This document shows, piece after piece, positions 1 through 64,000 of a stretch of DNA of 64,000 nt. Source of the DNA: an uncultured Clostridia bacterium (GTDB lineage Bacteria; Acidobacteriota; Aminicenantia; JAMOAD01). Every line of letters starts with the position of its first letter. Position 1 is the first letter of the stretch. A program made the position numbers and the translations under genes. A model generated the notes under the pieces. It worked only from the letters and a program-made list of their open reading frames with translations. It was not told the origin of the DNA and did not search any database. The stretch spans positions 2,328-66,327 of the forward strand of contig CAZWJH010000003.1 in NCBI GenBank assembly GCA_964634755.1, read 5' to 3'.

Positions 1-60
1 CTAAAAACTCTTCGTTTTTATATGCCTTTTTAGGTTTTTCCACTTTTCTTTTCCTCAATT

Positions 61-402
61 TTAGTTTTCCGGATATGAAAAATCATCATATATGGTTTCA
101 AGTCTAAGTTTATGCTTTGCTTCTTCTTGTGCAAGCGATTCAAAAAGGTGCTTCACATTTTCATCATCAGAAGATTTTGCCAAATCAGTGTAGAGCTTAA
201 AAGCAGCCTTTTCTTTTTTTATAGCAATCAAAAGGGCATCCTGGTAAGTCATCTCATCCGAAGCAACAAATAATTTTAAAATTTCTTTCAAGGTTTCATT
301 TTTAACCTTTTTCGATTCTTTATTGAAAAAATTACTTGCTTCATACTCCCTTTTAATTACAAAATCCAACTTTCCTTCAATTGAATTAAATTCATCGTTC
401 AT
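61..402 (-). CDS. ferritin-like / rubrerythrin-like domain protein (113 aa)
   Basis: Six-frame ORF. Small helical protein with E-x-x-H style motif (EEAKHKLRLE) typical of ferritin-like diiron folds. No further domains recognised. Confidence 0.35.
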   Translation of the reverse strand: MNDEFNSIEGKLDFVIKREYEASNFFNKESKKVKNETLKEILKLFVASDEMTYQDALLIAIKKEKAAFKLYTDLAKSSDDENVKHLFESLAQEEAKHKLRLETIYDDFSYPEN

Positions 403-494
403 TAAAGTTTACTCCTTAAAAATAAGTTTTAATTTTATCACTTTTCAAATTATCCGGCAATGAATCAAAAAATTTTTAAAAAATTAAATACTGC

Positions 495-523
495 TTGACA
501 TTATTTAAAAATATTTTTATCCT
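495..523 (+). promoter_or_regulatory. Putative sigma-70 promoter for cas6 (TTGACA-N17-TATCCT), implying a leaderless or near-leaderless transcript
   Basis: Perfect -35 TTGACA at 495-500. 17-nt spacer. TATCCT at 518-523. ATG codons at 528/531 lie only 5-8 nt downstream. Confidence 0.35.
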
Positions 524-527
524 TATT

Positions 528-1244
528 ATGATGAGGATTAAAATACAAATCTCAAGTGATAATGGATTCTTTGTTCCATTTAAAAGAGCATATGAAGTGT
601 CATTTTTTATAAGGGAAATTCTAAAAAACACAGGAATTGAAGAGCCTTATTTTAATTTTTCTCCATTCAGATCAATGAATAGAGAAATCTCAGACGAGGG
701 TATTCTTTTAAGAAATCCAATTGTTTTGTATATAACTTCACCAATAGAAAATTACATAAAGATAATTGAAGATTTTTTTAAAAATAATCAAAAAATATCT
801 CTCTTTGAGACTGAACTCACTATTGAAAAAACTGTTATCTTCCCTCCATTTGAAGCAGATAATGAAATAAATAAATTTAAGTGTCTTTCTCCAATAACAG
901 TTTACAAAAAATACATTACAAAAGAGAAAGAGGAAAAAGAGATTTTTTTAAACCCACATGACAGCGAGTTTTACAACTTAATTAGAACAAATCTAATTGA
1001 AAAATTCAGAAGGATATATGGCAAACTTCCTCAAAAATCACATCTCTATATCCAATTTGATAAAAATTACCTTATTAAAAAAAGGAAAATTTCAAAATTA
1101 GTTGAAATTAAGGGGAAAAAATACAAAGCATGGCTATCACCATTCACCATGTCCGGAAATAAGGAAATAATCCAAATCGCATATGATTGGGGAATTGGTC
1201 AGCTTAATAGCTACGGTTTTGGTATGATTGAGGTGGTAAGGTAA
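528..1244 (+). CDS. cas6: CRISPR-associated endoribonuclease Cas6 (stand-alone)
   Basis: Start MMRIKIQ/MRIKIQ is the typical Cas6 N-terminus. The C-terminal glycine-rich loop G-I-G-QLNSY-G-F-G matches the Cas6 signature GhGxxxxxGhG exactly. Length (about 240 aa) fits Cas6. The listed ORF start at 495 is upstream of the first Met. Confidence 0.7.
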   Translation: MMRIKIQISSDNGFFVPFKRAYEVSFFIREILKNTGIEEPYFNFSPFRSMNREISDEGILLRNPIVLYITSPIENYIKIIEDFFKNNQKISLFETELTIEKTVIFPPFEADNEINKFKCLSPITVYKKYITKEKEEKEIFLNPHDSEFYNLIRTNLIEKFRRIYGKLPQKSHLYIQFDKNYLIKKRKISKLVEIKGKKYKAWLSPFTMSGNKEIIQIAYDWGIGQLNSYGFGMIEVVR

Positions 1245-1283
1245 GAGTTATTTAAAAAACTTCCAAAAAACAAATTGATGATA

Positions 1284-1312
1284 TTGATATAGTGGTCAAA
1301 TTATGGTATATT
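1284..1312 (+). promoter_or_regulatory. Putative sigma-70 promoter for the tRNA-Pro/tRNA-Arg pair (TTGATA-N17-TATATT)
   Basis: TTGATA at 1284-1289. 17-nt spacer. TATATT at 1307-1312. tRNA starts at 1326. Confidence 0.45.
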
Positions 1313-1325
1313 AACAGACTTTTTG

Positions 1326-1400
1326 CGGGGCGTGGCGCAGCCTGGATAGCGCACCTGCCTTGGGAGCAGGGGGTCGGTGGTTCAAATCCACTCGCCCCGA
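1326..1400 (+). tRNA. tRNA-Pro (anticodon TGG)
   Basis: Cloverleaf readable by eye. Acceptor CGGGGCG/CGCCCCG. D-arm GCGCAGCCTGGATAGCGC. Anticodon stem CCTGC/GCAGG with loop CTTGGGA. T-arm GGTGGTTCAAATCCACT. CCA not encoded. Confidence 0.85.
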
Positions 1401-1415
1401 GAAAAAAAAGTAGAT

Positions 1416-1489
1416 GCGCCCGTAGCTCAACAGGATAGAGCATTGGATTTCTAATCCAAATGTTGGGGGTTCGAGTCCCTCCGGGCGCG
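1416..1489 (+). tRNA. tRNA-Arg (anticodon TCT)
   Basis: Acceptor GCGCCCG/CGGGCGC. Anticodon stem TTGGA/TCCAA with loop TTTCTAA. T-loop GGTTCGAGTCC. Lies 15 nt after tRNA-Pro. Confidence 0.85.
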
Positions 1490-1535
1490 TACTTATTTTT
1501 TAGGGGTAAAGGAATTAATTCTAAACATTAAAAAA

Positions 1536-2171
1536 TTACAGTTTAAAACTTCCTGAAAGAATACCTTTTATTTCATATTCAAAGAGATCTTCCTGATGAG
1601 CTTCACCTACCCCCTCAGGAGTTCCTGTCATAATAATATCATTTTCATTCAAACCAAAAAACTCAACAATTTTTTTAATTATTGTTAAAGGTTTAAAAAG
1701 CATATGGCTGCTCGATGATGATTGCTTTAATTTGCCATTTATTTTCAAAGAAAATTCAATGTTCTCAAAATCAATATAATCGGGGATTGACTCAAATTCG
1801 CTGAAAAGCGCTCCTCCGTCAAAAGCTTTTGCCTTTTCCCATGGTAAACCTTTCTCTTTGAGTTTTTTTTGAAGAGTTCGCATTGTAAAATCAATTCCGA
1901 ATCCTATCCCTTTAAAGACCGACGCGTCTATTCTATCCCCATATTTAACACTTTTGCCCACTAAAAAAGAAATTTCTCCTTCATAATGTATCGGATAATC
2001 ATATCTTTTAAATTCAGGCTTTCCTATGGATGAATTTGGCTTTATAAATAAGACTATATCGTCCGGTATTTCATTATTAAGCTCTCTAATATGTTTTACA
2101 TAATTTCTACCAACGCAAACGATTTTTGAAGGACAGACCTTTTCTTTTTCAAAAATAACATAATTTTGCAT
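1536..2171 (-). CDS. fumarylacetoacetate hydrolase (FAH) family protein
   Basis: KIVCVGRNY...H..E N-terminal motif and IMTGTPEGVG metal-binding region characteristic of FAH / 2-keto-4-pentenoate hydratase-like enzymes. 211 aa. Confidence 0.65.
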   Translation of the reverse strand: MQNYVIFEKEKVCPSKIVCVGRNYVKHIRELNNEIPDDIVLFIKPNSSIGKPEFKRYDYPIHYEGEISFLVGKSVKYGDRIDASVFKGIGFGIDFTMRTLQKKLKEKGLPWEKAKAFDGGALFSEFESIPDYIDFENIEFSLKINGKLKQSSSSSHMLFKPLTIIKKIVEFFGLNENDIIMTGTPEGVGEAHQEDLFEYEIKGILSGSFKL

Positions 2172-2186
2172 TCCTCTTACCTGTTT

Positions 2187-3659
2187 TTAAAAGAATACTA
2201 TGGATACCAAAATAAAGGATGTTATAAGGAAAGGTAGAGAATATTTCATTATATATCCAAAAAAGCTTGGCATCTCAATATTGTTTTCTTCTGCTATTGA
2301 TTTTACCATAAAGTTAGGAGCATTTCCTATGTATGTATTGGCTCCCATAAAAACAGCTCCGGCTGAAATTGCTTCCAAAACAGTGGGATTATGAGAGATA
2401 AGATAATGTGCAGCCTGAGCTTCTGTCAAAGGGGTAAAGTGAGGTAAAACAAAATTACCCAAAGCAGAATTAAAAAATGTAAGATAAGTGGGCGCATTGT
2501 CAAGAAAGCTCGATAGTATTCCCGTTGCCCAAAAATAGTGAACAGGATCTTTAACAGCTCTCATCAAAAATGCCAAAGCACCTCTTTCTCCGGCTTTTAA
2601 AATTGCAATTGCAGGAATAATAGTAATAAAAATACCCGCGAAAAGATAGGCAACTTCAAGAATGGGATCCCAGGTAAACTCATTCCCTTCTCTAATCTCT
2701 TTCTTTGTAAAATAAAGGGAAAGAAGTCCCATTATAATCAAAATACCATTTCTTACCAAATTCTCTATTTCAACAGGTATTCCCAAAACATTCACTTTAC
2801 CCGGATGCCAGACACCGCTCAAAAGAACTCCACCGATAATTCCCAAAAGAAAGATTATATTAACAAGTCCAACAACCTTTATAGGCTCTTTCTCCTCATC
2901 ATCTCCGTGTGCTTTTACTTCATCGGTTTCTTTTCTGTAATAATAGGTATCAAGAATAAAAAACATTATTAAAAGGATCAAAGATACAAATCCCATGTGA
3001 GGAAATATGTTAAATGTCCAGAAGAAAGGAACACCGTGTAAAAATCCTAAAAACAGAGGAGGATCTCCCAATGGAGTTAATGAACCTCCTATATTTGCCA
3101 CAAGGAATATGAAAAACGCTATTACATGTGTTTTATGCTTCCTGTGTTTGTTTGCTCTGATAACAGGTCTAATTAAAAGCATTGCAGAACCTGTTGTTCC
3201 TATCCATGAAGAAAGAAAAGTTCCTATTATTAACATTAAAAGGTTTACCGCTGGGGTTCCCTTTAAAGAGCCTTTAACAAGAATTCCTCCGGCCACAGTA
3301 AAAAGAGACCAAAGGAGTATAATAAATGGTATGTAATCCAACAATATTATATGTAAAGTCTCATGAACAGCTTCATGAGGATAATAAATATAAAAAGGTA
3401 TAAAAAGCAAAAGCGCCCAAAATGCGGCGACCTTTCCAAAATGATGATGCCAGAAGTGCGGAGCAATAAGAGGGAAAATTGCTATGGAGAGCAAAATACC
3501 AGCAAAAGGAATTGCTGACCAAAGAGGCAATTTTTCACCCAAAAGCTCCTCTTCGTCCCCGTGAGCAACTTTATCTTTGTGAGTATTTGCAGCAAAAATT
3601 GGCATTGCTAATGAAAAAATAACCACAAAAAGGAAAAACATCAAGAAAACCTTTTTCAT
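2187..3659 (-). CDS. polytopic ion transporter (ArsB/NhaD-superfamily-like permease) with two KAHGD-EEE acidic loops
   Basis: 490 aa with 12 or more hydrophobic segments. Duplicated halves each preceded by a KAHGDEEE/KAHGDDEEKE loop. Overall similarity to Na+/H+ antiporter NhaD-type permeases. Family assignment is from memory only. Confidence 0.4.
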   Translation of the reverse strand: MKKVFLMFFLFVVIFSLAMPIFAANTHKDKVAHGDEEELLGEKLPLWSAIPFAGILLSIAIFPLIAPHFWHHHFGKVAAFWALLLFIPFYIYYPHEAVHETLHIILLDYIPFIILLWSLFTVAGGILVKGSLKGTPAVNLLMLIIGTFLSSWIGTTGSAMLLIRPVIRANKHRKHKTHVIAFFIFLVANIGGSLTPLGDPPLFLGFLHGVPFFWTFNIFPHMGFVSLILLIMFFILDTYYYRKETDEVKAHGDDEEKEPIKVVGLVNIIFLLGIIGGVLLSGVWHPGKVNVLGIPVEIENLVRNGILIIMGLLSLYFTKKEIREGNEFTWDPILEVAYLFAGIFITIIPAIAILKAGERGALAFLMRAVKDPVHYFWATGILSSFLDNAPTYLTFFNSALGNFVLPHFTPLTEAQAAHYLISHNPTVLEAISAGAVFMGANTYIGNAPNFMVKSIAEENNIEMPSFFGYIMKYSLPFLITSFILVSIVFF

Positions 3660-3805
3660 ATCTTTTCTCCTTTATTTTTCTACCTTATAAAAGCAATATA
3701 TAATAATATTAGCTTTAAAAAAAGTCAACACTCATATTTGTACTTTCTAAGTAACGACGGAACATTTTTTAACTAACTTCGTTATAGTGTTATTAAATAA
3801 GGAGG

Positions 3806-4555
3806 TTGATAATGAGAAAGAGAATCACATTTGTAACATTAGTTTTATTTCTAAGTTCTCTAATCTTTCCTTACACCTATGAAAAAGGATTCCATAAAGA
3901 GTTAAAAATCGGGAATCTTACGAATATTTACTTAAAGAATGTAAATGGAAAGATATTGATAAACTCTCAAGAGGATGAAAAAATTTCAATTTTTGCTACT
4001 ATTAAAGCAAATTCAAAGGAAAAGCTTGATCTGGTAAATATAAAGGTGTTCAAATCCGATAAAGCTCTTGAAATAAAACCATATTTTCCCAAAAATTCTA
4101 ATGTTTCAATAAACTTTATCTTAAAAATTCCGCCAAATCTGGCTTCAAAAATCACTTCAGTAAACGGGAGTATAATAAGTGATGCTAATTTAAAAAGATT
4201 TATCTTCACAACTGTAAATGGGAAAATACTTGTTACCAATCATTATGGAGCTGGAAAAGTTTCAACTGTAAATGGTAGTATCAAGCTTTATTTAGGCGAA
4301 CTTAAGGATAACCTCTCGGTAAAAACAGTTAATGGTTCAATATCAGTTTACATAAAAAACACAAAAAACTTAAGCTTAAAAGCAAGCACAGTAAATGGAT
4401 CGGTTAAAATTGATCACCCGGACCTTATAATAACCTACAAAAAAAGATTATTCCCATTCTCATCTTTCTCAACAATAAAAGCAGCAGGGAAAGAACCAGA
4501 GTTTCATATATCTCTTTCCACTGTTAATGGCTCTATAAGAGTTTTACCCTATTAA
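3806..4555 (+). CDS. secreted DUF4097-like beta-strand repeat protein (VNGxI repeats)
   Basis: Signal peptide. At least 7 copies of (T/S)VNG(S/K)I(x) spaced about 20 aa apart, typical of DUF4097 'putative adhesin' beta-helix repeats. RBS AAGGAGG sits 8 nt upstream of ATG 3812. Confidence 0.5.
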   Translation: MIMRKRITFVTLVLFLSSLIFPYTYEKGFHKELKIGNLTNIYLKNVNGKILINSQEDEKISIFATIKANSKEKLDLVNIKVFKSDKALEIKPYFPKNSNVSINFILKIPPNLASKITSVNGSIISDANLKRFIFTTVNGKILVTNHYGAGKVSTVNGSIKLYLGELKDNLSVKTVNGSISVYIKNTKNLSLKASTVNGSVKIDHPDLIITYKKRLFPFSSFSTIKAAGKEPEFHISLSTVNGSIRVLPY

Positions 4556-4609
4556 CTTCATATATATAACTCCAATGCCTCTGGGACACTACTGCTCGGA
4601 GGCATTCTT

Positions 4610-6247
4610 TTATTTTCTCTCGTAAATTATCTTTCCATCCAAAATAGTAATATCTACCTTTGTCTTAAGGATTTTATGATAAGGGGAAGATGTTATATCA
4701 TTGGAAAGCACAATAATATCCGCAAGCATACCGGGAACAATTTTTCCTTTTATATTTTCCTCAAACGTTGCATAAGCCCCTTCAACTGTATAATTGTATA
4801 TTGCCTGAAAAAGTGAAATCTTTTCATCAGGAATCCAACCTCCTATCGGCTCGCCCTCAAAATTTGCCCTCATAACCGATGCATAAAGTCCAATCATGGG
4901 ATTTAAGGGAACAATAGGCCAATCAGTTCCGAAGGCAACATGAACCCCTTTTTTGATAAATGAATTCCATGCATAAGCTCCCTTGCTTCTCTCCTTTCCC
5001 AATCTTTTCTCAGCCCACTTGTAATCATAAAGCATATGAGATGGTTGCATAGAAGCAATCACATTCCATTTTTTATAATCATCCATATCAGAAAGTCTTA
5101 CGGTTTGAGAGTGCTCAATTCTGTTTCTCAAATCTTTCCTTCCCGAAGAAATTTCAGCAGCTTCAAAAGCCTTCAAAGCCATCCAGACAGCATAATCTCC
5201 TATCGCATGAAATCCTACCTGCAAGCCTGCTTTATTAAATTCAATTGTTTTTCTGAAAAGTTCATTCAAATCCATAGTAAACATACCGGAAGTGGCAGGA
5301 TCATCCGCATAAGGGAAAAACATCTTTGCTGTCCTTGCTCCCAAAGTTCCGTCCATAAAACCCTTTATAAGGCCAAATCTTAAATATTTTGAATTGTATC
5401 TTTCTATTCCTCTTTTAACCTTTAAATTATATTTAACGCTTTTATAAAAATCTCCCCAAAAACTAACTCTTAAGGTTAGTTTTCCCCTTTTGTAAAGATA
5501 CTTATAAACTTCAAGAGCAAGAAGAGAGGAGTTATCTTGTATAGAGGTTACCCCGTATTTCTTTGCCTCATCAAGAGCCTTTAAAATATACTTTTCAGCA
5601 GTTTTAAAATCCATCTCAGGTATTACTTTGTAAACAAGCTCAGCCGCATTTTCCTTTAAGATACCTGTAGGCTCTCCATTTCTATCTTTTACTATCTCTC
5701 CTCCTTTGGGAGATTTTGTGTTTTTATTTATTCCAGCTATCTCCAAAGCCTTTGAATTCACCCACAAAATATGCCCGCATACTCTTTTAAAAGCAATGGG
5801 ATTATTAGGAGCAATTTTATCCAAAAATTCCTTTGTCGGAAATTTTTTCCCTTTAAAAAAATACTGATCCCAGCCTCTCCCCTCAATCCATTCACCGGCT
5901 CTTGCACTTTTCAACCTCTCTTTTAAAAGAGCAGCTATTTCATCCTCATTTTTATTGTTCAAATCAAGAGTAAAAAGGCTTTTTGCTCCGGATAAAAAAT
6001 GAAGATGAGAATCATTAAAACCTGGTAAAGCAAGCCTACCTTTCAAATTTATCAGTTTAGTTCTCTTTGTTTTTAATTTTAAGATTTCCTCATCAGAACC
6101 TATCGCAATTACTTTGTTTCTTCGTATTGCCACAGCTTCCACATAGGGAAGGTTTGGATTCATCGTCATTATTTTTCCATGATACAGAATCATATCAGCT
6201 CTTTGTGAAACCATAAAAAGTGATAAAAAGGCGAGAAAAACATTCAT
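4610..6247 (-). CDS. amidohydrolase family (Amidohydro_3-type) metal-dependent hydrolase, secreted
   Basis: N-terminal signal peptide. GFNDSHLHFLSGA metal-binding HxH motif and overall amidohydrolase-3 architecture. 545 aa. Confidence 0.65.
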   Translation of the reverse strand: MNVFLAFLSLFMVSQRADMILYHGKIMTMNPNLPYVEAVAIRRNKVIAIGSDEEILKLKTKRTKLINLKGRLALPGFNDSHLHFLSGAKSLFTLDLNNKNEDEIAALLKERLKSARAGEWIEGRGWDQYFFKGKKFPTKEFLDKIAPNNPIAFKRVCGHILWVNSKALEIAGINKNTKSPKGGEIVKDRNGEPTGILKENAAELVYKVIPEMDFKTAEKYILKALDEAKKYGVTSIQDNSSLLALEVYKYLYKRGKLTLRVSFWGDFYKSVKYNLKVKRGIERYNSKYLRFGLIKGFMDGTLGARTAKMFFPYADDPATSGMFTMDLNELFRKTIEFNKAGLQVGFHAIGDYAVWMALKAFEAAEISSGRKDLRNRIEHSQTVRLSDMDDYKKWNVIASMQPSHMLYDYKWAEKRLGKERSKGAYAWNSFIKKGVHVAFGTDWPIVPLNPMIGLYASVMRANFEGEPIGGWIPDEKISLFQAIYNYTVEGAYATFEENIKGKIVPGMLADIIVLSNDITSSPYHKILKTKVDITILDGKIIYERK

Positions 6248-7281
6248 TTCACACTCTCCATATTATTTTTTATTATATTATTGATTATTTCATAAAAAAT
6301 TTCTCCTTCAAGTTTGTCCTTATCATAAACCTTAATTTTAAACTCTCTTTTTTTTGAAAAATTCTCTCCTCTTATTAAAACCTTCAAATTTACAACCCCT
6401 TCAAAAGGTAAGTAAACCTTAAACTCCTTTTTCTTGGAGTTTTTGTATTCCAAATTCTCTTTACCCTCAAAAACTGTTTTTACAGTTGTTTTTACCTTTT
6501 CAATGTTATAAATCTTCAAAGTAAGCCTAAGAGTATCACCTTTAAAGTATTCATTTTTGTCTGTATCGCACCACACACCGATTTTAGGATAAAGCTTTAC
6601 TACTGAGAAATAGTGTTCCTTTGATTTTAACCCCCACAAAATCACTCTATCACTTTTAATAATAGGCCTACCCTTTAATTTAACTCTTGTTTTCCCTTCC
6701 TTTAATTCACTCTTCTTATAATAAAAGAAATAATACTTATCCGGAGAAAACACAAAAAAGCCCTTTCTTACTTGATAAATAAAGAAAGACTCAGGAGAAA
6801 TACTTCTCCAGTAAATTAGGTCCCCTCCTCTCTTATAAACATTTAAAAATCCATTTTGAAAAATCACAACAAGATATTTACCATCAAATATATAATCAAT
6901 AATTTCAAGGTTTGGAGCTCTTCTTTTCCATTTCTTTTTACCATTAATAAAAAACATAAGTATCCCTTTGTTCTTTTTCAAAGAATAATTTCTCGTTTTT
7001 TTAACTTTTCCACCTCTTTCTGTCTTCAAAAACTTCTTTAATTTATTGGGCTCAAGGGAGCCAATTTTAAATTCCCAATAATGAATAACATCATTTTCCC
7101 TTATTGAAAATACAAGAGAATCCTCATTCTCGTACATTTTAAAAGCGCTCTCCTCACTCTTTAAAGGTATTGAAGACATTATTTCTGGAACAAGGGGATA
7201 AACAAGTTCAGTGTTTTCAGAAAAAATAAGAGAGAAAGAAAAGAGTAAGAAAAAAATAAAGCTAAAAAGTTTAAACTTCAT
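6244..7281 (-). CDS. secreted hypothetical protein (345 aa), Lys-rich, no recognised domain
   Basis: Long ORF with signal peptide. Co-directional with and overlapping neighbours by 4 nt (likely an operon). Confidence 0.4.
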   Translation of the reverse strand: MKFKLFSFIFFLLFSFSLIFSENTELVYPLVPEIMSSIPLKSEESAFKMYENEDSLVFSIRENDVIHYWEFKIGSLEPNKLKKFLKTERGGKVKKTRNYSLKKNKGILMFFINGKKKWKRRAPNLEIIDYIFDGKYLVVIFQNGFLNVYKRGGDLIYWRSISPESFFIYQVRKGFFVFSPDKYYFFYYKKSELKEGKTRVKLKGRPIIKSDRVILWGLKSKEHYFSVVKLYPKIGVWCDTDKNEYFKGDTLRLTLKIYNIEKVKTTVKTVFEGKENLEYKNSKKKEFKVYLPFEGVVNLKVLIRGENFSKKREFKIKVYDKDKLEGEIFYEIINNIIKNNMESVK

Positions 7282-7312
7282 TAGAGATTATAAAACACAA
7301 TTGTTCTTTTCG

Positions 7313-8290
7313 TCAAAACCAAATATCTTTTTGAACTCTCCTCTTAAGAAATAAAAAAATAAGCGCGATAAGTCCTATCAAATACTCCCAAACCTGAGTA
7401 ATTGTATGAATAATAAATCCCACTATAAATGGATTTTTTAATTTTATCCTGAGAATAGTAAAAACATACTTGAAAGCCAACTCCCATGTTCCGAAGCCCG
7501 CAAGCCCCTGAACAGGGAGAATAGAGGAAAGCTCCGTAGCAGATATTCCAAAGCTAAAAATTGCAATTTTTTCGATAGCAAAAGTCGTATTTGTTAATGA
7601 AACAAAAAGTATAAAAAGAGAAAAATATTTAAAAGCTCTTATAAATATACTCAAAAAGAATAGTTCCAACCTCTCCATTAAAGAATTATGCTTCTCAAAA
7701 TACATTTCAATCTCGATTAAAGCTACTTTTATTTTCTTAAATTTATTAATAAATTTTATATGGGATATGATACTTAAAATGTTCCCGGAAAAAAAGATAA
7801 AAAAAAGTGAAAGTGTAAAAATAAAAAGAACTGCCCAAAAAAGTCCTCCTCTGTTATCAAAAGAGCTAAGATAAAGCAAAGCAAATGATAGCAAAACCGA
7901 CAAAGAGAGTAAATCATAAAACATTGAAACTATAAAACTTGCTCCGCCTTCTTCAATATTAACTCCCTCTTTATTCGTAAAATATGTGTAAAACAGAAGG
8001 GATGCAGTTCTTGCAGGTAATAAATCGACGGAAAAATTTCTAACAAGTGTGATTAAAAAAAGGTCAAAAAAGCCTAGTTTTTTCTCCAATAAAATCCAGT
8101 ATCTAATAGTCCTTAAAATAGTTCCTACAAGTGATAGAATAAAAAACAGGAACAAATATTCTATTTTTAAAAGATTTTTGTACTCTCTGATACTTTCCAA
8201 TGAAGTTTTTTTAAGAAAAATATAAAAAATTAAAGCTGTAAGAATAAAAGGAAAAATATATTTTAAATATTTAAAAAATCTCTTATTCAC
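7313..8290 (-). CDS. polytopic membrane protein, flippase-like (UPF0104 / lysyl-PG-synthase TM-region-like)
   Basis: 325 aa, about 8 TM segments. Size and topology are reminiscent of the PF03706 family. Assignment is tentative. Confidence 0.3.
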   Translation of the reverse strand: MNKRFFKYLKYIFPFILTALIFYIFLKKTSLESIREYKNLLKIEYLFLFFILSLVGTILRTIRYWILLEKKLGFFDLFLITLVRNFSVDLLPARTASLLFYTYFTNKEGVNIEEGGASFIVSMFYDLLSLSVLLSFALLYLSSFDNRGGLFWAVLFIFTLSLFFIFFSGNILSIISHIKFINKFKKIKVALIEIEMYFEKHNSLMERLELFFLSIFIRAFKYFSLFILFVSLTNTTFAIEKIAIFSFGISATELSSILPVQGLAGFGTWELAFKYVFTILRIKLKNPFIVGFIIHTITQVWEYLIGLIALIFLFLKRRVQKDIWF

Positions 8291-9807
8291 TACTTTCCCC
8301 AGTAAGGCATCATATCCTTTGCGGGAGATGAGGTTATCTGCCAGATTTTGCCGGTAGCAATCTCTATTATTTTTATATCATAATTTCCAGATTTTAATTT
8401 GGGCCCGCTTGCATAAACAATAAATCTATCATCAGGTGAAAAAGCAGGGCAATAATCATGTTTTTCAGAATCAAAGGTAAGTCTTTTCGGTGAAAATCTT
8501 TCAAAAGGTGTTAAAATAATATCACCTTTATGATCAAATTTATGAGAAACCCAGGCTATATACTTTCCGGAGTGAGAAAATCTTGCCCGGCATCCTCCAT
8601 AACCTTCGGAGAGTTTTTTCATTTCCTTACTTTTCAAATTCATAATATAAACATTCCAACCGATAAACCTGTTGGAAGTCATAAGAAGAAAATTATCATC
8701 CGGCGATACAGAAGGGAGTGCATTTCTTCCTCTGAAATTAGTGATTTTAGCAATTTTTTTTGAATTGATATCATACTTGAAGATTTGCTCCCGACCATTT
8801 ACTTTTCTTGAAAAGAAAATATATTTTCCATCATAGGTCCAAAAAGGATATCTGTCTTCTGAGGGAGAGTCAAATAATTTTTTTATTTTTTTTGTTTTAA
8901 GATTCAGGATATAAAGTTCGAACCTTCCTGTTCTATTTGATTCAAAAACCACCTTGTCCGCATCAGGAGAAAAAACAGGATAGCCATCAAAAGCTTTGTT
9001 AAAAGTAAGTTGTTTTACTCCATTTCTATCTATTAAAAAAATATCCTCATTTCCTTTTCTATCGGACTGGAAGACTATTTTCCCCAAAAAAATAGAAGGG
9101 AGCTTTTCCTTTTGTGAAGGGGGCAAACCTTTTATATAGGGTACAATTGCTCTGTAAATAAATTTTGCCATTCTGTAATAACCATCCTTTGAGGGATGTA
9201 TCCCCGGCAAAAGCTCTTTTTTCTTTAGAAAATATGAGTAAACATCTATGAGACCAAGTTTATTCTTCTTTGAAATGTTTTTTATAATCGGGACAATTTC
9301 TTCTCTTATTCTCTTTTTTGAGCTTTCATTAAAGGTTTTTATATCAATATTGAAAATTGGAGGGGGAGTCATCAAAAAAATCAGAATTCTTTTTTTTCTC
9401 TCTCTTTTATACCTCTTTATCTTTTTTATTATATTTTTCATATTTTCAAGAAATTTTCTCCTCCCTGTTCTGTCCGAATCAATCCTGACATCATTTGTAC
9501 CAAGCATAATAAGAACTATGTAAGGATCGGATTTTTTAAGTATATTAGACTTTCTCAAAAAAGAAAGATACTCCCCCGAAGTATTTCCCGGTCTTGCAGC
9601 TGAAATCACATCAACATTAATGCCATTTTCTTTAAAAAGAGCCCTAAGATATTTAGGATAACTTCCAAAAGAACTCTCCGTTATACTATCCCCCATACAC
9701 AATATCTTAATGCTCTCACCTCTACTCACTCGATACTGTTTTATCACAAAGCCTGCTGCAACAACAACTACCAAAAAAGCTACTAAAATAATCGCTTTTT
9801 TCTTCAT
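8290..9807 (-). CDS. membrane-anchored SGNH/GDSL hydrolase fused to a TolB-like (PD40) beta-propeller
   Basis: N-terminal TM. GDS block (ILCMGDSITE) and GTND block of SGNH hydrolases in residues about 35-230. The C-terminal half has repeated FSPD..(F/V)..S.R motifs (FSPDADKVVFESNRTG, PSVSPDDNFLLMTSNR, PAFSPDDRFIVYAS) typical of TolB/PD40 repeats. Confidence 0.6.
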   Translation of the reverse strand: MKKKAIILVAFLVVVVAAGFVIKQYRVSRGESIKILCMGDSITESSFGSYPKYLRALFKENGINVDVISAARPGNTSGEYLSFLRKSNILKKSDPYIVLIMLGTNDVRIDSDRTGRRKFLENMKNIIKKIKRYKRERKKRILIFLMTPPPIFNIDIKTFNESSKKRIREEIVPIIKNISKKNKLGLIDVYSYFLKKKELLPGIHPSKDGYYRMAKFIYRAIVPYIKGLPPSQKEKLPSIFLGKIVFQSDRKGNEDIFLIDRNGVKQLTFNKAFDGYPVFSPDADKVVFESNRTGRFELYILNLKTKKIKKLFDSPSEDRYPFWTYDGKYIFFSRKVNGREQIFKYDINSKKIAKITNFRGRNALPSVSPDDNFLLMTSNRFIGWNVYIMNLKSKEMKKLSEGYGGCRARFSHSGKYIAWVSHKFDHKGDIILTPFERFSPKRLTFDSEKHDYCPAFSPDDRFIVYASGPKLKSGNYDIKIIEIATGKIWQITSSPAKDMMPYWGK

Positions 9808-9906
9808 ATTAATTTAATAGCACAGTTAAAAAAGATTTACAATCAGAAAGTCTAAAAAAGGATTCCATACCTTGATATTTAGTTCTTTTTTTTATATTAT
9901 CGGGAG

Positions 9907-10812
9907 ATGGAGAAGAAAGTGTTAATGAAAGAGGTAAACAAGTGCCCATTGTGTGGCTCTTCTGAGAGAAAAAAATTATATGATTCAAATATAAATGATT
10001 TTGATACAAAAGATTTTAAGATAACAGATTCTCAATACGGAAAGCACTGGACTTTTTTCAAGTGTAAAATCTGTGGTTTTGTATATTCAAACCCAACACC
10101 AACTAAAGAATTACTTGAAAAAATATATTCATCAATTGAAGATCCGGATTATGATTCTGAAGAAGAAGGAAGATCGAATAATTTTAAAAGGATTTTGAAA
10201 AGAATAAAAAGAATAAAGAATTCGGGTACACTTTTGGATATAGGAGCAGCAACCGGTATATTTATGAAACTTGCAAATGAAAGTGGATTTGAAGTTGAGG
10301 GAATTGAACCATCATCATGGGCAGCTAAAAAAACAGAAGAAAAATACGGTTTTAAAATACATAATACAACCTTTGAAAACTTTAAAGCAAACAAAAAATA
10401 TGACATTATAACAATGCTTGATCTTATAGAGCATGTTGAAAATCCTCTTGAAATTCTGAAAAAAGCAAATTCTCTTTTAAATAATAATGGGCTTTTGGTC
10501 CTCGTTACCCCTGATATAGACAGTTTTATTAGAAAAATTACGGGAAGCCGCTGGTGGCATTTTAGGCCTCCTCATGTAAACTTCTTCAATAAAAAATCAA
10601 TTAGATTTGCTTTAAATAAAGAGGGGTTTGGAATTATAAGCACTAAACCATATCACTGGAAATTTTCTCTTTACTATTTAATTTCAAGATTTAACATAGG
10701 AAGGAAAATATGTGATAAAATAAAACTCTTAAAAAGAGTAAGCGAGAAAATTAAAATAAAACTCTTTTTATTTGATTCGGTGGAAGTTTATGCAAGAAAA
10801 AAAGATAATTAA
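9907..10812 (+). CDS. class I SAM-dependent methyltransferase with N-terminal C4 zinc ribbon
   Basis: CPLCGS...CKICGF zinc ribbon. LLDIGAATGIF glycine-rich SAM motif I. Acidic motif II MLDLIEHV. 301 aa. Confidence 0.65.
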   Translation: MEKKVLMKEVNKCPLCGSSERKKLYDSNINDFDTKDFKITDSQYGKHWTFFKCKICGFVYSNPTPTKELLEKIYSSIEDPDYDSEEEGRSNNFKRILKRIKRIKNSGTLLDIGAATGIFMKLANESGFEVEGIEPSSWAAKKTEEKYGFKIHNTTFENFKANKKYDIITMLDLIEHVENPLEILKKANSLLNNNGLLVLVTPDIDSFIRKITGSRWWHFRPPHVNFFNKKSIRFALNKEGFGIISTKPYHWKFSLYYLISRFNIGRKICDKIKLLKRVSEKIKIKLFLFDSVEVYARKKDN

Positions 10813-11710
10813 TTATTTAAAGGCTTTAAGGCTTGAAAGATGGCCAAGAAGCTTTGCTATTTACATAGGAACTTTTTCATTTTTCCTGCTTTATCCTCAA
10901 AAAATAGTTTTCTCCATTAACTTTTTTGTAAAAATCATACTTGCTTTTCTTTTCACATGGGGGATTTCAACAGCAAACTATATCATAAATGAAATAGCTG
11001 ATGCCCCATTTGATCAGCATCATCCGATTAAAAGGACAAGACCACTTACCGCTGGCAAAGTTAGTAAAAACATACTTTTAATCTTATTCTTTATATTGTC
11101 ATTATCTTCAATTATTTTCGCATACCTATATTTTGGAAAAAATTACACTATTTATCTTATTATCCTTTTAATCGCAGGGTTTTTCTATAATATTCCTCCT
11201 ATAAGATTAAAGGATATTCCCATTTTAGACTTTGTTTCAGAATCAATAAATAATCCCATAAGATTTCTAATTGGTTGGTATGCATTTGCAAGAGCTGAGT
11301 TTCCACCGTATATTCTTTTAATATGGTGGTGGTTTTTCGGAATGTTTTTAATGATAGGAAAGAGAATAGCTGAGAAAAGATTTTTGGGAGAGAAAAGCTC
11401 TCAAGCTTACAGACCATCTCTTAAAAATGTTTCTGAGAAAGTTCTTTTTTACTTCATGGTTTTTACTGGATTTTTGTCCTTTGCACTCATATTGCTCTTT
11501 GGTATTCAATTTAAAATAATAACTTTTGTAGTATTCTCTTTCCCACTTGCGGTTTTCCTTATCTGGATGATTTATACAATCAATAAAAAAAGAGGTGAAC
11601 TGGAAGAGCCTGAAGAGCTTTTGAAAAATCCGTTCTTATCTATCATTATCTTTATTTTGACTTTTATCTTTTTTATCTCACTTTACATTGAAAAGGTTGC
11701 GGGTAAATAA
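10772..11710 (+). CDS. UbiA-family aromatic/polyprenyl prenyltransferase (membrane)
   Basis: NEIADAPFDQHHP (NxxxDxxxD-like first Asp-rich motif) followed by RPLTAG, and 8-9 TM segments. The start may be the ATG at 10790. Confidence 0.55.
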   Translation: MIRWKFMQEKKIINYLKALRLERWPRSFAIYIGTFSFFLLYPQKIVFSINFFVKIILAFLFTWGISTANYIINEIADAPFDQHHPIKRTRPLTAGKVSKNILLILFFILSLSSIIFAYLYFGKNYTIYLIILLIAGFFYNIPPIRLKDIPILDFVSESINNPIRFLIGWYAFARAEFPPYILLIWWWFFGMFLMIGKRIAEKRFLGEKSSQAYRPSLKNVSEKVLFYFMVFTGFLSFALILLFGIQFKIITFVVFSFPLAVFLIWMIYTINKKRGELEEPEELLKNPFLSIIIFILTFIFFISLYIEKVAGK

Positions 11711-11930
11711 AATGGAAAATAAGAGAAAAGATGAAAGGACAATAATTTTTCACGGTTTTTCTGGAGAAGAGTTGGAAACACTTATAAAGATACTTAAAAA
11801 AATTTTCCCTGATTACAAAAATATAATACTTGCAACAACCACTAAAACATCATTGGAATGGAAAGTTAGAGACCTTATAAACGAGCTTGTGGAAGAAAGG
11901 GAGTATTTTAAGAAACAAAATAAAGGTTAA
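11688..11930 (+). CDS. small hypothetical protein (about 73-80 aa)
   Basis: ORF only. Likely start is MENKRK at 11712. No motif recognised. Confidence 0.3.
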   Translation: MKRLRVNKMENKRKDERTIIFHGFSGEELETLIKILKKIFPDYKNIILATTTKTSLEWKVRDLINELVEEREYFKKQNKG

Positions 11931-11985
11931 TACCTCTTGACTTTTGAGGAAAACGACTTATATTAAAAATCTAAAGGAGAAAAAA

Positions 11986-12465
11986 ATGGAGATAGAAGTT
12001 TTGGTTGAGAATTTGATAATTGATCCTGTAGCAAAAATGCCTGTGGTGGTTTTAAGAGAAAAAGGAGGAGACAGGATTTTGCCAATCTGGATAGGTTTTG
12101 CGGAAGCAAATGGTATTGCAATAGCTCTTGAAGGGATAAAAATCCCAAGACCTCAAACATACGATCTTCTTAAAAATATTTTGTCTCAAATAGGATATAA
12201 GATTTCAAAGGTGATAATCACTGAAGTGAAAGATAATACTTATTACGCAAAAATTTATTTAAGAAATGTTGATAATGACAATGAATTAATAATAGATGCA
12301 AGGCCATCCGATTCAATTGCCCTTGCATTAAGATTCAACGCAATTATACTTGCAGAAGAAAACCTATTGAAAAAGATAGAAAATCTCTCAGTAGATAATG
12401 TTGATGATATTAAAAAGTGGCTTGAGGAGCTCACTCCGGAAGAATTGGGAAAATATAAAATGTAA
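11986..12465 (+). CDS. bifunctional nuclease (BFN / DUF151) family protein
   Basis: MEIEV...PVVVLREKGGDRILPIWIGFAEANGIA...IIDARPSDSIALALR matches the BFN domain pattern. RBS AAGGAGA upstream of ATG 11986. The ORF track start at 11944 is an upstream extension. Confidence 0.6.
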   Translation: MEIEVLVENLIIDPVAKMPVVVLREKGGDRILPIWIGFAEANGIAIALEGIKIPRPQTYDLLKNILSQIGYKISKVIITEVKDNTYYAKIYLRNVDNDNELIIDARPSDSIALALRFNAIILAEENLLKKIENLSVDNVDDIKKWLEELTPEELGKYKM

Positions 12466-12926
12466 TGATATTTTATGATTTAATCAAAATCAATGAAACA
12501 CTACTAACATTTTACTATTTGTGGGATGATAGTGACGAGAAAGTTATAAGAGCCTCTTTCTCAAAAAAAATAATAAAGAATTTTAAGAAAAAAGAAAATT
12601 CTGAAATAAAGAGAAAATTTGAGCTCTATTTTTTAGAAAAGAGAGAGCTTCCAAAAATAAATTATAAATTTGAAACAAAGATAACAGACTTTGAACTCAA
12701 AGTATTAAAAGAGACAGAAAAAATAAAATACGGACAATTAATAACCTATAAAGAATTAGCCAAAAGGATCCATAATCCAAATGCCTTCAGAGCAGTTGGT
12801 AATGCTCTTGGCAAAAATCCTTTGCCAGTAATAATTCCATGTCATAGAGTAATTTCAGTAAATGGATTGGGAGGTTTTACAGGGGGGCTTCACATAAAAA
12901 AATTTCTATTAAAACTTGAATCATAA
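12465..12926 (+). CDS. ogt: methylated-DNA--protein-cysteine methyltransferase (O6-alkylguanine-DNA alkyltransferase)
   Basis: Active-site PCHRV motif (IPCHRVISVNGLGGFTGG) near the C-terminus. 153 aa. Confidence 0.75.
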   Translation: MIFYDLIKINETLLTFYYLWDDSDEKVIRASFSKKIIKNFKKKENSEIKRKFELYFLEKRELPKINYKFETKITDFELKVLKETEKIKYGQLITYKELAKRIHNPNAFRAVGNALGKNPLPVIIPCHRVISVNGLGGFTGGLHIKKFLLKLES

Positions 12927-12972
12927 TTAACAGTTTTTGCAACTTTTTTTAAATTGGAGGTATCTTATATAT

Positions 12973-13491
12973 ATGGAAGAGCTTATAAAAAGACTTAAAA
13001 AAGGAGATGAGGAAGCTTTGAAGGAAATTATGAAAATGTATAAAAATGATGTTTTTAAATACATGTATTACTTTTTCGGAAATAGAGAGATAGCAGAGGA
13101 GCTTACCCAAGAAACATTCGTAAGAGTTTATTTTAAAGTGAAAACAATAAAGACAAATAATCTAAAAAACTGGATTTTTGCAATAGGAAGAAATATTGCG
13201 AGAAAAGAGTTTAATAAAAGAAAGCTAAAAAGAATGATCAGTCTTGGAGATTTAAGAAAAACTGAGGCTCAGGCAAATTCAAGCGAAAATAAAATCTTAA
13301 TTCAAGAGCTTTTGAAGGATGTTCCAGAAAAATACAAAACCCCCCTTCTAATGAAAGAAATTGAAGGTCTTAGTCTTGAATCAATATCCCAAATACTTAA
13401 AAAACCTGTTGGCACAATAAAATCCTATATTTTCAGAGGAAAAGCAATTTTAAAAAATAAATATAATTCAATGATGGAGGTAAAAAAATGA
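12973..13491 (+). CDS. ECF-type RNA polymerase sigma-70 factor
   Basis: Region 2 (ELTQETFVRVY) and region 4 HTH (LKKPVGTIKSYIFRGKAILK). 170-aa size class. GGAGG RBS 15 nt upstream. Confidence 0.75.
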   Translation: MEELIKRLKKGDEEALKEIMKMYKNDVFKYMYYFFGNREIAEELTQETFVRVYFKVKTIKTNNLKNWIFAIGRNIARKEFNKRKLKRMISLGDLRKTEAQANSSENKILIQELLKDVPEKYKTPLLMKEIEGLSLESISQILKKPVGTIKSYIFRGKAILKNKYNSMMEVKK

Positions 13492-13814
13492 AAAATCCGG
13501 AAGATTTAATAAAGGAGTTAGAATTCAAAGAGAGCCTTTCTGAAAATTTTGAATTAAAAGTCTTTGAAAAGATAAAAAAAAGAAAGTCCATTAAGAAAAA
13601 ATCTAAAATACTATTCGTTTTTGTATCAATTGTCTCTCTTGTAATTTTATCTCTAATTTTTAATATAAGAGCAGTAAGAGAAAATAATCAACAAAATTTC
13701 GCAAAAAAAGAGGTAATTCCAATAATGGATAATGTTATTTTAAGTACAAATAGTGCAACAACCCACTATGCGATGGAAATAGATAACAAATCCAAAGCAA
13801 GGAGGCCATTATGA
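13488..13814 (+). CDS. putative anti-sigma factor (single-pass membrane protein)
   Basis: Translationally coupled to the ECF sigma gene (overlap ATGA). Short cytoplasmic N-terminus, one TM and a periplasmic tail. Assigned from position and topology only. Confidence 0.4.
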   Translation: MKNPEDLIKELEFKESLSENFELKVFEKIKKRKSIKKKSKILFVFVSIVSLVILSLIFNIRAVRENNQQNFAKKEVIPIMDNVILSTNSATTHYAMEIDNKSKARRPL

Positions 13815-15406
13815 AAAAAATCTTAATTTTTATTCTGATTATTTTTATAATCACCTTTTTAATATTCGCCCAGAATACACAAAGCGAGAAAGCAAAAAAT
13901 GTTTTAATAAAAGTATCACCATCTGTAGTAAAAGTGGTTCTAAAAAACCACAAGACATACATAGCCTCTGGAGTGGCAATTGAGAATAATACCATTGTCT
14001 CAACCTACAAAATAGCTAAACAAAGCGGAAAATATACCATAATCTTATCTAATGGAAAAAGTTACCCGGCAACTCTTATAGGAAAAGACAAACTATCCTC
14101 TCTCGCCTTTTTAAAAATATCAAAAAAGATTCTAAAACCAATTAAATTAAACTATAATAGTTCAGTTGGTGATTGGGTCGCTTTCATCGGAGTCTCCTAT
14201 GATTCTTTTCCAACTATTTATCAGGGGATTGTAAGTGTAAAAAAGAAGAATTCACTTCTTCTAAATGCTCCCATAGTACCGGGGCTATCGGGAGGAGCGG
14301 TTGTAAATGAAAATGGAGAGCTTATTGGAATAGTAAAAGGAGGGGTTGGGTTTTCTCTCTCTCCGAGTTATATTTTCAGAAATATTAATGAAGAGATGGT
14401 TGTAAAAGGAGAGGAGATAGGTGGAAATAATGTGTGCTATGCAATTCCTTCCAATACCGTAAAAAAAATTGCTTTCCTTATAAAAAAATTTGGGAAGATA
14501 AAAAGAGGATGGCTTGGGGTTTATGTAAATGAAAAAAATGGAAAGTTAATAGTGGAAGAGGTTATAAAAAACTCACCAGCTGAAAAATATGGTATAAAAA
14601 AAGGAGACTTCATCCTTAAGATAAATGGGAAAAAACTCAACAAATACGGAGAATTGGTTGATACTGTAAGAGCCTTAATGCCAGGTGAGTGGATTAGAAT
14701 CAAAATAAAGAGAAAACAGAAAACAAAGATTATAAAATTAAAGGTGGGAACACTAAATTACAAAGATCTTGAAGAAGAAGATTCTACACCTTTCAAGTTT
14801 GATAGAAAAAGCTCTGATTTTAATTTTTTTAGTTTTCCGAAAAGCGGAAAAATAATTTTTAATTTTACTAATACAAGGTTTTTAGGAATTAATGTATATG
14901 AAATAAGCTCTCAGCTCGCAAAATACTATGGAATAAAAGAAGGATACGGTCTTTTAATATCCTCGGTTTCCAAAGGCTCAGCAGCAGAAAAATCCGGATT
15001 GAAAGCTGGTGACATAATAGTCAGAGTTAAAGGAAAACCTGTAAAAACTGTTTCTGACATAAGAAAAATACTCAATTCTCTAAAAGATAATGAAAAGGTA
15101 AAAGTGGAGTTTTACAGAAATGGAAGGCTAAAAAGTGTAATAGCTCTTCCCCAGAAAAGGGAGGATTTGAAGGTATTGAAAAATATAGAAAAATTAAAAG
15201 AAAACTTTTCTGAGTTCTCAAAGAGAGAAAAACTAAAAGAAGAAATTAAGAAACTTAAAAAAGAGTTGGATAAAGTAAGAAAAGAGAAATTTAAGATAAT
15301 AGGAAAAGACCTTAAAGAAGAACTAAAAAGACTTCAAAAGGACATCAATAATTTTATAAAAGAGCTTAACAATAAATATGCTAAAAGTAAAAAAGCTGAG
15401 CATTGA
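13811..15406 (+). CDS. HtrA/DegP-like trypsin-fold protein with two PDZ domains and a C-terminal coiled coil; catalytic His and Asp apparently replaced
   Basis: Signal peptide. GLSGGAV (Ser-containing) protease motif present. The expected TNNHV is TYKIA and the DLA(V/L)LK Asp box is SSLAFLK. Two PDZ cores (GWLGVYV...GIKKGDFILKING; GSAAEKSGLKAGDIIVRVKG). A K/E-rich coiled coil covers the last 90 aa. Overlaps the upstream gene by 4 nt. Confidence 0.55.
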   Translation: MKKILIFILIIFIITFLIFAQNTQSEKAKNVLIKVSPSVVKVVLKNHKTYIASGVAIENNTIVSTYKIAKQSGKYTIILSNGKSYPATLIGKDKLSSLAFLKISKKILKPIKLNYNSSVGDWVAFIGVSYDSFPTIYQGIVSVKKKNSLLLNAPIVPGLSGGAVVNENGELIGIVKGGVGFSLSPSYIFRNINEEMVVKGEEIGGNNVCYAIPSNTVKKIAFLIKKFGKIKRGWLGVYVNEKNGKLIVEEVIKNSPAEKYGIKKGDFILKINGKKLNKYGELVDTVRALMPGEWIRIKIKRKQKTKIIKLKVGTLNYKDLEEEDSTPFKFDRKSSDFNFFSFPKSGKIIFNFTNTRFLGINVYEISSQLAKYYGIKEGYGLLISSVSKGSAAEKSGLKAGDIIVRVKGKPVKTVSDIRKILNSLKDNEKVKVEFYRNGRLKSVIALPQKREDLKVLKNIEKLKENFSEFSKREKLKEEIKKLKKELDKVRKEKFKIIGKDLKEELKRLQKDINNFIKELNNKYAKSKKAEH

Positions 15407-15473
15407 TGAAGTCTTTAATAGATCTTATTCTTAATTTTTTATCCGATAAATCAATTTTTTTCAGGAGAGTTAA

Positions 15474-16649
15474 ATGATAAAAAAAAGAGTCTTAATTTTT
15501 ATTTTAACTTTCGGGCTTATTTTTACTGTTCAGGGAATTGCCAAGAAAAAGAGAAAAGCGGAGGCGTCTCAATTTAAAATTATTACTAAAGTAAAAACAA
15601 CTCCACCAAAGGATCAAGGAAAAACCGGTACATGCTGGTGTTTTTCAACAACTTCTTTTCTAGAATCAGAACTTTTAAGAATGGGAAAGGGAGAATACGA
15701 TCTTTCCGAGATGTTTACAGTGAGAAATAATTATTTAATGAAAGCTGTTAATTATATAAGACTTCATGGTAATGCCACATTCGGACAGGGAGGTCAGGCT
15801 CATCATGTATTCAAATCCATAAAAAAATACGGGATAGTACCTGAATCCGTTTATCCCGGACTGGGGTATGGCGGGAAAAAACACAATCATAGCGAACTTT
15901 TCAGAATTCTTAAAGGTTTTTTGAACAATCTTATAGTAAACCGATGGGGAGCAACTATAAGCAGTGTTTGGTTTGAGGCTTATCAAAAGATTCTTGATAC
16001 ATACTTAGGAAAATATCCTGAAAAGTTTAAATATAATGGAAAGAGATACACACCAAAATCATTTTTGGACTATCTTGGAATAAATCCCGATGATTATGTG
16101 GAATTTACATCTTATGATCTATATCCATTTTACAAAAAAGTAAGACTTGAAGTCCCCGATAATTGGGACTTTGATTCTAATTACTACAATGTTCCAATTG
16201 ATGAGCTCGAAAAGATAGTTGGTTATGCTTTAAAACACGGTTACTCCGTAGTTTGGGACGGAGATATAAGTGAAGGATATTTTTCCTCCCGGAAAGCAGG
16301 GTTGGGAGTTGTTCCGAAAGATTGGGATAAAACTCCCCCGGATAAAAGGGATAAGCTTCTTATTCCCTCTGTTAAAGAGAAAGATATAGACCAAAAGATG
16401 AGAAGAGAGACATTTTTGACATTTGAAACAACGGATGATCATTTAATGCACATCGTTGGCATTGCAAAGAGTAAATCCGGGAAAAAATTTTATTATGTAA
16501 AAAATTCTGGTGGAACTAAAGGCAGATACAAAGGTTTTCTCTATCTTTCAAAGGCATTTTTCAGGCTTAAAACAATCGCAGTAACTCTTCATAAAAATGC
16601 TATTCCACCTGAAGTAAAGGAGAAAATCGGTCCTATCTCAGGAAAATAA
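15474..16649 (+). CDS. C1-family cysteine peptidase (aminopeptidase C / bleomycin hydrolase-like), secreted
   Basis: Signal peptide. QGKTGTCWCFS papain-type active-site Cys box. HLMHIVG His box. NSGG Asn region. Confidence 0.65.
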   Translation: MIKKRVLIFILTFGLIFTVQGIAKKKRKAEASQFKIITKVKTTPPKDQGKTGTCWCFSTTSFLESELLRMGKGEYDLSEMFTVRNNYLMKAVNYIRLHGNATFGQGGQAHHVFKSIKKYGIVPESVYPGLGYGGKKHNHSELFRILKGFLNNLIVNRWGATISSVWFEAYQKILDTYLGKYPEKFKYNGKRYTPKSFLDYLGINPDDYVEFTSYDLYPFYKKVRLEVPDNWDFDSNYYNVPIDELEKIVGYALKHGYSVVWDGDISEGYFSSRKAGLGVVPKDWDKTPPDKRDKLLIPSVKEKDIDQKMRRETFLTFETTDDHLMHIVGIAKSKSGKKFYYVKNSGGTKGRYKGFLYLSKAFFRLKTIAVTLHKNAIPPEVKEKIGPISGK

Positions 16650-16827
16650 GCTTTAGCTATCTTTCAGATAAAATCTTTCCTACTTATTAATAAATAAAAG
16701 AGGGGGAATACTTGGTAAAAAAGCTTTGAAGTTTTAAGTAAGTTAAAGTTACAAACACTTAGTTCTTAGCACAATTTCAATAAAACAGAAAACTATACTT
16801 AATGAAATTTTTAATTTATAATTTTTT

Positions 16828-19194
16828 ATGAGATTTTTAAAAAAAATCCTGATTTTAATCTTTATTTTAATATTCTCATCAATACAATTAATCTCAACAA
16901 ATTTAATAGACTTAATAAAATCCAAAAATTATTCGGCTATCAGGGAAAATTTTGAAGATTCTTCATACAAACCACTTTTAAAAATATTAAGAGAGAATAA
17001 ACTTTTAAGTATAAAGAAAAGAAGTGATACAAGCTTTCTTATCTCACTACTAAAAAATGATAGAGGTAAAATAATCTATTTTACTTTTAAAAAAGGGAAA
17101 AACAATAAATTAAAAGAACTAACTTCAATTGAATTAATAAATCCTTTTTTTATCATAAAAGTATCAAGGATTTATAGAGTAACAAAAAAAAGGATTAAGA
17201 TAGGAGATGCGGAAATACTTATAAGTAAAGCTAATTTGTTTATTTTATCATCTTCACCTTTTCCTGTAATTTTGGAGGGAAAAATAAAAATTAAAAATTT
17301 TCCTTCTTCCGATGAAGAAAAAAAGCATTTCATTCATCTTTTCGGAAAACCTTATAAAATTTTTAAAGTTAAGTGGTGTATTCTTTCCGCTTTTGAGTAT
17401 GAAAAAGATTTAAATAAAATATTAAATAAAAGCCCCATTTTAAGAAAAAAGAAGACAATAAATAAAAAAGTACTAAAAATATTTAAAAATATATTTGGTT
17501 TCAGTGCAGAGGGAACTAATGAGATTCCCTTTTTGTTAAATGAAAGAAGTGAAAATTTGATAATTTTTCCTTACAAAAAAAGTAAAATCTTAGCTTTTAG
17601 ATTCAATAAAATAACTTACCCTGATACTCAACTTTTCGGATTGAATTTCAAAAAAATCCTTCTTGATTATAATAAATTAAAGAGTATGAAATTAATGGGA
17701 GCAGGTGAGTTTACAAAAATATCAGAGATAAAGTTTGAAATACTTTTGGATAAAAATTTTAAAGATTATTATGCTAAAGAAAAACTTTATTTTAAACACA
17801 AAATAAGTAAATTATCAATTAGCTTACCCAATTATATAAAAATCAGAAGTATTTATACAAAAAATAATAAGGTCTCATATTATAAAGCTCTTAACAAGCT
17901 CTTTATAAAAACTCAAAAGCCTATGAAAGAGTTGGAGCTTAATTTTTCATCCCATTTTGTTGAAAATGATGAAACAGATTTCTACTTTTCCTCGGTAAAA
18001 AAAGTTGACAGAACTTATATGCTTACAAGAAATCCTTTTTATTTTTTTGGAAGGGACTCGAATTATTACTTAAAAGATAATTTGGATTTTTTCAAATTTA
18101 CCTTGAAATTTAAAAAGCAACCCGGCTTTAAATGCTTTGGAGGAGGAGAAAATACAAACAAAAACACATTTTATTCAGATTCAATCAAAGGAATGCCCCT
18201 TGCATGTGGAAAATTTTCTTTAATAAATAAGTTAAATTCAAAGACTCAATTATTCAGAATATATTCAGATTTTATTCCTAACCACTCAGTAAAAAAAGAA
18301 ATATATAAAGTAACAAAAATCATATCTTTTTTAAATAATATTTTCGGAAAACTTAACATTAGAAGTATTAATATACTTTTAACCCAAGAACAAAATCTTT
18401 CAGGTTCAAGCTATCAAGGATTGCTAATACTAAAAATACCAAAAAGGAAAAAAACATTTTATTATCCCTCATCTCCTGTAAAATTCACACTAAACCTAAC
18501 AGATGTTTTAGTACACGAGTTGGCTCATCAGTGGTGGGGGGGAATTATTTCATGGGCAAGTTTTAGAGATCTCTGGTTTACCGAAGGGGTCTCTCAATTT
18601 GCTGTTATTGAATACTTGCAAAAGAATTCTTCAGAAGAATTTAGAAAAGCTGTAAAAATAATGAATAAAAGTGTAAAAAAATACTATAAATTTGGACCTA
18701 TTTTATATGGAAAGAGAATTGGGAATTGGGAAGAGAATACAAAAGCTTATTTTTCAATAATTTATAATAAATCTGCATTAGTGTTCTTCATGTTAAAAGA
18801 AATTATTGGAGAAAATTTGCTTTTCAATAATTTAAAAAACTTACTAAAAAAACATAAGTTTCAATCAATTACCACTGCTGTATTTTTGAATGAAATCGCA
18901 GGGAAAAACAAAATAGCAAGGGAATTCTTAAGAGATTGGATTTATAAAAGAGAGCTCCCGATAATTCACGTAAAAACGAAAATAAACGGAAATTCAATAA
19001 ATATAAATCTTTTTCAGCTTACTTCAAAACCTCTTATATTTCCCCTTTACATAAAAATAACATTTAGAAATAAAAAAATAATAAAAAGTGTTTTAATCAG
19101 AGAAAAAAAAGAAAAAATAGTTTTAAAATTTAAAGAAAAACCTTTAACTGTCAAAATAGAAGAAAATTACATAACCCCGATTATTTTAAAATAA
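16828..19194 (+). CDS. M1-family (gluzincin) zinc metallopeptidase, secreted, 788 aa
   Basis: HELAHQWWG (HExxH) followed 18 aa later by WFTEGVSQF (the third zinc-ligand Glu). Signal peptide. Very Lys-rich. Confidence 0.55.
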   Translation: MRFLKKILILIFILIFSSIQLISTNLIDLIKSKNYSAIRENFEDSSYKPLLKILRENKLLSIKKRSDTSFLISLLKNDRGKIIYFTFKKGKNNKLKELTSIELINPFFIIKVSRIYRVTKKRIKIGDAEILISKANLFILSSSPFPVILEGKIKIKNFPSSDEEKKHFIHLFGKPYKIFKVKWCILSAFEYEKDLNKILNKSPILRKKKTINKKVLKIFKNIFGFSAEGTNEIPFLLNERSENLIIFPYKKSKILAFRFNKITYPDTQLFGLNFKKILLDYNKLKSMKLMGAGEFTKISEIKFEILLDKNFKDYYAKEKLYFKHKISKLSISLPNYIKIRSIYTKNNKVSYYKALNKLFIKTQKPMKELELNFSSHFVENDETDFYFSSVKKVDRTYMLTRNPFYFFGRDSNYYLKDNLDFFKFTLKFKKQPGFKCFGGGENTNKNTFYSDSIKGMPLACGKFSLINKLNSKTQLFRIYSDFIPNHSVKKEIYKVTKIISFLNNIFGKLNIRSINILLTQEQNLSGSSYQGLLILKIPKRKKTFYYPSSPVKFTLNLTDVLVHELAHQWWGGIISWASFRDLWFTEGVSQFAVIEYLQKNSSEEFRKAVKIMNKSVKKYYKFGPILYGKRIGNWEENTKAYFSIIYNKSALVFFMLKEIIGENLLFNNLKNLLKKHKFQSITTAVFLNEIAGKNKIAREFLRDWIYKRELPIIHVKTKINGNSININLFQLTSKPLIFPLYIKITFRNKKIIKSVLIREKKEKIVLKFKEKPLTVKIEENYITPIILK

Positions 19195-20457
19195 TTAAAA
19201 TTCTTCCCACTGCAAAATTCTATTTTTTAAATACTCCTTATTTTTTTCAAAAATTTCTGCCTGTTTCTCTATTACCTCTTCAGCTTGTTCCCAATTCATA
19301 TCTATTGTTTCAGAGATAAAAGAGGCTGTTCTTCCGAAATATAGAGGAGAGAGGATGTTTATTAATTTTTTTCTGTTTCTTGACCAATTATGATATGTAT
19401 AAGCAGTATCATAAATAATTAAACTCCATAATTTTCCGTCAATATTGAGCCCATTTCCTTTTTTCTTATTTTCATAGACTTTAAAAAGCCCTTGATAACT
19501 TTCCAGAGAAAGAATATCTCTATAAAGTGAAGAAAATTGTTCGAATCCATCAATAAATTCATCCTCTAATTTTTTTAAATTTACATTTATTTCCGTAGGC
19601 TCAGGGCTATCTTCAACGCCCTTTAAAAGTGGGATATCAACACTTTTTTCAACCTTTGTCCAATTATCCTCATACTCATTCATAAGATCAAACATAGTTG
19701 AAATCACCTGAATAAACATGTGAACCAGATCAGATGCAGGATCTTTGGCATTGTGAATTTTTACGCCGAGATTAGCTTGAGAAATACTATTAACCTCATT
19801 TATGGCAACAGTTGTCATCCAGATATCTATCCCAAATTTGGCTATATCTGTCATCCAAACTTTTTTATCAGAATAAAGTTTTGCCAATTTCCCTGAAAAT
19901 CCGAAATCCCCTCCGATTGGTTGTCTGACTTTTTTTCCATATAAAGCTCTTGTGGTTGGATAAACAATCATATTGGTTATAGTCCCGTCATATTTGTATC
20001 TTTTATAATAGGGAGCAACAAAATGAGTATCTTCATTTAAAATAGGTTCAAGAATATATTTAATCCATTCAGGCCTGATACTTCTAAGGTCAGAATCAAA
20101 AACAGCTATTGCCTTCGCTTCAAGGTGTTTCGCAACTTCAAAAATCGCCCTTAAAGATGTCCCTTTTCCCGGAATTCCCCTGTAAATTGTAACTATCTCT
20201 GAAACATCAGAGGGTATTTTTGCCCTAAGAGCATTCTCCCTTGTATTATCGGTGGATCCTCCGTCCGAAATAAAAATACCTTTTCTTACATCAGGAAAAT
20301 ATTTGCTTAATCCCTCACCTATCCGCTCTACAACAAATCTAATTGTATCTTCATTATTATAACAGGGGACACCTACCAGAATATCAACTTTTTGTTGCTC
20401 TTTAATCCATTTTATCGCCTCATCTCTTAATGCTGTTTCATAAGGTTTAAATCCCAT
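19195..20457 (-). CDS. GT-A fold glycosyltransferase (GT2/GT81-like), candidate glycosyl-(3-phospho)glycerate synthase
   Basis: VGVPCYNNEDTI...ISDGGSTDNT nucleotide-sugar-binding N-terminus and DSD (AVFDSDLRSI) DXD motif. Co-oriented with the next two genes. Confidence 0.5.
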   Translation of the reverse strand: MGFKPYETALRDEAIKWIKEQQKVDILVGVPCYNNEDTIRFVVERIGEGLSKYFPDVRKGIFISDGGSTDNTRENALRAKIPSDVSEIVTIYRGIPGKGTSLRAIFEVAKHLEAKAIAVFDSDLRSIRPEWIKYILEPILNEDTHFVAPYYKRYKYDGTITNMIVYPTTRALYGKKVRQPIGGDFGFSGKLAKLYSDKKVWMTDIAKFGIDIWMTTVAINEVNSISQANLGVKIHNAKDPASDLVHMFIQVISTMFDLMNEYEDNWTKVEKSVDIPLLKGVEDSPEPTEINVNLKKLEDEFIDGFEQFSSLYRDILSLESYQGLFKVYENKKKGNGLNIDGKLWSLIIYDTAYTYHNWSRNRKKLINILSPLYFGRTASFISETIDMNWEQAEEVIEKQAEIFEKNKEYLKNRILQWEEF

Positions 20458-20465
20458 ATTTCCTC

Positions 20466-21674
20466 CTATTTATTATCTTTGTCAACCAATTTTTTTAATT
20501 TGTCAAGAAAGTTTGGATAGGCTGAAGTAATTCTGTTCCAATTGGGAAGCATTTGAACTCCCATAGGATCTTCAAGAAATTTCTCGGAAGAGTGAATCAA
20601 AGCTTTGTAAAATGTTTCCACTATTGATTCCTCCTGATGCCTGTCAAATGAAAGGCCATTCATCATTGCTATTGCATGATAACTAGAAATCATATCCTCG
20701 GCAATCCTCAAATATGTTTTCTGAATCGCTCTTATATTCCCGTCGGAAATTATAACTCCTTCCGCTGCAATATTCTTTAATACATTAGTTGCAATATCAA
20801 TTGTCATCTTATGGAGACCCATATTTGCATCAGCTTCAGAGACTTTTTGATGTTTATGATCATACCTTTGAGCCAACCCCACCTGTGTAATTCTTTTAAG
20901 AGTAACATTTCTATAAACTTCATAAAGAACACTAACTTCAAGTCCCCAATCACCCGGGAATCTCATAACTCTTGCAAGCCCTGTTCTTAAAGCAAACTCT
21001 CCCGAAAGCGGATATCTGAAACTGTTAAGATAATAAATAAAAGGATGAGGGCCCAAAACCTTTAATAAAGCTTTAAAAAACGGAATAACAAAAAGTCTTG
21101 TAACTCTTCCGTGAAGTTTTTTACTAAATCTTGCATAAAATCCTTTTGAAAATTCAAAAGGTAAATGAGGGCTTACAAGAGGATAAATTAATCTTGCAAG
21201 CATCTCCTTCGAATATGTCTCAATATCAGAATCATGTAAAGCAATTATGTCGGCCTCCCCTTTTGCAAGTATATAACCAAAACCTGTCCAACAAGATTTC
21301 CCTTTTCCTTCGGGACCTATTTTTAAATTAGCTTTATCAAGATCAAAAATCATATCTTTTATCTTAGGATTATCCATCCAAAGTACAGTAATGTTTCGAG
21401 GATGATTCTTAATTTCATCTTTCACTCTTTCAAACTTTTCCCTTGAAGCACCACCTAAAGATAAAACAACTTCATTAATAAAATCTATGTCTTTCATTAT
21501 TTCTAGGATTCTTTTCATCGCAGGTCTTACATAATCACTATAAAGAACAGGTATAAGAACCGCTGTTTTTTTTCTTTTTGAAAATTTCATTAAGTGAGAA
21601 TCTATGATATCAGAACCTTTTTCTCCCAAAATATTAATTGTTGTTATATTTCCTGATTGAAAAAAATCTGACAT
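20466..21674 (-). CDS. GT-A fold glycosyltransferase, mannosyl-/glucosyl-3-phosphoglycerate synthase-like
   Basis: About 400 aa with DXD (ALHDSDIETY) and size/architecture compatible with MpgS-type enzymes. Adjacent to an MpgP-family phosphatase. Confidence 0.45.
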   Translation of the reverse strand: MSDFFQSGNITTINILGEKGSDIIDSHLMKFSKRKKTAVLIPVLYSDYVRPAMKRILEIMKDIDFINEVVLSLGGASREKFERVKDEIKNHPRNITVLWMDNPKIKDMIFDLDKANLKIGPEGKGKSCWTGFGYILAKGEADIIALHDSDIETYSKEMLARLIYPLVSPHLPFEFSKGFYARFSKKLHGRVTRLFVIPFFKALLKVLGPHPFIYYLNSFRYPLSGEFALRTGLARVMRFPGDWGLEVSVLYEVYRNVTLKRITQVGLAQRYDHKHQKVSEADANMGLHKMTIDIATNVLKNIAAEGVIISDGNIRAIQKTYLRIAEDMISSYHAIAMMNGLSFDRHQEESIVETFYKALIHSSEKFLEDPMGVQMLPNWNRITSAYPNFLDKLKKLVDKDNK

Positions 21675-21726
21675 TTCACACCTCCTTTTAAGATTTTTTA
21701 TGGATTGCCTTTACAACTTTATATTA

Positions 21727-22554
21727 CTATATTAAAAATAATTTTTCAAATATTTCATTCCATCCTTCGGGAGCAGGATTTTTTGTTAAAAAAATATCTC
21801 TAATTTCATTTTTTATTTTTCTTGAATAAAATCCATCCTTCTTTTTAACTAAAACAGGAATATCCGCAAATTTTAACATTGACAAATCATTTTCAGAATC
21901 ACCAAGCCCTATTGTTTTTATTTTGTTTTTCTGGTAAATCTTCTTGTAAAATTTATAAATAATCTCAGCAGCCATTCCTTTATCATACTCCCCTGATAAA
22001 TGATAAAAACGTCCCCCTTTTACAATTTTTAATCCAAAAGCTTTTAACTCTTTAAAAAAGTTTCTTGTTCCATAATTATTAGTTTCTATTATTATAAAAG
22101 GAATATCATACTCTCTTTTTTTTACCTTTTCTATCATCTCTCCTTTTAAATTTAAAATATTCTTAAATTCATTATTAGAAAAATCAAAAATAGTTTTTAC
22201 ACTTACCTCATACTTCTTTGAAGCTTCTTTAAGCAAAGGAAGTATACTTTTTATGTGCATTCCAATTTCTATTTTACATAATTCATCATCGCTAACTTTA
22301 TATTTACGATCTAAAAATTTTTCATAAGCTTTTGGGAAATAGATAGCACCTCCATTCTCAATAGCAAAAGGATAATCAATTAAGCCTATTTCTTTTCTAA
22401 AAACTATAGTTTCTTCAAATGTTTTACTTGTAAGAAATATTATCGGAAAATTATTTTTCTTAAGGTAGTTTATGGATTTTCCCGCCCCCCACCATTCATA
22501 GGTATCATAATCAAGTAAAGTTCCATCAAGATCAGTAAAGATTAAATATTTCAT
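21727..22554 (-). CDS. HAD-IIB phosphatase, mannosyl-3-phosphoglycerate phosphatase (MpgP/YedP) family
   Basis: N-terminal FTDLDGTLLD HAD motif I. Conserved TSKT motif II. GDSENDLSML motif IV. 275 aa, typical of the MpgP family. Confidence 0.65.
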   Translation of the reverse strand: MKYLIFTDLDGTLLDYDTYEWWGAGKSINYLKKNNFPIIFLTSKTFEETIVFRKEIGLIDYPFAIENGGAIYFPKAYEKFLDRKYKVSDDELCKIEIGMHIKSILPLLKEASKKYEVSVKTIFDFSNNEFKNILNLKGEMIEKVKKREYDIPFIIIETNNYGTRNFFKELKAFGLKIVKGGRFYHLSGEYDKGMAAEIIYKFYKKIYQKNKIKTIGLGDSENDLSMLKFADIPVLVKKKDGFYSRKIKNEIRDIFLTKNPAPEGWNEIFEKLFLI

Positions 22555-22585
22555 AAAATAATATAAATCAATAAAAAGATTAATT

Positions 22586-22613
22586 CAATAGGATAAAGAA
22601 ACGGAGCGGGCAA
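22586..22613 (-). terminator. Rho-independent terminator after the NifX-like operon (minus strand)
   Basis: Perfect 9-bp GC-rich inverted repeat GGAGCGGGC-AAG-GCCCGCTCC (22593-22613) followed on the minus strand by TTTCTTTAT. Confidence 0.65.
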
Positions 22614-22660
22614 GCCCGCTCCGTCCACACAAAAGGGGTAAGCTTTATTTGAAAAGAGAC

Positions 22661-22860
22661 TTACTTCCAGCCTCTGCCAAAACCCCCGCCAAAGCCTCCG
22701 CCTCGGCCTTTTCCTCCACCTTTTCCAAAGCCTCCGCCTCTACCTCTTCCTCTTCCGAAACCACCACCGAAGCCTCCACCTCGGCCACCTCCAAATCCAC
22801 CACCAAAACCTGCTCCTCCTCCGGACCCGGGTCCACCGAAACCTCCTTGCGGGGTATAAG
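22661..22860. repeat. GC-rich imperfect tandem repeats (ccaaagcctccgcctc-like units) encoding the Gly/Arg/Phe tail
   Basis: Local GC content far above the window background. Units of about 15-18 nt repeated with variation. Confidence 0.6.
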
Positions 22861-23221
22861 GTGGCATTTGTCCGTTAGGGTTTGCAGGAGCGGCTTCCAA
22901 CTTTCCTTGAGTTGTCATCTCATATGCCTCTCTTACACTTATTCCAGAAGGTGCAGAAACCATCTGAATACCCGCCCCCGAAAGAACAGACGAAGCATTT
23001 GGACCAAAAGAACCTGAAACAACTATGTTCACACCTTGAGATGCAACATATTGAGCTGCTGCTGTCCCTGCCCCACTTGGAGAAGCTGCATTAGGATTAG
23101 GAATTATCTGAACAGCATCAGGATTTTCAGAATCAAAAATCACATAATAAGCTGCTCTTCCGAAACGAGGATCCACAGGACCATTCAAATCTTCAGAGCT
23201 TGCAGTTACTAATATTCTCAT
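22661..23221 (-). CDS. NifX/NafY-like (dinitrogenase FeMo-cofactor-binding, PF02579-type) domain protein with C-terminal Gly/Arg/Phe repeat tail
   Basis: N-terminus MRILVTASSEDLNGPVDPRFGRAAYYVIFD...VNIVVSGSFGPNA fits the MKIAV..HFG....iyd...vd.vi.g.iG pattern of the family. The last 60 aa are (GGFGGG/RGRGRG/GKGGGKGRG) low-complexity repeats. Confidence 0.55.
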   Translation of the reverse strand: MRILVTASSEDLNGPVDPRFGRAAYYVIFDSENPDAVQIIPNPNAASPSGAGTAAAQYVASQGVNIVVSGSFGPNASSVLSGAGIQMVSAPSGISVREAYEMTTQGKLEAAPANPNGQMPPYTPQGGFGGPGSGGGAGFGGGFGGGRGGGFGGGFGRGRGRGGGFGKGGGKGRGGGFGGGFGRGWK

Positions 23222-23814
23222 TTTTCCTCCTTAACATTTTTTTCAATTTCTGCCAACCTTTTCTCATAGTAATCTAACTGAGACCTAAGATTGTCTATTA
23301 TGTTTTTTAAAAAACTCTTTTCATCAAAATTATAAGACTGCGGATATGTGCCTCCTGGAAAAACACCCCAATTCATAGCCCAACCTCTTCCAAAACCTCT
23401 ACCCCATCCGAATCCCCATCCAAATCCATAGGGATTGTATTGAGGAAAATAAGATGCTGGAATAGTTGTTTGTTGAGGAACTGTTTGAGTAAAATCTCCA
23501 CTCAGCACTTTTTCAACCGCATCTTTTACGGAAATTCCTCCAGTCTCCGTAATCATTTGAATACCAGCTGAGCTTAAAATCATTGAAGAGTTAGGCCCGA
23601 AAGCACCTGAAATAACAGCTTGAACTCCCTTCTCTAATATAAATTGGGCTGCAACAATACCTGCCCCCGAAGGAGTGTTTATAAAAGGGTTTTGAATTAT
23701 CTCTGGATTATTTGGATGCTCACTATCGTACACAATAAAATAAGGTGCTCTTGCAAATCTCATATCCACTGGAGAATTCAGATCAGGCGCTGATGATGTG
23801 ATAAGTATCCTCAT
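23218..23814 (-). CDS. NifX/NafY-like domain protein with Gly/Trp/Arg repeat linker (GFGWGFGWGRGFGRGW) and C-terminal coiled coil
   Basis: Paralog of the downstream gene (MRILITSSAPDLNSPVDMRFARAPYFIVYD...VQAVISGAFGPNS). Aromatic/Gly repeat, then a 40-aa K/E coiled coil. Overlaps neighbours by 4 nt. Confidence 0.55.
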   Translation of the reverse strand: MRILITSSAPDLNSPVDMRFARAPYFIVYDSEHPNNPEIIQNPFINTPSGAGIVAAQFILEKGVQAVISGAFGPNSSMILSSAGIQMITETGGISVKDAVEKVLSGDFTQTVPQQTTIPASYFPQYNPYGFGWGFGWGRGFGRGWAMNWGVFPGGTYPQSYNFDEKSFLKNIIDNLRSQLDYYEKRLAEIEKNVKEEK

Positions 23815-24110
23815 TTTTTCTCCTCCTGCACAGTGGTTGGTGTAGGTGTTACCATATTGTATCCATAGGGAACAGGATAGTTAAAACCAGTATAACCAGT
23901 ATAAGATGTATAATATGGGTTATAGTACCCCATCCACCTCCAACCTCTTGGAAGTCCGGTCCATGGGCAATAGCCAAGAGTTGCTCCATAACCGAAACCT
24001 CTGCCAAAGCCTCTGCCTCTGCCAAAGCCTCTGCCTCTTCCGAAACCTTTGCCTCTCCCCCAACCAAAGCCTCCGAAACCATAATAATAAGGATTCATAT
24101 AGTTAAACAT
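23811..24110 (-). CDS. small Gly/Arg/Tyr-rich protein (99 aa) with (GFGRGR)n repeats and a GYCPW motif
   Basis: ORF in operon context with 4-nt overlap on the downstream side. Sequence is MFNYMNPYYYGFGGFGWGRGKGFGRGRGFGRGRGFGRGFGYGATLGYCPWTGLPRGWRW... The underlying DNA contains an 18-nt tandem repeat. Confidence 0.45.
   Translation of the reverse strand: MFNYMNPYYYGFGGFGWGRGKGFGRGRGFGRGRGFGRGFGYGATLGYCPWTGLPRGWRWMGYYNPYYTSYTGYTGFNYPVPYGYNMVTPTPTTVQEEKK
23990..24060. repeat. 18-nt tandem repeat gccaaagcctctgcctct (2 perfect copies plus degenerate flanking copies) encoding (GRGRGF)n
   Basis: Copies at 24003-24020 and 24021-24038 are identical. 24039-24056 and 23993-24002 are degenerate. Confidence 0.7.
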
Positions 24111-24122
24111 TTCACACCTCCT

Positions 24123-25478
24123 CTATTTAATTTTTGAAATTAAATTTTCAGCAGCTTTTATTATCGGATAAGTCGTAGGAGCTGATGTTAGAAGTGGGTG
24201 AGTTCCTATCTGTGAAATCAAAAGTCCGCCGGTTGTGGTTTTTTGCTGAATAGCAAAACCTAAAAAGTTAATTAACTCACCTGTACTATCTCCTCCGAAA
24301 ACTTGAGCCCCCATTATTATCTCAGATTTTTTTGAAGCTATAAGTTTAATTCTCTGCTTATGAGCTCCAGGTAAAGATCCCGGATGTCTATCCACACTCT
24401 CTGCCTCTCCTATAACGATATCAAAACCCAACTCTCTTGCCATTGCTTCTGTAACACCTGCTGAGCCAAAAGCATTGTTACCAATCTTAGTTGAAAAGAT
24501 TCCGATTGTTCCCGTAAATGTCTTAACCACTTGAAGTTTAAAAAGATTTGCCCCTGCTATCCTTGCCTCTGAAGTTGCCGTTGAAGCAAGCATAATCTTG
24601 CTAATTCTTCTCGTAATAAAATCCTTTCTTTCAACACAATCTCCCACAGCAAAAACATGGTCATAATCCGTTCTTAAATATTCATCAACCCAAATAGCTC
24701 CTGAAGCTCCAAGCCTTACTTCTGCCTCAGCTGCAAGTTTTACATTAGGTTTATACCCCAAAGAAAGAATAACAGCGTCAGCATCAATGGTATCATCATT
24801 CTCAAGGACAACCTTTTCAACCTTGCCTTTCCCTTCTATTCTCTTTACTCCAATTCCGGTAACCAAATCAACTCCATACTTCTTAAGCTCCTCTTCCGCT
24901 TTAATACAGCATTCTTCATCAAATGCAAGGTAAAGTATGTGAGGTAATTTTTCCACAATAGTGATTTTCTTATCATCATATTTCCTTAACTCATCGGCAA
25001 CCTCCACACCGATAAATCCTCCGCCAACTATCACTATGTTTTTAAAACTTGAAAGTTTGCTTTTTAAATCCCTAAGATAATCAATATTCTTTTTAATATA
25101 AAAAACATTTTCAAGGTCCCTTCCTTCAAGCCAAGAAGGCTCTGTGGGAGTTGAACCGGTAGCAAAAACTACCTTTTCAAATTTAATCTTATCACCTGCT
25201 TCCGTAAAAGCAACTTTCTCTTTAATATCAACTTTTTTAACAGAATCCACTATAATCTCAATACCTTTTTTCAAAATAGGTTCATCTGGAATAATATCTT
25301 TTTCTGGAGAATCAAGAGTACTTAAAACATAAGGAATACCACAGGGAATCAATACCTTTTTTTCTCTCCTTAAAATAGCAACACTTTTTTCCGGATAATA
25401 TGTTTTTGAAGTAACTGCCGTAATAATCCCAGCAGGTCCTCCACCAACAACTAAAACATCAAATTTCCTATTTGCCAT
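24123..25478 (-). CDS. FAD-dependent pyridine nucleotide-disulfide oxidoreductase (NADH oxidase / CoA-disulfide reductase family)
   Basis: VLVVGGGPAGI FAD-binding GxGxxG. Single redox Cys in PCGIPY. Second dinucleotide fold IVIVGGGFIGVE. C-terminal dimerisation domain. 451 aa. Confidence 0.75.
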   Translation of the reverse strand: MANRKFDVLVVGGGPAGIITAVTSKTYYPEKSVAILRREKKVLIPCGIPYVLSTLDSPEKDIIPDEPILKKGIEIIVDSVKKVDIKEKVAFTEAGDKIKFEKVVFATGSTPTEPSWLEGRDLENVFYIKKNIDYLRDLKSKLSSFKNIVIVGGGFIGVEVADELRKYDDKKITIVEKLPHILYLAFDEECCIKAEEELKKYGVDLVTGIGVKRIEGKGKVEKVVLENDDTIDADAVILSLGYKPNVKLAAEAEVRLGASGAIWVDEYLRTDYDHVFAVGDCVERKDFITRRISKIMLASTATSEARIAGANLFKLQVVKTFTGTIGIFSTKIGNNAFGSAGVTEAMARELGFDIVIGEAESVDRHPGSLPGAHKQRIKLIASKKSEIIMGAQVFGGDSTGELINFLGFAIQQKTTTGGLLISQIGTHPLLTSAPTTYPIIKAAENLISKIK

Positions 25479-25894
25479 TATTTCCTCCTTTTATTTAAAT
25501 TTTTTCTGTTTTTCCCAAAGCCTTTTCTCCATCTGCCTCTTTCACCCCTTCTTGACCATTCATTATAAAAAATAGTTTCACTAAAAAAAGATGGGATTTT
25601 GCCTTTAAGATATAAATCCACTACCATATCAGGTTCCATAAACCCTCCATTAAAAATTTCAATCCCATTAAAATACAAATTTCTTAAAAACCCTCGCGGA
25701 CCCCCACCACAAATTATTATATTAATATTTTCGGATTTAAGGACACTTAAAAGTTCCATAGGATATTCAAGTATAAGATTTATACTACTCTTCCCCACAA
25801 TTCTCCCATCCACAATTTCATAAATAATAAGCTGCTCCGAAAAATCTAACCTTGGAGCAACTATATTTCTAAAAACCGCTACTGCTAATTTCAT
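25478..25894 (-). CDS. NifX/NafY-like (PF02579-type) domain protein
   Basis: MKLAVAVFRN...IIICGGGPRGF...GIEIF matches the family pattern. The ORF track start (TTG at 25921) is probably an over-extension; ATG 25894 gives MKLAVAV. Confidence 0.55.
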   Translation of the reverse strand: MKLAVAVFRNIVAPRLDFSEQLIIYEIVDGRIVGKSSINLILEYPMELLSVLKSENINIIICGGGPRGFLRNLYFNGIEIFNGGFMEPDMVVDLYLKGKIPSFFSETIFYNEWSRRGERGRWRKGFGKNRKNLNKRRK

Positions 25895-25978
25895 ATTGTT
25901 AGATATAAAATTTCGTGCCAACTTTATAAATTGCCATAAATCCCTATAATTATTGAATTTTTTCTTTTTGAAATTTTA

Positions 25979-25994
25979 TGGCAACAATCCTGCA
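25979..25994 (+). promoter_or_regulatory. Candidate sigma-54 (-24/-12) promoter TGGCAA-N6-TGCA reading into the sigma-54 activator gene
   Basis: TGGCAACAATCCTGCA has GG and GC exactly 12 nt apart as in the TGGCAC-N5-TTGCA consensus. A 6+1+6 palindrome AAACATTATGTTT (25996-26008) and a direct repeat TGTTGCAT-AA-TGTTGCAT (26012-26029) follow. Confidence 0.4.
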
Positions 25995-26057
25995 AAACAT
26001 TATGTTTCATTTGTTGCATAATGTTGCATTTTACTTAAATCCAGTTTAAAATAAAAC

Positions 26058-27338
26058 ATGAAGCAAAATGATTATTCAGATATTTTAGACCACCTTTTTG
26101 AAGGAGTCTTAATAATTGATAATGAATTCAAAATCAAAGAAATAAACAAAGCTGCTTCACAGATAACAGGATTCGAAAAAGAGGAAGCAAAAGGCAAATT
26201 TTGCTTTGAAATACTCAAAGCAGATGCCTGCACAAAGAATTGCCCTATTAAAGCATTAAAAGATGGAAAAGAGCAAAGAGAAATAATAGTAAACATAATA
26301 AATAAAAAAAATGAAGAAAAATATATAAAAGTAAAAGCTTTCCCGTTTGGAGATAATTGGATTGAAATTTTTCAGGATATAACAAGAGAGTACGAACTTG
26401 AAAGAAGGATAAAAAAAGGTTTTAAATTAGAAGATATAATCACAAGAGACAAAAACCTTCTAAATATTTTAAGTGCATTGCCCAAAATTGCAAAAAGTAA
26501 TGTTCCGGTGTTGATAGAAGGAGAAAGTGGTGTTGGGAAAGAGGTTTTCGCTACTGCAATTAAAAACTTAAGTGATAGAAAGGGTAAACCTTTTGTAAAG
26601 ATAAATTGTGCAGCGCTTCCCGATACCCTTCTTGAATCAGAGCTTTTCGGATACAAAAAAGGAGCCTTTACGGATGCTAAAAAGGATAAACCCGGACTTT
26701 TTGTTCAAGCTAACAAAGGAACTATTTTTTTGGATGAAGTTGGAGAAATGAGTCAAAATATTCAAGCCAAACTATTAAGAGTTGTTGAAACAGGAGAAAT
26801 AATTCCACTCGGAAGTACAAAAGCGGAAAAAGTTGATGTTAGAGTAATTTCCGCAACAAACAAAAATCTTGCAGAGGAAGTTAAAAAAGGCAACTTTAGA
26901 GAAGATCTTTTTTATAGGCTTAATGTAGTTAATGTTAAAATCCCGCCACTGCGAGAAAGAAAAAGTGACATACCTCTCTTTATTGATTACTTCATCTATA
27001 GATTAAATATTGTACATAATAAAAAAATAGAGGGAATTTCAAAAGATGCTCTTAATCTTCTACTTTCTTATAATTATCCTGGCAATATAAGAGAGCTGAG
27101 GAATATTCTTGAGTATGCTTATATTTTTTGTGAAAAAGGTGAAATAAAAATAGCTCATCTTCCCGAATATATTAAAATAAAAAGCGGGGGAAAAGAGCTG
27201 AACCAAAACACTAAAGAAAAAGAAAGGATTCTTAAGATTTTGGAAGAAGTAAAGTGGAACAAAAAGTTAGCCGCCCAAAAACTCGGAATAAATAGAACAA
27301 CTCTTTGGAGGAAAATGAAAAAACTTGGAATTTCTTAA
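26058..27338 (+). CDS. sigma-54-dependent transcriptional activator (PAS sensor - AAA+ sigma-54 interaction - Fis-type HTH)
   Basis: N-terminal PAS-like region. Walker A VLIEGESGVGKE. ESELFGY (GAFTGA-like loop GAFTDA). Walker B FLDEVGE. C-terminal HTH (NKKLAAQKLGINRTTLWRKMKK). Confidence 0.8.
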   Translation: MKQNDYSDILDHLFEGVLIIDNEFKIKEINKAASQITGFEKEEAKGKFCFEILKADACTKNCPIKALKDGKEQREIIVNIINKKNEEKYIKVKAFPFGDNWIEIFQDITREYELERRIKKGFKLEDIITRDKNLLNILSALPKIAKSNVPVLIEGESGVGKEVFATAIKNLSDRKGKPFVKINCAALPDTLLESELFGYKKGAFTDAKKDKPGLFVQANKGTIFLDEVGEMSQNIQAKLLRVVETGEIIPLGSTKAEKVDVRVISATNKNLAEEVKKGNFREDLFYRLNVVNVKIPPLRERKSDIPLFIDYFIYRLNIVHNKKIEGISKDALNLLLSYNYPGNIRELRNILEYAYIFCEKGEIKIAHLPEYIKIKSGGKELNQNTKEKERILKILEEVKWNKKLAAQKLGINRTTLWRKMKKLGIS

Positions 27339-27339
27339 A

Positions 27340-28543
27340 TTAAATAACAACATTATCAACTTTGTTTCTTCCTGTTTTTTTTGCTTTATAAAGGGCATCA
27401 TCCGCTGCTTTAACCAAAATCTCACAATTAATTTCTTTTTCAGGAACCATAGTTGCCACACCAAGGCTTATTGTTAAAATATTTCCAATATCGGAGAGTG
27501 GGTGCTTTATTTTAAGTTTTATAATCTCTTTTCTCATCTTTTCAGCGATTTCAAATGCGACTTTATTCTCTGTATTTGTTAGAACAATTATAAACTCTTC
27601 TCCACCAAATCTTGCAACAAGATCCCCCGCTCTTCTTGAAAAACTTTTTAATTTTTCTGCAACCTTAGAAAGAATTTTGTCGCCTTTCTGATGTCCAAGG
27701 TAATCATTATATTTTTTTAAAATAATCTATATCAACCATTATTACAGAAATTGGCTCTCCTTTCCTCATAGCCCTTTTCCATTCTCTTTCTAAAAAATCT
27801 TCAAGATATCTCCTATTTGCAATTTTTGTCAAAGAATCGGTCCATGCTAACTCTTTTAATTTTTCGTTAGTACTTTTAAGTTCCTTTCTTTCTATCGCCA
27901 CAAGAGAAGAAAGAAGAAACACTCTTCTCTGATTTTTTCTATACCAAAAGCTTGAAATCATTCCAATAAAATTAAAAAAAAGACATTACTAATAAGAAAA
28001 CTTTTTTCAGGAGTAGATATAAAAAAGAGCTTAAAAAATATGCTCCTATTAGGATACTCCCAATTATTAGAGTGTACCTAAAGCGAATACCAACAGCTAC
28101 ATATGAATATAATAAAACAACAGTAAGCCCTGCATAGTATCCATGGGTGGGATCCTTAACAAGACAAATCATAAGAATTATCATTAATCCTGCTACAATT
28201 AAAGCAACACTAAAAAGAAGCTGCATTTGGATTTCCTTTTTAGCTTTTAATAAAAGAAAACCAGCCAGCACAATTGGAGGGCCCCTTAAAACATAACGGA
28301 TAAAAAATAATTTTCCAAAGAAATCCGGATAAATAAAGTAATCCAAAAGGCCAAAGATAAAATATATAAGAATTCCAAGAGAATTGAAAATCTCATAGAT
28401 TCCCTAATTCTAATAAAAAGAAATTCTTTAAATTTCTGTTCAACTTCTTTTGAAAATTTAAGAGAAAAAAAGCCTTTTTTTAGTTCTTCCTCTATTTTTT
28501 CTTTATCATAATAGTAATAATCAGAATTGTTGTTCTTATCCAT
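27340..28543 (-). pseudogene. GGDEF-domain diguanylate cyclase with N-terminal membrane sensor region, interrupted by at least three frameshifts
   Basis: Four consecutive minus-strand ORF fragments (28543-28286, 28346-27972, 27961-27707, 27537-27340) together encode cytoplasmic N-term, TM region, DSLTKIANRR...DIDYFK and, in another frame, YNDYLGHQKGD...RFGGEEFIIV (GGEEF motif)...ADDALYKAKKTGRN. Frame changes coincide with A8 (27973-27980) and T7 (27712-27718) homopolymers. Confidence 0.5.
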
Positions 28544-28629
28544 TTCATACTCTTTTTAACATTAAAGTCATTATAAATTATTTAAAAGAGTAAAACAAGG
28601 GGATTTTCTCATTCCTTTAGTCGATAATA

Positions 28630-29556
28630 TTATAAAACACTTACAAAAATTCCCAAAATGAACAATATTCCATAAGTAAGATGATACTGTGAGGTATACA
28701 TATCAATAAATGCAAACTTTTCAGGCGGAATTTCATTTTTTTTCTGCATCATTTTAATAAGTCTTATTCCCAACGGAAGTGAAAGAACTGAAAGTAAAGT
28801 ATAATAAGGAAGAGAAGCAAAGATAATTAAAAGTAATTGTACAAAATATGCCCCACCAATTAAAAAATAGTACATTCCCTTTGCCTTATCTTCCCCAATA
28901 ACAATTGGGATAGTCTTTATATTAACTTTTTTGTCATTTTCTATATCTCTAATATTATTTCCATGAAGGACAGCATCAACCAATAACCCGAGAGGAATTG
29001 AAAAGATTATGGGCCACCAAGAAAATTTTTGAGTCTGCACAAAGTAAGCCCCTAATGTCATAAGAGGCCCGAAAGCCATAAAAACAGCAAAGTCTCCCAA
29101 AGCTCTGTATTTTAAAGCAAAGGGATCAGCCGTATAAAACATCCCAAAAACAAATCCTAATAAAACAATGATTAAGAACACAATTTTGTTCTCTAATGTT
29201 AAAAAAAAGTACAAAGCAAGAAAAAATCCTACTAAAAAAAGAATTATAGCAAAAAAATAAGCCTCTTTAGGTGTAAGTAATTTTTCTACCAAAACACCGC
29301 TTGAGCCAAAAGTCCCCTCTCTATCAACTTTTGCCTTATAATCATAATAATCTGAAATCACATTTGAAGCAGCGTGAATAATCATCGCACCAACCAAAGC
29401 TAATATAAAATTTATAAAATTGAAATGTAAAGCGCTATTTTCCCACTTTGCAATTACACTCCCAAGTAAGATTTGAACCATCGTTATTGTAAAAGAATAT
29501 GATCTTACGGCTCTCCAAAAAACTTTCCATCTTTTCACTTTTATCTCCTCTCTCAA
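28630..29556 (-). CDS. UbiA-family prenyltransferase, MenA-like (1,4-dihydroxy-2-naphthoate polyprenyltransferase-like)
   Basis: SDYYDYKAKVDRE resembles the MenA NDYFDYKKGVD motif. 8-9 TM helices. 308 aa. Confidence 0.55.
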   Translation of the reverse strand: MREEIKVKRWKVFWRAVRSYSFTITMVQILLGSVIAKWENSALHFNFINFILALVGAMIIHAASNVISDYYDYKAKVDREGTFGSSGVLVEKLLTPKEAYFFAIILFLVGFFLALYFFLTLENKIVFLIIVLLGFVFGMFYTADPFALKYRALGDFAVFMAFGPLMTLGAYFVQTQKFSWWPIIFSIPLGLLVDAVLHGNNIRDIENDKKVNIKTIPIVIGEDKAKGMYYFLIGGAYFVQLLLIIFASLPYYTLLSVLSLPLGIRLIKMMQKKNEIPPEKFAFIDMYTSQYHLTYGILFILGIFVSVL

Positions 29557-29603
29557 TTTAAAGGATTATTTTAAAATAATTTAGCTTCATTTTTCAAATT
29601 TTT

Positions 29604-30350
29604 TTAATCATAAATCTCAGGATATTTCGCTTCAATCAAGAACAAACCCTGAGGAGGGGATGTTGGCCCAGCTTTACTCCTATCCTTTGATTCAATTATT
29701 TCATTAATCTCTTCAACTTTAATTTTTCCATTACCGACTTCAATTAAAGTTCCAACAAGAGTTCTTACCATATATCTTAGAAAGCCGTTACCCGTAAAAT
29801 ATATATCTGTAAGCTCTCCTTTTCGTTCAAATCTTATCTCTTTTAAATTCTTAACATGATTTTTGGCGGATGATTTCACAGTAAAAGCTGAAAAATCTCT
29901 CTCACCTTTTAACTTTTCAGCAGCCTGTTCCATCTTTTCAAAATCTAACTTATAAGGATAGTGAAGTGCATACCTGTATAAGAATGGAGATATTATTCTT
30001 CCTTGATAAATAGTGTATCTATATGTTTTTTCAATACAATTAAACATCGCATTGAAACTATCAGAAACTATTTCTGATTCAATAATTCTTATAGTGGGCG
30101 GTAGAAGAGAATTAAGAGCTTTAAGCATAGATTCCGCTTCTATATTTAACTTTGTAACAAAATTCGCCACCTGCCCAAGAGCATGAACACCTGCATCAGT
30201 TCTTCCGGAACCGGTCACTCTTACTTTGCTCCCCGTAATTATCTTCAAAACTCTTGAAATTTCCCCCTGAATAGTAATCCTGTCTTTTTGAATCTGCCAT
30301 CCGTGAAAATCCGTTCCATCATACTGAATCTTTATCTTATAATTGGGCAT
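29604..30350 (-). CDS. truA: tRNA pseudouridine(38-40) synthase
   Basis: KIKIQYDGTDFHGWQIQ N-terminus and catalytic GSGRTDAGVHALGQVANF motif. 248 aa. Confidence 0.8.
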   Translation of the reverse strand: MPNYKIKIQYDGTDFHGWQIQKDRITIQGEISRVLKIITGSKVRVTGSGRTDAGVHALGQVANFVTKLNIEAESMLKALNSLLPPTIRIIESEIVSDSFNAMFNCIEKTYRYTIYQGRIISPFLYRYALHYPYKLDFEKMEQAAEKLKGERDFSAFTVKSSAKNHVKNLKEIRFERKGELTDIYFTGNGFLRYMVRTLVGTLIEVGNGKIKVEEINEIIESKDRSKAGPTSPPQGLFLIEAKYPEIYD

Positions 30351-30798
30351 TTAAATAATTTTCTATTTCTTTTATTAGCTCTTCTAAATCTCCTACTTTT
30401 TTAACACCCTCAATATTCCACGAACATAGAGAAAAAACCATTTTATTCATTATTTTAGCATAGGAGACTTCTGATAATGTTCCATAACTTCCATCAATTG
30501 CCACTATTACATCACCATTCATTACTACTAAGGCATTTCTCATCCATCCAAGCCCTGTTGCCACTGAAAATGTCAAGTGTTGATTACCGGAGTGAAAATC
30601 TTCAGAGGGCAAAATACCAATAACTTCACCACCTGCTTCACTAACTCCTTTTGAAACAGCTTCCATTACACCTCCAAGGCCACCGCAAACTATTTGCCAA
30701 CCCTTTTTAGCTGCCTTTTTCCCAAATTGATATGCCAATTCATAACATTCTTCGGATGGTGCATGTCCGCCAATTACAGAAATTCTTATCTTCCTCAT
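30337..30798 (-). CDS. LOG / TIGR00725-family Rossmann-fold protein (lysine-decarboxylase-like, COG1611-type)
   Basis: RISVIGG...CGGLGGVMEAV...PSE pattern of this family. 153 aa. Confidence 0.45.
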   Translation of the reverse strand: MRKIRISVIGGHAPSEECYELAYQFGKKAAKKGWQIVCGGLGGVMEAVSKGVSEAGGEVIGILPSEDFHSGNQHLTFSVATGLGWMRNALVVMNGDVIVAIDGSYGTLSEVSYAKIMNKMVFSLCSWNIEGVKKVGDLEELIKEIENYLNAQL

Positions 30799-31259
30799 AT
30801 AATTCTCCTGGCCATTTTAAATTTTTTCTTCCAATACTTATTTATCTCTTCCACTCTTACTCTCGTATTTCTTTTAGGAGAGTGAATAAAAAGCCCGTTT
30901 CCTATGTAAATACCAGCGTGCCAAAGTTTTCTGTTTATCTTAAAAATTAATATATCACCTTTTTTCAAATTATTGATTTTCTTAATTTTTTTCCCAATTT
31001 TTTTTAGTTTTTTTGTAGTGGATGGAAGATTATATCCATTAACTTTATAAACATAGTAAACTAAACCGCTACAATCAAAGCAAGTTGGCCCTTTACCCCC
31101 AAAACAATAAGGTTTACCTACAAGCGATTTTGCAGTTTGGACAACACTATTTCTCACCTTGGGAATCAATTCCAATTCACTTCTTCTGATACAAGATGAA
31201 ATAAAGAAAGAAATAACTAAAATTGTGAGGACACTAATATAAGTCTTTTTTATTCTCAT
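30795..31259 (-). CDS. NlpC/P60 (C40) family cell-wall peptidase, lipoprotein/secreted
   Basis: Signal peptide with Cys. CFDCSGLVYYVY catalytic Cys box and H.GIYIGNGLFIHS His box. Confidence 0.7.
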   Translation of the reverse strand: MRIKKTYISVLTILVISFFISSCIRRSELELIPKVRNSVVQTAKSLVGKPYCFGGKGPTCFDCSGLVYYVYKVNGYNLPSTTKKLKKIGKKIKKINNLKKGDILIFKINRKLWHAGIYIGNGLFIHSPKRNTRVRVEEINKYWKKKFKMARRII

Positions 31260-32269
31260 CCGAATTTTCTTGAAATCAAGATTTTTGCTTTTTTTCTTAC
31301 AGGATTCGGGACATCCCTGTCTTTTTGAATCTGCTTTAAATCTCTAACAATAAGCTTATCAAGATAATTTAAAGAAAAACTTACAGGAGTCTTAGGATTT
31401 TTTATTAAGGAAAGTGCAACAGAATATTTTGATGTCCACTGTTTATTAAAACTTATCTTCCTTATAACATCATCAGGAAGATTCTTCATTCGTGCAAAGC
31501 TTTCCACCTCTGTATCCGTCAATTTAGGGCTTTGGAGAACGGCTTCCCTTACTAAACGATTTGAATCATTTATTAAAATCTTTCTCACTTCTTTATTCCC
31601 AAATAAAGCAAGTTTAATTTTATCCGCTACTGTCATCTTTTTTATCTGATTAAGATTGAGTACCTGTATCTCTTCTCCCTCTCCCATATCTATTTCAACT
31701 TCTATTGTTATATCCTCTTCTTCCTTAGCTTCTTCTTCTACCTTCTCAACTTCTTCTTCCACTGTTTCCTCTTCGTACCCCTCTATAAATCTCTTTTTCA
31801 TTTCAACAAGTCTAAATCTTTTATCTCTTGAAAGGTGAGGATTTACAACTAAAACATCAATAATCTCAGGGTGAGCAAGCAATTTAATATCCTTTAATGA
31901 CAAAAGTTCAAGTAATTCCTGATCATTAGACTTAGCAATTTCAACAAGAACCTGTGGAGGAATAGAAAAATTATTAATCATCTCTATATATGTACTTCTA
32001 TCCAATTTATGCTTGAAATTTTTAAACAAAAATAAAGCTACTTCAGGGATTAAATCTTTATCTATGAAATAGGCTTTTATTGATTCAGGATCAAGCTTTT
32101 CAAGTTCCTTATATGCTTTATCCTTAAAATAACTGTCCCGCGTTAAATAACTCAAAGCTTCTATAAATTCTTTCTTAGGAAGAGGTAGTGTTCTGTCTAA
32201 AATAAATTCCTTTATCGTTGAATCAAGATTATCTCTTTTTAAATTTTCAACAACTTCTTTAGCATTCAT
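31256..32269 (-). CDS. hypothetical protein (337 aa) with central poly-acidic stretch (EETVEEEVEKVEEEAKEEED)
   Basis: ORF in operon with the RodZ-like and NlpC/P60 genes. Helical repeat character. No domain recognised. Confidence 0.4.
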   Translation of the reverse strand: MNAKEVVENLKRDNLDSTIKEFILDRTLPLPKKEFIEALSYLTRDSYFKDKAYKELEKLDPESIKAYFIDKDLIPEVALFLFKNFKHKLDRSTYIEMINNFSIPPQVLVEIAKSNDQELLELLSLKDIKLLAHPEIIDVLVVNPHLSRDKRFRLVEMKKRFIEGYEEETVEEEVEKVEEEAKEEEDITIEVEIDMGEGEEIQVLNLNQIKKMTVADKIKLALFGNKEVRKILINDSNRLVREAVLQSPKLTDTEVESFARMKNLPDDVIRKISFNKQWTSKYSVALSLIKNPKTPVSFSLNYLDKLIVRDLKQIQKDRDVPNPVRKKAKILISRKFG

Positions 32270-32274
32270 TTATC

Positions 32275-33072
32275 TTAAAAATCCTTATAGCTTAATATTA
32301 AAGTCTTCGGAATACCCTCTTTATATTCAAACTGATATATTTTCCCGTTTACAAAAATCTCAGCAGCTCCGGGATTTCCAAGTTTTATACTAAAGACTTT
32401 TCCCTTAGCTTTAAAACCATTTCCAGCTAAAAAAAGCGAAGATACAATAATCTTATTTCCACTGCGAATTTCTGTCCAGCAATCATCTTTAAAGATTAAT
32501 TTAAGCGCAAGCTCGTCTTTATTGACCTTTACCTCTTCAGAAAAATCCCTTTTCTTATTATTGTTTATTACTTTTTTTATTGGTTCGGATTTTGTTCTCA
32601 TAATTTCTTTATTTATTGCTTTCTTTACCCCTTTTTGTGTTTTTCCTTTCATTTGAGTAATTTTTTTTATATTTTCAACTTTAGCAACAGAAAAATCAGA
32701 AGGAATAAATAGCCATATTAATAACAACAAAATTAATATTGCTAAAAACACAAAAATAACTTTTTTTGACAAAAAGTTAAAACTATACTCTTTATCAATG
32801 GTCAATATTTTTTCTTTCTTTTCTCCATCTTTTTTGTAAATGTTTTCATATATTCTAATAATCTCTTCTTCATCAAGTTTAAGAAATTTTGCATATGTTC
32901 TTAAAATTCCTCTGTTAAAGAAACCGCCGGGTAAATCTTCAAAATTATCACTTTCTATTGCTAAAATGATACTTTTAGAAAGCTTAGTAACATCACAAAC
33001 ATTCTTTATAGAAATCTTTTTTTCTTCTCTTTTTTGCCTGAAAATTTCTCCAAGAGAGTTCTTTTCATTCAT
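32275..33072 (-). CDS. RodZ-like cytoskeletal protein (N-terminal XRE-type HTH, one TM, C-terminal DUF4115-like domain)
   Basis: HTH SLGEIFRQKREEKKISIKNVCDVTKLS, FFNRGILRTYAKFL, single TM. C-terminal beta-rich domain with the LGNPGAAEIFVNGK pattern seen in RodZ C-termini. Confidence 0.5.
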   Translation of the reverse strand: MNEKNSLGEIFRQKREEKKISIKNVCDVTKLSKSIILAIESDNFEDLPGGFFNRGILRTYAKFLKLDEEEIIRIYENIYKKDGEKKEKILTIDKEYSFNFLSKKVIFVFLAILILLLLIWLFIPSDFSVAKVENIKKITQMKGKTQKGVKKAINKEIMRTKSEPIKKVINNNKKRDFSEEVKVNKDELALKLIFKDDCWTEIRSGNKIIVSSLFLAGNGFKAKGKVFSIKLGNPGAAEIFVNGKIYQFEYKEGIPKTLILSYKDF

Positions 33073-33199
33073 TTTTTTATTTTATCAGAATTTTCCGTAA
33101 AAATATATATTTATTTTACAATATCTCATACAAAATAAACTTTTTCCCGTATTAAAAATACTATCAAATATTTGATATAATACTTCGCAAGGTGAAAAT

Positions 33200-34420
33200 A
33201 TGCTGTTAGAGATTTTAAAACTTTTACTCCCAATTGTTATGTTAATGGTGCTTCTTTACTTTAAATTGGAGCTCTTTTTAGCAATTCTTATAGGTGGAGT
33301 TTCACTGGCTTTACTCTTTGGATTATCTCCTATTGAAATAATAAAGCTTTCCTATCAGGCCGCTATTTCAAAAGATACTCTTCAGCTTTTAACAATAATA
33401 ATGATGGTCTTGATATTGGGACAGATTTTAAAAGCAAAAGAATCTTTAAAAATATTCGTTGAAGCGACCGAAGGACTTTTAAAGAGAAAATTCTTAATTA
33501 TTTCAGTATCACCCGCTTTAATAGGTCTTTTACCAATGCCAGGAGGGGCTCTAGTTTCCGCTCCCATTCTTAATGAAACCTTAAAAGATGATAATATTTC
33601 CCCATCTTTGAAAACATATATAAATTTTTGGTTCAGGCATATATGGGAATACATATGGCCACTTTATCCTGGACTAATTTTGTGTGCAGGAATTTTCAAG
33701 GTTGATTTTGTACTTTTATTCAAGCATCAATTTTATTTTACAATAATAGCAATCACCATAGGTATGTTATTTATGAAACTATACTTGCCTCAATTAAAAG
33801 ATAATAAAATAAAAAACAGATCAATAAAGGAAAATCTTTTTAACTTTTTTTACGGATTATGGGAAATTCTTTTAATTATAGCCATTGTATTAATATTTAA
33901 AATTAAAGTCTATCTTTCGGTTTTAATTGTCGTGATGTTCTCATTTATTATCTTGAAAAAGAGTTTACCGGAAAAATGGAAAATTTTAAAAAAAGCATTC
34001 AAACCTTCCATTCTTCTTACAATTATTGCTGTTATGATATTTAAAAACTACATACTTCACTCTCAGATAATAGATCTTACAAAAGAGCTAATATTAGGAG
34101 CAAAAGGATTAAAATATTTGATAATGTTTTTTGTTCCTTTTATAATAGGATTTCTTACAGGAGTTAATTCAGCTTTTGCAGGAATATCATTCCCTCTTTT
34201 TGTTTCAATTGTTGGGACCACAAATCCAGACATGTGGAAAATTATGTTTTTGTATGTTAGTGGATTTACAGGGGTTCTATTATCACCTGTGCATTTTTGC
34301 CTCGTTCTCAGCGCAGAGTATTATGAAGCAAAACTTAAAGATGTTTATAAATACCTTCTTCCTTCGGTTCTTATATTAATAGTATCTCTTTTTCTATTAA
34401 TGTTTATTGTAGGAGGATAA
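33200..34420 (+). CDS. polytopic membrane permease (DUF401-like, about 11 TM)
   Basis: 406-aa hydrophobic ORF. Family assignment is tentative. Confidence 0.35.
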   Translation: MLLEILKLLLPIVMLMVLLYFKLELFLAILIGGVSLALLFGLSPIEIIKLSYQAAISKDTLQLLTIIMMVLILGQILKAKESLKIFVEATEGLLKRKFLIISVSPALIGLLPMPGGALVSAPILNETLKDDNISPSLKTYINFWFRHIWEYIWPLYPGLILCAGIFKVDFVLLFKHQFYFTIIAITIGMLFMKLYLPQLKDNKIKNRSIKENLFNFFYGLWEILLIIAIVLIFKIKVYLSVLIVVMFSFIILKKSLPEKWKILKKAFKPSILLTIIAVMIFKNYILHSQIIDLTKELILGAKGLKYLIMFFVPFIIGFLTGVNSAFAGISFPLFVSIVGTTNPDMWKIMFLYVSGFTGVLLSPVHFCLVLSAEYYEAKLKDVYKYLLPSVLILIVSLFLLMFIVGG

Positions 34421-34421
34421 A

Positions 34422-35585
34422 TTGACAGAAAAAGTTTATCACAAAGATTCTTACCTAAAAGAGATAAAAGCAAAAGTTATTGAAAAAGAGAAAGCGGGCA
34501 GTCTATGGAAAATCCTACCTGATAAAACAATAGTGTATCCGGAAGGAGGAGGACAACCTTCAGATATCGGTTTCATTAATGGAATCAAAATAATCAAAAC
34601 AGAGGTCGAGGAAAATAAAATTTTTTACTATATTGACAAAGAGATATCAATAGATGAGATAACAATCACAATTGACTTTGAAAAAAGATACGATCATATG
34701 CAGCAACATACTGGACAGCATCTTTTATCAGAAGTGCTGATAAAGCTCTATGGATATGAAACTCTTTCTTTTTCAATTGGTGATAAGCATTCTTCAATAG
34801 AAATAAATACAAAAAGTTTTCCTTTTGAGAAAATAGTTGAGACTGAAAAAGAATGTCTTGATCTAATAATCAAAAATCTTTCGATAAAGGCCTATGAAAC
34901 CGAAGATATTTCAAATATTCCACTAAGAAAACCGCCAAAAGTAAAAGGAAAAATAAGAGTAGTTGAAATAGATGGATTTGATTATTCGGCATGTGGGGGA
35001 ACTCATGTTAGAAGTACTGGAGAAATTTCTCTTATAAAAATAATTAAAACTGACAAAGTAAGATCAAATATGAGATTATACTATGTGGCAGGATACAGAG
35101 CCTTAAAGGATTATCAGAAAAAAAATGAGATAATATTAAATCTTCAGAGAGAAACAGGAAGGCCCCAAGAAGAACTTACCGAGGCTTTTAAAGATATAAA
35201 GGGTAAGTTTGAGAATATGAGAAAGAAACTCAATTTCTATAAGAAAAAAGAGATTGAAGACGAGATAGAAAATATTTTAAAATCATCAGAAGAATTTATT
35301 TTCAAAATATTTGAAGATGAAGAAATAAAAGACATAAAGTTTATGGCAAAAAAATTGGTGAACAATGGGAAAAATGTGCTTTTCCTCACAAAAGAGCCAT
35401 CAAAATACATTTTGATTGGGAGAGGAAAAGGTAGACTAAACCTTAGAGAAATAAGCTCTGAAATATTCTCAATAGTCAAAGGAAGAGGTGGCGGAAGAGA
35501 GGATTGGATTGAGGGTAAGATAGAGAATTTTTCAGGAATAGAAGAGTTAAAAGCCTTTCTATCAGACTCTTTTGAAAAGGCTTGA
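34422..35585 (+). CDS. alaX: alanyl-tRNA editing protein AlaX (AlaRS editing-domain homolog, AlaX-M size class)
   Basis: Zinc-binding HTGQHLLS (HxxxH) and CGGTH motifs of the AlaRS editing domain, with an N-terminal tRNA-binding-like region. 387 aa. Confidence 0.65.
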   Translation: MTEKVYHKDSYLKEIKAKVIEKEKAGSLWKILPDKTIVYPEGGGQPSDIGFINGIKIIKTEVEENKIFYYIDKEISIDEITITIDFEKRYDHMQQHTGQHLLSEVLIKLYGYETLSFSIGDKHSSIEINTKSFPFEKIVETEKECLDLIIKNLSIKAYETEDISNIPLRKPPKVKGKIRVVEIDGFDYSACGGTHVRSTGEISLIKIIKTDKVRSNMRLYYVAGYRALKDYQKKNEIILNLQRETGRPQEELTEAFKDIKGKFENMRKKLNFYKKKEIEDEIENILKSSEEFIFKIFEDEEIKDIKFMAKKLVNNGKNVLFLTKEPSKYILIGRGKGRLNLREISSEIFSIVKGRGGGREDWIEGKIENFSGIEELKAFLSDSFEKA

Positions 35586-36607
35586 TTACCAAGGTCTTTT
35601 AAAGAACTCCACAAAAAAGATAAGGTACAATATGCTTTTTATAAGAAGAAACAGAGAAAAACATCTTTCACGAATCAAATTTATATAAAAAGCAACAAAA
35701 TAAAGCAATGCACTCATTGTAATAAAAACTATTAAAAACCCTGAAAAACTTAGATTTGCCCCTATGTAAAATGATAACCCTTTTGAAAGAACAGAGCCAT
35801 AAACTATCATAATATGCGAAATATAAAGAAAAAGGCTTTCCCGTGAAGCCCTCATAAAAGCATTCATTTTTTGAGGAACCGTAGTACAGAATCTTTTACA
35901 TATTTCAAATAATAAAAGAATCTTTCCAATATCAGCAATTCTCTCAGCATAAGTACCTGAAACAAAAATCTGAACACTACAAAGAACAATTGAAAAAATC
36001 AAAAGCAAATTACTTTTCTTCTTCAAATATTTGGAGGATAAAACTCCCACAATAAAGTAAAGTGACCAAGGGAAAAAGGGGAATGGAGAAAGTTCGGAGG
36101 AAAAGAAATATTTGAAAAAGCTTTCCGTTATGTTAATCTTATAAAAAATAAGAAAAATATCAAAAATTCCCAAACTTAAAAGAACAGGTATAAAAGCACT
36201 TTTACTAATGAGCCACAAGATAGCAGAAAAGAGAAGAGAAAACCCTATTGTTTGCAAAATATCCATTTGAAGTAATTTTTCACCTACTCCCTTATCCCAT
36301 AACAAAGCAATCTTTTTCAAAGAAAAAAATGGCAGATGAAGGAAATAGCCTATTGAAATAATTCCTATATATTGAATTATTCTTGAAATTATTGCATCTT
36401 TATCTTTTTTTTTAGAGTGTAAAAAAAGAGAAATCCTGAAAGAAAGAGAAATCCCGGTGCTACAGCTCCATGGATATACTCATGAATTTTAAACCAAACA
36501 CCCATTTTCAAATCCTCTCTTAAAAGAGCTCTTAAAGTGTGTCCTTGAATCATTAAAAGAATTATAATCATCCGATAATAATCTATATAAACCAATCTCT
36601 TTTTCAT
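35586..36607 (-). pseudogene. acyltransferase-3 / DUF1624-like membrane protein gene split into 72-aa and 244-aa frames
   Basis: N-terminal fragment MKKRLVYIDYYRMIIILLMIQGHTL (36607-36389) and C-terminal membrane fragment (36320-35586) are in different frames. The C-terminal frame stays open upstream across a T9 homopolymer (about 36394-36402) into the N-terminal fragment. Could be an authentic frameshift or a homopolymer sequencing error. Confidence 0.4.
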
Positions 36608-37626
36608 CTTATCTTTCTTATTTGATAATTATATACTGCTCTGTTATGCTCTTTCAATGTTTTGCTAAAATAATGAGTTCCATCATTTTTTGAAACAAAG
36701 TATAAATATCTGGTATTTGCAGGATATATGGCAGCTTTAATTGAATCAATTCCAGGATTCGCAATAGGACCTGGGGGAAGGCCCTTGTAAAGATATGTAT
36801 TGTAGGGAGAGTTATATTTAATTTCTCTGTACCCTATCTTTCCCTTCCACTTCCCATCAACTCTTAAAGCATATATAAAAGTAGGATCACATTGAAGAAA
36901 CATTCCTTTTTTCAAACGATTGTGAAAAACTGAGCTTATTAAACTTCTTTCAGATCCCGAAAAGGTTTCTTTTTCTATCAAAGAGGCAAATGTCACTGTT
37001 TCATAAATGGAGAATTTATAATCGGGTGGCCTTTTATTCCACACAAGAAAAAATTTTGATCTAAAATTTTCTACAAACATACTCACAAGTTTTCTAATTT
37101 CGATTCCCTTTGAAAACTTGTAAGTATCGGGAAAGAGAAATCCCTCCAAACTCTTTGCATTGGGAGCCAAATCAGCAATAAAATATGTATTCTCTTTTAC
37201 AAATTTAAGAAAAGCATCTTTTCTAAAAATAGCTCTTTTCTCAAGATTTCCAGCTATATCAAAAATAGAATCTCCCTCTTTTATTGTAAAACTTACAAGA
37301 ATACCATATTCTGAAATCAATTTTTGAAGAACCTCCTTTATTGAAAGAGGTTTGTTAAACTTAAACTCCCCAGCATTTATTACTTTCTCTCTAAAATAAA
37401 ACTTGTAGGCAAGTTTAAAGATATCAGAACTTTTTATAACACCTTCCCTTTCCAAAATATTAGCTACTCTTGAAACAGAAGAGCCTTTATCTATCAAAAT
37501 AATTTTTTCTCCTGGAAATGCCTTAAATTTTGTATTAACTGCTTTATCAAAATAAAGGTAAAGTGTAATAGTTCCAACAACAATAAAAACAAATATAAAA
37601 TACAATAAAGCTTTAATTACTTTCAT
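36604..37626 (-). CDS. mltG: endolytic murein transglycosylase MltG (YceG family)
   Basis: N-terminal TM. YceG-like domain with the C-terminal DPTFIYA...KGLPPGPIANPG...YLYFV signature. Confidence 0.75.
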   Translation of the reverse strand: MKVIKALLYFIFVFIVVGTITLYLYFDKAVNTKFKAFPGEKIILIDKGSSVSRVANILEREGVIKSSDIFKLAYKFYFREKVINAGEFKFNKPLSIKEVLQKLISEYGILVSFTIKEGDSIFDIAGNLEKRAIFRKDAFLKFVKENTYFIADLAPNAKSLEGFLFPDTYKFSKGIEIRKLVSMFVENFRSKFFLVWNKRPPDYKFSIYETVTFASLIEKETFSGSERSLISSVFHNRLKKGMFLQCDPTFIYALRVDGKWKGKIGYREIKYNSPYNTYLYKGLPPGPIANPGIDSIKAAIYPANTRYLYFVSKNDGTHYFSKTLKEHNRAVYNYQIRKIR

Positions 37627-38043
37627 TTATTGACTCCAGATATGAGGATAGGATAAAAGAAGCTGCTATTGAATCCTTTTTACCCTTCATCTTTTTCTCC
37701 TTAAAACCATATTCCCTTAAAACAAATTCAGCCTCTTTTGTAGTAAATGTTTCATCATAAAGCTCAATCTTTATCTTGATTTTTTTGCTTAATATTCCCA
37801 CAAAATCTCTAACTTTTTTACTCATTTTGGATTCTTCTCTTTTTGAATTCAAAGGGTTTCCAAAAATAATTTTTACCACTTTTCTCTCCTCTATAAGTTT
37901 TTTTAAAAACAGAATATCCTCTTCAATATTTTTTCTCCTGTAATTTTTCAAGGGGAATGAAAACTTCCGCTCTTTATCTGATATTGCAAGTCCAAAAACT
38001 TTTTCTCCAAAATCAATAGCAAGAATTCTACCTCTGCTCATAC
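37613..38043 (-). CDS. ruvX: Holliday-junction resolvase-like RNase RuvX/YqgF
   Basis: ILAIDFGEKVFGLAISD N-terminal catalytic motif. About 143 aa from ATG 38043. The ORF track extension to 38152 overlaps ddl and is rejected. Confidence 0.75.
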
Positions 38044-39065
38044 CTCTGCAAACCCGATTGAATAAGAAGATCCAAAAGTCCGGAATATTTAATACCACTT
38101 TCTTCCCAGAGTCTCGGATACATACTAATAGAGGTAAAACCCGGTATAGCATTTACCTCATTTACATAAAAATTATTATCCTTATCCAAAAGAAAATCCA
38201 CCCGGGACATTCCGTAAAGTTCTAAAATTCTAAAAGAATCATAGGCTGCTTTCTGTATTTTTCTAACCAACTTTTCCGGAAGTTTTGCCGGAATTTTAAA
38301 CTTTGTCTTACCGAGCTTATATTTATCTTCATAATCATAAAATTCATTAAAAGGAATGACCTCTCCAGGCACTGAAACTCTTATTCCTTTTTTATCACTG
38401 AAAACTGAAACCTCTATTTCTCTTGCATTTTCAATCTCCTCCTCAATTAAAATTTTTTCAGAATATTTAAAAGCCTTTTTTATAGCAGAGGGAAGATTTT
38501 CGGTATTTTTTACCTTTGTAATACCTATGCTTGACCCTGAATTTGATGGTTTAACAAACACAGGAAACTTTAATGCCTCATATACACTATCCGTTATCCT
38601 CTGAGGCTCTGTCAAGATATCATTGTTTTTCCACAAAATTAGATAATCCGTTACTGGAATCCCATCAGCCTCTAAAATCTTCTTTGTCAAAACCTTGTCC
38701 ATAGTAACTGAAGCCCCAGCAACTCCTGCCCCTACAAATGGTATTTTTAAACTTTCAAAAATTCCCTGAACAGTACCATCCTCTCCATAAGGACCATGAA
38801 GAATGGGAAAGAAGATATCAACTAACTCAATAAAAGAGGAATTCCCCTTAAAAGCAATAAATGGGGCAGGTTCGTTTTTTCTTTTTTCTATGTTTTCAGG
38901 AGATTCCACCTCTGACCAAAAACCTTTTTTATCAATATAATATGAAAAAACTTCATATTTTTCCTTATCAAGATTCTTATAAACAGATTTTGCAGAAATT
39001 ATTGAAATTTCATGTTCGGGAGACATCCCTCCAAAAAGCAAACCTATTTTTATTTTATTCTTCAT
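38028..39065 (-). CDS. ddl: D-alanine--D-alanine ligase
   Basis: KIGLLFGGMSPEHEISIISAKSV N-terminus. ATP-grasp core. C-terminal RVDFLLDKDNNFYVNEVNAIPGFTSISMYPRLWE signature. Confidence 0.85.
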   Translation of the reverse strand: MKNKIKIGLLFGGMSPEHEISIISAKSVYKNLDKEKYEVFSYYIDKKGFWSEVESPENIEKRKNEPAPFIAFKGNSSFIELVDIFFPILHGPYGEDGTVQGIFESLKIPFVGAGVAGASVTMDKVLTKKILEADGIPVTDYLILWKNNDILTEPQRITDSVYEALKFPVFVKPSNSGSSIGITKVKNTENLPSAIKKAFKYSEKILIEEEIENAREIEVSVFSDKKGIRVSVPGEVIPFNEFYDYEDKYKLGKTKFKIPAKLPEKLVRKIQKAAYDSFRILELYGMSRVDFLLDKDNNFYVNEVNAIPGFTSISMYPRLWEESGIKYSGLLDLLIQSGLQRYEQR

Positions 39066-39068
39066 TTT

Positions 39069-39803
39069 TTATCTCCCTGAAAATTTCATAAGTATTGATT
39101 TTACAATACCTAAGTTATTATCAGAAAGTTTCTGAAACTCAATCCCAACTCTTATCCTTGTTCCATCTTTTATTGAATAAATTAGTTTTCCTGAAACTTC
39201 GGCCTCTCTCGAGCCTTCGGGTTTAAACCTTATAATACTTAAATCCATCCCTGGTTCAAAAAGTTTTTCTTTTATCTGCATTTCCTTTTCCGTTCTAATA
39301 TCAATAATTCTCTCCACATACATACCCATACCTAATGAAGTTAAATCATTAATATCGCCAGAAAAACCTATACCTCCTCCTACTCCTGAAATAACCTTGA
39401 CCATAAACCGCGCTCTTTTCGGTATTTTAACTCTTTTCTCCCTTCTTCTTTCATTATCTCTTATAATAGAAGGGAAAGTTGATATAATAATTCCTGTTTC
39501 CTCTTTATAAGAAATTACCTTTGTTTCAAATTTATAACGATTTCCCATTGTTTCATATTCAATTGTTATTTTTGCTCCTTCTTTCTCAGGAAATACTGAA
39601 ATCGCTTTGAAAGCAATTCTTTTTCTCATTTCTCCTATTTTCTTTAAAACAAGAGGAACATTCTTTCCATAATTACCGCTTTTAAAATAAAGAGTTGTCC
39701 CATTTTTTAACAAACGAGAGAGATGTTCAGCTATTTCTTCTGTCTTTATAATATCATTTTTTGATGTCGAAACACTCTTTTTAAAAATATCAAAAACTCC
39801 CAT
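39069..39803 (-). CDS. PilZ-domain c-di-GMP-binding protein (YcgR-like N-terminal domain + PilZ)
   Basis: RRREKRV (RxxxR) followed by D-x-S-x-G-like GDINDLTSLGMG in the C-terminal half. N-terminal beta-barrel-like domain. 244 aa. Confidence 0.45.
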   Translation of the reverse strand: MGVFDIFKKSVSTSKNDIIKTEEIAEHLSRLLKNGTTLYFKSGNYGKNVPLVLKKIGEMRKRIAFKAISVFPEKEGAKITIEYETMGNRYKFETKVISYKEETGIIISTFPSIIRDNERRREKRVKIPKRARFMVKVISGVGGGIGFSGDINDLTSLGMGMYVERIIDIRTEKEMQIKEKLFEPGMDLSIIRFKPEGSREAEVSGKLIYSIKDGTRIRVGIEFQKLSDNNLGIVKSILMKFSGR

Positions 39804-39865
39804 GCCTTAACCTCGAAAAAATAATAACATATATAAAAAGGCTTGGCAACTAATTTTTACCTACT

Positions 39866-41176
39866 CTAAAGCCTAATATTAATATTAGCTTTTCTGTTTT
39901 GACCATTCCAGAATATTCTGAAAACAAAATTAGGTCTTTTTCTTATTTTTCTTTCCCTTATCCACTCATACCATTCAAGATATTTCTGCTTAGCCTTGAC
40001 AAAATTATCATTATAAAAGTCCAAATCCTTAACTATTTCCTCATCCTCCGTATTACCAATTACTCTCTCTTCGAAAAACTTTATTTCTTTAGAATATACA
40101 TTTATTCGCTCCTCAAAATCCTTTAAAGTTTCTCTGTAAAGCTTCTCATGAGTCCACCAGTATGTTTCATCATCACAATAAGAGTCAGGTTTCTTTTCCA
40201 AAATCGGAAGACTTCCAAAGGGAACAGGATTGAAAATAGCAGTGCAGGGAGAAGATGTTGCCGTTGTCCAAACTCTTGTGGTATTAGTTCTATTTTCAAC
40301 AATCAAAGAGCCAACTGTTTGAGTAGCATTTCTGGTTATTATATTTCCTCCGTGAGCACAGATATAATCAGCTAAAATATGGGAATCAGGACTATATTTT
40401 ACATCGCTATGATCTCTTAATATTGAAAAAGCATCTTCAAGTTTAAACCTCTTATATCTACTTTTCAAAAGAGAGGAAGCTCTTAACCATCTTAAATATG
40501 AGCCTGAAAATTTTGTAAAAAGAAAATCCGAAAAAGCTTTTGAAAAATTAAATTCTTCTCCCTTTTTAATCCATCTCTTTTTCACTGCAAAATTTATTGC
40601 TTCAGGATGAATTTTATCAAACTCCTCTTCAATAGTAAGCCTGTTTGATATTGCATAAAAATCTTTTACTTCTTTGTAAACCCAAAACTCTCCGGCTGTT
40701 TCAAGCACAAAAGTTTTTTCTCTATCAGCTATCAAAAAACTATTATGATAGCTCATTCTCTTATCTTCAAACCCACATATTCCCCCCTGTCCATAATCGT
40801 TTAGAAGTTTTAAAATCATATCAACTGCTTCTTCGGCAGTCCCTCCTCTTTCAAGAGCGAGCCTCAAGATATCCATTCCTGTTAAAACACCTTTCTTTAT
40901 ATACGGCATTTTCGTAAAAACAGCTTCATTCCCAATCACAACACCTTTTTCATTCACCCCCATCTCAGCTCCCCACATCCAGAATGGTCTGCTTATTATT
41001 ACTCCAAAAGTCTCTTCTGCTTGCTCTATTTCAATGTATGTTGTCTTTAGCTTTTCTCCTTCTTTATATGCTCTTGGCGAATAATATTCTATGATTTGAG
41101 CCTCATTGGATTCTCTATCACTATTTTTTCCGAAAAATATTTTCCCATCTTTTTTTAATACAAAAGTATCACACAT
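39866..41176 (-). CDS. C69-family dipeptidase (Ntn-hydrolase, N-terminal Cys nucleophile)
   Basis: Protein begins MCDTFVLKKDG... with Cys2 as in C69 dipeptidases. About 436 aa. Confidence 0.65.
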   Translation of the reverse strand: MCDTFVLKKDGKIFFGKNSDRESNEAQIIEYYSPRAYKEGEKLKTTYIEIEQAEETFGVIISRPFWMWGAEMGVNEKGVVIGNEAVFTKMPYIKKGVLTGMDILRLALERGGTAEEAVDMILKLLNDYGQGGICGFEDKRMSYHNSFLIADREKTFVLETAGEFWVYKEVKDFYAISNRLTIEEEFDKIHPEAINFAVKKRWIKKGEEFNFSKAFSDFLFTKFSGSYLRWLRASSLLKSRYKRFKLEDAFSILRDHSDVKYSPDSHILADYICAHGGNIITRNATQTVGSLIVENRTNTTRVWTTATSSPCTAIFNPVPFGSLPILEKKPDSYCDDETYWWTHEKLYRETLKDFEERINVYSKEIKFFEERVIGNTEDEEIVKDLDFYNDNFVKAKQKYLEWYEWIRERKIRKRPNFVFRIFWNGQNRKANINIRL

Positions 41177-41178
41177 TT

Positions 41179-42087
41179 TTACCTCTCTATTTTTCCGGGA
41201 AGGATAAACTCATACCTTTTCCGAAAAACTTTTGTTTTTAAAAATCTGTCCAATTTTCTAAAAGAGAGAAAAAGAGTCCATATGAGTTTATCCTCTTTAT
41301 AGTATTTATCCACATCTTTTCTCGTTATTTTCTCCAGATTTTCCGATAAATTTGAATTTATTATTTCAATCGTCATTGAAATCAGATCTTCCCTCTTTTC
41401 TTTGTAAAGATTTGCAGCAAAATCCATGTAAACCAATCTTTCATCATAATATCTGTTCATAACATCATCGAGAAAAAAGAGTTTTAAAATCCATCTCAAA
41501 AATCCCGGAGCACTCTTTAAGAGGGGCTCCGGATCCATCTGCTCAACACCATTTAATCTGAAAAGCGGAGTACTTGTATCTATAAAGTAAATATCGTTGC
41601 CCACTAAAACCCAATTTGAAAGCTGACCGTCTATTGAAAGTTCAATTTTCTCCTTATTTTTCTTATTAAAATCCCACACCTTTTTTACTTCAAAGACTAT
41701 TCTTTCAAAAAATTCCTTTATCGCTTCTTTTTTCATATCCGAAATAATCTTATTGCCTATTGAATTTGAAGGAAGTTCTTTTTGAGCAATATAAAGGGAT
41801 ACTGGAATTCTTCCAATATCAACGATAAAAGTTTCATCATCCGGAAGTTTTATTCCGGCTTCTTTTAGAAAATTGCAATACTTTTTATACTTTTCCTCGT
41901 AATCCAAAGCCTCCTCTTTTGCATTAAAAAGAGGTAATCTTTTTAATGCAAAACCTTCTAATCCCGGAATTTTAAATATTATGGATATTTCACCATATCC
42001 TATTATTTCAGGCTTTATCCCGGAATTTTCCGGATTGTGGGAGACCAAACTCTTTTCAAACTCTTTCAATACTTTAATCTTGTCCAC
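41179..42087 (-). CDS. hypothetical protein, possibly kinase-like (APH/choline-kinase fold)
   Basis: ISIIFKIPGLEGFALKRL (Gly-rich loop + Lys) and a D..N....IDT-like segment (NDIYFIDTS). Weak assignment. Confidence 0.3.
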   Translation of the reverse strand: MDKIKVLKEFEKSLVSHNPENSGIKPEIIGYGEISIIFKIPGLEGFALKRLPLFNAKEEALDYEEKYKKYCNFLKEAGIKLPDDETFIVDIGRIPVSLYIAQKELPSNSIGNKIISDMKKEAIKEFFERIVFEVKKVWDFNKKNKEKIELSIDGQLSNWVLVGNDIYFIDTSTPLFRLNGVEQMDPEPLLKSAPGFLRWILKLFFLDDVMNRYYDERLVYMDFAANLYKEKREDLISMTIEIINSNLSENLEKITRKDVDKYYKEDKLIWTLFLSFRKLDRFLKTKVFRKRYEFILPGKIER

Positions 42088-42096
42088 AAAATACCT

Positions 42097-43371
42097 CTAA
42101 ATAATTTTTAAAAGATATCTCAAATACTTTGCCTTTTTAACGGCTTTCTTTAATAATTCAAAAGCAAGTTTTATTTCATCCTCAGAAATTGTAAGAGGAG
42201 GTAAAAGCTGAGCAATTGATTTGTCATTGTTAGCGTAAACCAAAAGTACTCCCTTATCGTAAGCAGATTTGGTAAGAGCAGGTCCCGAATATTTATCGTA
42301 AAGTTCAAGTCCCATCATCAAGCCCAATCTCCTTAAACTCTTTACAAATTTAGGTTCAGCTCTTTTCAATTCATTAAAATAAAGTGAAAAAAGCTCGGAC
42401 TTTCTATTAACAGATTTTAAAAAATTCTCATTAGATACTATCTCAAGTACCCTTTTTGCAACAATAGCTGCCGGCTCAGCTCCTCCGAAAGTTGAAATAT
42501 GAACAAAAGGATCTTTCTTAAATACTTTTTCAAGCTCTCTTCTTATAACAGTAGCTGTAATAGGATAAATACCACCCGACAGTCCTTTGCCCAGAACAAC
42601 AATATCAGGAACAACATTAAAATGCTGAAAAGCCCAGAGTTTACCAGTCCTTCCAAGGCCTGTCTGCACTTCATCAAGAATCAAAAGTGCACCTTTTCTT
42701 TCGCAAATTCTTTTTACTTTCCTAAAATAATCCTTGTCAGCAATTGGCATCCCAAGTGTAGCAGGAATTGTTTCAAGAATAACTGCTGCGGTTCTCCTGT
42801 CAACACTCTCTTCCACGGCTTTTATGGCATTAAACTTTATCTGAATAAAATCAGATGATGATGAACAGAAAGGCTTTCTGTACTTCGGATCCCCAGCGGC
42901 AAGTGCAAGGCCCGTATGTCCGTGATAGCCACCTTTTGCTGATATTATCTTTCTTCTTCCTGTAAACCCTCTTGCTATCTTTATTGCAGTATCAATTGCT
43001 TCCCCTCCGCTAACTCCGAAAATAACATAATCAAGATCTTCCGGCATAAGATAAGCAATGTATTCGGCAAGCTCCGCTCTCGCTCGGCTTATCAAATGGT
43101 GATTGCCTATATCATAATTTTCAATTGACTCTTTCAATATTTCAATAAGCTCTCTGTTTCTATGTCCCAAATTAAAAACTCCACCATTGCAATGAAGATT
43201 TAAAAGCCTTTTTTTACCCTCAATGTCCCAGATAAAACTCCCTTCCCTTTTTCCCATAACAAAGCTCATTCCATATTTTTTGTAAAATCTTACCTTGGAC
43301 GAGGAAACATGTTTTTTGTATTTTTCTATAATTTCCTTTTTTAAATTTCTTCTTTCTCTTTTCAAATTCAT
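42097..43371 (-). CDS. class-III PLP-dependent aminotransferase (acetylornithine/omega-aminotransferase family)
   Basis: LILDEVQTGLGRTGKLWAFQHFNVVPDIVVLGKGLSGG contains the PLP-binding Lys box diagnostic of class-III aminotransferases. Confidence 0.75.
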   Translation of the reverse strand: MNLKRERRNLKKEIIEKYKKHVSSSKVRFYKKYGMSFVMGKREGSFIWDIEGKKRLLNLHCNGGVFNLGHRNRELIEILKESIENYDIGNHHLISRARAELAEYIAYLMPEDLDYVIFGVSGGEAIDTAIKIARGFTGRRKIISAKGGYHGHTGLALAAGDPKYRKPFCSSSSDFIQIKFNAIKAVEESVDRRTAAVILETIPATLGMPIADKDYFRKVKRICERKGALLILDEVQTGLGRTGKLWAFQHFNVVPDIVVLGKGLSGGIYPITATVIRRELEKVFKKDPFVHISTFGGAEPAAIVAKRVLEIVSNENFLKSVNRKSELFSLYFNELKRAEPKFVKSLRRLGLMMGLELYDKYSGPALTKSAYDKGVLLVYANNDKSIAQLLPPLTISEDEIKLAFELLKKAVKKAKYLRYLLKII

Positions 43372-43467
43372 CTCCGATATTTTTAAATTCTATAAGAAAG
43401 ACAGTGAATAATCAAGTCAAATTAAAGTTTCTTTAGATTTGTGATAATATAAAACGAGGTTAATAAA

Positions 43468-44094
43468 ATGGGGAAAAAAGAGATTTTTTTGATAAGACAT
43501 GGTGAGACAGAATCAAACAAAAAGGGGATATTCAGAGGAAGGCTTGATATTCCTCTTTCGGAGACAGGAAGAGAGCAGGCAAAATTCACAAAAGACTATT
43601 TTAACTCTATAAACATTGAAGCTGTTCTTTCAAGCCCTCTTATAAGAGCTGTTGAAACAGCAAAAATAATATTTCCAGAAAAAGAAATTATAATTGATGA
43701 GAGATTAAATAATCTTGATCTCGGAAGCTGGAGTGGAATTGAAAAAGAAAAGATAAAAATGGAAAATCCTCAAATGTGGAAACTCTGGACAGAAACTCCG
43801 GAAAAGATAGTATTCCCCGCAGGTGAAAGTATTTGGGATGTTTACAAAAGAGTCTGCAATCTTCTTGAATCCATAAAAACAATGACATATGAAAAGATTT
43901 CTCTTATCTCACATAGATCTGTTTTAAAAACACTAATAGCCTGCGCAGTGGGGCTCAAAAATGATTTTTTCTGGAAATTCCATCTTGATAATGCCTCAGT
44001 GTCAACACTAATTTATGATCAAAAAAGAGGATATGTCCTTTACAAATTGAATGATACATCACATCTGAAGTCTTTTGTAACAGAGTGGTTTTAA
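43468..44094 (+). CDS. histidine phosphatase family protein (phosphoglycerate mutase-like)
   Basis: IFLIRHGETESNKKGIFRG (RHGE catalytic motif). 208 aa. Confidence 0.75.
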   Translation: MGKKEIFLIRHGETESNKKGIFRGRLDIPLSETGREQAKFTKDYFNSINIEAVLSSPLIRAVETAKIIFPEKEIIIDERLNNLDLGSWSGIEKEKIKMENPQMWKLWTETPEKIVFPAGESIWDVYKRVCNLLESIKTMTYEKISLISHRSVLKTLIACAVGLKNDFFWKFHLDNASVSTLIYDQKRGYVLYKLNDTSHLKSFVTEWF

Positions 44095-44966
44095 TGGAAG
44101 AATACATAAAAAAGTTTTTAAATTATCTTAAATACGAGAAAAACTCATCCGAGCATACTATAAAAAATTATGGAATGGATTTAAGTCAGTTTTTAGAATA
44201 TACAGACAAAAAAAAGATAGATGAAATTACCCCTCTTGATATAAGGGGATTTATAGTGCTTTTGTCAGAAAAGGGAGAAAAAAAGACTTCAATATCAAGG
44301 AAAATTTCAGCATTAAGGTCTTTCTTCAAATACCTTTTAAAAGAAAGAATTATAAAATCAAACCCTGCCGAATCAGTCCCTCTTCCAAAACTTGATAAAC
44401 CTCTTCCAAAGTTTCTGACAATAACAGAAGTTAATGAACTTTTGGAGGAAAAGGAGAAAGATAAAGATAATTTTACAAAAATAAGAGATGATGCTATTTT
44501 GGAACTACTCTATGCTACAGGAATAAGAATTTCTGAACTCGTTTCTTTAAATCTGGAAGATATAAACTTCAAAGAACAGCTTATAAGAGTAAAAGGGAAA
44601 GGGAAAAAAGAGAGAATAGTACCCTTCGGAGATATTGCAAAAAAAAAGGTAAAAGAATATATTAGGAACAGAGAGGAGAAAAGGCCGAAAACTTCAGCGG
44701 TTTTTATAAATAGATTCGGAAAAAGGCTCTCTCAAAGATATATTCAAATGATGCTTAAAAAGCATCTTTTGTTAAAAGGCCTCACTAAAGATATTACCCC
44801 CCACTCATTAAGACACTCATTTGCAACTCATCTGCTTTCAATGGGAGCAGATTTAAGAACCATTCAGGAACTTCTGGGACATGTATCACTTAATACAACT
44901 CAAAGGTACACACACCTTAATTTAAAACAGCTTATTGATGAATACAATAAAGTAAAGCCACGATAA
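44094..44966 (+). CDS. tyrosine site-specific recombinase, XerC/XerD family
   Basis: N-terminal SAM-like core-binding domain. C-terminal HSLRHSFATHLLSMGADLRTIQELLGHVSLNTTQRYTH with catalytic R..H..R..Y residues. Start codon overlaps the upstream stop (TAATGG). Confidence 0.8.
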   Translation: MEEYIKKFLNYLKYEKNSSEHTIKNYGMDLSQFLEYTDKKKIDEITPLDIRGFIVLLSEKGEKKTSISRKISALRSFFKYLLKERIIKSNPAESVPLPKLDKPLPKFLTITEVNELLEEKEKDKDNFTKIRDDAILELLYATGIRISELVSLNLEDINFKEQLIRVKGKGKKERIVPFGDIAKKKVKEYIRNREEKRPKTSAVFINRFGKRLSQRYIQMMLKKHLLLKGLTKDITPHSLRHSFATHLLSMGADLRTIQELLGHVSLNTTQRYTHLNLKQLIDEYNKVKPR

Positions 44967-45047
44967 TTTCTTAAAAGTTAACCAAGATGGAACAAAAATA
45001 GCTTCTGACCGTAATACTTTTACTAATTTTAATTTTCAGGAGGCATT

Positions 45048-47702
45048 ATGAATTTGAAGAAAATAGGTTATTTATTAATGCTCTCACTAATATTTTTTGG
45101 TTATGCATTTTCGGAAAAGGTTGACCCGAGAAAAAACAAAATAATAAAAGCTTACAGAACTTATGAAAAAATAAAAATTGATGGTGTTTTAAATGAAAAA
45201 GTGTGGAAAAACAGAGGAAGAGATGATTTTATTCAATCAATGCCAGTTGACGGAGGAAAGCCCACAGAAAGAACTGTAGTTTGGGTGGCTTATGATAAAA
45301 AGAACCTTTACGTTGCCGCAAAGCTCTATGATTCAGCGCTGGATAAAATTGTAAAAAGGTTCGGAGTAAGAGACAGTGATCCTGAAGCTGACCAATTCAT
45401 ATTTGCAATAGATCCGTACCTTGACAGAAGATCCGGTTATCTCTTTAAAATAAATCCTACAAATTCGGTTTTGGACGGAGCACTTTATAATGATTCAAAC
45501 AGGGATGATAGCTGGGATTGCGTGTGGGAATCAGCCGTTAAAATAAACAAGGACGGATGGACAGTTGAAATAAAAATTCCCTTTAATCAATTAAACTTCA
45601 AATCAGACAAAAAGGAGCAGGTTTGGGGGGTTAATTTTGAAAGGGTAATTAAGAGGAAGAATGAAAAAGTCTCATTTGTTTGGATACCGAGAAACGACAA
45701 TGGATATGTATCACACTTTGCAAAATTGGTGGGGATAAGTGATATTAAACCCGGAATTTATACTGAATTATCACCCTATATAGTCGGACAGGCAAATTTA
45801 TATCCCGAAGAGGAAGGGAATCCCTTTAAAAGCGGAAAGGATTTTTCAGGTAATATCGGACTTGATGCTAAAATCAATCTTAAAAGCAATTTAAAATTAA
45901 ATCTTAGCTTTAACCCTGATTTCGGACAGGTAGAAGTTGACCCGGCTGTAATGAATTTAACTGCTTATGAAACTTATTTTGAAGAAAAAAGGCCTTTCTT
46001 CATAGAAGGAGCCGGTATTTTTACTTTCGGACATGGGGGAGTTAACATGAATGTCAATGTTAACTGGACTCCTCCCCAATTTTTCTATAGCAGAAGAATA
46101 GGAAGACCTCCTCAGGGATATACAGACGCAGACTATTCTAAATATCCAGATCGAACAACCATTTTAGGAGCAGCAAAGCTTACAGGCAAAATCGGGAACA
46201 ACTGGAACATAGGCGTTATTTCGGCTTTAACTTCAAGGGAATATGCTCAAACATTTTCCGGTGGTATTGAAGGAAGTGCAGAGGTTGAACCATTGAGTTT
46301 TTACAGTATAGTGAGAATCCAAAAAGAATTTAACAAAGGCAAAAGAGGAATCGGATTCATCGGAACAGGGGTTTTAAGGGATTTTGATAATAATGAACTT
46401 TCTTCCATTTTAAATGAAAAGACCTTGGCAATAGGGATAGACGGATGGAATTTTTTTGGTAAAAACCAAAAATGGGTTGCTTCAGGATGGTTAGGAGCAA
46501 CAAAAATTTATGGCACGCCTGAAAGGATTTATGATGTTCAGTTATCCCCTCAACACTATTTTCAGAGACCCGATGCGGATTATCTTAACCTTGATCCGGA
46601 AGCTACAAGTCTTACAGGATTTGCCGGAAGATTAACTTTAAATAAAGAAAAAGGGAACTGGCTATTTTTTTCTCAAATCGGATTTATCTCCCCCGGATTT
46701 GATGTAACAGATCTTGGTTTTCAGAGAGAAAGCGATATAATTAACATCCACATTTTTCCCGGTTATCAATATTATAAACCAGGAAAAATATTCAGATTCT
46801 GGCTTGCAGCCGGTGGAGTGGGAATGAATTATGATTTCGGAGGGAGCAACCTAAGTAAACTATACCTCGGAATGTTTGAAGGAACCTTTTTAAATTATTG
46901 GGGAATCCATATTCTGTTAGGACTTTCCGACAAAGGACTTTCAAAAACAGCAACAAGAGGAGGTCCTTTGATGCAAACTCCCCGCGGTAAAATTGCAGAG
47001 TTCAGCATTTACTCCGACAGAAGAAAACCACTAACAATATCCATTTTTTCAAACATTATGAAATCAGAAGATAGTGGAAAGACTTACTCAGTAGGTTCAT
47101 ATGTGGGAATAAAACCAAAATCAACATTAAACTTTTCCATTGGCCCGGAAATTACGATAGGGACAAACAAATCCCAATGGGTAAATAATATCGATGATCC
47201 TCTAATGAGCGAAACTTTTGGTAAAAGATACATATTTTCATCAATAGATCAGCAAATCTACTCTTTAAACATAAGATTGAACTGGACATTTTCTCCAAAG
47301 CTCAGTTTTACTCTATTTATGCAACCCTTTATTGCGATAGGTGACTATTATGAATTCAAAGAATTAAAAGCTCCTAAAACATATGATTTTAATGTTTACG
47401 GAGAGAATGGCTCAACAATTGAGTTTGATAATGATATTTATACAATAGATCCTGACGGAGATAGACCGGCAGAGGCTTTTTATCTTGACAACCCTGATTT
47501 TAACTATAAATCCATAAGAGGAACAGCTGTTTTAAAGTGGGAGTTTAAAACAGGCTCAAACTTTTATCTTGTGTGGACTCAAAATAGAAGCAGTTTTTCA
47601 AATATTGCAACATTTGATCTTTCAAGAGATCTTGATGATTTGATAAATGCTAAAGGCTCAAATGTTTTTCTTGCAAAAATAAGTTACAGGTGGGGAATGT
47701 GA
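45048..47702 (+). CDS. large secreted protein, CBM9-like N-terminal domain + DUF5916-like body (884 aa)
   Basis: Signal peptide. N-terminal region (IDGVLNEKVWKN...YVAAKLYD) resembles family-9-like carbohydrate-binding modules that precede DUF5916 in FCB-group proteins. Aromatic-rich beta structure throughout, ending in a C-terminal aromatic residue-rich strand. Confidence 0.4.
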   Translation: MNLKKIGYLLMLSLIFFGYAFSEKVDPRKNKIIKAYRTYEKIKIDGVLNEKVWKNRGRDDFIQSMPVDGGKPTERTVVWVAYDKKNLYVAAKLYDSALDKIVKRFGVRDSDPEADQFIFAIDPYLDRRSGYLFKINPTNSVLDGALYNDSNRDDSWDCVWESAVKINKDGWTVEIKIPFNQLNFKSDKKEQVWGVNFERVIKRKNEKVSFVWIPRNDNGYVSHFAKLVGISDIKPGIYTELSPYIVGQANLYPEEEGNPFKSGKDFSGNIGLDAKINLKSNLKLNLSFNPDFGQVEVDPAVMNLTAYETYFEEKRPFFIEGAGIFTFGHGGVNMNVNVNWTPPQFFYSRRIGRPPQGYTDADYSKYPDRTTILGAAKLTGKIGNNWNIGVISALTSREYAQTFSGGIEGSAEVEPLSFYSIVRIQKEFNKGKRGIGFIGTGVLRDFDNNELSSILNEKTLAIGIDGWNFFGKNQKWVASGWLGATKIYGTPERIYDVQLSPQHYFQRPDADYLNLDPEATSLTGFAGRLTLNKEKGNWLFFSQIGFISPGFDVTDLGFQRESDIINIHIFPGYQYYKPGKIFRFWLAAGGVGMNYDFGGSNLSKLYLGMFEGTFLNYWGIHILLGLSDKGLSKTATRGGPLMQTPRGKIAEFSIYSDRRKPLTISIFSNIMKSEDSGKTYSVGSYVGIKPKSTLNFSIGPEITIGTNKSQWVNNIDDPLMSETFGKRYIFSSIDQQIYSLNIRLNWTFSPKLSFTLFMQPFIAIGDYYEFKELKAPKTYDFNVYGENGSTIEFDNDIYTIDPDGDRPAEAFYLDNPDFNYKSIRGTAVLKWEFKTGSNFYLVWTQNRSSFSNIATFDLSRDLDDLINAKGSNVFLAKISYRWGM

Positions 47703-47744
47703 TAAATCACTTTCACAAAAACGAATTTATGATATTATTAAAAA

Positions 47745-48221
47745 ATGGAAGGAAAGATTAAAATTTTCTTTAAAATAGCCCTTGAAGAGGCAAAGAAAGG
47801 AATGGAAAATGGAGAAGGAGGACCTTTCGGAGCTGTTATTGTTAAAGATGGCAAAATAATCGCCAAAGCTCACAATGAAGTATTAAAAACAAATGATCCT
47901 ACAGCCCATGCGGAAGTAGTTGCTATAAGAAAAGCAAGTAAAAAGCTAAAAAGATTTGACCTTTCCGATTGTGAAATATATTCAACATGTGAGCCCTGCC
48001 CTATGTGCCTTTCTGCAATATATTGGGCAAAAATAAAAAAACTATACTATATATGCACAAGAGAGGAAGCGGCTGAGATAGGTTTTGATGATAATTATAT
48101 ATACGAAGCAATATCAAGTAATGATAGGGAAAAGAGATTAAAAAAAATAAAAATTGAAGATAGCAATTGCAAAATCTTGTTTGAGGAATGGTCAGAAAAA
48201 GAGGATAAGGTTCAGTATTAA
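47745..48221 (+). CDS. CMP/dCMP-type zinc deaminase (TadA / guanine-deaminase-like nucleoside deaminase)
   Basis: HAE (PTAHAEVVAI) and PCPMC zinc-binding motifs with correct spacing. 158 aa. Confidence 0.75.
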   Translation: MEGKIKIFFKIALEEAKKGMENGEGGPFGAVIVKDGKIIAKAHNEVLKTNDPTAHAEVVAIRKASKKLKRFDLSDCEIYSTCEPCPMCLSAIYWAKIKKLYYICTREEAAEIGFDDNYIYEAISSNDREKRLKKIKIEDSNCKILFEEWSEKEDKVQY

Positions 48222-48507
48222 AAGCTCATTTTTAAAGCCTCAAAGCTTCCGAGTTTTTTTTCGTGCCTTTTTTTCTTTATTTATGTCTATCGTTTTACTG
48301 TTCAGCAGTAATTCATTATTTCGTAGAGCCGTAGCATGCTACAGGTGATATATTATTGATTATTATGATCTTTCAAAAAAATCCGACATACAAAGAGCAA
48401 ATCACTAAAATTAGCTTTGAAGCTTGGAAGCTTTTCGCTTTTGGGTCTTCAGTGTCTTTGTCTTGTCCAAAAATATCTTTATCTCAGCTTTTGTTATGAA
48501 AGTTAAA

Positions 48508-48536
48508 TTGTAAAAATTTTCTATTTTTGTTATAAA
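48508..48536 (+). promoter_or_regulatory. Putative promoter TTGTAA-N17-TATAAA giving a leaderless transcript for the WYL regulator
   Basis: -10 ends 5 nt before ATG 48542, so no room for an RBS. Same architecture as upstream of cas6. Confidence 0.35.
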
Positions 48537-48541
48537 AAAGT

Positions 48542-49510
48542 ATGTCAAAAAAATTAGCTTTTGAGAGATTTGTGTGGTTTATCAATAAGGTAAAAAAGGG
48601 TGATTATCCGAATGCAACAGATATTCAGGAATACTTTGAGGTTTCAAGGTCAACAGCTCAAAGAGATCTTGATTTTATGAGAGATAGATTTCAAGTGCCT
48701 TTAAAATACGATAGAGTAAGAAAGGGGTATTATTTTGATGAAGCAGACAAAAATTATGAACTACCACTTTTTTGGGCGTCAAATGAAGAGCTTCTGCTTT
48801 TTGCAATTTTAAAAGAACTAATCAGAGATGAAAAGCTCAAAAAAACATTGAAAAACTTTTTAAAGAAAATTACCTCATTTTCAGAGGAGGAATTCGAAAA
48901 GATAAGCAATTCTGTATCATACAAAGGTATAAGACTTCACAAAAACAAAGAGGGGGCACTTGAAACAATAGCCAAAGCTCTAATTGAAAGTAGAAAGATG
49001 AAGATAAGTTATTATTCCGTGTTTGCGGATAAAAACAATACAACTGAAAACACAATAACTCCATTGCATTTAATTTATTATATGGGGAATTGGTATCTTT
49101 TGGCTGAAAAAAATTCCCAGCTCCGTACCTACGCTGTCTCAAGAATCTTCAATCCAACAGTTTTGGAATCTGAAGGGAAATATCACTTTTCAGAAAAAAG
49201 AATAAAAGAGATTCTTAACCAGTCCTTTGGAATTTACCTAACGGATAAAAGAAAAGAGCTTTTTGAAGTAAAGTTGAAATTTTCAAAATCCATATCCCAT
49301 CTTATTGAAACTCTTATTTTCCACCCAGAACAAAAGTGTGAAAAATTGGATTCCGAAGAAATTATAGTGAGCTTTAATTCAACTTTTAATTATGAGTTAA
49401 TAAGAGAGATTTTAAGGTTTGGAAATGAAGTTGAGGTACTTGAGCCTACAATTTTAAGGAAAAAAATTTACGAAATTTTGAAAGAATCCGTAAAAATATA
49501 CGAAAAATAG
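48542..49510 (+). CDS. WYL-domain transcriptional regulator (HTH - WYL - C-terminal WCX-like)
   Basis: N-terminal HTH (ATDIQEYFEVSRSTAQRDLDFMRD). Central WYL domain including a literal GNWYLLA motif. 322 aa, typical PafBC/WYL architecture. Confidence 0.6.
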   Translation: MSKKLAFERFVWFINKVKKGDYPNATDIQEYFEVSRSTAQRDLDFMRDRFQVPLKYDRVRKGYYFDEADKNYELPLFWASNEELLLFAILKELIRDEKLKKTLKNFLKKITSFSEEEFEKISNSVSYKGIRLHKNKEGALETIAKALIESRKMKISYYSVFADKNNTTENTITPLHLIYYMGNWYLLAEKNSQLRTYAVSRIFNPTVLESEGKYHFSEKRIKEILNQSFGIYLTDKRKELFEVKLKFSKSISHLIETLIFHPEQKCEKLDSEEIIVSFNSTFNYELIREILRFGNEVEVLEPTILRKKIYEILKESVKIYEK

Positions 49511-49561
49511 GATACACTATCTCAGGCTTGAAAAAAAGAATTTTTTAAATAATAATAAGAT

Positions 49562-49951
49562 ATGGATAATTTCACTTTACCGGAAAAACTTTTTTTTAGA
49601 GAAAGAGAAGTTATAAAAATAACTAATCTTTCAAAAAGAGTAATAAACTACTGGATAACTCAATTCCCCTTTTTTAACATAGAAACAAACCATTATGGTG
49701 AAAAATTATTCAAAAGAGAGGATATTTTAATCTTTCTTAAAATAAAGGAAATAGTGTTAAATGAAGGGAAATCTATAGAAGAAGCGAGAGAAATATTAAG
49801 TAAGGAGATACAAATAGAAAAAAATACAAAAAAACCAGATAAAAAAGAAATTTATAAAAAGAGTGGAACAATAGATCTCTCAATACTTTCGGAAATTAAA
49901 AAAGGAATTCAAGAGATCTTGACAATACTTAAAAAAAATAGTAAAACATAG
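49562..49951 (+). CDS. small MerR-like HTH protein (129 aa)
   Basis: REVIKITNLSKRVINYWITQ...FKREDILIFLKIKEI resembles the MerR-type HTH/dimerisation helix. Assignment tentative. Confidence 0.35.
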   Translation: MDNFTLPEKLFFREREVIKITNLSKRVINYWITQFPFFNIETNHYGEKLFKREDILIFLKIKEIVLNEGKSIEEAREILSKEIQIEKNTKKPDKKEIYKKSGTIDLSILSEIKKGIQEILTILKKNSKT

Positions 49952-49962
49952 GGGAATTTTAT

Positions 49963-50036
49963 CGGGACGTGGCGCAGCCTGGTAGCGCACACGCTTGGGG
50001 TGCGTGGGGCCGGTGGTTCAAATCCACTCGTCCCGA
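49963..50036 (+). tRNA. tRNA-Pro (anticodon GGG)
   Basis: Acceptor CGGGACG/CGTCCCG. Anticodon stem CACGC/GCGTG with loop TTGGGGT. T-arm GGTGGTTCAAATCCACT. Confidence 0.85.
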
Positions 50037-50060
50037 TTTTTTTCATTTAAGAGGAAATTT

Positions 50061-50822
50061 ATGAAAAAAAATATTTTAATAACTAATGATGATTCAATAT
50101 TCGCAGAAGGCATTAAAAGGCTTGAGAACGGAGTAAAGGGATTTGGAAGTGTTTACACTGTAGCTCCTGATAGAGAAAAAAGCGCTGTTTCTTTTGGTAT
50201 TACAACAAACTCTCCATTGAGAATAAATAAGGTTGATGATTACCATTATGCTGTCTCAGGAACTCCGGTGGATTGCGTTTATCTTGCAACTAAGGTTCTT
50301 TTAAAAGAAAAGCCAAATTTGGTTATATCAGGAATAAATCATGGTCCAAATGTGGGAGAGGATACAATATATTCCGGAACAGTAGCAGGAGCTTTTCAGG
50401 CATCCTTACTGGGAATACAGGCAATTGCAATTTCCGTTATAGATAATGATAGTGGAAAATATGACTTTGATTCAGCAGTAAAGGTTTTAAGAAAACTTAT
50501 TCCTTTTCTTTTGGATAACCCCTTACCTGAAGGAAATATACTATCAATAAATGTCCCTTACTCTCCAAAAGGGGTAAAGCTTACAAAACTTGGGCATAAA
50601 AGATATGATGCAGAAGTAATAGAAAAACAGGATCCGAAAGGGAACAAGTATTATTGGATAGGGCCGGGCAAGATAACAACTTTCGGAGAAAATGAAAGTG
50701 ATGTTAAAGCTGTCGAGAATGATTTTGTCTCAATTACCCCTCTATCTCTGAACTTTTTTGATAATAATCTATACAAAACTTTAAAAAAGAGAGAGAATGA
50801 AATTTTTAAAAAAATGGTATGA
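50061..50822 (+). CDS. surE: 5'/3'-nucleotidase SurE
   Basis: MKKNILITNDDSIFAEGI (ITNDDG-type N-terminal motif) and SGINHGPN. Real start is ATG 50061 with GAGGA RBS. The ORF track N-terminal extension overlaps the tRNA. Confidence 0.85.
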   Translation: MKKNILITNDDSIFAEGIKRLENGVKGFGSVYTVAPDREKSAVSFGITTNSPLRINKVDDYHYAVSGTPVDCVYLATKVLLKEKPNLVISGINHGPNVGEDTIYSGTVAGAFQASLLGIQAIAISVIDNDSGKYDFDSAVKVLRKLIPFLLDNPLPEGNILSINVPYSPKGVKLTKLGHKRYDAEVIEKQDPKGNKYYWIGPGKITTFGENESDVKAVENDFVSITPLSLNFFDNNLYKTLKKRENEIFKKMV

Positions 50823-51384
50823 CAAAGTATTGAGTTGGGCCGAATCCCCTTATAGTGAATGGGCACTTTTTTTCAATGCTTTTGCTGAATCAAGCTTTTT
50901 TCCAATTCCGCCAGATGTATTAATGATGGCAATGGAGGTTGGAAAACCAAAAAAATCATTCAGATTTGCTGTGACAACTTCAATCGGTTCAATTCTAGGC
51001 GGAATTGCAGGTTATGGGATTGGCTATTTTTTATTTGATACAATAGGAAAACCTATTATAAAATTCTATCATCTTACAGATAAATTCACCCATGTGGGAG
51101 AACTTTACAATACATATTCCGCATGGATAGTTGGTATTGCAGGATTTACACCTATCCCATACAAACTAATAACTATCACTTCAGGATTTTGGAAAATTAA
51201 CTTTTTAATTTTTTTTACAGCTTCGGCTTTAAGCCGTTCGGCAAGATTTTTTATAATTTCTACTCTGTTTTATTTTTTCGGGGCTAAGATTAAATCATTT
51301 ATAGACAAATACTTCAATATTCTATCAATAGCTTTTGTTATCCTTCTCATAGGTGGTTTCCTTATAATTAAGCTTTTGAAATAA
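50797..51384 (+). CDS. YqaA/DedA-family (SNARE-associated-like) membrane protein
   Basis: ESSFFPIPPDVLMMAM and G..GYGIGYF motifs typical of COG1238-type proteins. 4-5 TM segments. Confidence 0.5.
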   Translation: MKFLKKWYDKVLSWAESPYSEWALFFNAFAESSFFPIPPDVLMMAMEVGKPKKSFRFAVTTSIGSILGGIAGYGIGYFLFDTIGKPIIKFYHLTDKFTHVGELYNTYSAWIVGIAGFTPIPYKLITITSGFWKINFLIFFTASALSRSARFFIISTLFYFFGAKIKSFIDKYFNILSIAFVILLIGGFLIIKLLK

Positions 51385-51385
51385 T

Positions 51386-51808
51386 CTATGACATTTTATT
51401 GCTTTTTTTTATAAAGTTAATTAAATCTAAGATTAAATCAACTTCACCTTTCGGGATATTTAATCCTTTAGCAATATCTTCTTTTGATAGGCCTTGATTG
51501 TAAAGAAGTAAAACGCTTTTGGTTTTTTCAATATCAGGAGTTTCAATAATAAGTTTCTTTTCTTCTTCAAGGAGTTTCTTATGGGCATTCTCAAGTTTGG
51601 CTAATAGCTCCCTCGCTTCTTTTTCCCTAATATCCATCTTTTTTATTATTTCATCTCCCCACCTTTTACCTTCAAACAAAAGTGTTTCAAAATCCCTTTT
51701 TGAATCTCTTATTAATCTTTGAAGTTTCGACAATGACCTTGTTCTATACAAAAGGAAAACTATTAAAATAATAAAGATAATATCAAGAATAATTTGTATA
51801 TAATTCAT
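51386..51808 (-). CDS. membrane-anchored hypothetical protein (N-terminal TM, coiled coil, C-terminal HTH-like segment), last gene of the che/flagellar operon
   Basis: 140 aa. TM at residues 5-25. C-terminus LLLYNQGLSKEDIAKGLNIPKGEV resembles a sigma region-4/LuxR-type HTH. Overlaps cheB by 1 nt. Confidence 0.35.
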   Translation of the reverse strand: MNYIQIILDIIFIILIVFLLYRTRSLSKLQRLIRDSKRDFETLLFEGKRWGDEIIKKMDIREKEARELLAKLENAHKKLLEEEKKLIIETPDIEKTKSVLLLYNQGLSKEDIAKGLNIPKGEVDLILDLINFIKKSNKMS

Positions 51809-52920
51809 TAGCTTTTTTTACCTCTGATAATCTTATCCAAAGTAGGAGCAATATCTTTTATATCAAGTACATAATCTGCTATCCCCGCATCAACAACTGC
51901 CTTAGGCATTCCATAAACAACACAGCTCTCTTCATTTTGAGCAATAACCACTGCTCTGTTTCTTTTTTTCATCTCAATAAAACCATCCTTTCCATCGCTT
52001 CCCATTCCAGTAAGCATTACCCCCACCGTTCTTTTCGTGTAATTTTCTGCAACAGATTTTGCCATTATTGTAACAGAAGGTTTATATATTGCAGTCTTTG
52101 GTTCTTCTGAAATAACAACTTCGGGAGCACCTGCTCTGTGCTTTTTTAGATACATATGCTGCCCTCCCGGGGTAATAAGTACCACACCTTTTTCTACCTT
52201 ATCCCCAGTTTTAGCTTCTTTAACTTGTACATTGGAGTATCTATCCATTCTATCTGCAAAGGCTCCGGTAAATGTAGCAGGCATGTGCTGAGAAATGATT
52301 ATTCCCGCAGGGAAATCTGCTGGAAGTGAAGTTAGAAGGGTTTGCAAGGCATTCGGACCACCAGTTGAAGCTCCTACTACGACAAATTCAATAGGCTCTT
52401 TTATAATTACTTCCTTCTGTCTTGCTTTAGTTTTTTCATGCTCTTTCTTTACTACCTTTTCAATAGAAGGCTTTCTTCCTACACTTGTCGTACTCCCAAA
52501 GGGGAAACCAAATAATCTTTTTTTTCTTGCAATATTTTCTATTTTAGGAATTAGCTCATCTCTTATAGACTTTATATTTGCCTTAAAATCCTTCGCCTGT
52601 TTTGGGAAAAACTCAACAGCTCCTTTTTCAAGTGCTTCAAAGGTAACCTCTGCATCCTCTGTAGTCAAAGAACTTACCATTATAATAGGGATTGGATTCT
52701 CCTTCATTATTATCTCAAGAGCCTCAAGGCCACTCATTACAGGCATATTTATATCTAAAGTAATAATATCAGGCTTTAACTCCGCTGCTTTTTCAACAGC
52801 TTCTTTCCCATTCGACGCTTCCCCCACAACCTCTATCTTCCCGCTTTCGTTCATTATCTTTTTCATTATTTTTCTCAGAAAGGAAGAATCATCTACAATT
52901 AAAACCTTTATTTTCCCCAT
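51808..52920 (-). CDS. cheB: chemotaxis response regulator protein-glutamate methylesterase CheB
   Basis: N-terminal receiver (VLIVDDSSFLR...DIITLDINMP). C-terminal methylesterase (VVVGASTGGPNALQ; H and D boxes). Confidence 0.85.
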   Translation of the reverse strand: MGKIKVLIVDDSSFLRKIMKKIMNESGKIEVVGEASNGKEAVEKAAELKPDIITLDINMPVMSGLEALEIIMKENPIPIIMVSSLTTEDAEVTFEALEKGAVEFFPKQAKDFKANIKSIRDELIPKIENIARKKRLFGFPFGSTTSVGRKPSIEKVVKKEHEKTKARQKEVIIKEPIEFVVVGASTGGPNALQTLLTSLPADFPAGIIISQHMPATFTGAFADRMDRYSNVQVKEAKTGDKVEKGVVLITPGGQHMYLKKHRAGAPEVVISEEPKTAIYKPSVTIMAKSVAENYTKRTVGVMLTGMGSDGKDGFIEMKKRNRAVVIAQNEESCVVYGMPKAVVDAGIADYVLDIKDIAPTLDKIIRGKKS

Positions 52921-53796
52921 TTATCCCTCCAAAGATTCTTTAATCAAAGCCTCTATCCTTTCTTTCATTTCTCTCATTTCAAAGGTAACAAAAGCTTCAT
53001 CTATATCTTTAAGTTTTGGATTATGCTTTACCATTTCCTGCCAAAATACATTTTCACTTAATACAAAAGGCTCAAATTCCCATGGGAAATTATAGCCTAT
53101 TTGTTTTGAAAAAATATTGGAGAATCCAACTATTGCAACAAGCAACTTATTTTTAGTTTCTTCTTCAAGTCCGTGATGATATCTTATAGATTCTTTAAGT
53201 TCAATGGGAAGATTCCATTTTTCTGCAATCTTGAAACCAAAATCAGCATGAGTGTATCCAAATTCCTCTTTTTCTATCTCAATGTATCTTTTATCCTCAC
53301 TAAGGGCTCTCTTGATAACTTTTGTATAATCATCAGGGAAAAATTGATTATATAGTAATTTCCCGATATCATGAATCAAAGCTGCTGTATAAGCTTCTTC
53401 GGGATCCCATAACGAAAATTCCTTCGAGAATTTTTTTGCGATAAAAGCAGAAGCTACAGAGTGGTCCCAAAAAAGAGTTCTATCAAATTCCCGCCCATCT
53501 ACCTTAAGTGGAAAAATTCTTATAACAGAAAGTGACAAAACAATTCCTTTTATAATATCAAGTCCAAGGAGAACAACTGCCTGGTTTATAGATTTTATCT
53601 CCCTTCCCCTATTATAAAAAGGAGAATTAGCTAATTTTAAGATTTTTGTTGATAATGTAGTATCTTTGCTAATAAACTTTCCTATATCGTGAAGAGATGT
53701 TTTAGGATCTTTGCTTAATTTCATAAACTCAATTGCACTTTTAGGAAATGCAGGCAAATCTTTCACACTATTTAAAAAAGCATTCACTTTATCCAT
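52921..53796 (-). CDS. HDOD-domain signalling protein
   Basis: HDOD pattern: LPAFPKSAIEFMKL...LHDIGKF...TKILKLANSPFY...INQAVVLLGLD and the later HDIGKLL motif. Confidence 0.7.
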   Translation of the reverse strand: MDKVNAFLNSVKDLPAFPKSAIEFMKLSKDPKTSLHDIGKFISKDTTLSTKILKLANSPFYNRGREIKSINQAVVLLGLDIIKGIVLSLSVIRIFPLKVDGREFDRTLFWDHSVASAFIAKKFSKEFSLWDPEEAYTAALIHDIGKLLYNQFFPDDYTKVIKRALSEDKRYIEIEKEEFGYTHADFGFKIAEKWNLPIELKESIRYHHGLEEETKNKLLVAIVGFSNIFSKQIGYNFPWEFEPFVLSENVFWQEMVKHNPKLKDIDEAFVTFEMREMKERIEALIKESLEG

Positions 53797-54626
53797 TACA
53801 AGAAAACTCCTATTTCCTCCTCTATTTTATCTTTGTATTCCTCATTAAGTATACCTATCATCTCTTCGTTTAATCCTAAAACATTCATCATTGCATCATT
53901 ATAACTTATGTTAAAATCCCTATAAAAACCAAAACCATTAAAATTGCTCAATTGATCCGCAAGATAAACAACAGCTGTCTCCTGATTGTATTCAGTGGCC
54001 AATTCAGGATGATGATGATAAAAGATAACTGTCTTCATTCTCTCCCCCAAATTCCATTCCTGCACTAAGAACATTCCAACATCACTATGAGTAAAACCCA
54101 GAACCTCTTTTTCAAGTTCCTCAAAATTTTTTCCAACAGAGTATGCTTCATCAATTATCGGGTCATAAATATGGGAAATCTTTCTTCTCATTACGGTTTT
54201 TCCTATATCATGGAGAAGACCTGTTACAAAAAGCTCCTCCGGATTATAAACCTTTATTTTTTCCCCTATATATTTCGCAAACAATCCTGTTGAAAGAGAG
54301 TGTTTCCACAAAATCACATCCTTTAAATCTCCACTTTGAATAAATTTTTTTGTGTTTAAAGCCAATAATAAAGACTTAAGATTCATAAATCCGAGATAAT
54401 TAATTGCCTGTGATATAGAAACAATCTCTTTTCTTAAGCTGTAAAAAGGAGAATTAACTATCTTTAGAATATTTGCTGTTAAAGCCTGATCTCTTGATAT
54501 TATTTCAGTAAGATCCGCAACTTTAGTATCAGGGTTGTTCAAAAGACTAATCAATTTCATTGCTATAGTCGGCAGTGGAGGAAGTGATCCTATTTTTTTT
54601 ACTATATCTTCAATTTTAACTCCCAT
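53796..54626 (-). CDS. HDOD-domain signalling protein (paralog)
   Basis: LPPLPTIAMKLISLLNNPDT...ANILKIVNSPFY...ISQAINYLGF and LLHDIGKTV. Confidence 0.7.
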   Translation of the reverse strand: MGVKIEDIVKKIGSLPPLPTIAMKLISLLNNPDTKVADLTEIISRDQALTANILKIVNSPFYSLRKEIVSISQAINYLGFMNLKSLLLALNTKKFIQSGDLKDVILWKHSLSTGLFAKYIGEKIKVYNPEELFVTGLLHDIGKTVMRRKISHIYDPIIDEAYSVGKNFEELEKEVLGFTHSDVGMFLVQEWNLGERMKTVIFYHHHPELATEYNQETAVVYLADQLSNFNGFGFYRDFNISYNDAMMNVLGLNEEMIGILNEEYKDKIEEEIGVFL

Positions 54627-55443
54627 TCTTTACCTCCTTTTTATACAAGATAACATTGGGATAATGAACCATAACAAATTTACTGCTAACATTATATATC
54701 GACTCACTCCTACCCAAAATCAAATAGCCATTATCTTTTAAAGACTCGTAGAATAGATTCACAGCTCTCCTCTTATACTCTATTCCAAAATATATTAGCA
54801 CATTTCTGCTTAAAATTAAATCACTGCCTGCCATAATTTCATAAGCTTTGGGGTCAAAAATACTTAAATTGTAAAAGCTAACATTTTCTCTTATTTTATC
54901 ATTGATTTTATACTCACCATTATTTTTTACAAAATATTTATCAACTGCACTTTTATCAATAGCTCTCAATGAAAAGTGTCTGTAAACTCCTTTTTTAGCT
55001 TTTTCAATAACATTTGAATCAATGTCAAAGGCTGATATCTTCAACTTTTCAACTAAACTGGGATACTTTTCCCTAACCAAAATAGAAATGCTATAAGGTT
55101 CTTCGCCAGAAGAACATGCAGCAGAAACGATCTTTATTTTTGAGAAATTATCATAGTCAAAGCCAATAATCTTTGAAAAATATGTGTCAATAACATTTAT
55201 CTCTCGCATAAAATAAGTTTCATTTATGGTTATTTCATCTATCAAATGCTGAATTTCCTTTAAGTTGGTTTTAAGTAAATTTAAATAATCCTTCAATGAA
55301 TAAATTTTAAGCTTATCAAGACGGTTCTCAAGCTTAATTCTTAAATAATCAAATTTTTTCTCTTTAAAATATAACCCACTTCTTTTATACAAAAAAAGCT
55401 GTAGCTCTTTTAAGTCTTTGTATTCAATCTTATAAACATTCAA
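54616..55443 (-). CDS. cheR: chemotaxis protein methyltransferase CheR
   Basis: N-terminal CheR helical domain. ETYFMRE motif. SAACSSGEEPYSI SAM-binding region. Confidence 0.8.
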   Translation of the reverse strand: MNVYKIEYKDLKELQLFLYKRSGLYFKEKKFDYLRIKLENRLDKLKIYSLKDYLNLLKTNLKEIQHLIDEITINETYFMREINVIDTYFSKIIGFDYDNFSKIKIVSAACSSGEEPYSISILVREKYPSLVEKLKISAFDIDSNVIEKAKKGVYRHFSLRAIDKSAVDKYFVKNNGEYKINDKIRENVSFYNLSIFDPKAYEIMAGSDLILSRNVLIYFGIEYKRRAVNLFYESLKDNGYLILGRSESIYNVSSKFVMVHYPNVILYKKEVKNGS

Positions 55444-55446
55444 TTT

Positions 55447-56328
55447 TTATTTTCCTAATGATCTGATTCTCTCCTCTTTACTTACTATCTCCGTTATCCT
55501 CAAAGCAAAATTTGAATCTACCACAACAACCTCTCCTCTTGCAATTAATTTGTCATTCACAAATAATTCTACAGGTTCGTCCACTACTTTGTCAAGCTGT
55601 ATTATTGAACCTGTCCCCAACTTTAGAATATTTTTTAAATACATTTCTGTTTTCCCGATTCTTATTACAACTGGGAGTTCAACGTCCAAAAGCATTTCAA
55701 TTTTTGAATTAATATCGATAGGTTCCGAAGGACGAATAGACTCTATCTCTCTTCCCTCACTTACATCAACAGGAGACTCATCTGCGTGCTCTCCCTCCAA
55801 ATAATTGCTTAAATCCTTTGTCATGGCAAGGATAAGATTATTACTCTTATCACCTATTTTCACTTCAACATTTGAAAAATCCACTTCATCGGTTTTTATC
55901 TTTTCATACAGTTCTCCCAACTCAACAATACTTGTTTTTGCCTGAGAAAAGTTAAAATCTTTATCAAGCTCACCCTTGAGGCTTATTCCCAGATTGCTTG
56001 CAACTTGATTACCTACTTCAGAAAGTGCGTCAATATCCTCATCTCCTATGGCTTCTTTCTCTTCTTCAACTCCCATAATATAATTGGAAACAAGACCACC
56101 AAATTTTTCCGAGAAAATAAAGTAGAGCTCGCCATCACTTTCCTTATGTTCAAACATAGAAACAACAACTTTCTTATGCCCTCCAAATCTGTTTAAAATA
56201 ACATCCTTTGTAGCCTCTTCAAAATCTCCCACATTGCAATCAACATCTTTCCCTAAAAGCATGGACAATACAGATGTTATAGACTCTTTAACCTGTTTTT
56301 TTAATAATTCATTAACCACTTCATTCAT
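55447..56328 (-). CDS. fliY: flagellar motor switch protein FliY/FliN (CheC-like N-terminus + FliN/SpoA C-terminal domain)
   Basis: C-terminal 80 aa (LKLGTGSIIQLDKVVDEPVELFVNDKLIARGEVVVVDSNFALRITEI) is the FliN domain. N-terminal 200 aa is CheC-like. Confidence 0.75.
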   Translation of the reverse strand: MNEVVNELLKKQVKESITSVLSMLLGKDVDCNVGDFEEATKDVILNRFGGHKKVVVSMFEHKESDGELYFIFSEKFGGLVSNYIMGVEEEKEAIGDEDIDALSEVGNQVASNLGISLKGELDKDFNFSQAKTSIVELGELYEKIKTDEVDFSNVEVKIGDKSNNLILAMTKDLSNYLEGEHADESPVDVSEGREIESIRPSEPIDINSKIEMLLDVELPVVIRIGKTEMYLKNILKLGTGSIIQLDKVVDEPVELFVNDKLIARGEVVVVDSNFALRITEIVSKEERIRSLGK

Positions 56329-57331
56329 TTTTAAACCTCTTAATAATAGATTTTATTTTTAAAGCTTTCCTTTCATCCTGAACAAAAAGTGCCCCTACAA
56401 ATTTGGGCTTTCCGGAAATCACTATCAAAGGATTCAGAAAATCCTTTTTTTCTATCATTAAAATATCTCCTCTTTCTAAATTCATTATCTCCTCTAAAGT
56501 TAGTGGTTTTCCTTTTATCTCTCCGTAAACTTCAAAAAGCGCCTCTTTTAATATATCTCTTATCCTGTATATTTCATCTTCCGAATATTTTCTCCTGCCT
56601 GTATACCAATCTTGAGAAAATTTTTGAGCGATTGGCTCTAAGACAATAGATGGGATACAAAAGTTTACCATTCCGGAAGATGCTCCCATTTTTATCTCAA
56701 AAACTATCAATACAACAACTTCGTTTGGAGCAACAATCTGAATCAACTGCGGAGAGGTTTCCTGAGCTGTTATTCTCATATCAAGTTCAATAATCTGCTT
56801 CCAGGCCTCTTTAAGGTCTCTGAGCATTAAATTCAAAACCCCGGTCATCAATTTCACCTCAATTTCCGTTATTGCCCTTGAAGGCCCTTCATGGGGAGCT
56901 CCGGATCCACCAAGCAATTTATCAATAACAGGAAATACAATTGAAGGGCTAACCTCAATAATAGCCCCTATTTCAAGAGGGCTCATAGAAATTGCATTAA
57001 AAAAAGTTGGGTCAGGTAAGGATAAGACAAATTCAGCATAAGTTAACTGTTCAACAGATACAAGGTTAACTTCAACCAAAGCCCGAAGATAAGCAGAAAG
57101 AGAAGATGAAAAATTCCTTGCAAATCTATCATGTAAATAGTGTATTGATCTTATCTGATCTTTAGAAATTCTATCCGGCCTTCTGAAATTATATATAGTA
57201 CCCTTTTTCTCCTCCCTTTTCGGAGATTTCTTAGGTCTAATTGTAGCGACACTCTCCTTTCCTCCTTTTTCCTCTTCCAAAAAGGAATTTAAAAGAGCAT
57301 CAACTTCTTCCTGGGAAAGTATTTTAGCCAT
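56321..57331 (-). CDS. fliM: flagellar motor switch protein FliM
   Basis: MAKILSQEEVDALL N-terminal CheY-P binding peptide (LSQEEIDALL-type). Middle CheC-like domain. C-terminal FliN-like domain. Confidence 0.8.
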   Translation of the reverse strand: MAKILSQEEVDALLNSFLEEEKGGKESVATIRPKKSPKREEKKGTIYNFRRPDRISKDQIRSIHYLHDRFARNFSSSLSAYLRALVEVNLVSVEQLTYAEFVLSLPDPTFFNAISMSPLEIGAIIEVSPSIVFPVIDKLLGGSGAPHEGPSRAITEIEVKLMTGVLNLMLRDLKEAWKQIIELDMRITAQETSPQLIQIVAPNEVVVLIVFEIKMGASSGMVNFCIPSIVLEPIAQKFSQDWYTGRRKYSEDEIYRIRDILKEALFEVYGEIKGKPLTLEEIMNLERGDILMIEKKDFLNPLIVISGKPKFVGALFVQDERKALKIKSIIKRFKNE

Positions 57332-58068
57332 TATTTCCCTCCTTTTCTTGCTTTAAAAAATTCATCTATTTTAGCTCTTAGTCTCATTATAGCCTGTGCT
57401 CTTAACTGTGACACTCTTGATTCCGTAATATTCATAACCCCTCCTATTTCTTTTTGATTCAAATCATCATAATAATACAAAGAGATAAGCAACTTCTCTC
57501 TTTCAGGAAGCTCAGAAATTGCTCCTTTAAGAGCCTCTCTAAGTTCTTTATAAGTAATTTTAGCCTCAGGAGAATCCTCTCTTTCATCTTCAAGATAATA
57601 AAGTACAAGCTCCTCACCACTTTCTCCCTTCTCACCAGAAGCATAAAAACTACCAATTTTATTTCCCCTGTATCTATAAAGGAGCTCTCTTAATTTTTCA
57701 ACATTAATGCCTAAATATTTAGCAACCTGCTCCTCCGTAGGAGGCTTCCCATTTTTCTTTTCAAGTTCAAGATATGCTCTCTCAATTTCTTTTTTTCTTT
57801 CTCTTGCTGATCTTGGAAGCCAATCCAATTTTCTTAGTTCATCAAGAATAGCCCCCCTAATCCTTATTGAGGCATAACTTTCAAACTTTAAACCAAAACT
57901 CTTATCATACTTTTTTATTGCATCTATTAATCCTAAAACCCCCGTGTTTATTAAATCATCAAGCTCAATGCTTTTAGGCAAAGTGCCATAAATTTTTATA
58001 GCAATATTCTTAACCAAAGGGAGGTTTTTCATAATAAGCTCTTCAAAATTACTATTTTTCACTTTCAC
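57331..58068 (-). CDS. fliA: flagellar sigma factor FliA (sigma-28)
   Basis: Sigma-70 regions 2/3/4. YASIRIRGAILDELRKLDWLPRS (region 2.4-3). C-terminal HTH. Embedded in the flagellar operon after flhG. Confidence 0.8.
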   Translation of the reverse strand: MKVKNSNFEELIMKNLPLVKNIAIKIYGTLPKSIELDDLINTGVLGLIDAIKKYDKSFGLKFESYASIRIRGAILDELRKLDWLPRSARERKKEIERAYLELEKKNGKPPTEEQVAKYLGINVEKLRELLYRYRGNKIGSFYASGEKGESGEELVLYYLEDEREDSPEAKITYKELREALKGAISELPEREKLLISLYYYDDLNQKEIGGVMNITESRVSQLRAQAIMRLRAKIDEFFKARKGGK

Positions 58069-58924
58069 TAAAACTCAGCATTTTCTTCCATGTTTCAGCA
58101 TTATTATCCTCACTTTTTCTCCAAGTAAGCTTATTGAGGACAATTCTTGACAAATTAGAGAAAGCCCTGCTGATTTCACTTTCAGGAAATGCTTCTGTAA
58201 CAGCCCTTTGCATCTTTACAGCTTCAGCAACAGCTTTATCATAGGGAAGAAATCCTAGCAAATTTATCTCTCTTCCGAGAAACCTATCAACAGCATTTTT
58301 AAGCTGATTATAAACCTTTTCTCCCTCTTCCTGCGTTTTCACACTGTTTACTATAACCGAAATTGGTTTTTCCATATCATATTTTGACACTACCTTAACA
58401 ACCGCATAAGCATCTACAATAGAGGTAGGTTCTAAGTTAGTAACCAAAATAATTTCCTCAGAGCTCATTAGAAAGCTTAAAACAAGGTCGGATATACCTG
58501 CTGCTGTATCAATTAAAAGTATATCCGTAAACTTTTCTATATTTGAAAGCTCCTGTATTAATCGCTCTTCCTGATATGGATCAAGATTGGTTATTTCCTG
58601 AATACCGGAAGAAGCAGGGATAATTTTTATACCTTCCGGACCATCAACCATAATTTTTTCTATGGGTAAATTATCTGAAATAAGGTTAACAATATTATAT
58701 TTTGGAGTTAATCCTAAAAGAATATCTATATTGGCAAGACCTAAATCAGCATCAAAAATAGTAACTTTCTTTTTTCTTCTCTGAAGAGCTATAGCAAGAT
58801 TAATCACTACATTAGTTTTTCCCACTCCTCCTTTTCCTGATGTTATTGCAATTTTTTTCATAACTGCTCCACTCCTTTTAATTCTTTCCTTTTTAATTTT
58901 TCTAAGAGTTTCTGCCTGATCCAT
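58052..58924 (-). CDS. flhG: flagellar number regulator FlhG (MinD-like ATPase, YlxH/FleN)
   Basis: Deviant Walker A KIAITSGKGGVGKTNVVINLA. MinD/ParA fold. Confidence 0.8.
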   Translation of the reverse strand: MDQAETLRKIKKERIKRSGAVMKKIAITSGKGGVGKTNVVINLAIALQRRKKKVTIFDADLGLANIDILLGLTPKYNIVNLISDNLPIEKIMVDGPEGIKIIPASSGIQEITNLDPYQEERLIQELSNIEKFTDILLIDTAAGISDLVLSFLMSSEEIILVTNLEPTSIVDAYAVVKVVSKYDMEKPISVIVNSVKTQEEGEKVYNQLKNAVDRFLGREINLLGFLPYDKAVAEAVKMQRAVTEAFPESEISRAFSNLSRIVLNKLTWRKSEDNNAETWKKMLSFSESEK

Positions 58925-60059
58925 TTTTCACTCTCCTTAATAAAAGATTAGTTAATTTTTCGGGAGAGGCGACCTCAATATCTTGAGGAACCTTCTGCCC
59001 TGTGGTAAAATAAGAGAGAGGTAAGCCCTTTTTCACCAATGTATTAAAGACATTACCAAAACTTAATGTTTCATCCATTTTTGTAAAAATTATTGATTGA
59101 GGCTTCATAATTTTATATTTTTTAACAACATCTATTAAATCTTCGCTTTTAGTTGTAGCTGAAAGAACAAGAAGTTTTTTAATTTTTTCCTCTCCCAAAA
59201 TTTCATGATCCCTCTTAACACTCTCTTCAGAGATTCTTTTTCCCACAGTATCAACGAATATCAAATCATAGTCATTAAACATCTGAATGTATTTATCTAA
59301 CTCTTCTCTATTATAAGCGAGAGCAAAAGGAATACCAATTAAAGAAGCATAAGTCTTCAACTGCTCGGGAGCTGCAATTCTGTAGCTATCTATAGAAATT
59401 AAAGCTACCCTCTTTTGCTGAGCAAGATAAAAATAAGCTGAAAGTTTGGCAATAGTAGTGGTTTTCCCCACTCCGGTAGGGCCTATAAGAGCAATTATTC
59501 TATCTTTATTGCTATCTATTAATTTTATATCAGAGATAGAGCTGAATATTATTTTCCAAAGATATGCCTTTATCTTTTCAATATCACTCTGAAATTTTAA
59601 AGGAACTTGGTATTCAAGAACTTTAACTAACTTTGAAGCAACATCTCCTAAAATTCCTTCTTCAAGCAATTTAGTAAAGATATCGTAAAAAACTCCTTCA
59701 AATTCTATTGTCCTCTTAGGAGAAGAAAACTTTTCAGATATGATTCTTTTCAATTCCTCTATTTCTTTCTTTATGGGCAAAATCTCACTCTCTCTATAAT
59801 TGAGTTTTTCAATTAACTCTTTTAATTCTTTACTGCCCGTTTTCTCTTTTGCATCTGGGATATTAATATTAGAAGGAGATGCTCTGAAAGTAGACGAAGA
59901 AGGATCTTTTTCCACTGCAGCTATTACTTCTATAAACTTTTCTCCATTTTCATTTATCTGTCTATCAGAGATAATAAAGGCATCTTCACCTAACTCAACT
60001 TTAATTTTTTCCATTGCTTCTCTTATTGTTTTAACCTTAAACTTTTTTAATTGCATCAC
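58902..60059 (-). CDS. flhF: flagellar biosynthesis SRP-like GTPase FlhF
   Basis: G1 GPTGVGKTTT. G3 DTVG. SRP-GTPase I-box region (ISIDSYRIAAPEQL). Confidence 0.8.
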   Translation of the reverse strand: MMQLKKFKVKTIREAMEKIKVELGEDAFIISDRQINENGEKFIEVIAAVEKDPSSSTFRASPSNINIPDAKEKTGSKELKELIEKLNYRESEILPIKKEIEELKRIISEKFSSPKRTIEFEGVFYDIFTKLLEEGILGDVASKLVKVLEYQVPLKFQSDIEKIKAYLWKIIFSSISDIKLIDSNKDRIIALIGPTGVGKTTTIAKLSAYFYLAQQKRVALISIDSYRIAAPEQLKTYASLIGIPFALAYNREELDKYIQMFNDYDLIFVDTVGKRISEESVKRDHEILGEEKIKKLLVLSATTKSEDLIDVVKKYKIMKPQSIIFTKMDETLSFGNVFNTLVKKGLPLSYFTTGQKVPQDIEVASPEKLTNLLLRRVKNGSGRNS

Positions 60060-62128
60060 ACAACCCCCAGAGACATTACTTTAACATATGCAGGAATCTC
60101 CGCAATTGAAAGAACCACTAAATTGGGAATTTCCCTTTCGGTTATTCTCTTTAAATGAAATCTAACTTCGGGAGAGCACAAAATAATAGGCTGTACATTA
60201 AGACCTGAAGCTTCTATTGCTTTTTTAATCCTATTAATTATCTCCTGGATAGTCTCAGGAGAGATAAAAAGTTGAGCCACTCCTTGAGATCTATCAATAC
60301 TCTTTTGTATTATCTCCTCTATATCCTGACCTAACACTAGTACGGGGAGTTCATTGTTTTGTGTTAAGTACGGAGAAATCAGGGATCTTGAAAGAGCCTG
60401 TCTTACAAATTCTGTCAATTGATTCAGATCCCTAATTGTAGGAGCATAATCTGCAAGAGTTTCTAAAATAGTAAGCATATCCCTTATTGAAACATTTTCT
60501 TTCAAAAGATTCTGCAAAATCTTATGGACCTGACCAACTGAAAGTATTTTCGGAATAAGCTCTTCAACAACCTTAGGATAACTTTCACCTACCATATCAA
60601 CTAATTTTTGAGTATCCTGCCTTGTTATTATTTCAGCGGCATGTTTCTTAATAACCTCTTTTATATGGGTAGAAATTACAGTTGAAGGGTCAACAACCGT
60701 ATAGCCTAAAAATTGAGCTTGTTCTTTATCTTTTTCATCTATCCAATAGGAAGTCAATCCGAAAGCAGGATCTTTTGTTTCAATTCCTTTGATTTTCTCT
60801 TTTGCATTGCCAGGATTAATTGCAAGAAACATTGTTGGATAAACCTCTCCCTTAGCAATAGAAACATTCTTAAGTAAAATTTGATATTCTCTCGGCCCAA
60901 GTCTTAAATTATCCCTGATTCTTATGGAAGGAACAATTATACCAAGCTCAAGAGCAATCTGCTTTCTCGTGGTTTTTATTCTCTTTAAAAGAGGAGCATC
61001 ATTAGCTTGATCAACTAATGGAATTAAAGAATATCCCACTTCAATTCCTAATATATCAACTTTCAATAATTGCTCTATTCTTTCAGGAGGAGCTATTGCC
61101 TTTCTTTTTCTCTCCTCTTCTTCTATTATAATTTCTTCTTTCTCTTTCTTTTCTCTTGACAATCTGTATGCAAGATAACCAAAAAATCCGGAAATTATAA
61201 AAAAAGGTAGCTTTGGCAAACCGGGAACAAGCCCTAAAATAAAAAGAGAAATCGCTCCAAATGCTATTGGTTTTATATTAAAAAAGACCTGTTTAGTAAT
61301 ATCGCTTCCGAGATTTGATTCTGCTGCAGCTCTTGTTGCGACAAGACCACCTGAAATTGAGATTAAAAGAGATGGAATTGCAGAAACAAGACCATCTCCA
61401 ATAGTAAGAATAGTATATGTTTTTACCGCAACAGAGGCACTCATTCCCTTTTGCAAAATTCCAATCAAAAGACCTCCAATTACATTAATAAATGTAATAA
61501 CAATAGAAACAAGGGCCTCTCTTGCAGTAAATCTTATTGCACCATCCATAGCTCCGTAAAACTCAGCTTCCCTTCTTATCATCTCTCTTCTCTCTTTTGC
61601 TTCATCCTCTGTAATCAAACCTGAATTCAAATCAGCATCAATGCTAAGTTGCTTCCCCGGCATTGCATCCAAAACAAAACGGGCAGAAACCTCACTTGCT
61701 CTTACTGCTCCGTGAGCTACCACCAAATATTGAATGGCAATAATAACAATAAAGACAACAATACCTACTACATAATTACCACCAACAACAAATTTACCGA
61801 AAGCAGCAATAACATGCCCTGCGGCAGTGATTCCCTGCTCCCCTTTTAATAGAATAAGCCTTGTAGTTGATATATTAAGTGCCAACCTGTAAAGAGTGGC
61901 CAAAAGAAGTAAAGAAGGGAAAACTGAAAAGCCAACTGGTTCCGTCAGATATGTTGTAATCATAAGGATTGAAACAGCTAAAGTTATATTTAAAGAAAGA
62001 AAAATATCCAAAAATGAAGAAGGTAAGGGAACAAGTATTAAGAGCAAAATGGAGATAACAATTATTGGAGCAACCATATGAGATTTTGTATTTAAGAATT
62101 TATCCAAAACAAGAGTCTCACCGGGCAT
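60056..62128 (-). CDS. flhA: flagellar type III secretion export protein FlhA
   Basis: 690 aa. N-terminal 8 TM helices with the conserved FHIpx-family FlhA motifs (e.g. GDGLVSAIPSLLIS). Large cytoplasmic C-terminal domain. Confidence 0.9.
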   Translation of the reverse strand: MPGETLVLDKFLNTKSHMVAPIIVISILLLILVPLPSSFLDIFLSLNITLAVSILMITTYLTEPVGFSVFPSLLLLATLYRLALNISTTRLILLKGEQGITAAGHVIAAFGKFVVGGNYVVGIVVFIVIIAIQYLVVAHGAVRASEVSARFVLDAMPGKQLSIDADLNSGLITEDEAKERREMIRREAEFYGAMDGAIRFTAREALVSIVITFINVIGGLLIGILQKGMSASVAVKTYTILTIGDGLVSAIPSLLISISGGLVATRAAAESNLGSDITKQVFFNIKPIAFGAISLFILGLVPGLPKLPFFIISGFFGYLAYRLSREKKEKEEIIIEEEERKRKAIAPPERIEQLLKVDILGIEVGYSLIPLVDQANDAPLLKRIKTTRKQIALELGIIVPSIRIRDNLRLGPREYQILLKNVSIAKGEVYPTMFLAINPGNAKEKIKGIETKDPAFGLTSYWIDEKDKEQAQFLGYTVVDPSTVISTHIKEVIKKHAAEIITRQDTQKLVDMVGESYPKVVEELIPKILSVGQVHKILQNLLKENVSIRDMLTILETLADYAPTIRDLNQLTEFVRQALSRSLISPYLTQNNELPVLVLGQDIEEIIQKSIDRSQGVAQLFISPETIQEIINRIKKAIEASGLNVQPIILCSPEVRFHLKRITEREIPNLVVLSIAEIPAYVKVMSLGVV

Positions 62129-63192
62129 TAAAATCTCCTCCCTTTCAATTTGAACACATAAGCTAAAACTTCAGCAACAGCTTGATAAAGCTCCATAGGA
62201 ATCGGATCTCCTATCTCAACATCTTTGTAAATTCTCCTTGCAAGTGGCGGATTTTCAACTATCGGGACATCATTTTCCTTTGCTACGCTTTTTATCTTAA
62301 GAGCAATGTAATCAGCTCCTTTAGCAACAACCTCAGGTGCTTGCATTTTATCTTTATCGTATTTCAAAGCAACCGCATAATGTTCAGGGTTTGTAATTAC
62401 AACATCAGCTTTAGGGACTTCCTGCATCATTCTTTTCATAGCATAACTGTACTGAATATTTCTAATCCTTCCTTTAATCTGAGGATTCCCTTCGTATTGT
62501 TTAAACTCCTCTTTCACTTCCTGTTTACTCATTTTCAAATTTTCCATATAATCATATCTTTGATAAATGTAATCAAAAATAGATAAAAAGAGGATAAATA
62601 TTGCTACTTTAAAAGATATAGAGAAAGCCACTTCTCCGATATTCCTCAAAATCACCTCAAAGGGTTTTTGAGAAAGAAAAATCAATTTATCAAGATTTCC
62701 CTTAATAGTAGTATAAGAAATCCATGCAATAACAATTATTTTAATAAAATTCTTCAAAAGCTCAACCAATGTTCCACGAGAAGCTATTATCTTTTTAAAT
62801 CCTTTGAAAAAATTCAATCTTTCAAAATTCCATGATAATCTTTTAAAAGTAAACTTAAATCCTCCCTGAGATACTGTAGTTATCACACTAACAGCAAGAA
62901 AGAAAACAGAAATAGGAATCATTATTATAACGAAAATCTTAAGAGCAACTCCCATAAGATGAATAAAATTTGTAATATCGAGCCTAAAATAGGGAGCAAC
63001 AGAGTAAAAATATCTAAAAGAATCAATAATAGTTCTCCCAACAAAAGGCAAATAATAAATCATTGAAATAGCCAACATTAAAAGAATAAATCCCTCATTA
63101 ATCTCCTTAGAACGAGGTATATTTCCTTCTCTCCTTGCTTTTTGTAAACGCCAATGCGTCGGCTTTTCTGTCTTATCTCCCTTATCTGCCAT
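62128..63192 (-). CDS. flhB: flagellar export protein FlhB
   Basis: N-terminus DKTEKPTHWRLQKARREGNIPRSKE. 4 TM. NPEH autocleavage motif (VITNPEHYAVAL). Confidence 0.85.
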   Translation of the reverse strand: MADKGDKTEKPTHWRLQKARREGNIPRSKEINEGFILLMLAISMIYYLPFVGRTIIDSFRYFYSVAPYFRLDITNFIHLMGVALKIFVIIMIPISVFFLAVSVITTVSQGGFKFTFKRLSWNFERLNFFKGFKKIIASRGTLVELLKNFIKIIVIAWISYTTIKGNLDKLIFLSQKPFEVILRNIGEVAFSISFKVAIFILFLSIFDYIYQRYDYMENLKMSKQEVKEEFKQYEGNPQIKGRIRNIQYSYAMKRMMQEVPKADVVITNPEHYAVALKYDKDKMQAPEVVAKGADYIALKIKSVAKENDVPIVENPPLARRIYKDVEIGDPIPMELYQAVAEVLAYVFKLKGRRF

Positions 63193-63193
63193 T

Positions 63194-63970
63194 TTACTTC
63201 ACATATAAAAATATTTTAGAAATTACAGCAGGTAAATTTTTAACTTCACTTTTCCAAAGGGTGAAAGATATTGTAAAAATAACTGAAAGAGCAATTAATC
63301 CGAAAACAATCTTAAGAGGGAAACCTACAAAAATAATTTGAACCTTAGGGGAAACCTTACCTATAAAGCCCAATGTTATATCAACCAAGAGGACTGTAGC
63401 AATAGCGGGAGCACCTATTCTAATAGCTATAACAAATATATGCTTAACTAAACTAACAATGTATTCTAAAATTGAAAATTTGATCATTGAAATGCCGGGG
63501 GGTAAGAAAACAAAGCTCTCTTTCATTCCCCAAATAAAATAATAGTGACCATTTAAAACAAGAAAGAGAGTTGTTGCAAAAACAAAAGAAAAAATAGTAA
63601 GGATATTATTATTCATCTTGCTCATAGGATCAACCATTGTTGCCATGGTAAAACCTATTTGATATCCTAAAAGCTCTCCCATAATAACCACACTCATAAA
63701 CAAAAGATTAACAACGAAACCTATGATAATCCCTATCATTATTTCCTTAAAAATTAGAAAAGTAAGGGAAAAGAGTTTTGCAGGTATTATCCACTTTTCA
63801 TAAGGAATTAGAGGAAAAACTATAATAGCAAGAAAAAGAGCAAAAGTTACTTTAACTTTATTGCTAACGGAAGGATTTGAAAAATAGGGTATGACCGAAA
63901 TAAAAGCAATCATTCTTATCAGGACAAGTAAAAATTGCTTCCAATAAAATAAATCAAGAACTTTTAACAT
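63194..63970 (-). CDS. fliR: flagellar export protein FliR
   Basis: 258-aa, 6-TM protein immediately upstream of flhB in the conserved fliPQR-flhBA order. Confidence 0.75.
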   Translation of the reverse strand: MLKVLDLFYWKQFLLVLIRMIAFISVIPYFSNPSVSNKVKVTFALFLAIIVFPLIPYEKWIIPAKLFSLTFLIFKEIMIGIIIGFVVNLLFMSVVIMGELLGYQIGFTMATMVDPMSKMNNNILTIFSFVFATTLFLVLNGHYYFIWGMKESFVFLPPGISMIKFSILEYIVSLVKHIFVIAIRIGAPAIATVLLVDITLGFIGKVSPKVQIIFVGFPLKIVFGLIALSVIFTISFTLWKSEVKNLPAVISKIFLYVK

Positions 63971-64000
63971 TTACCCTCTTATAAAATATGGTATGTTATT

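Follow-up and report, generated by a model that had tools for sequence, protein, structure and literature searches.

Two partly studied systems are closest to the locus described here. The orange-protein (ORP) complex and its proposed role in cell division have been described (PMC6345978, PMC3897727), and in Desulfovibrio the orange-protein (orp) operons are governed by OrpR, a [4Fe-4S] redox sensor that switches its operons off as the redox potential rises, and whose PAS domain features C52, D/E54, C61 and C65 (PMC8359166). A GAFTDA motif is a further published OrpR determinant (PMC4641369). The other system is IssA of Pyrococcus, a thioferrate iron-sulfur store with a cationic Gly/Arg/aromatic tail as its described hallmark, and this tail has been proposed to hold anionic thioferrate (PMC5524996); later work suggests that the main role of IssA may be the sequestration of insoluble FeS and not its storage (PMC8219758). 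In Thermococcales, S0 co-induces Nsr, SipA/IssA and Mrp/NBP35 (PMC6981617), and an NSR from a bacterium accepts S0, polysulfide and thiosulfate as substrates for reduction (PMC9431562). The original prediction for this DNA regarded NifX-like proteins outside nif contexts as uncharacterised, which overlooks both the orp cluster with OrpR (PMC8359166, PMC6345978) and IssA (PMC5524996).

The stretch of DNA analysed here (the window) is 64 kb long and comes from an uncultured Aminicenantes bacterium. Five tightly coupled genes, A to E, occupy its minus strand from 25894 to 22661, with a PAS/sigma-54 activator gene divergent from them and a strong terminator at the end (Table 1). All five reading frames had been predicted at these coordinates, with a divergent activator gene beside them, and all were found. 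The 4-nt overlaps ascribed to the operon are restricted to the C/D and D/E junctions, since A and B share only 1 nt (TAATG) and B and C are separated by a 12-nt gap. The strong terminator also exists, but at a position slightly offset from the predicted 22593-22613.

Table 1. Positions of genes and regulatory elements of the operon in the window
Feature	Position	Strand	Description
Gene A	25478..25894	-	divergent PF02579 (NifX-like), 138 aa
Gene B	24123..25478	-	CoADR/NSR/Nox-family FAD flavoprotein, 451 aa
Gene C	23811..24110	-	disordered Gly/Arg/aromatic protein, 99 aa
Gene D	23218..23814	-	ORP/IssA-branch PF02579 core + linker + DUF5320 coiled-coil helix
Gene E	22661..23221	-	ORP/IssA-branch PF02579 core + 76-aa cationic Gly-rich tail
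OrpR-like sigma-54 enhancer-binding protein (EBP)	26058..27338	+	426 aa; PAS, AAA+, Fis-type HTH
Candidate activator binding site (UAS)	25994..26018	-	inverted repeat TGCAACA-N12-TGTTTT
Sigma-54-type promoter	25905..25920	-	TGGCAC-N5-TTTAT
Intrinsic terminator closing operon	22599..22626	-	12-bp stem, 8 GC pairs, 4-nt loop, T-rich tail

Three NifX-like proteins had been predicted, and PF02579 is clear in two of them, D (1.5e-19) and E (2.3e-17; Pfam). The D/E profile matches MTH1175 (2e-30), TM1290 and the D. gigas ORP structure 2WFB (1.3e-29), but at E<=0.01 it finds no structure of NafY or NifX; E aligns over its full length with MTH1175 (8.7e-18) and 2WFB (4.3e-16). By these comparisons the cores of D and E belong to the ORP/MTH1175/IssA branch of PF02579. 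The third protein, A, lies below the Pfam cutoff for this family (E=0.003, 18 bits against 26), but profile-profile comparison with hhalign joins it to the D/E family with 98.4% probability. Its PDB profile matches are TM1290, PH0822, TM1816 and MJ0327, it matches the NCBIfam MrpORP C-terminal domain (1.3e-7), it contains the motif ICGG, and its 38-residue Arg/Lys tail is basic (pI 11.8); at the level of sequence profiles A is confirmed as a divergent PF02579 member.

In D, the core (residues 1-110) is followed by a disordered GFGWGRG linker (approximately 111-163) and a DUF5320 helix (165-197) that ends in KEEK; in the AF2 model the core has a pLDDT of 80-90, residues 112-163 are below 50, and residues 165-197 form the helix. 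The tail is a true match to DUF5320 (PF17253, 3e-9, 38.4 bits against a cutoff of 27). Such fusions of PF02579 to a DUF5320 coil are rare (around eight clusters), and the four loci with an organism name are from Aminicenantes MAGs. In this respect the locus is as distinctive as predicted, but tailed PF02579 proteins are known from several phyla, and the gene B partner recurs in four lineages of the module, the named lineage among them being Aminicenantes.

The tail of E contains 41 Gly, nine Arg/Lys and no acidic residues (pI 12.0), and its final residue is aromatic, a C-terminal Trp or Phe being kept in E-type proteins. Gene C, predicted as a small Gly-Arg-aromatic repeat protein, agrees with that description in size and composition (24 Gly, 27 aromatic, 11 Arg/Lys and one Cys), is predicted to be disordered (AF2 mean pLDDT 46.6), and has no Pfam match even at E<10. 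Its family is rare, with 84 representatives in 1.84e9 proteins, and its profile matches PF17253 proteins and the NifX fusions P0202, P0014 and P0235. The invariant motif GYCPWTGLPRGWRW, which holds the single Cys48, is found also in Thermococcales IssA-like proteins, where it is fused, and in a DUF5320 subfamily; judged by this motif, C is a free-standing copy of a Cys-bearing tail. Both tail composition and gene order are conserved among loci whose proteins are only 35-75% identical, and the tails are not frame artefacts, as originally argued.

Gene B consists of Pyr_redox_2 and Pyr_redox_dim (8.7e-59, Pfam), with no rhodanese domain in Pfam or NCBIfam. The prediction of a single-cysteine oxidoreductase is right for the active site, since only Cys46 (PCGIPY) is at the CoADR/Nox active-site position, but the protein has four cysteines in total. 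Its best solved relatives are structures 4fx9 and 3kd9 (1.6e-53) of the Pyrococcus horikoshii CoADR, with the Cys aligned, whereas its score against the NCBIfam CoADR equivalog, 233 bits, is far under the cutoff of 579. From its sequence, B is an NSR/CoADR-type flavoprotein. It is present at the matching position in loci L003/L008, L045 and L039, and CoADR-family genes lie beside orp-type clusters in other phyla (L030, L027-29, L034 and L047); the closest homologues of B outside the module have unrelated gene contexts. L009, L005 and L007 have modules that match in all else but contain no B, which is thus dispensable.

The activator comprises PAS_9, Sigma54_activat (8.8e-69) and HTH_8 domains (Pfam). 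Its PAS sensor motif is Cys49-x-Glu51-x6-Cys58-x3-Cys62, and a GAFTDA loop is present in the AAA+ sigma-54 interaction domain; C-x-E-x6-C-x3-C and GAFTDA are common to 13 of 14 distinct EBP sequences (approximately 11 lineages, several phyla) that adjoin orp-like clusters. We infer that the activator is an OrpR-type sensor, in which, by analogy with OrpR, Cys49, Cys58 and Cys62 (plus Glu51) may bind a redox-labile [4Fe-4S] cluster. Acting from a position some 100 nt upstream, it would switch on sigma-54 RNA polymerase at low redox potential, and if its regulatory logic is OrpR-like, reducing conditions would turn the operon on, in keeping with sulfide chemistry.

The predicted sigma-54 link of the operon is borne out by the promoter, in which all seven related loci have an unchanged TGGCA as the -24 element, with a fixed spacing to the gene A start codon. 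The -12 position is 11-12 nt from the gene A ATG in these seven, and in the window GG falls at -25/-24 if the A of ATG is +1. The fixed spacing implies a leaderless sigma-54 transcript, which would start at or beside the gene A ATG; gene A has no Shine-Dalgarno sequence, and AGGAGG is present for B-E. L005 and L007 have a canonical -12 element (TTGCT), but in the window, L003 and L009 TA stands in place of its GC, so that sigma-54 dependence may be weakened. The inverted repeat of the candidate UAS is approximately 100-124 nt upstream of the gene A start codon, and its pattern recurs between the EBP gene and gene A in L003/L008, L039/L040 and L007. It has a single match in the whole window (expected 0.00); as the pattern came from these loci themselves, the test is partly circular. 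No rpoN gene is present within the window. A weak sigma-70-like sequence, TTTATA-17-TATATC, overlaps the window promoter by our own reading.

The gene set is conserved as a neighbourhood elsewhere, as expected from the original prediction. In L045 the block EBP/A/B/C/D/E is followed directly by a PF02579 gene, two CbiA+Fer4 (Orp3/4-like) genes, FeS_assembly_P and another PF02579 gene; L005/L011 share this arrangement except that they lack B, and have genes for Mrp and ferredoxin on the opposite side. Outside the Aminicenantes group, a PF02579 gene adjoins Orp3/4-like and/or Mrp genes in 23 of 27 genome-scan loci, and in Thermococcus 3.4 kb separate the IssA-like gene from an Orp3/4-like pair. 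The pairing of NifX-like with DUF5320 genes in anaerobes, named in the original prediction, is real: an MPxxDxTGP-type (DUF5320-like) ORF is present in about 15 of 31 genome-scan loci, mostly adjoining the PF02579 gene, and the five checked against Pfam are all DUF5320 matches.

The operon may thus be read as a variant of the anaerobe-specific orp cluster, under an OrpR-type regulator (PMC8359166, PMC6345978), whose small PF02579 proteins have IssA-like features and which handles metal sulfide under redox control. We give this reading about an even chance. The earlier term "unstudied module" is wrong, and the redox or cofactor-handling role then suggested was in the right general area. From sequence comparison, the operon most likely serves to bind or store an anionic metal sulfide under redox control, a task coupled to the generation of sulfide. 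In A, D and E, the PF02579 cores would hold this inorganic anion by non-covalent binding; thioferrate-type Fe-S species, as in IssA, are the likeliest cargo, and a Mo/Cu-S cluster, as in ORP, is the alternative. Along with C and its single conserved Cys, the disordered cationic Gly/Arg/aromatic tails of A, D and E would wrap and neutralise the metal-sulfide polyanion, and the coiled coil of D would supply oligomerisation. B would convert sulfane sulfur (S0, polysulfide, persulfide) to sulfide at the expense of NAD(P)H and thereby feed the assembly. Overall, the module would store or detoxify metal sulfide, or donate it to cluster assembly, under redox gating.

A classical orange-protein function, in which D and E bind a heterometallic Mo(W)/Cu-sulfide cluster like D. 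gigas ORP, within a complex that in Desulfovibrio has been linked to morphology and the division of cells, and B provides the sulfide needed to form thiometalate or holds the complex in a reduced state, is possible but rather unlikely. The full-length alignment of D and E with ORP, the OrpR-type regulator and the contiguity of the sister loci with Orp3/4-like and Mrp genes agree with it. However, Orp3/4 and Mrp genes are missing from the window, its annotated ORFs include no gene for the transport or the cofactors of Mo, W or Cu, cationic Gly/aromatic tails are a documented feature of IssA and not of ORP, and the motif of C is shared with Thermococcales IssA-like proteins. We think it unlikely that the operon is an oxidative-stress module, with B removing O2 or H2O2 as an NADH oxidase or peroxidase, the PF02579 proteins sheltering or repairing O2-labile clusters, and the activator responding to oxidants. 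B does match H2O-forming NADH oxidase and NADH peroxidase families, many of its homologues are annotated as NADH oxidase by their sources, and the regulator is a redox sensor; but OrpR turns its operons off as the redox potential rises (PMC8359166), contrary to what defence would require, the closest solved relatives of B are CoADR/NSR enzymes, and in other phyla the equivalent position is taken by CoADR-rhodanese (persulfide-type) enzymes.

The original prediction had also raised a nucleic-acid- or condensate-associated redox module, whose RGG/FG-like tails would either attach to RNA or DNA or cause phase separation. The tails are RGG/FG-like in composition and predicted to be disordered, and a survey flagged Methanosarcina DUF5320 and DUF134 proteins as bearing an RG motif that might bind quadruplexes (PMC7565180). 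We found no evidence for this idea and consider it very improbable: no nucleic-acid-related gene is linked in any examined locus, the tails are always attached to or encoded beside metal-cluster-binding PF02579 domains in Fe-S gene clusters, and binding of anionic thioferrate by the tail is the better founded, experimentally grounded alternative (PMC5524996). PF02579 is named for a role in carrying nitrogenase cofactor, but the reading of A, D and E as NifX/NafY-type chaperones of FeMo-co or NifB-co is effectively refuted, because no nif gene is found among the annotated ORFs of the window or related loci, the structures matched by the D/E profile include ORP, MTH1175 and TM1290 but none of NafY or NifX, and the module sits in orp-type clusters of organisms, archaea included, that are not known as diazotrophs.

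Compared with known systems, the proposed metal-sulfide operon resembles each in part. D and E are 37% identical to D. gigas ORP (Mo-Cu-S), about as close as to MTH1175 (38-40%), and less close to Thermococcales IssA-like proteins (30-35%). The tail composition matches the published description of the Pyrococcus IssA tail, although the tails of D and E have no Cys whereas that of IssA has one. The activator has the PAS Cys-x8-Cys-x3-Cys with Glu, and the GAFTDA loop, of Desulfovibrio OrpR. The sister loci are contiguous with the Orp3/4-like and Mrp genes of the orp cluster, unlike the window, which has neither. The locus is no new type of system; it is a variant of the orp gene cluster and the IssA iron-sulfur store.

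The five minus-strand ORFs of the original prediction were confirmed at the positions listed below. Genes C and D, and likewise D and E, overlap by 4 nt, A and B share one base, and a 12-nt gap separates B from C; the Shine-Dalgarno sequence AGGAGG precedes B, C, D and E, and none precedes A. A search of 21.5-28 kb against Rfam gave no match.

Positions in the window of the operon, its divergent activator gene and the other genes discussed
Feature	Position	Strand	Description
Gene A	25478-25894	-	138 aa counted from ATG
Gene B	24123-25478	-	451 aa
Gene C	23811-24110	-	99 aa
Gene D	23218-23814	-	198 aa
Gene E	22661-23221	-	186 aa
Intrinsic terminator 3' of E	22626-22599	-	12-bp hairpin, 8 GC, T tail
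-12 box upstream of A	25905-25909		TTTAT
Activator gene	26058-27338	+	divergent from A
GGDEF diguanylate-cyclase gene	27340-28543	-	split into four ORFs in three reading frames
Compatible-solute cluster	19195-22554	-	directly past the operon terminator
DUF5916 protein	45048-47702	+	884 aa
WYL/WCX-domain regulator	48542-49510	+
Flagellar cluster	56321-62128	-	FlhA, FlhF, FlhG, FliA sigma factor, FliM
ParA-like ORF	58052-58924		FlhG-like

The window locus is found as identical copies in two metagenome assemblies, and its closest named genomes are Candidatus Aminicenantes MAGs. As originally supposed, the neighbourhood is conserved elsewhere: the order activator<->A-(B)-C-D-E is kept in six further lineages, with proteins 35-95% identical to those of the window. 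Gene B occupies the same position in the window and in the related loci L003/L008, L045 and L039, and is missing from L009, L005/L011 and L007. Because the B-bearing L039 is more distant than the B-less L009 and L005 by every other protein, B is a dispensable, patchy component, and its absence from L005, L009 and L007 rules it out as an obligatory member of the module. The tails of the encoded proteins are conserved across the module loci at the protein level, in composition as well as in terminal residues (a C-terminal Trp or Phe in E-type proteins, an EEK-like end in C and D). They are therefore real and not artefacts of frame or low complexity. In the DNA that encodes the tails, TRF picked up no repeats beyond short, imperfect ones at the codon level, and nothing that points to a DNA-level element.

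The divergent gene encodes an enhancer-binding protein (EBP) with PAS, Sigma54_activat (8.8e-69) and HTH_8 (4.8e-13) domains in Pfam. Its PAS residues C49, E51, C58 and C62 constitute a C-x8-C-x3-C pattern plus an acidic residue, and the GAFTDA loop is present. OrpR, the sigma-54 activator of the orange protein (orp) cluster of Desulfovibrio vulgaris, senses redox potential via a [4Fe-4S] cluster in its PAS domain, where C52, C61 and C65 are needed and an Asp/Glu is conserved at position 54, two residues past the first Cys (PMC8359166); OrpR (DVU2106) is also listed with the GAFTDA variant loop (PMC4641369). The window activator has the same PAS Cys/acidic pattern, a GAFTDA AAA+ domain and a Fis-type HTH and, matched by description to the published OrpR residues and loop, is classed as OrpR-like. 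The Cys motif and GAFTDA occur together in 13 of 14 distinct EBP sequences (about 11 lineages) adjoining PF02579/Orp3/4-type clusters, a comparison that took in loci of Aminicenantes, Armatimonadota, Spirochaetota, Kiritimatiellae, Deferribacteres, Acidobacteriota and Planctomycetes.

Alignment of the 60 nt upstream of gene A in seven loci left few invariant columns, the functionally relevant ones being TGGCA, the TT and T of the -12 box, and the ATG(A) of gene A. The resulting motif is TGGCA[C/T/A]-N5-TT[G/T]N-T; the -24 TGGCA is kept in all seven loci, and the -12 base lies 11 nt (12 in L007) from the ATG. The -12 box is the canonical TTGCT in L005 and L007, TTGAT in L045, TTGTT in L039 and TTTAT in the window, L003 and L009. 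Its GC is thus intact or half-intact in the first four of these loci and eroded to TA in the last three, an erosion that may reflect a change of promoter type or of dependence on the activator. Across the window, TGGCAC-N5-TTGCW has 20 matches against 15.6 expected from shuffles, which is no enrichment; since this count is not above chance, the promoter call rests on positional conservation between loci. A weak sigma-70-like TTTATA-17-TATATC overlaps the sigma-54-type promoter.

The GG at -25/-24 makes the A of the gene A start codon +1. Together with the missing Shine-Dalgarno sequence of A, this predicts a leaderless mRNA, so that the operon transcript would start without a leader from a sigma-54 promoter; given the conserved promoter-to-ATG spacing, the locus may be a natural example of sigma-54 transcription without a leader. 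Three apparent transcription units begin with a gene that has no Shine-Dalgarno sequence (A at 25894, the activator at 26058 and a phosphatase at 22554), unlike the internal genes with their strong AGGAGG; in this genome, first genes may commonly be leaderless.

An inverted repeat, TGCAACA-N12-TGTTT(T/C), 100-124 nt upstream, is the candidate activator box. No other match lies in the window; L003, L039 and L007 each have the repeat in the corresponding intergenic region, the pattern having been derived from Aminicenantes-type loci plus L007. One TGMAACA-N12-TGTTTY match in a Desulfobacca MAG (L021, 682-706), upstream of a DUF5320/PF02579/Mrp/Orp3/4 cluster, could be due to chance or represent a shared activator box. 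No rpoN gene was found within the 64-kb window; in L007, a more distant relative, rpoN (12338-13693) is located some 4 kb past the downstream end of the A-C-D-E module and belongs to an lptB-rpoN-hpf-ptsN-type set.

Among known operons, those nearest in kind are the orp operons DVU2103-2109 of D. vulgaris Hildenborough (PMC3897727, PMC6345978, PMC8359166), reportedly also treated in Fievet 2011. The window likewise has ORP-type PF02579 genes divergent from the activator, a sigma-54-type promoter (with the -12 GC absent) and a palindrome; genes for Orp3/4 (MinD-like ATPases with two [4Fe-4S] motifs) and Mrp/MrpORP, which also mark orp clusters, were not found in its 64 kb. The only ParA-like ORF was ruled out as an Orp3/4 gene, being FlhG-like and located beside FlhF and FlhA. 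In L045 the B-containing block runs co-oriented into a PF02579 gene, two genes for CbiA+4Fe-4S-ferredoxin ATPases, a FeS_assembly_P gene and a further PF02579 gene, and this ATPase pair has the Orp3/Orp4 architecture. L005/L011 show the same arrangement minus B, with Mrp and ferredoxin genes on the other side. In a genome scan with the D family, which yielded 31 loci, PF02579 genes adjoin Orp3/4-like pairs and/or Mrp in 23 of the 27 loci outside the Aminicenantes group, often together with an activator bearing the OrpR motif; both bacteria and archaea are represented among these loci.

The assignment of A, D and E to PF02579 stood for D (1.5e-19) and E (2.3e-17) in Pfam, whereas A stayed below threshold (0.003) and is supported by profiles. 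The A family aligns with the D/E family at 98.4% probability (hhalign), and the A profile matched TM1290, PH0822, TM1816 and MJ0327 in the PDB; judged by these profiles, A is a genuine but divergent PF02579 protein. Among structures, the D/E profile retrieved MTH1175 (2e-30), Desulfovibrio gigas ORP (2WFB, 1.3e-29) and TM1290, and gave no match to NafY/NifX structures. No nif genes were seen among the annotated ORFs of the window or the related loci, and a nitrogenase NifX function is rejected on both counts. MTH1175 is the best solved relative of D and E, whose cores are 37% identical to ORP as against 30-35% to Thermococcales IssA-like cores. By sequence, ORP and MTH1175 are about equally close to D and E, and the Thermococcales IssA-like proteins are more distant.

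IssA (SipA, PF2025) of Pyrococcus furiosus consists of an IPR003731/PF02579 domain and a 70-residue unstructured tail, which is cationic, aromatic and Gly-rich and contains the only Cys of the protein (PMC5524996). It stores Fe and S as anionic thioferrate in particles of 20-300 nm, the tail being proposed to wrap round this polyanion (PMC5524996); its role has also been described as perhaps sequestration of insoluble FeS rather than storage (PMC8219758). MTH1175 is placed in the IssA clade, and an uncharacterised clade, 'IssX', also has Gly-rich tails of high pI (PMC5524996). D and E have the N-terminal domain of IssA, and a cationic Gly/aromatic unstructured segment is present as the tail of E and the linker of D (pLDDT <50). 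A single tail Cys as in IssA was not found, both D and E being without Cys; the Cys motif lies on the separate gene C. AlphaFold gives D a confident core, disorder over 112-163 and a C-terminal helix at 165-197. The tailed PF02579 proteins of the window may correspond to the 'IssX' clade, and PF02579 proteins with Gly/Arg tails are also encoded in Armatimonadota, Bacillota and further MAGs.

Composition of the tails and linker of the window PF02579 proteins
Segment	Length (aa)	Gly	Arg/Lys	Acidic	Aromatic	pI
E tail	76	41	9	0	10	12.0
A tail	38	4	13	3	7	11.8
D linker	53	11	2	0	15	9.4

The last 65 residues of D (126-190) match DUF5320 (PF17253) in Pfam at 38.4 bits against a cutoff of 27, and D is predicted to carry the DUF5320 coil. 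Gene C has no Pfam or NCBIfam match, even at E<10, and hhalign of the C family with canonical DUF5320 gave an uninformative one-column alignment. The connection emerged through profile-search matches sharing the GYCPW motif: the C profile retrieves PF17253 proteins having GYCPWTGxPRGWRW, and G-Y-C-P-W-T-x-x-P-R-G-W-R-W is invariant in the C family. About 50 small proteins, many annotated as DUF5320, contain this motif, then a Tyr/Pro-rich stretch and after it the coiled coil of DUF5320. The motif also terminates the Thermococcales PF02579 proteins P0202, P0014 and P0235, and in a further protein (P0204) it is combined with the canonical MPxGDxTGP N-terminus. The tail of P0202 (74 aa with 11 Pro, 10 cationic, 15 aromatic and 17 Gly residues, one Cys and pI 11.7) closely fits the published description of IssA, from which we infer that the three Thermococcales proteins are IssA orthologues. 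C is thus the Cys motif of IssA and DUF5320 standing alone as a protein of its own, without the coil. Such proteins are rare: at E<=1e-3, a search of 1.84e9 proteins gave 84 representatives of the family. AlphaFold renders C disordered along its whole length.

Genes of the DUF5320-like MPxxDxTGP type are present in about 15 of the 31 loci, mostly adjoining a PF02579 gene. In Thermococcus, an Orp3/4-like pair, a second PF02579 gene and a DUF134 gene are found 3.4 kb away from the IssA-like gene, which ties IssA to a cluster of the orp kind. In two Thermoplasmatales MAGs (L022, 380-580; L023, 380-559), short DUF5320-like MPGGDGTGP proteins are encoded beside PF02579 and Orp3/4-like genes, with a Cys-rich zinc-ribbon-like end (CICSNCGH...CPKCG) in place of the coiled coil.

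Gene B encodes a Pyr_redox_2 and dimerisation-domain protein with a single redox Cys46 in PCGIPY, as expected of CoADR/NSR enzymes. Among solved structures it is closest to 4fx9 and 3kd9, both P. horikoshii CoADR (1.6e-53), with Cys46 aligned, and it scores below the equivalog cutoffs of TIGR03385 (232.6 vs 578.8 bits) and NF007123 (216.8 vs 458). B belongs to a very large clade of anaerobe flavoproteins of about 450 aa and 55-60% identity, the other members of which are mostly in unrelated contexts. CoADR-family genes nevertheless recur at orp-type clusters. In a Lentisphaerae MAG (L030, 5e-119) one follows immediately on ORP-like and MrpORP-like genes; L027-29 and L034 have a CoADR-rhodanese gene no more than a few kb from the cluster; and in L047 the gene is divergent from a tailed ORP-like gene together with Orp3/4 and Mrp genes. 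Elemental sulfur induces Nsr, SipA/IssA and Mrp/NBP35 jointly in Thermococcales (PMC6981617), and the NSR of Thermotoga maritima uses NAD(P)H to reduce S0, polysulfide and thiosulfate (PMC9431562).

Other genes of the window were also inspected. The L003 orthologue of the broken GGDEF gene is one intact MASE8+GGDEF gene of 405 aa; since two independent assemblies, L001 and L002, contain the breaks as well, the window copy looks like a real pseudogene. The compatible-solute cluster, syntenic in L003/L008, comprises an MPGP-family phosphatase (TIGR01486, above cutoff), a Methanococcoides-type GpgS-like glucosyl-3-phosphoglycerate synthase (338 bits vs an equivalog cutoff of 700) and a GT2/MGS-like glycosyltransferase, and resembles glucosylglycerate or mannosylglucosylglycerate pathways. 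The WYL/WCX-domain regulator and the DUF5916 protein are unrelated to the operon.

The operon had been regarded as an unstudied NifX-like/Gly-Arg redox module, a view that does not hold: it fits the orp/OrpR system with IssA-like modules. The locus should be filed as a variant of that system that combines IssA-like modules, others derived from DUF5320, and an NSR/CoADR-like enzyme recruited to it. From the observed gene content and order, domain assignments, regulator motifs, promoter conservation, tail properties and recurrent associations, a mechanism can be sketched in which the activator, with a redox-sensitive Fe-S cluster, would switch the operon on at low potential, the cores and tails of A, D and E together with C would bind an anionic metal sulfide, and B would supply sulfide from sulfane sulfur. 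The main uncertainty is the cargo, which would be thioferrate-like Fe-S or, as in ORP, Mo/Cu-S. A broader and rather doubtful generalisation is that the orp clusters of anaerobes may encode a redox-gated machine by which protein-coated metal-sulfide (thioferrate-like) particles would be built and mobilised: the Gly/Arg/aromatic tails, C with its invariant motif GYCPWTGLPRGWRW and the DUF5320 coil would form a modular multivalent coat nucleating on PF02579 cores, an NSR-like enzyme would feed in sulfide, and the Orp3/4 and Mrp ATPases would unload the particles. If this were true, ORP, IssA and DUF5320 would be one system, and IssA-type storage would reach into bacteria.

The value of the finding is that it links ORP, IssA and DUF5320. 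Work on Desulfovibrio ORP/OrpR and on Pyrococcus IssA ran separately, and the window locus and its relatives join the two physically: IssA-style tails stand on ORP-branch proteins inside OrpR-controlled clusters, DUF5320 consists of tail and coil modules as in the window operon, and an NSR/CoADR-type flavoprotein has been repeatedly recruited. The Thermococcus IssA-like gene, next to genes of the Orp3/4 type, is a further such link. Testable hypotheses for ORP, IssA-like ('IssX') and DUF5320 proteins follow, with a compact five-gene bacterial test system.

Compared with the known proteins, the cores of D and E align end to end with D. gigas ORP and share its VDPRFGRA and GAGI-AAQ motifs. ORP, however, has no tail, and its cargo is a non-covalent [S2MoS2CuS2MoS2]3- cluster. 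With IssA, the window proteins share the PF02579/IPR003731 domain with an unstructured cationic Gly/aromatic tail, the W/G/R repeat pattern, the broad MTH1175 branch and, in C, the Cys motif of the Thermococcales IssA-like tails; during the S0 response IssA is expressed together with an enzyme of the NSR type, and the window operon carries the NSR/CoADR-like B. In contrast to IssA, these features are split between E (core and Cys-less tail), D (core, short tail and coiled coil) and C (Cys motif alone), the D/E cores are only 30-35% identical to the Thermococcales IssA-like ones, and an OrpR-type sigma-54 activator in a bacterial host takes the place of SurR or sulfide/iron. C differs from DUF5320 in having neither the MPxGDxTGP N-terminus nor the coiled coil and in escaping the Pfam model, and D in having the coil fused to a PF02579 domain. 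B has the fold, domain order, active-site Cys in PCGIPY and length (about 450 aa, no rhodanese domain) of the Thermococcales NSR/CoADR (PF1186; 4fx9, 3kd9) and T. maritima NSR, but lies far under the equivalog cutoffs.

The window locus and the orp operons of D. vulgaris Hildenborough have in common a divergent sigma-54 activator with the PAS C-x8-C-x3-C plus acidic residue and GAFTDA, a sigma-54 promoter with an upstream palindrome, small ORP-type PF02579 proteins and, in the sister loci, Orp3/4-like MinD-ferredoxin ATPases and Mrp genes. The D. vulgaris genes form two divergent operons, whereas the window has a single operon, with no Orp3/4 or MrpORP gene nearby. The window operon further differs in its three PF02579 paralogues with basic/disordered tails, its DUF5320-derived coil and separate tail protein, and the inserted CoADR-like flavoprotein. 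The palindromes also differ (TGCAACA-N12-TGTTT in the window, GGGCGYRTTTTGCGCCC in D. vulgaris), and the window promoter has a degenerate -12 element and directly adjoins the start codon.
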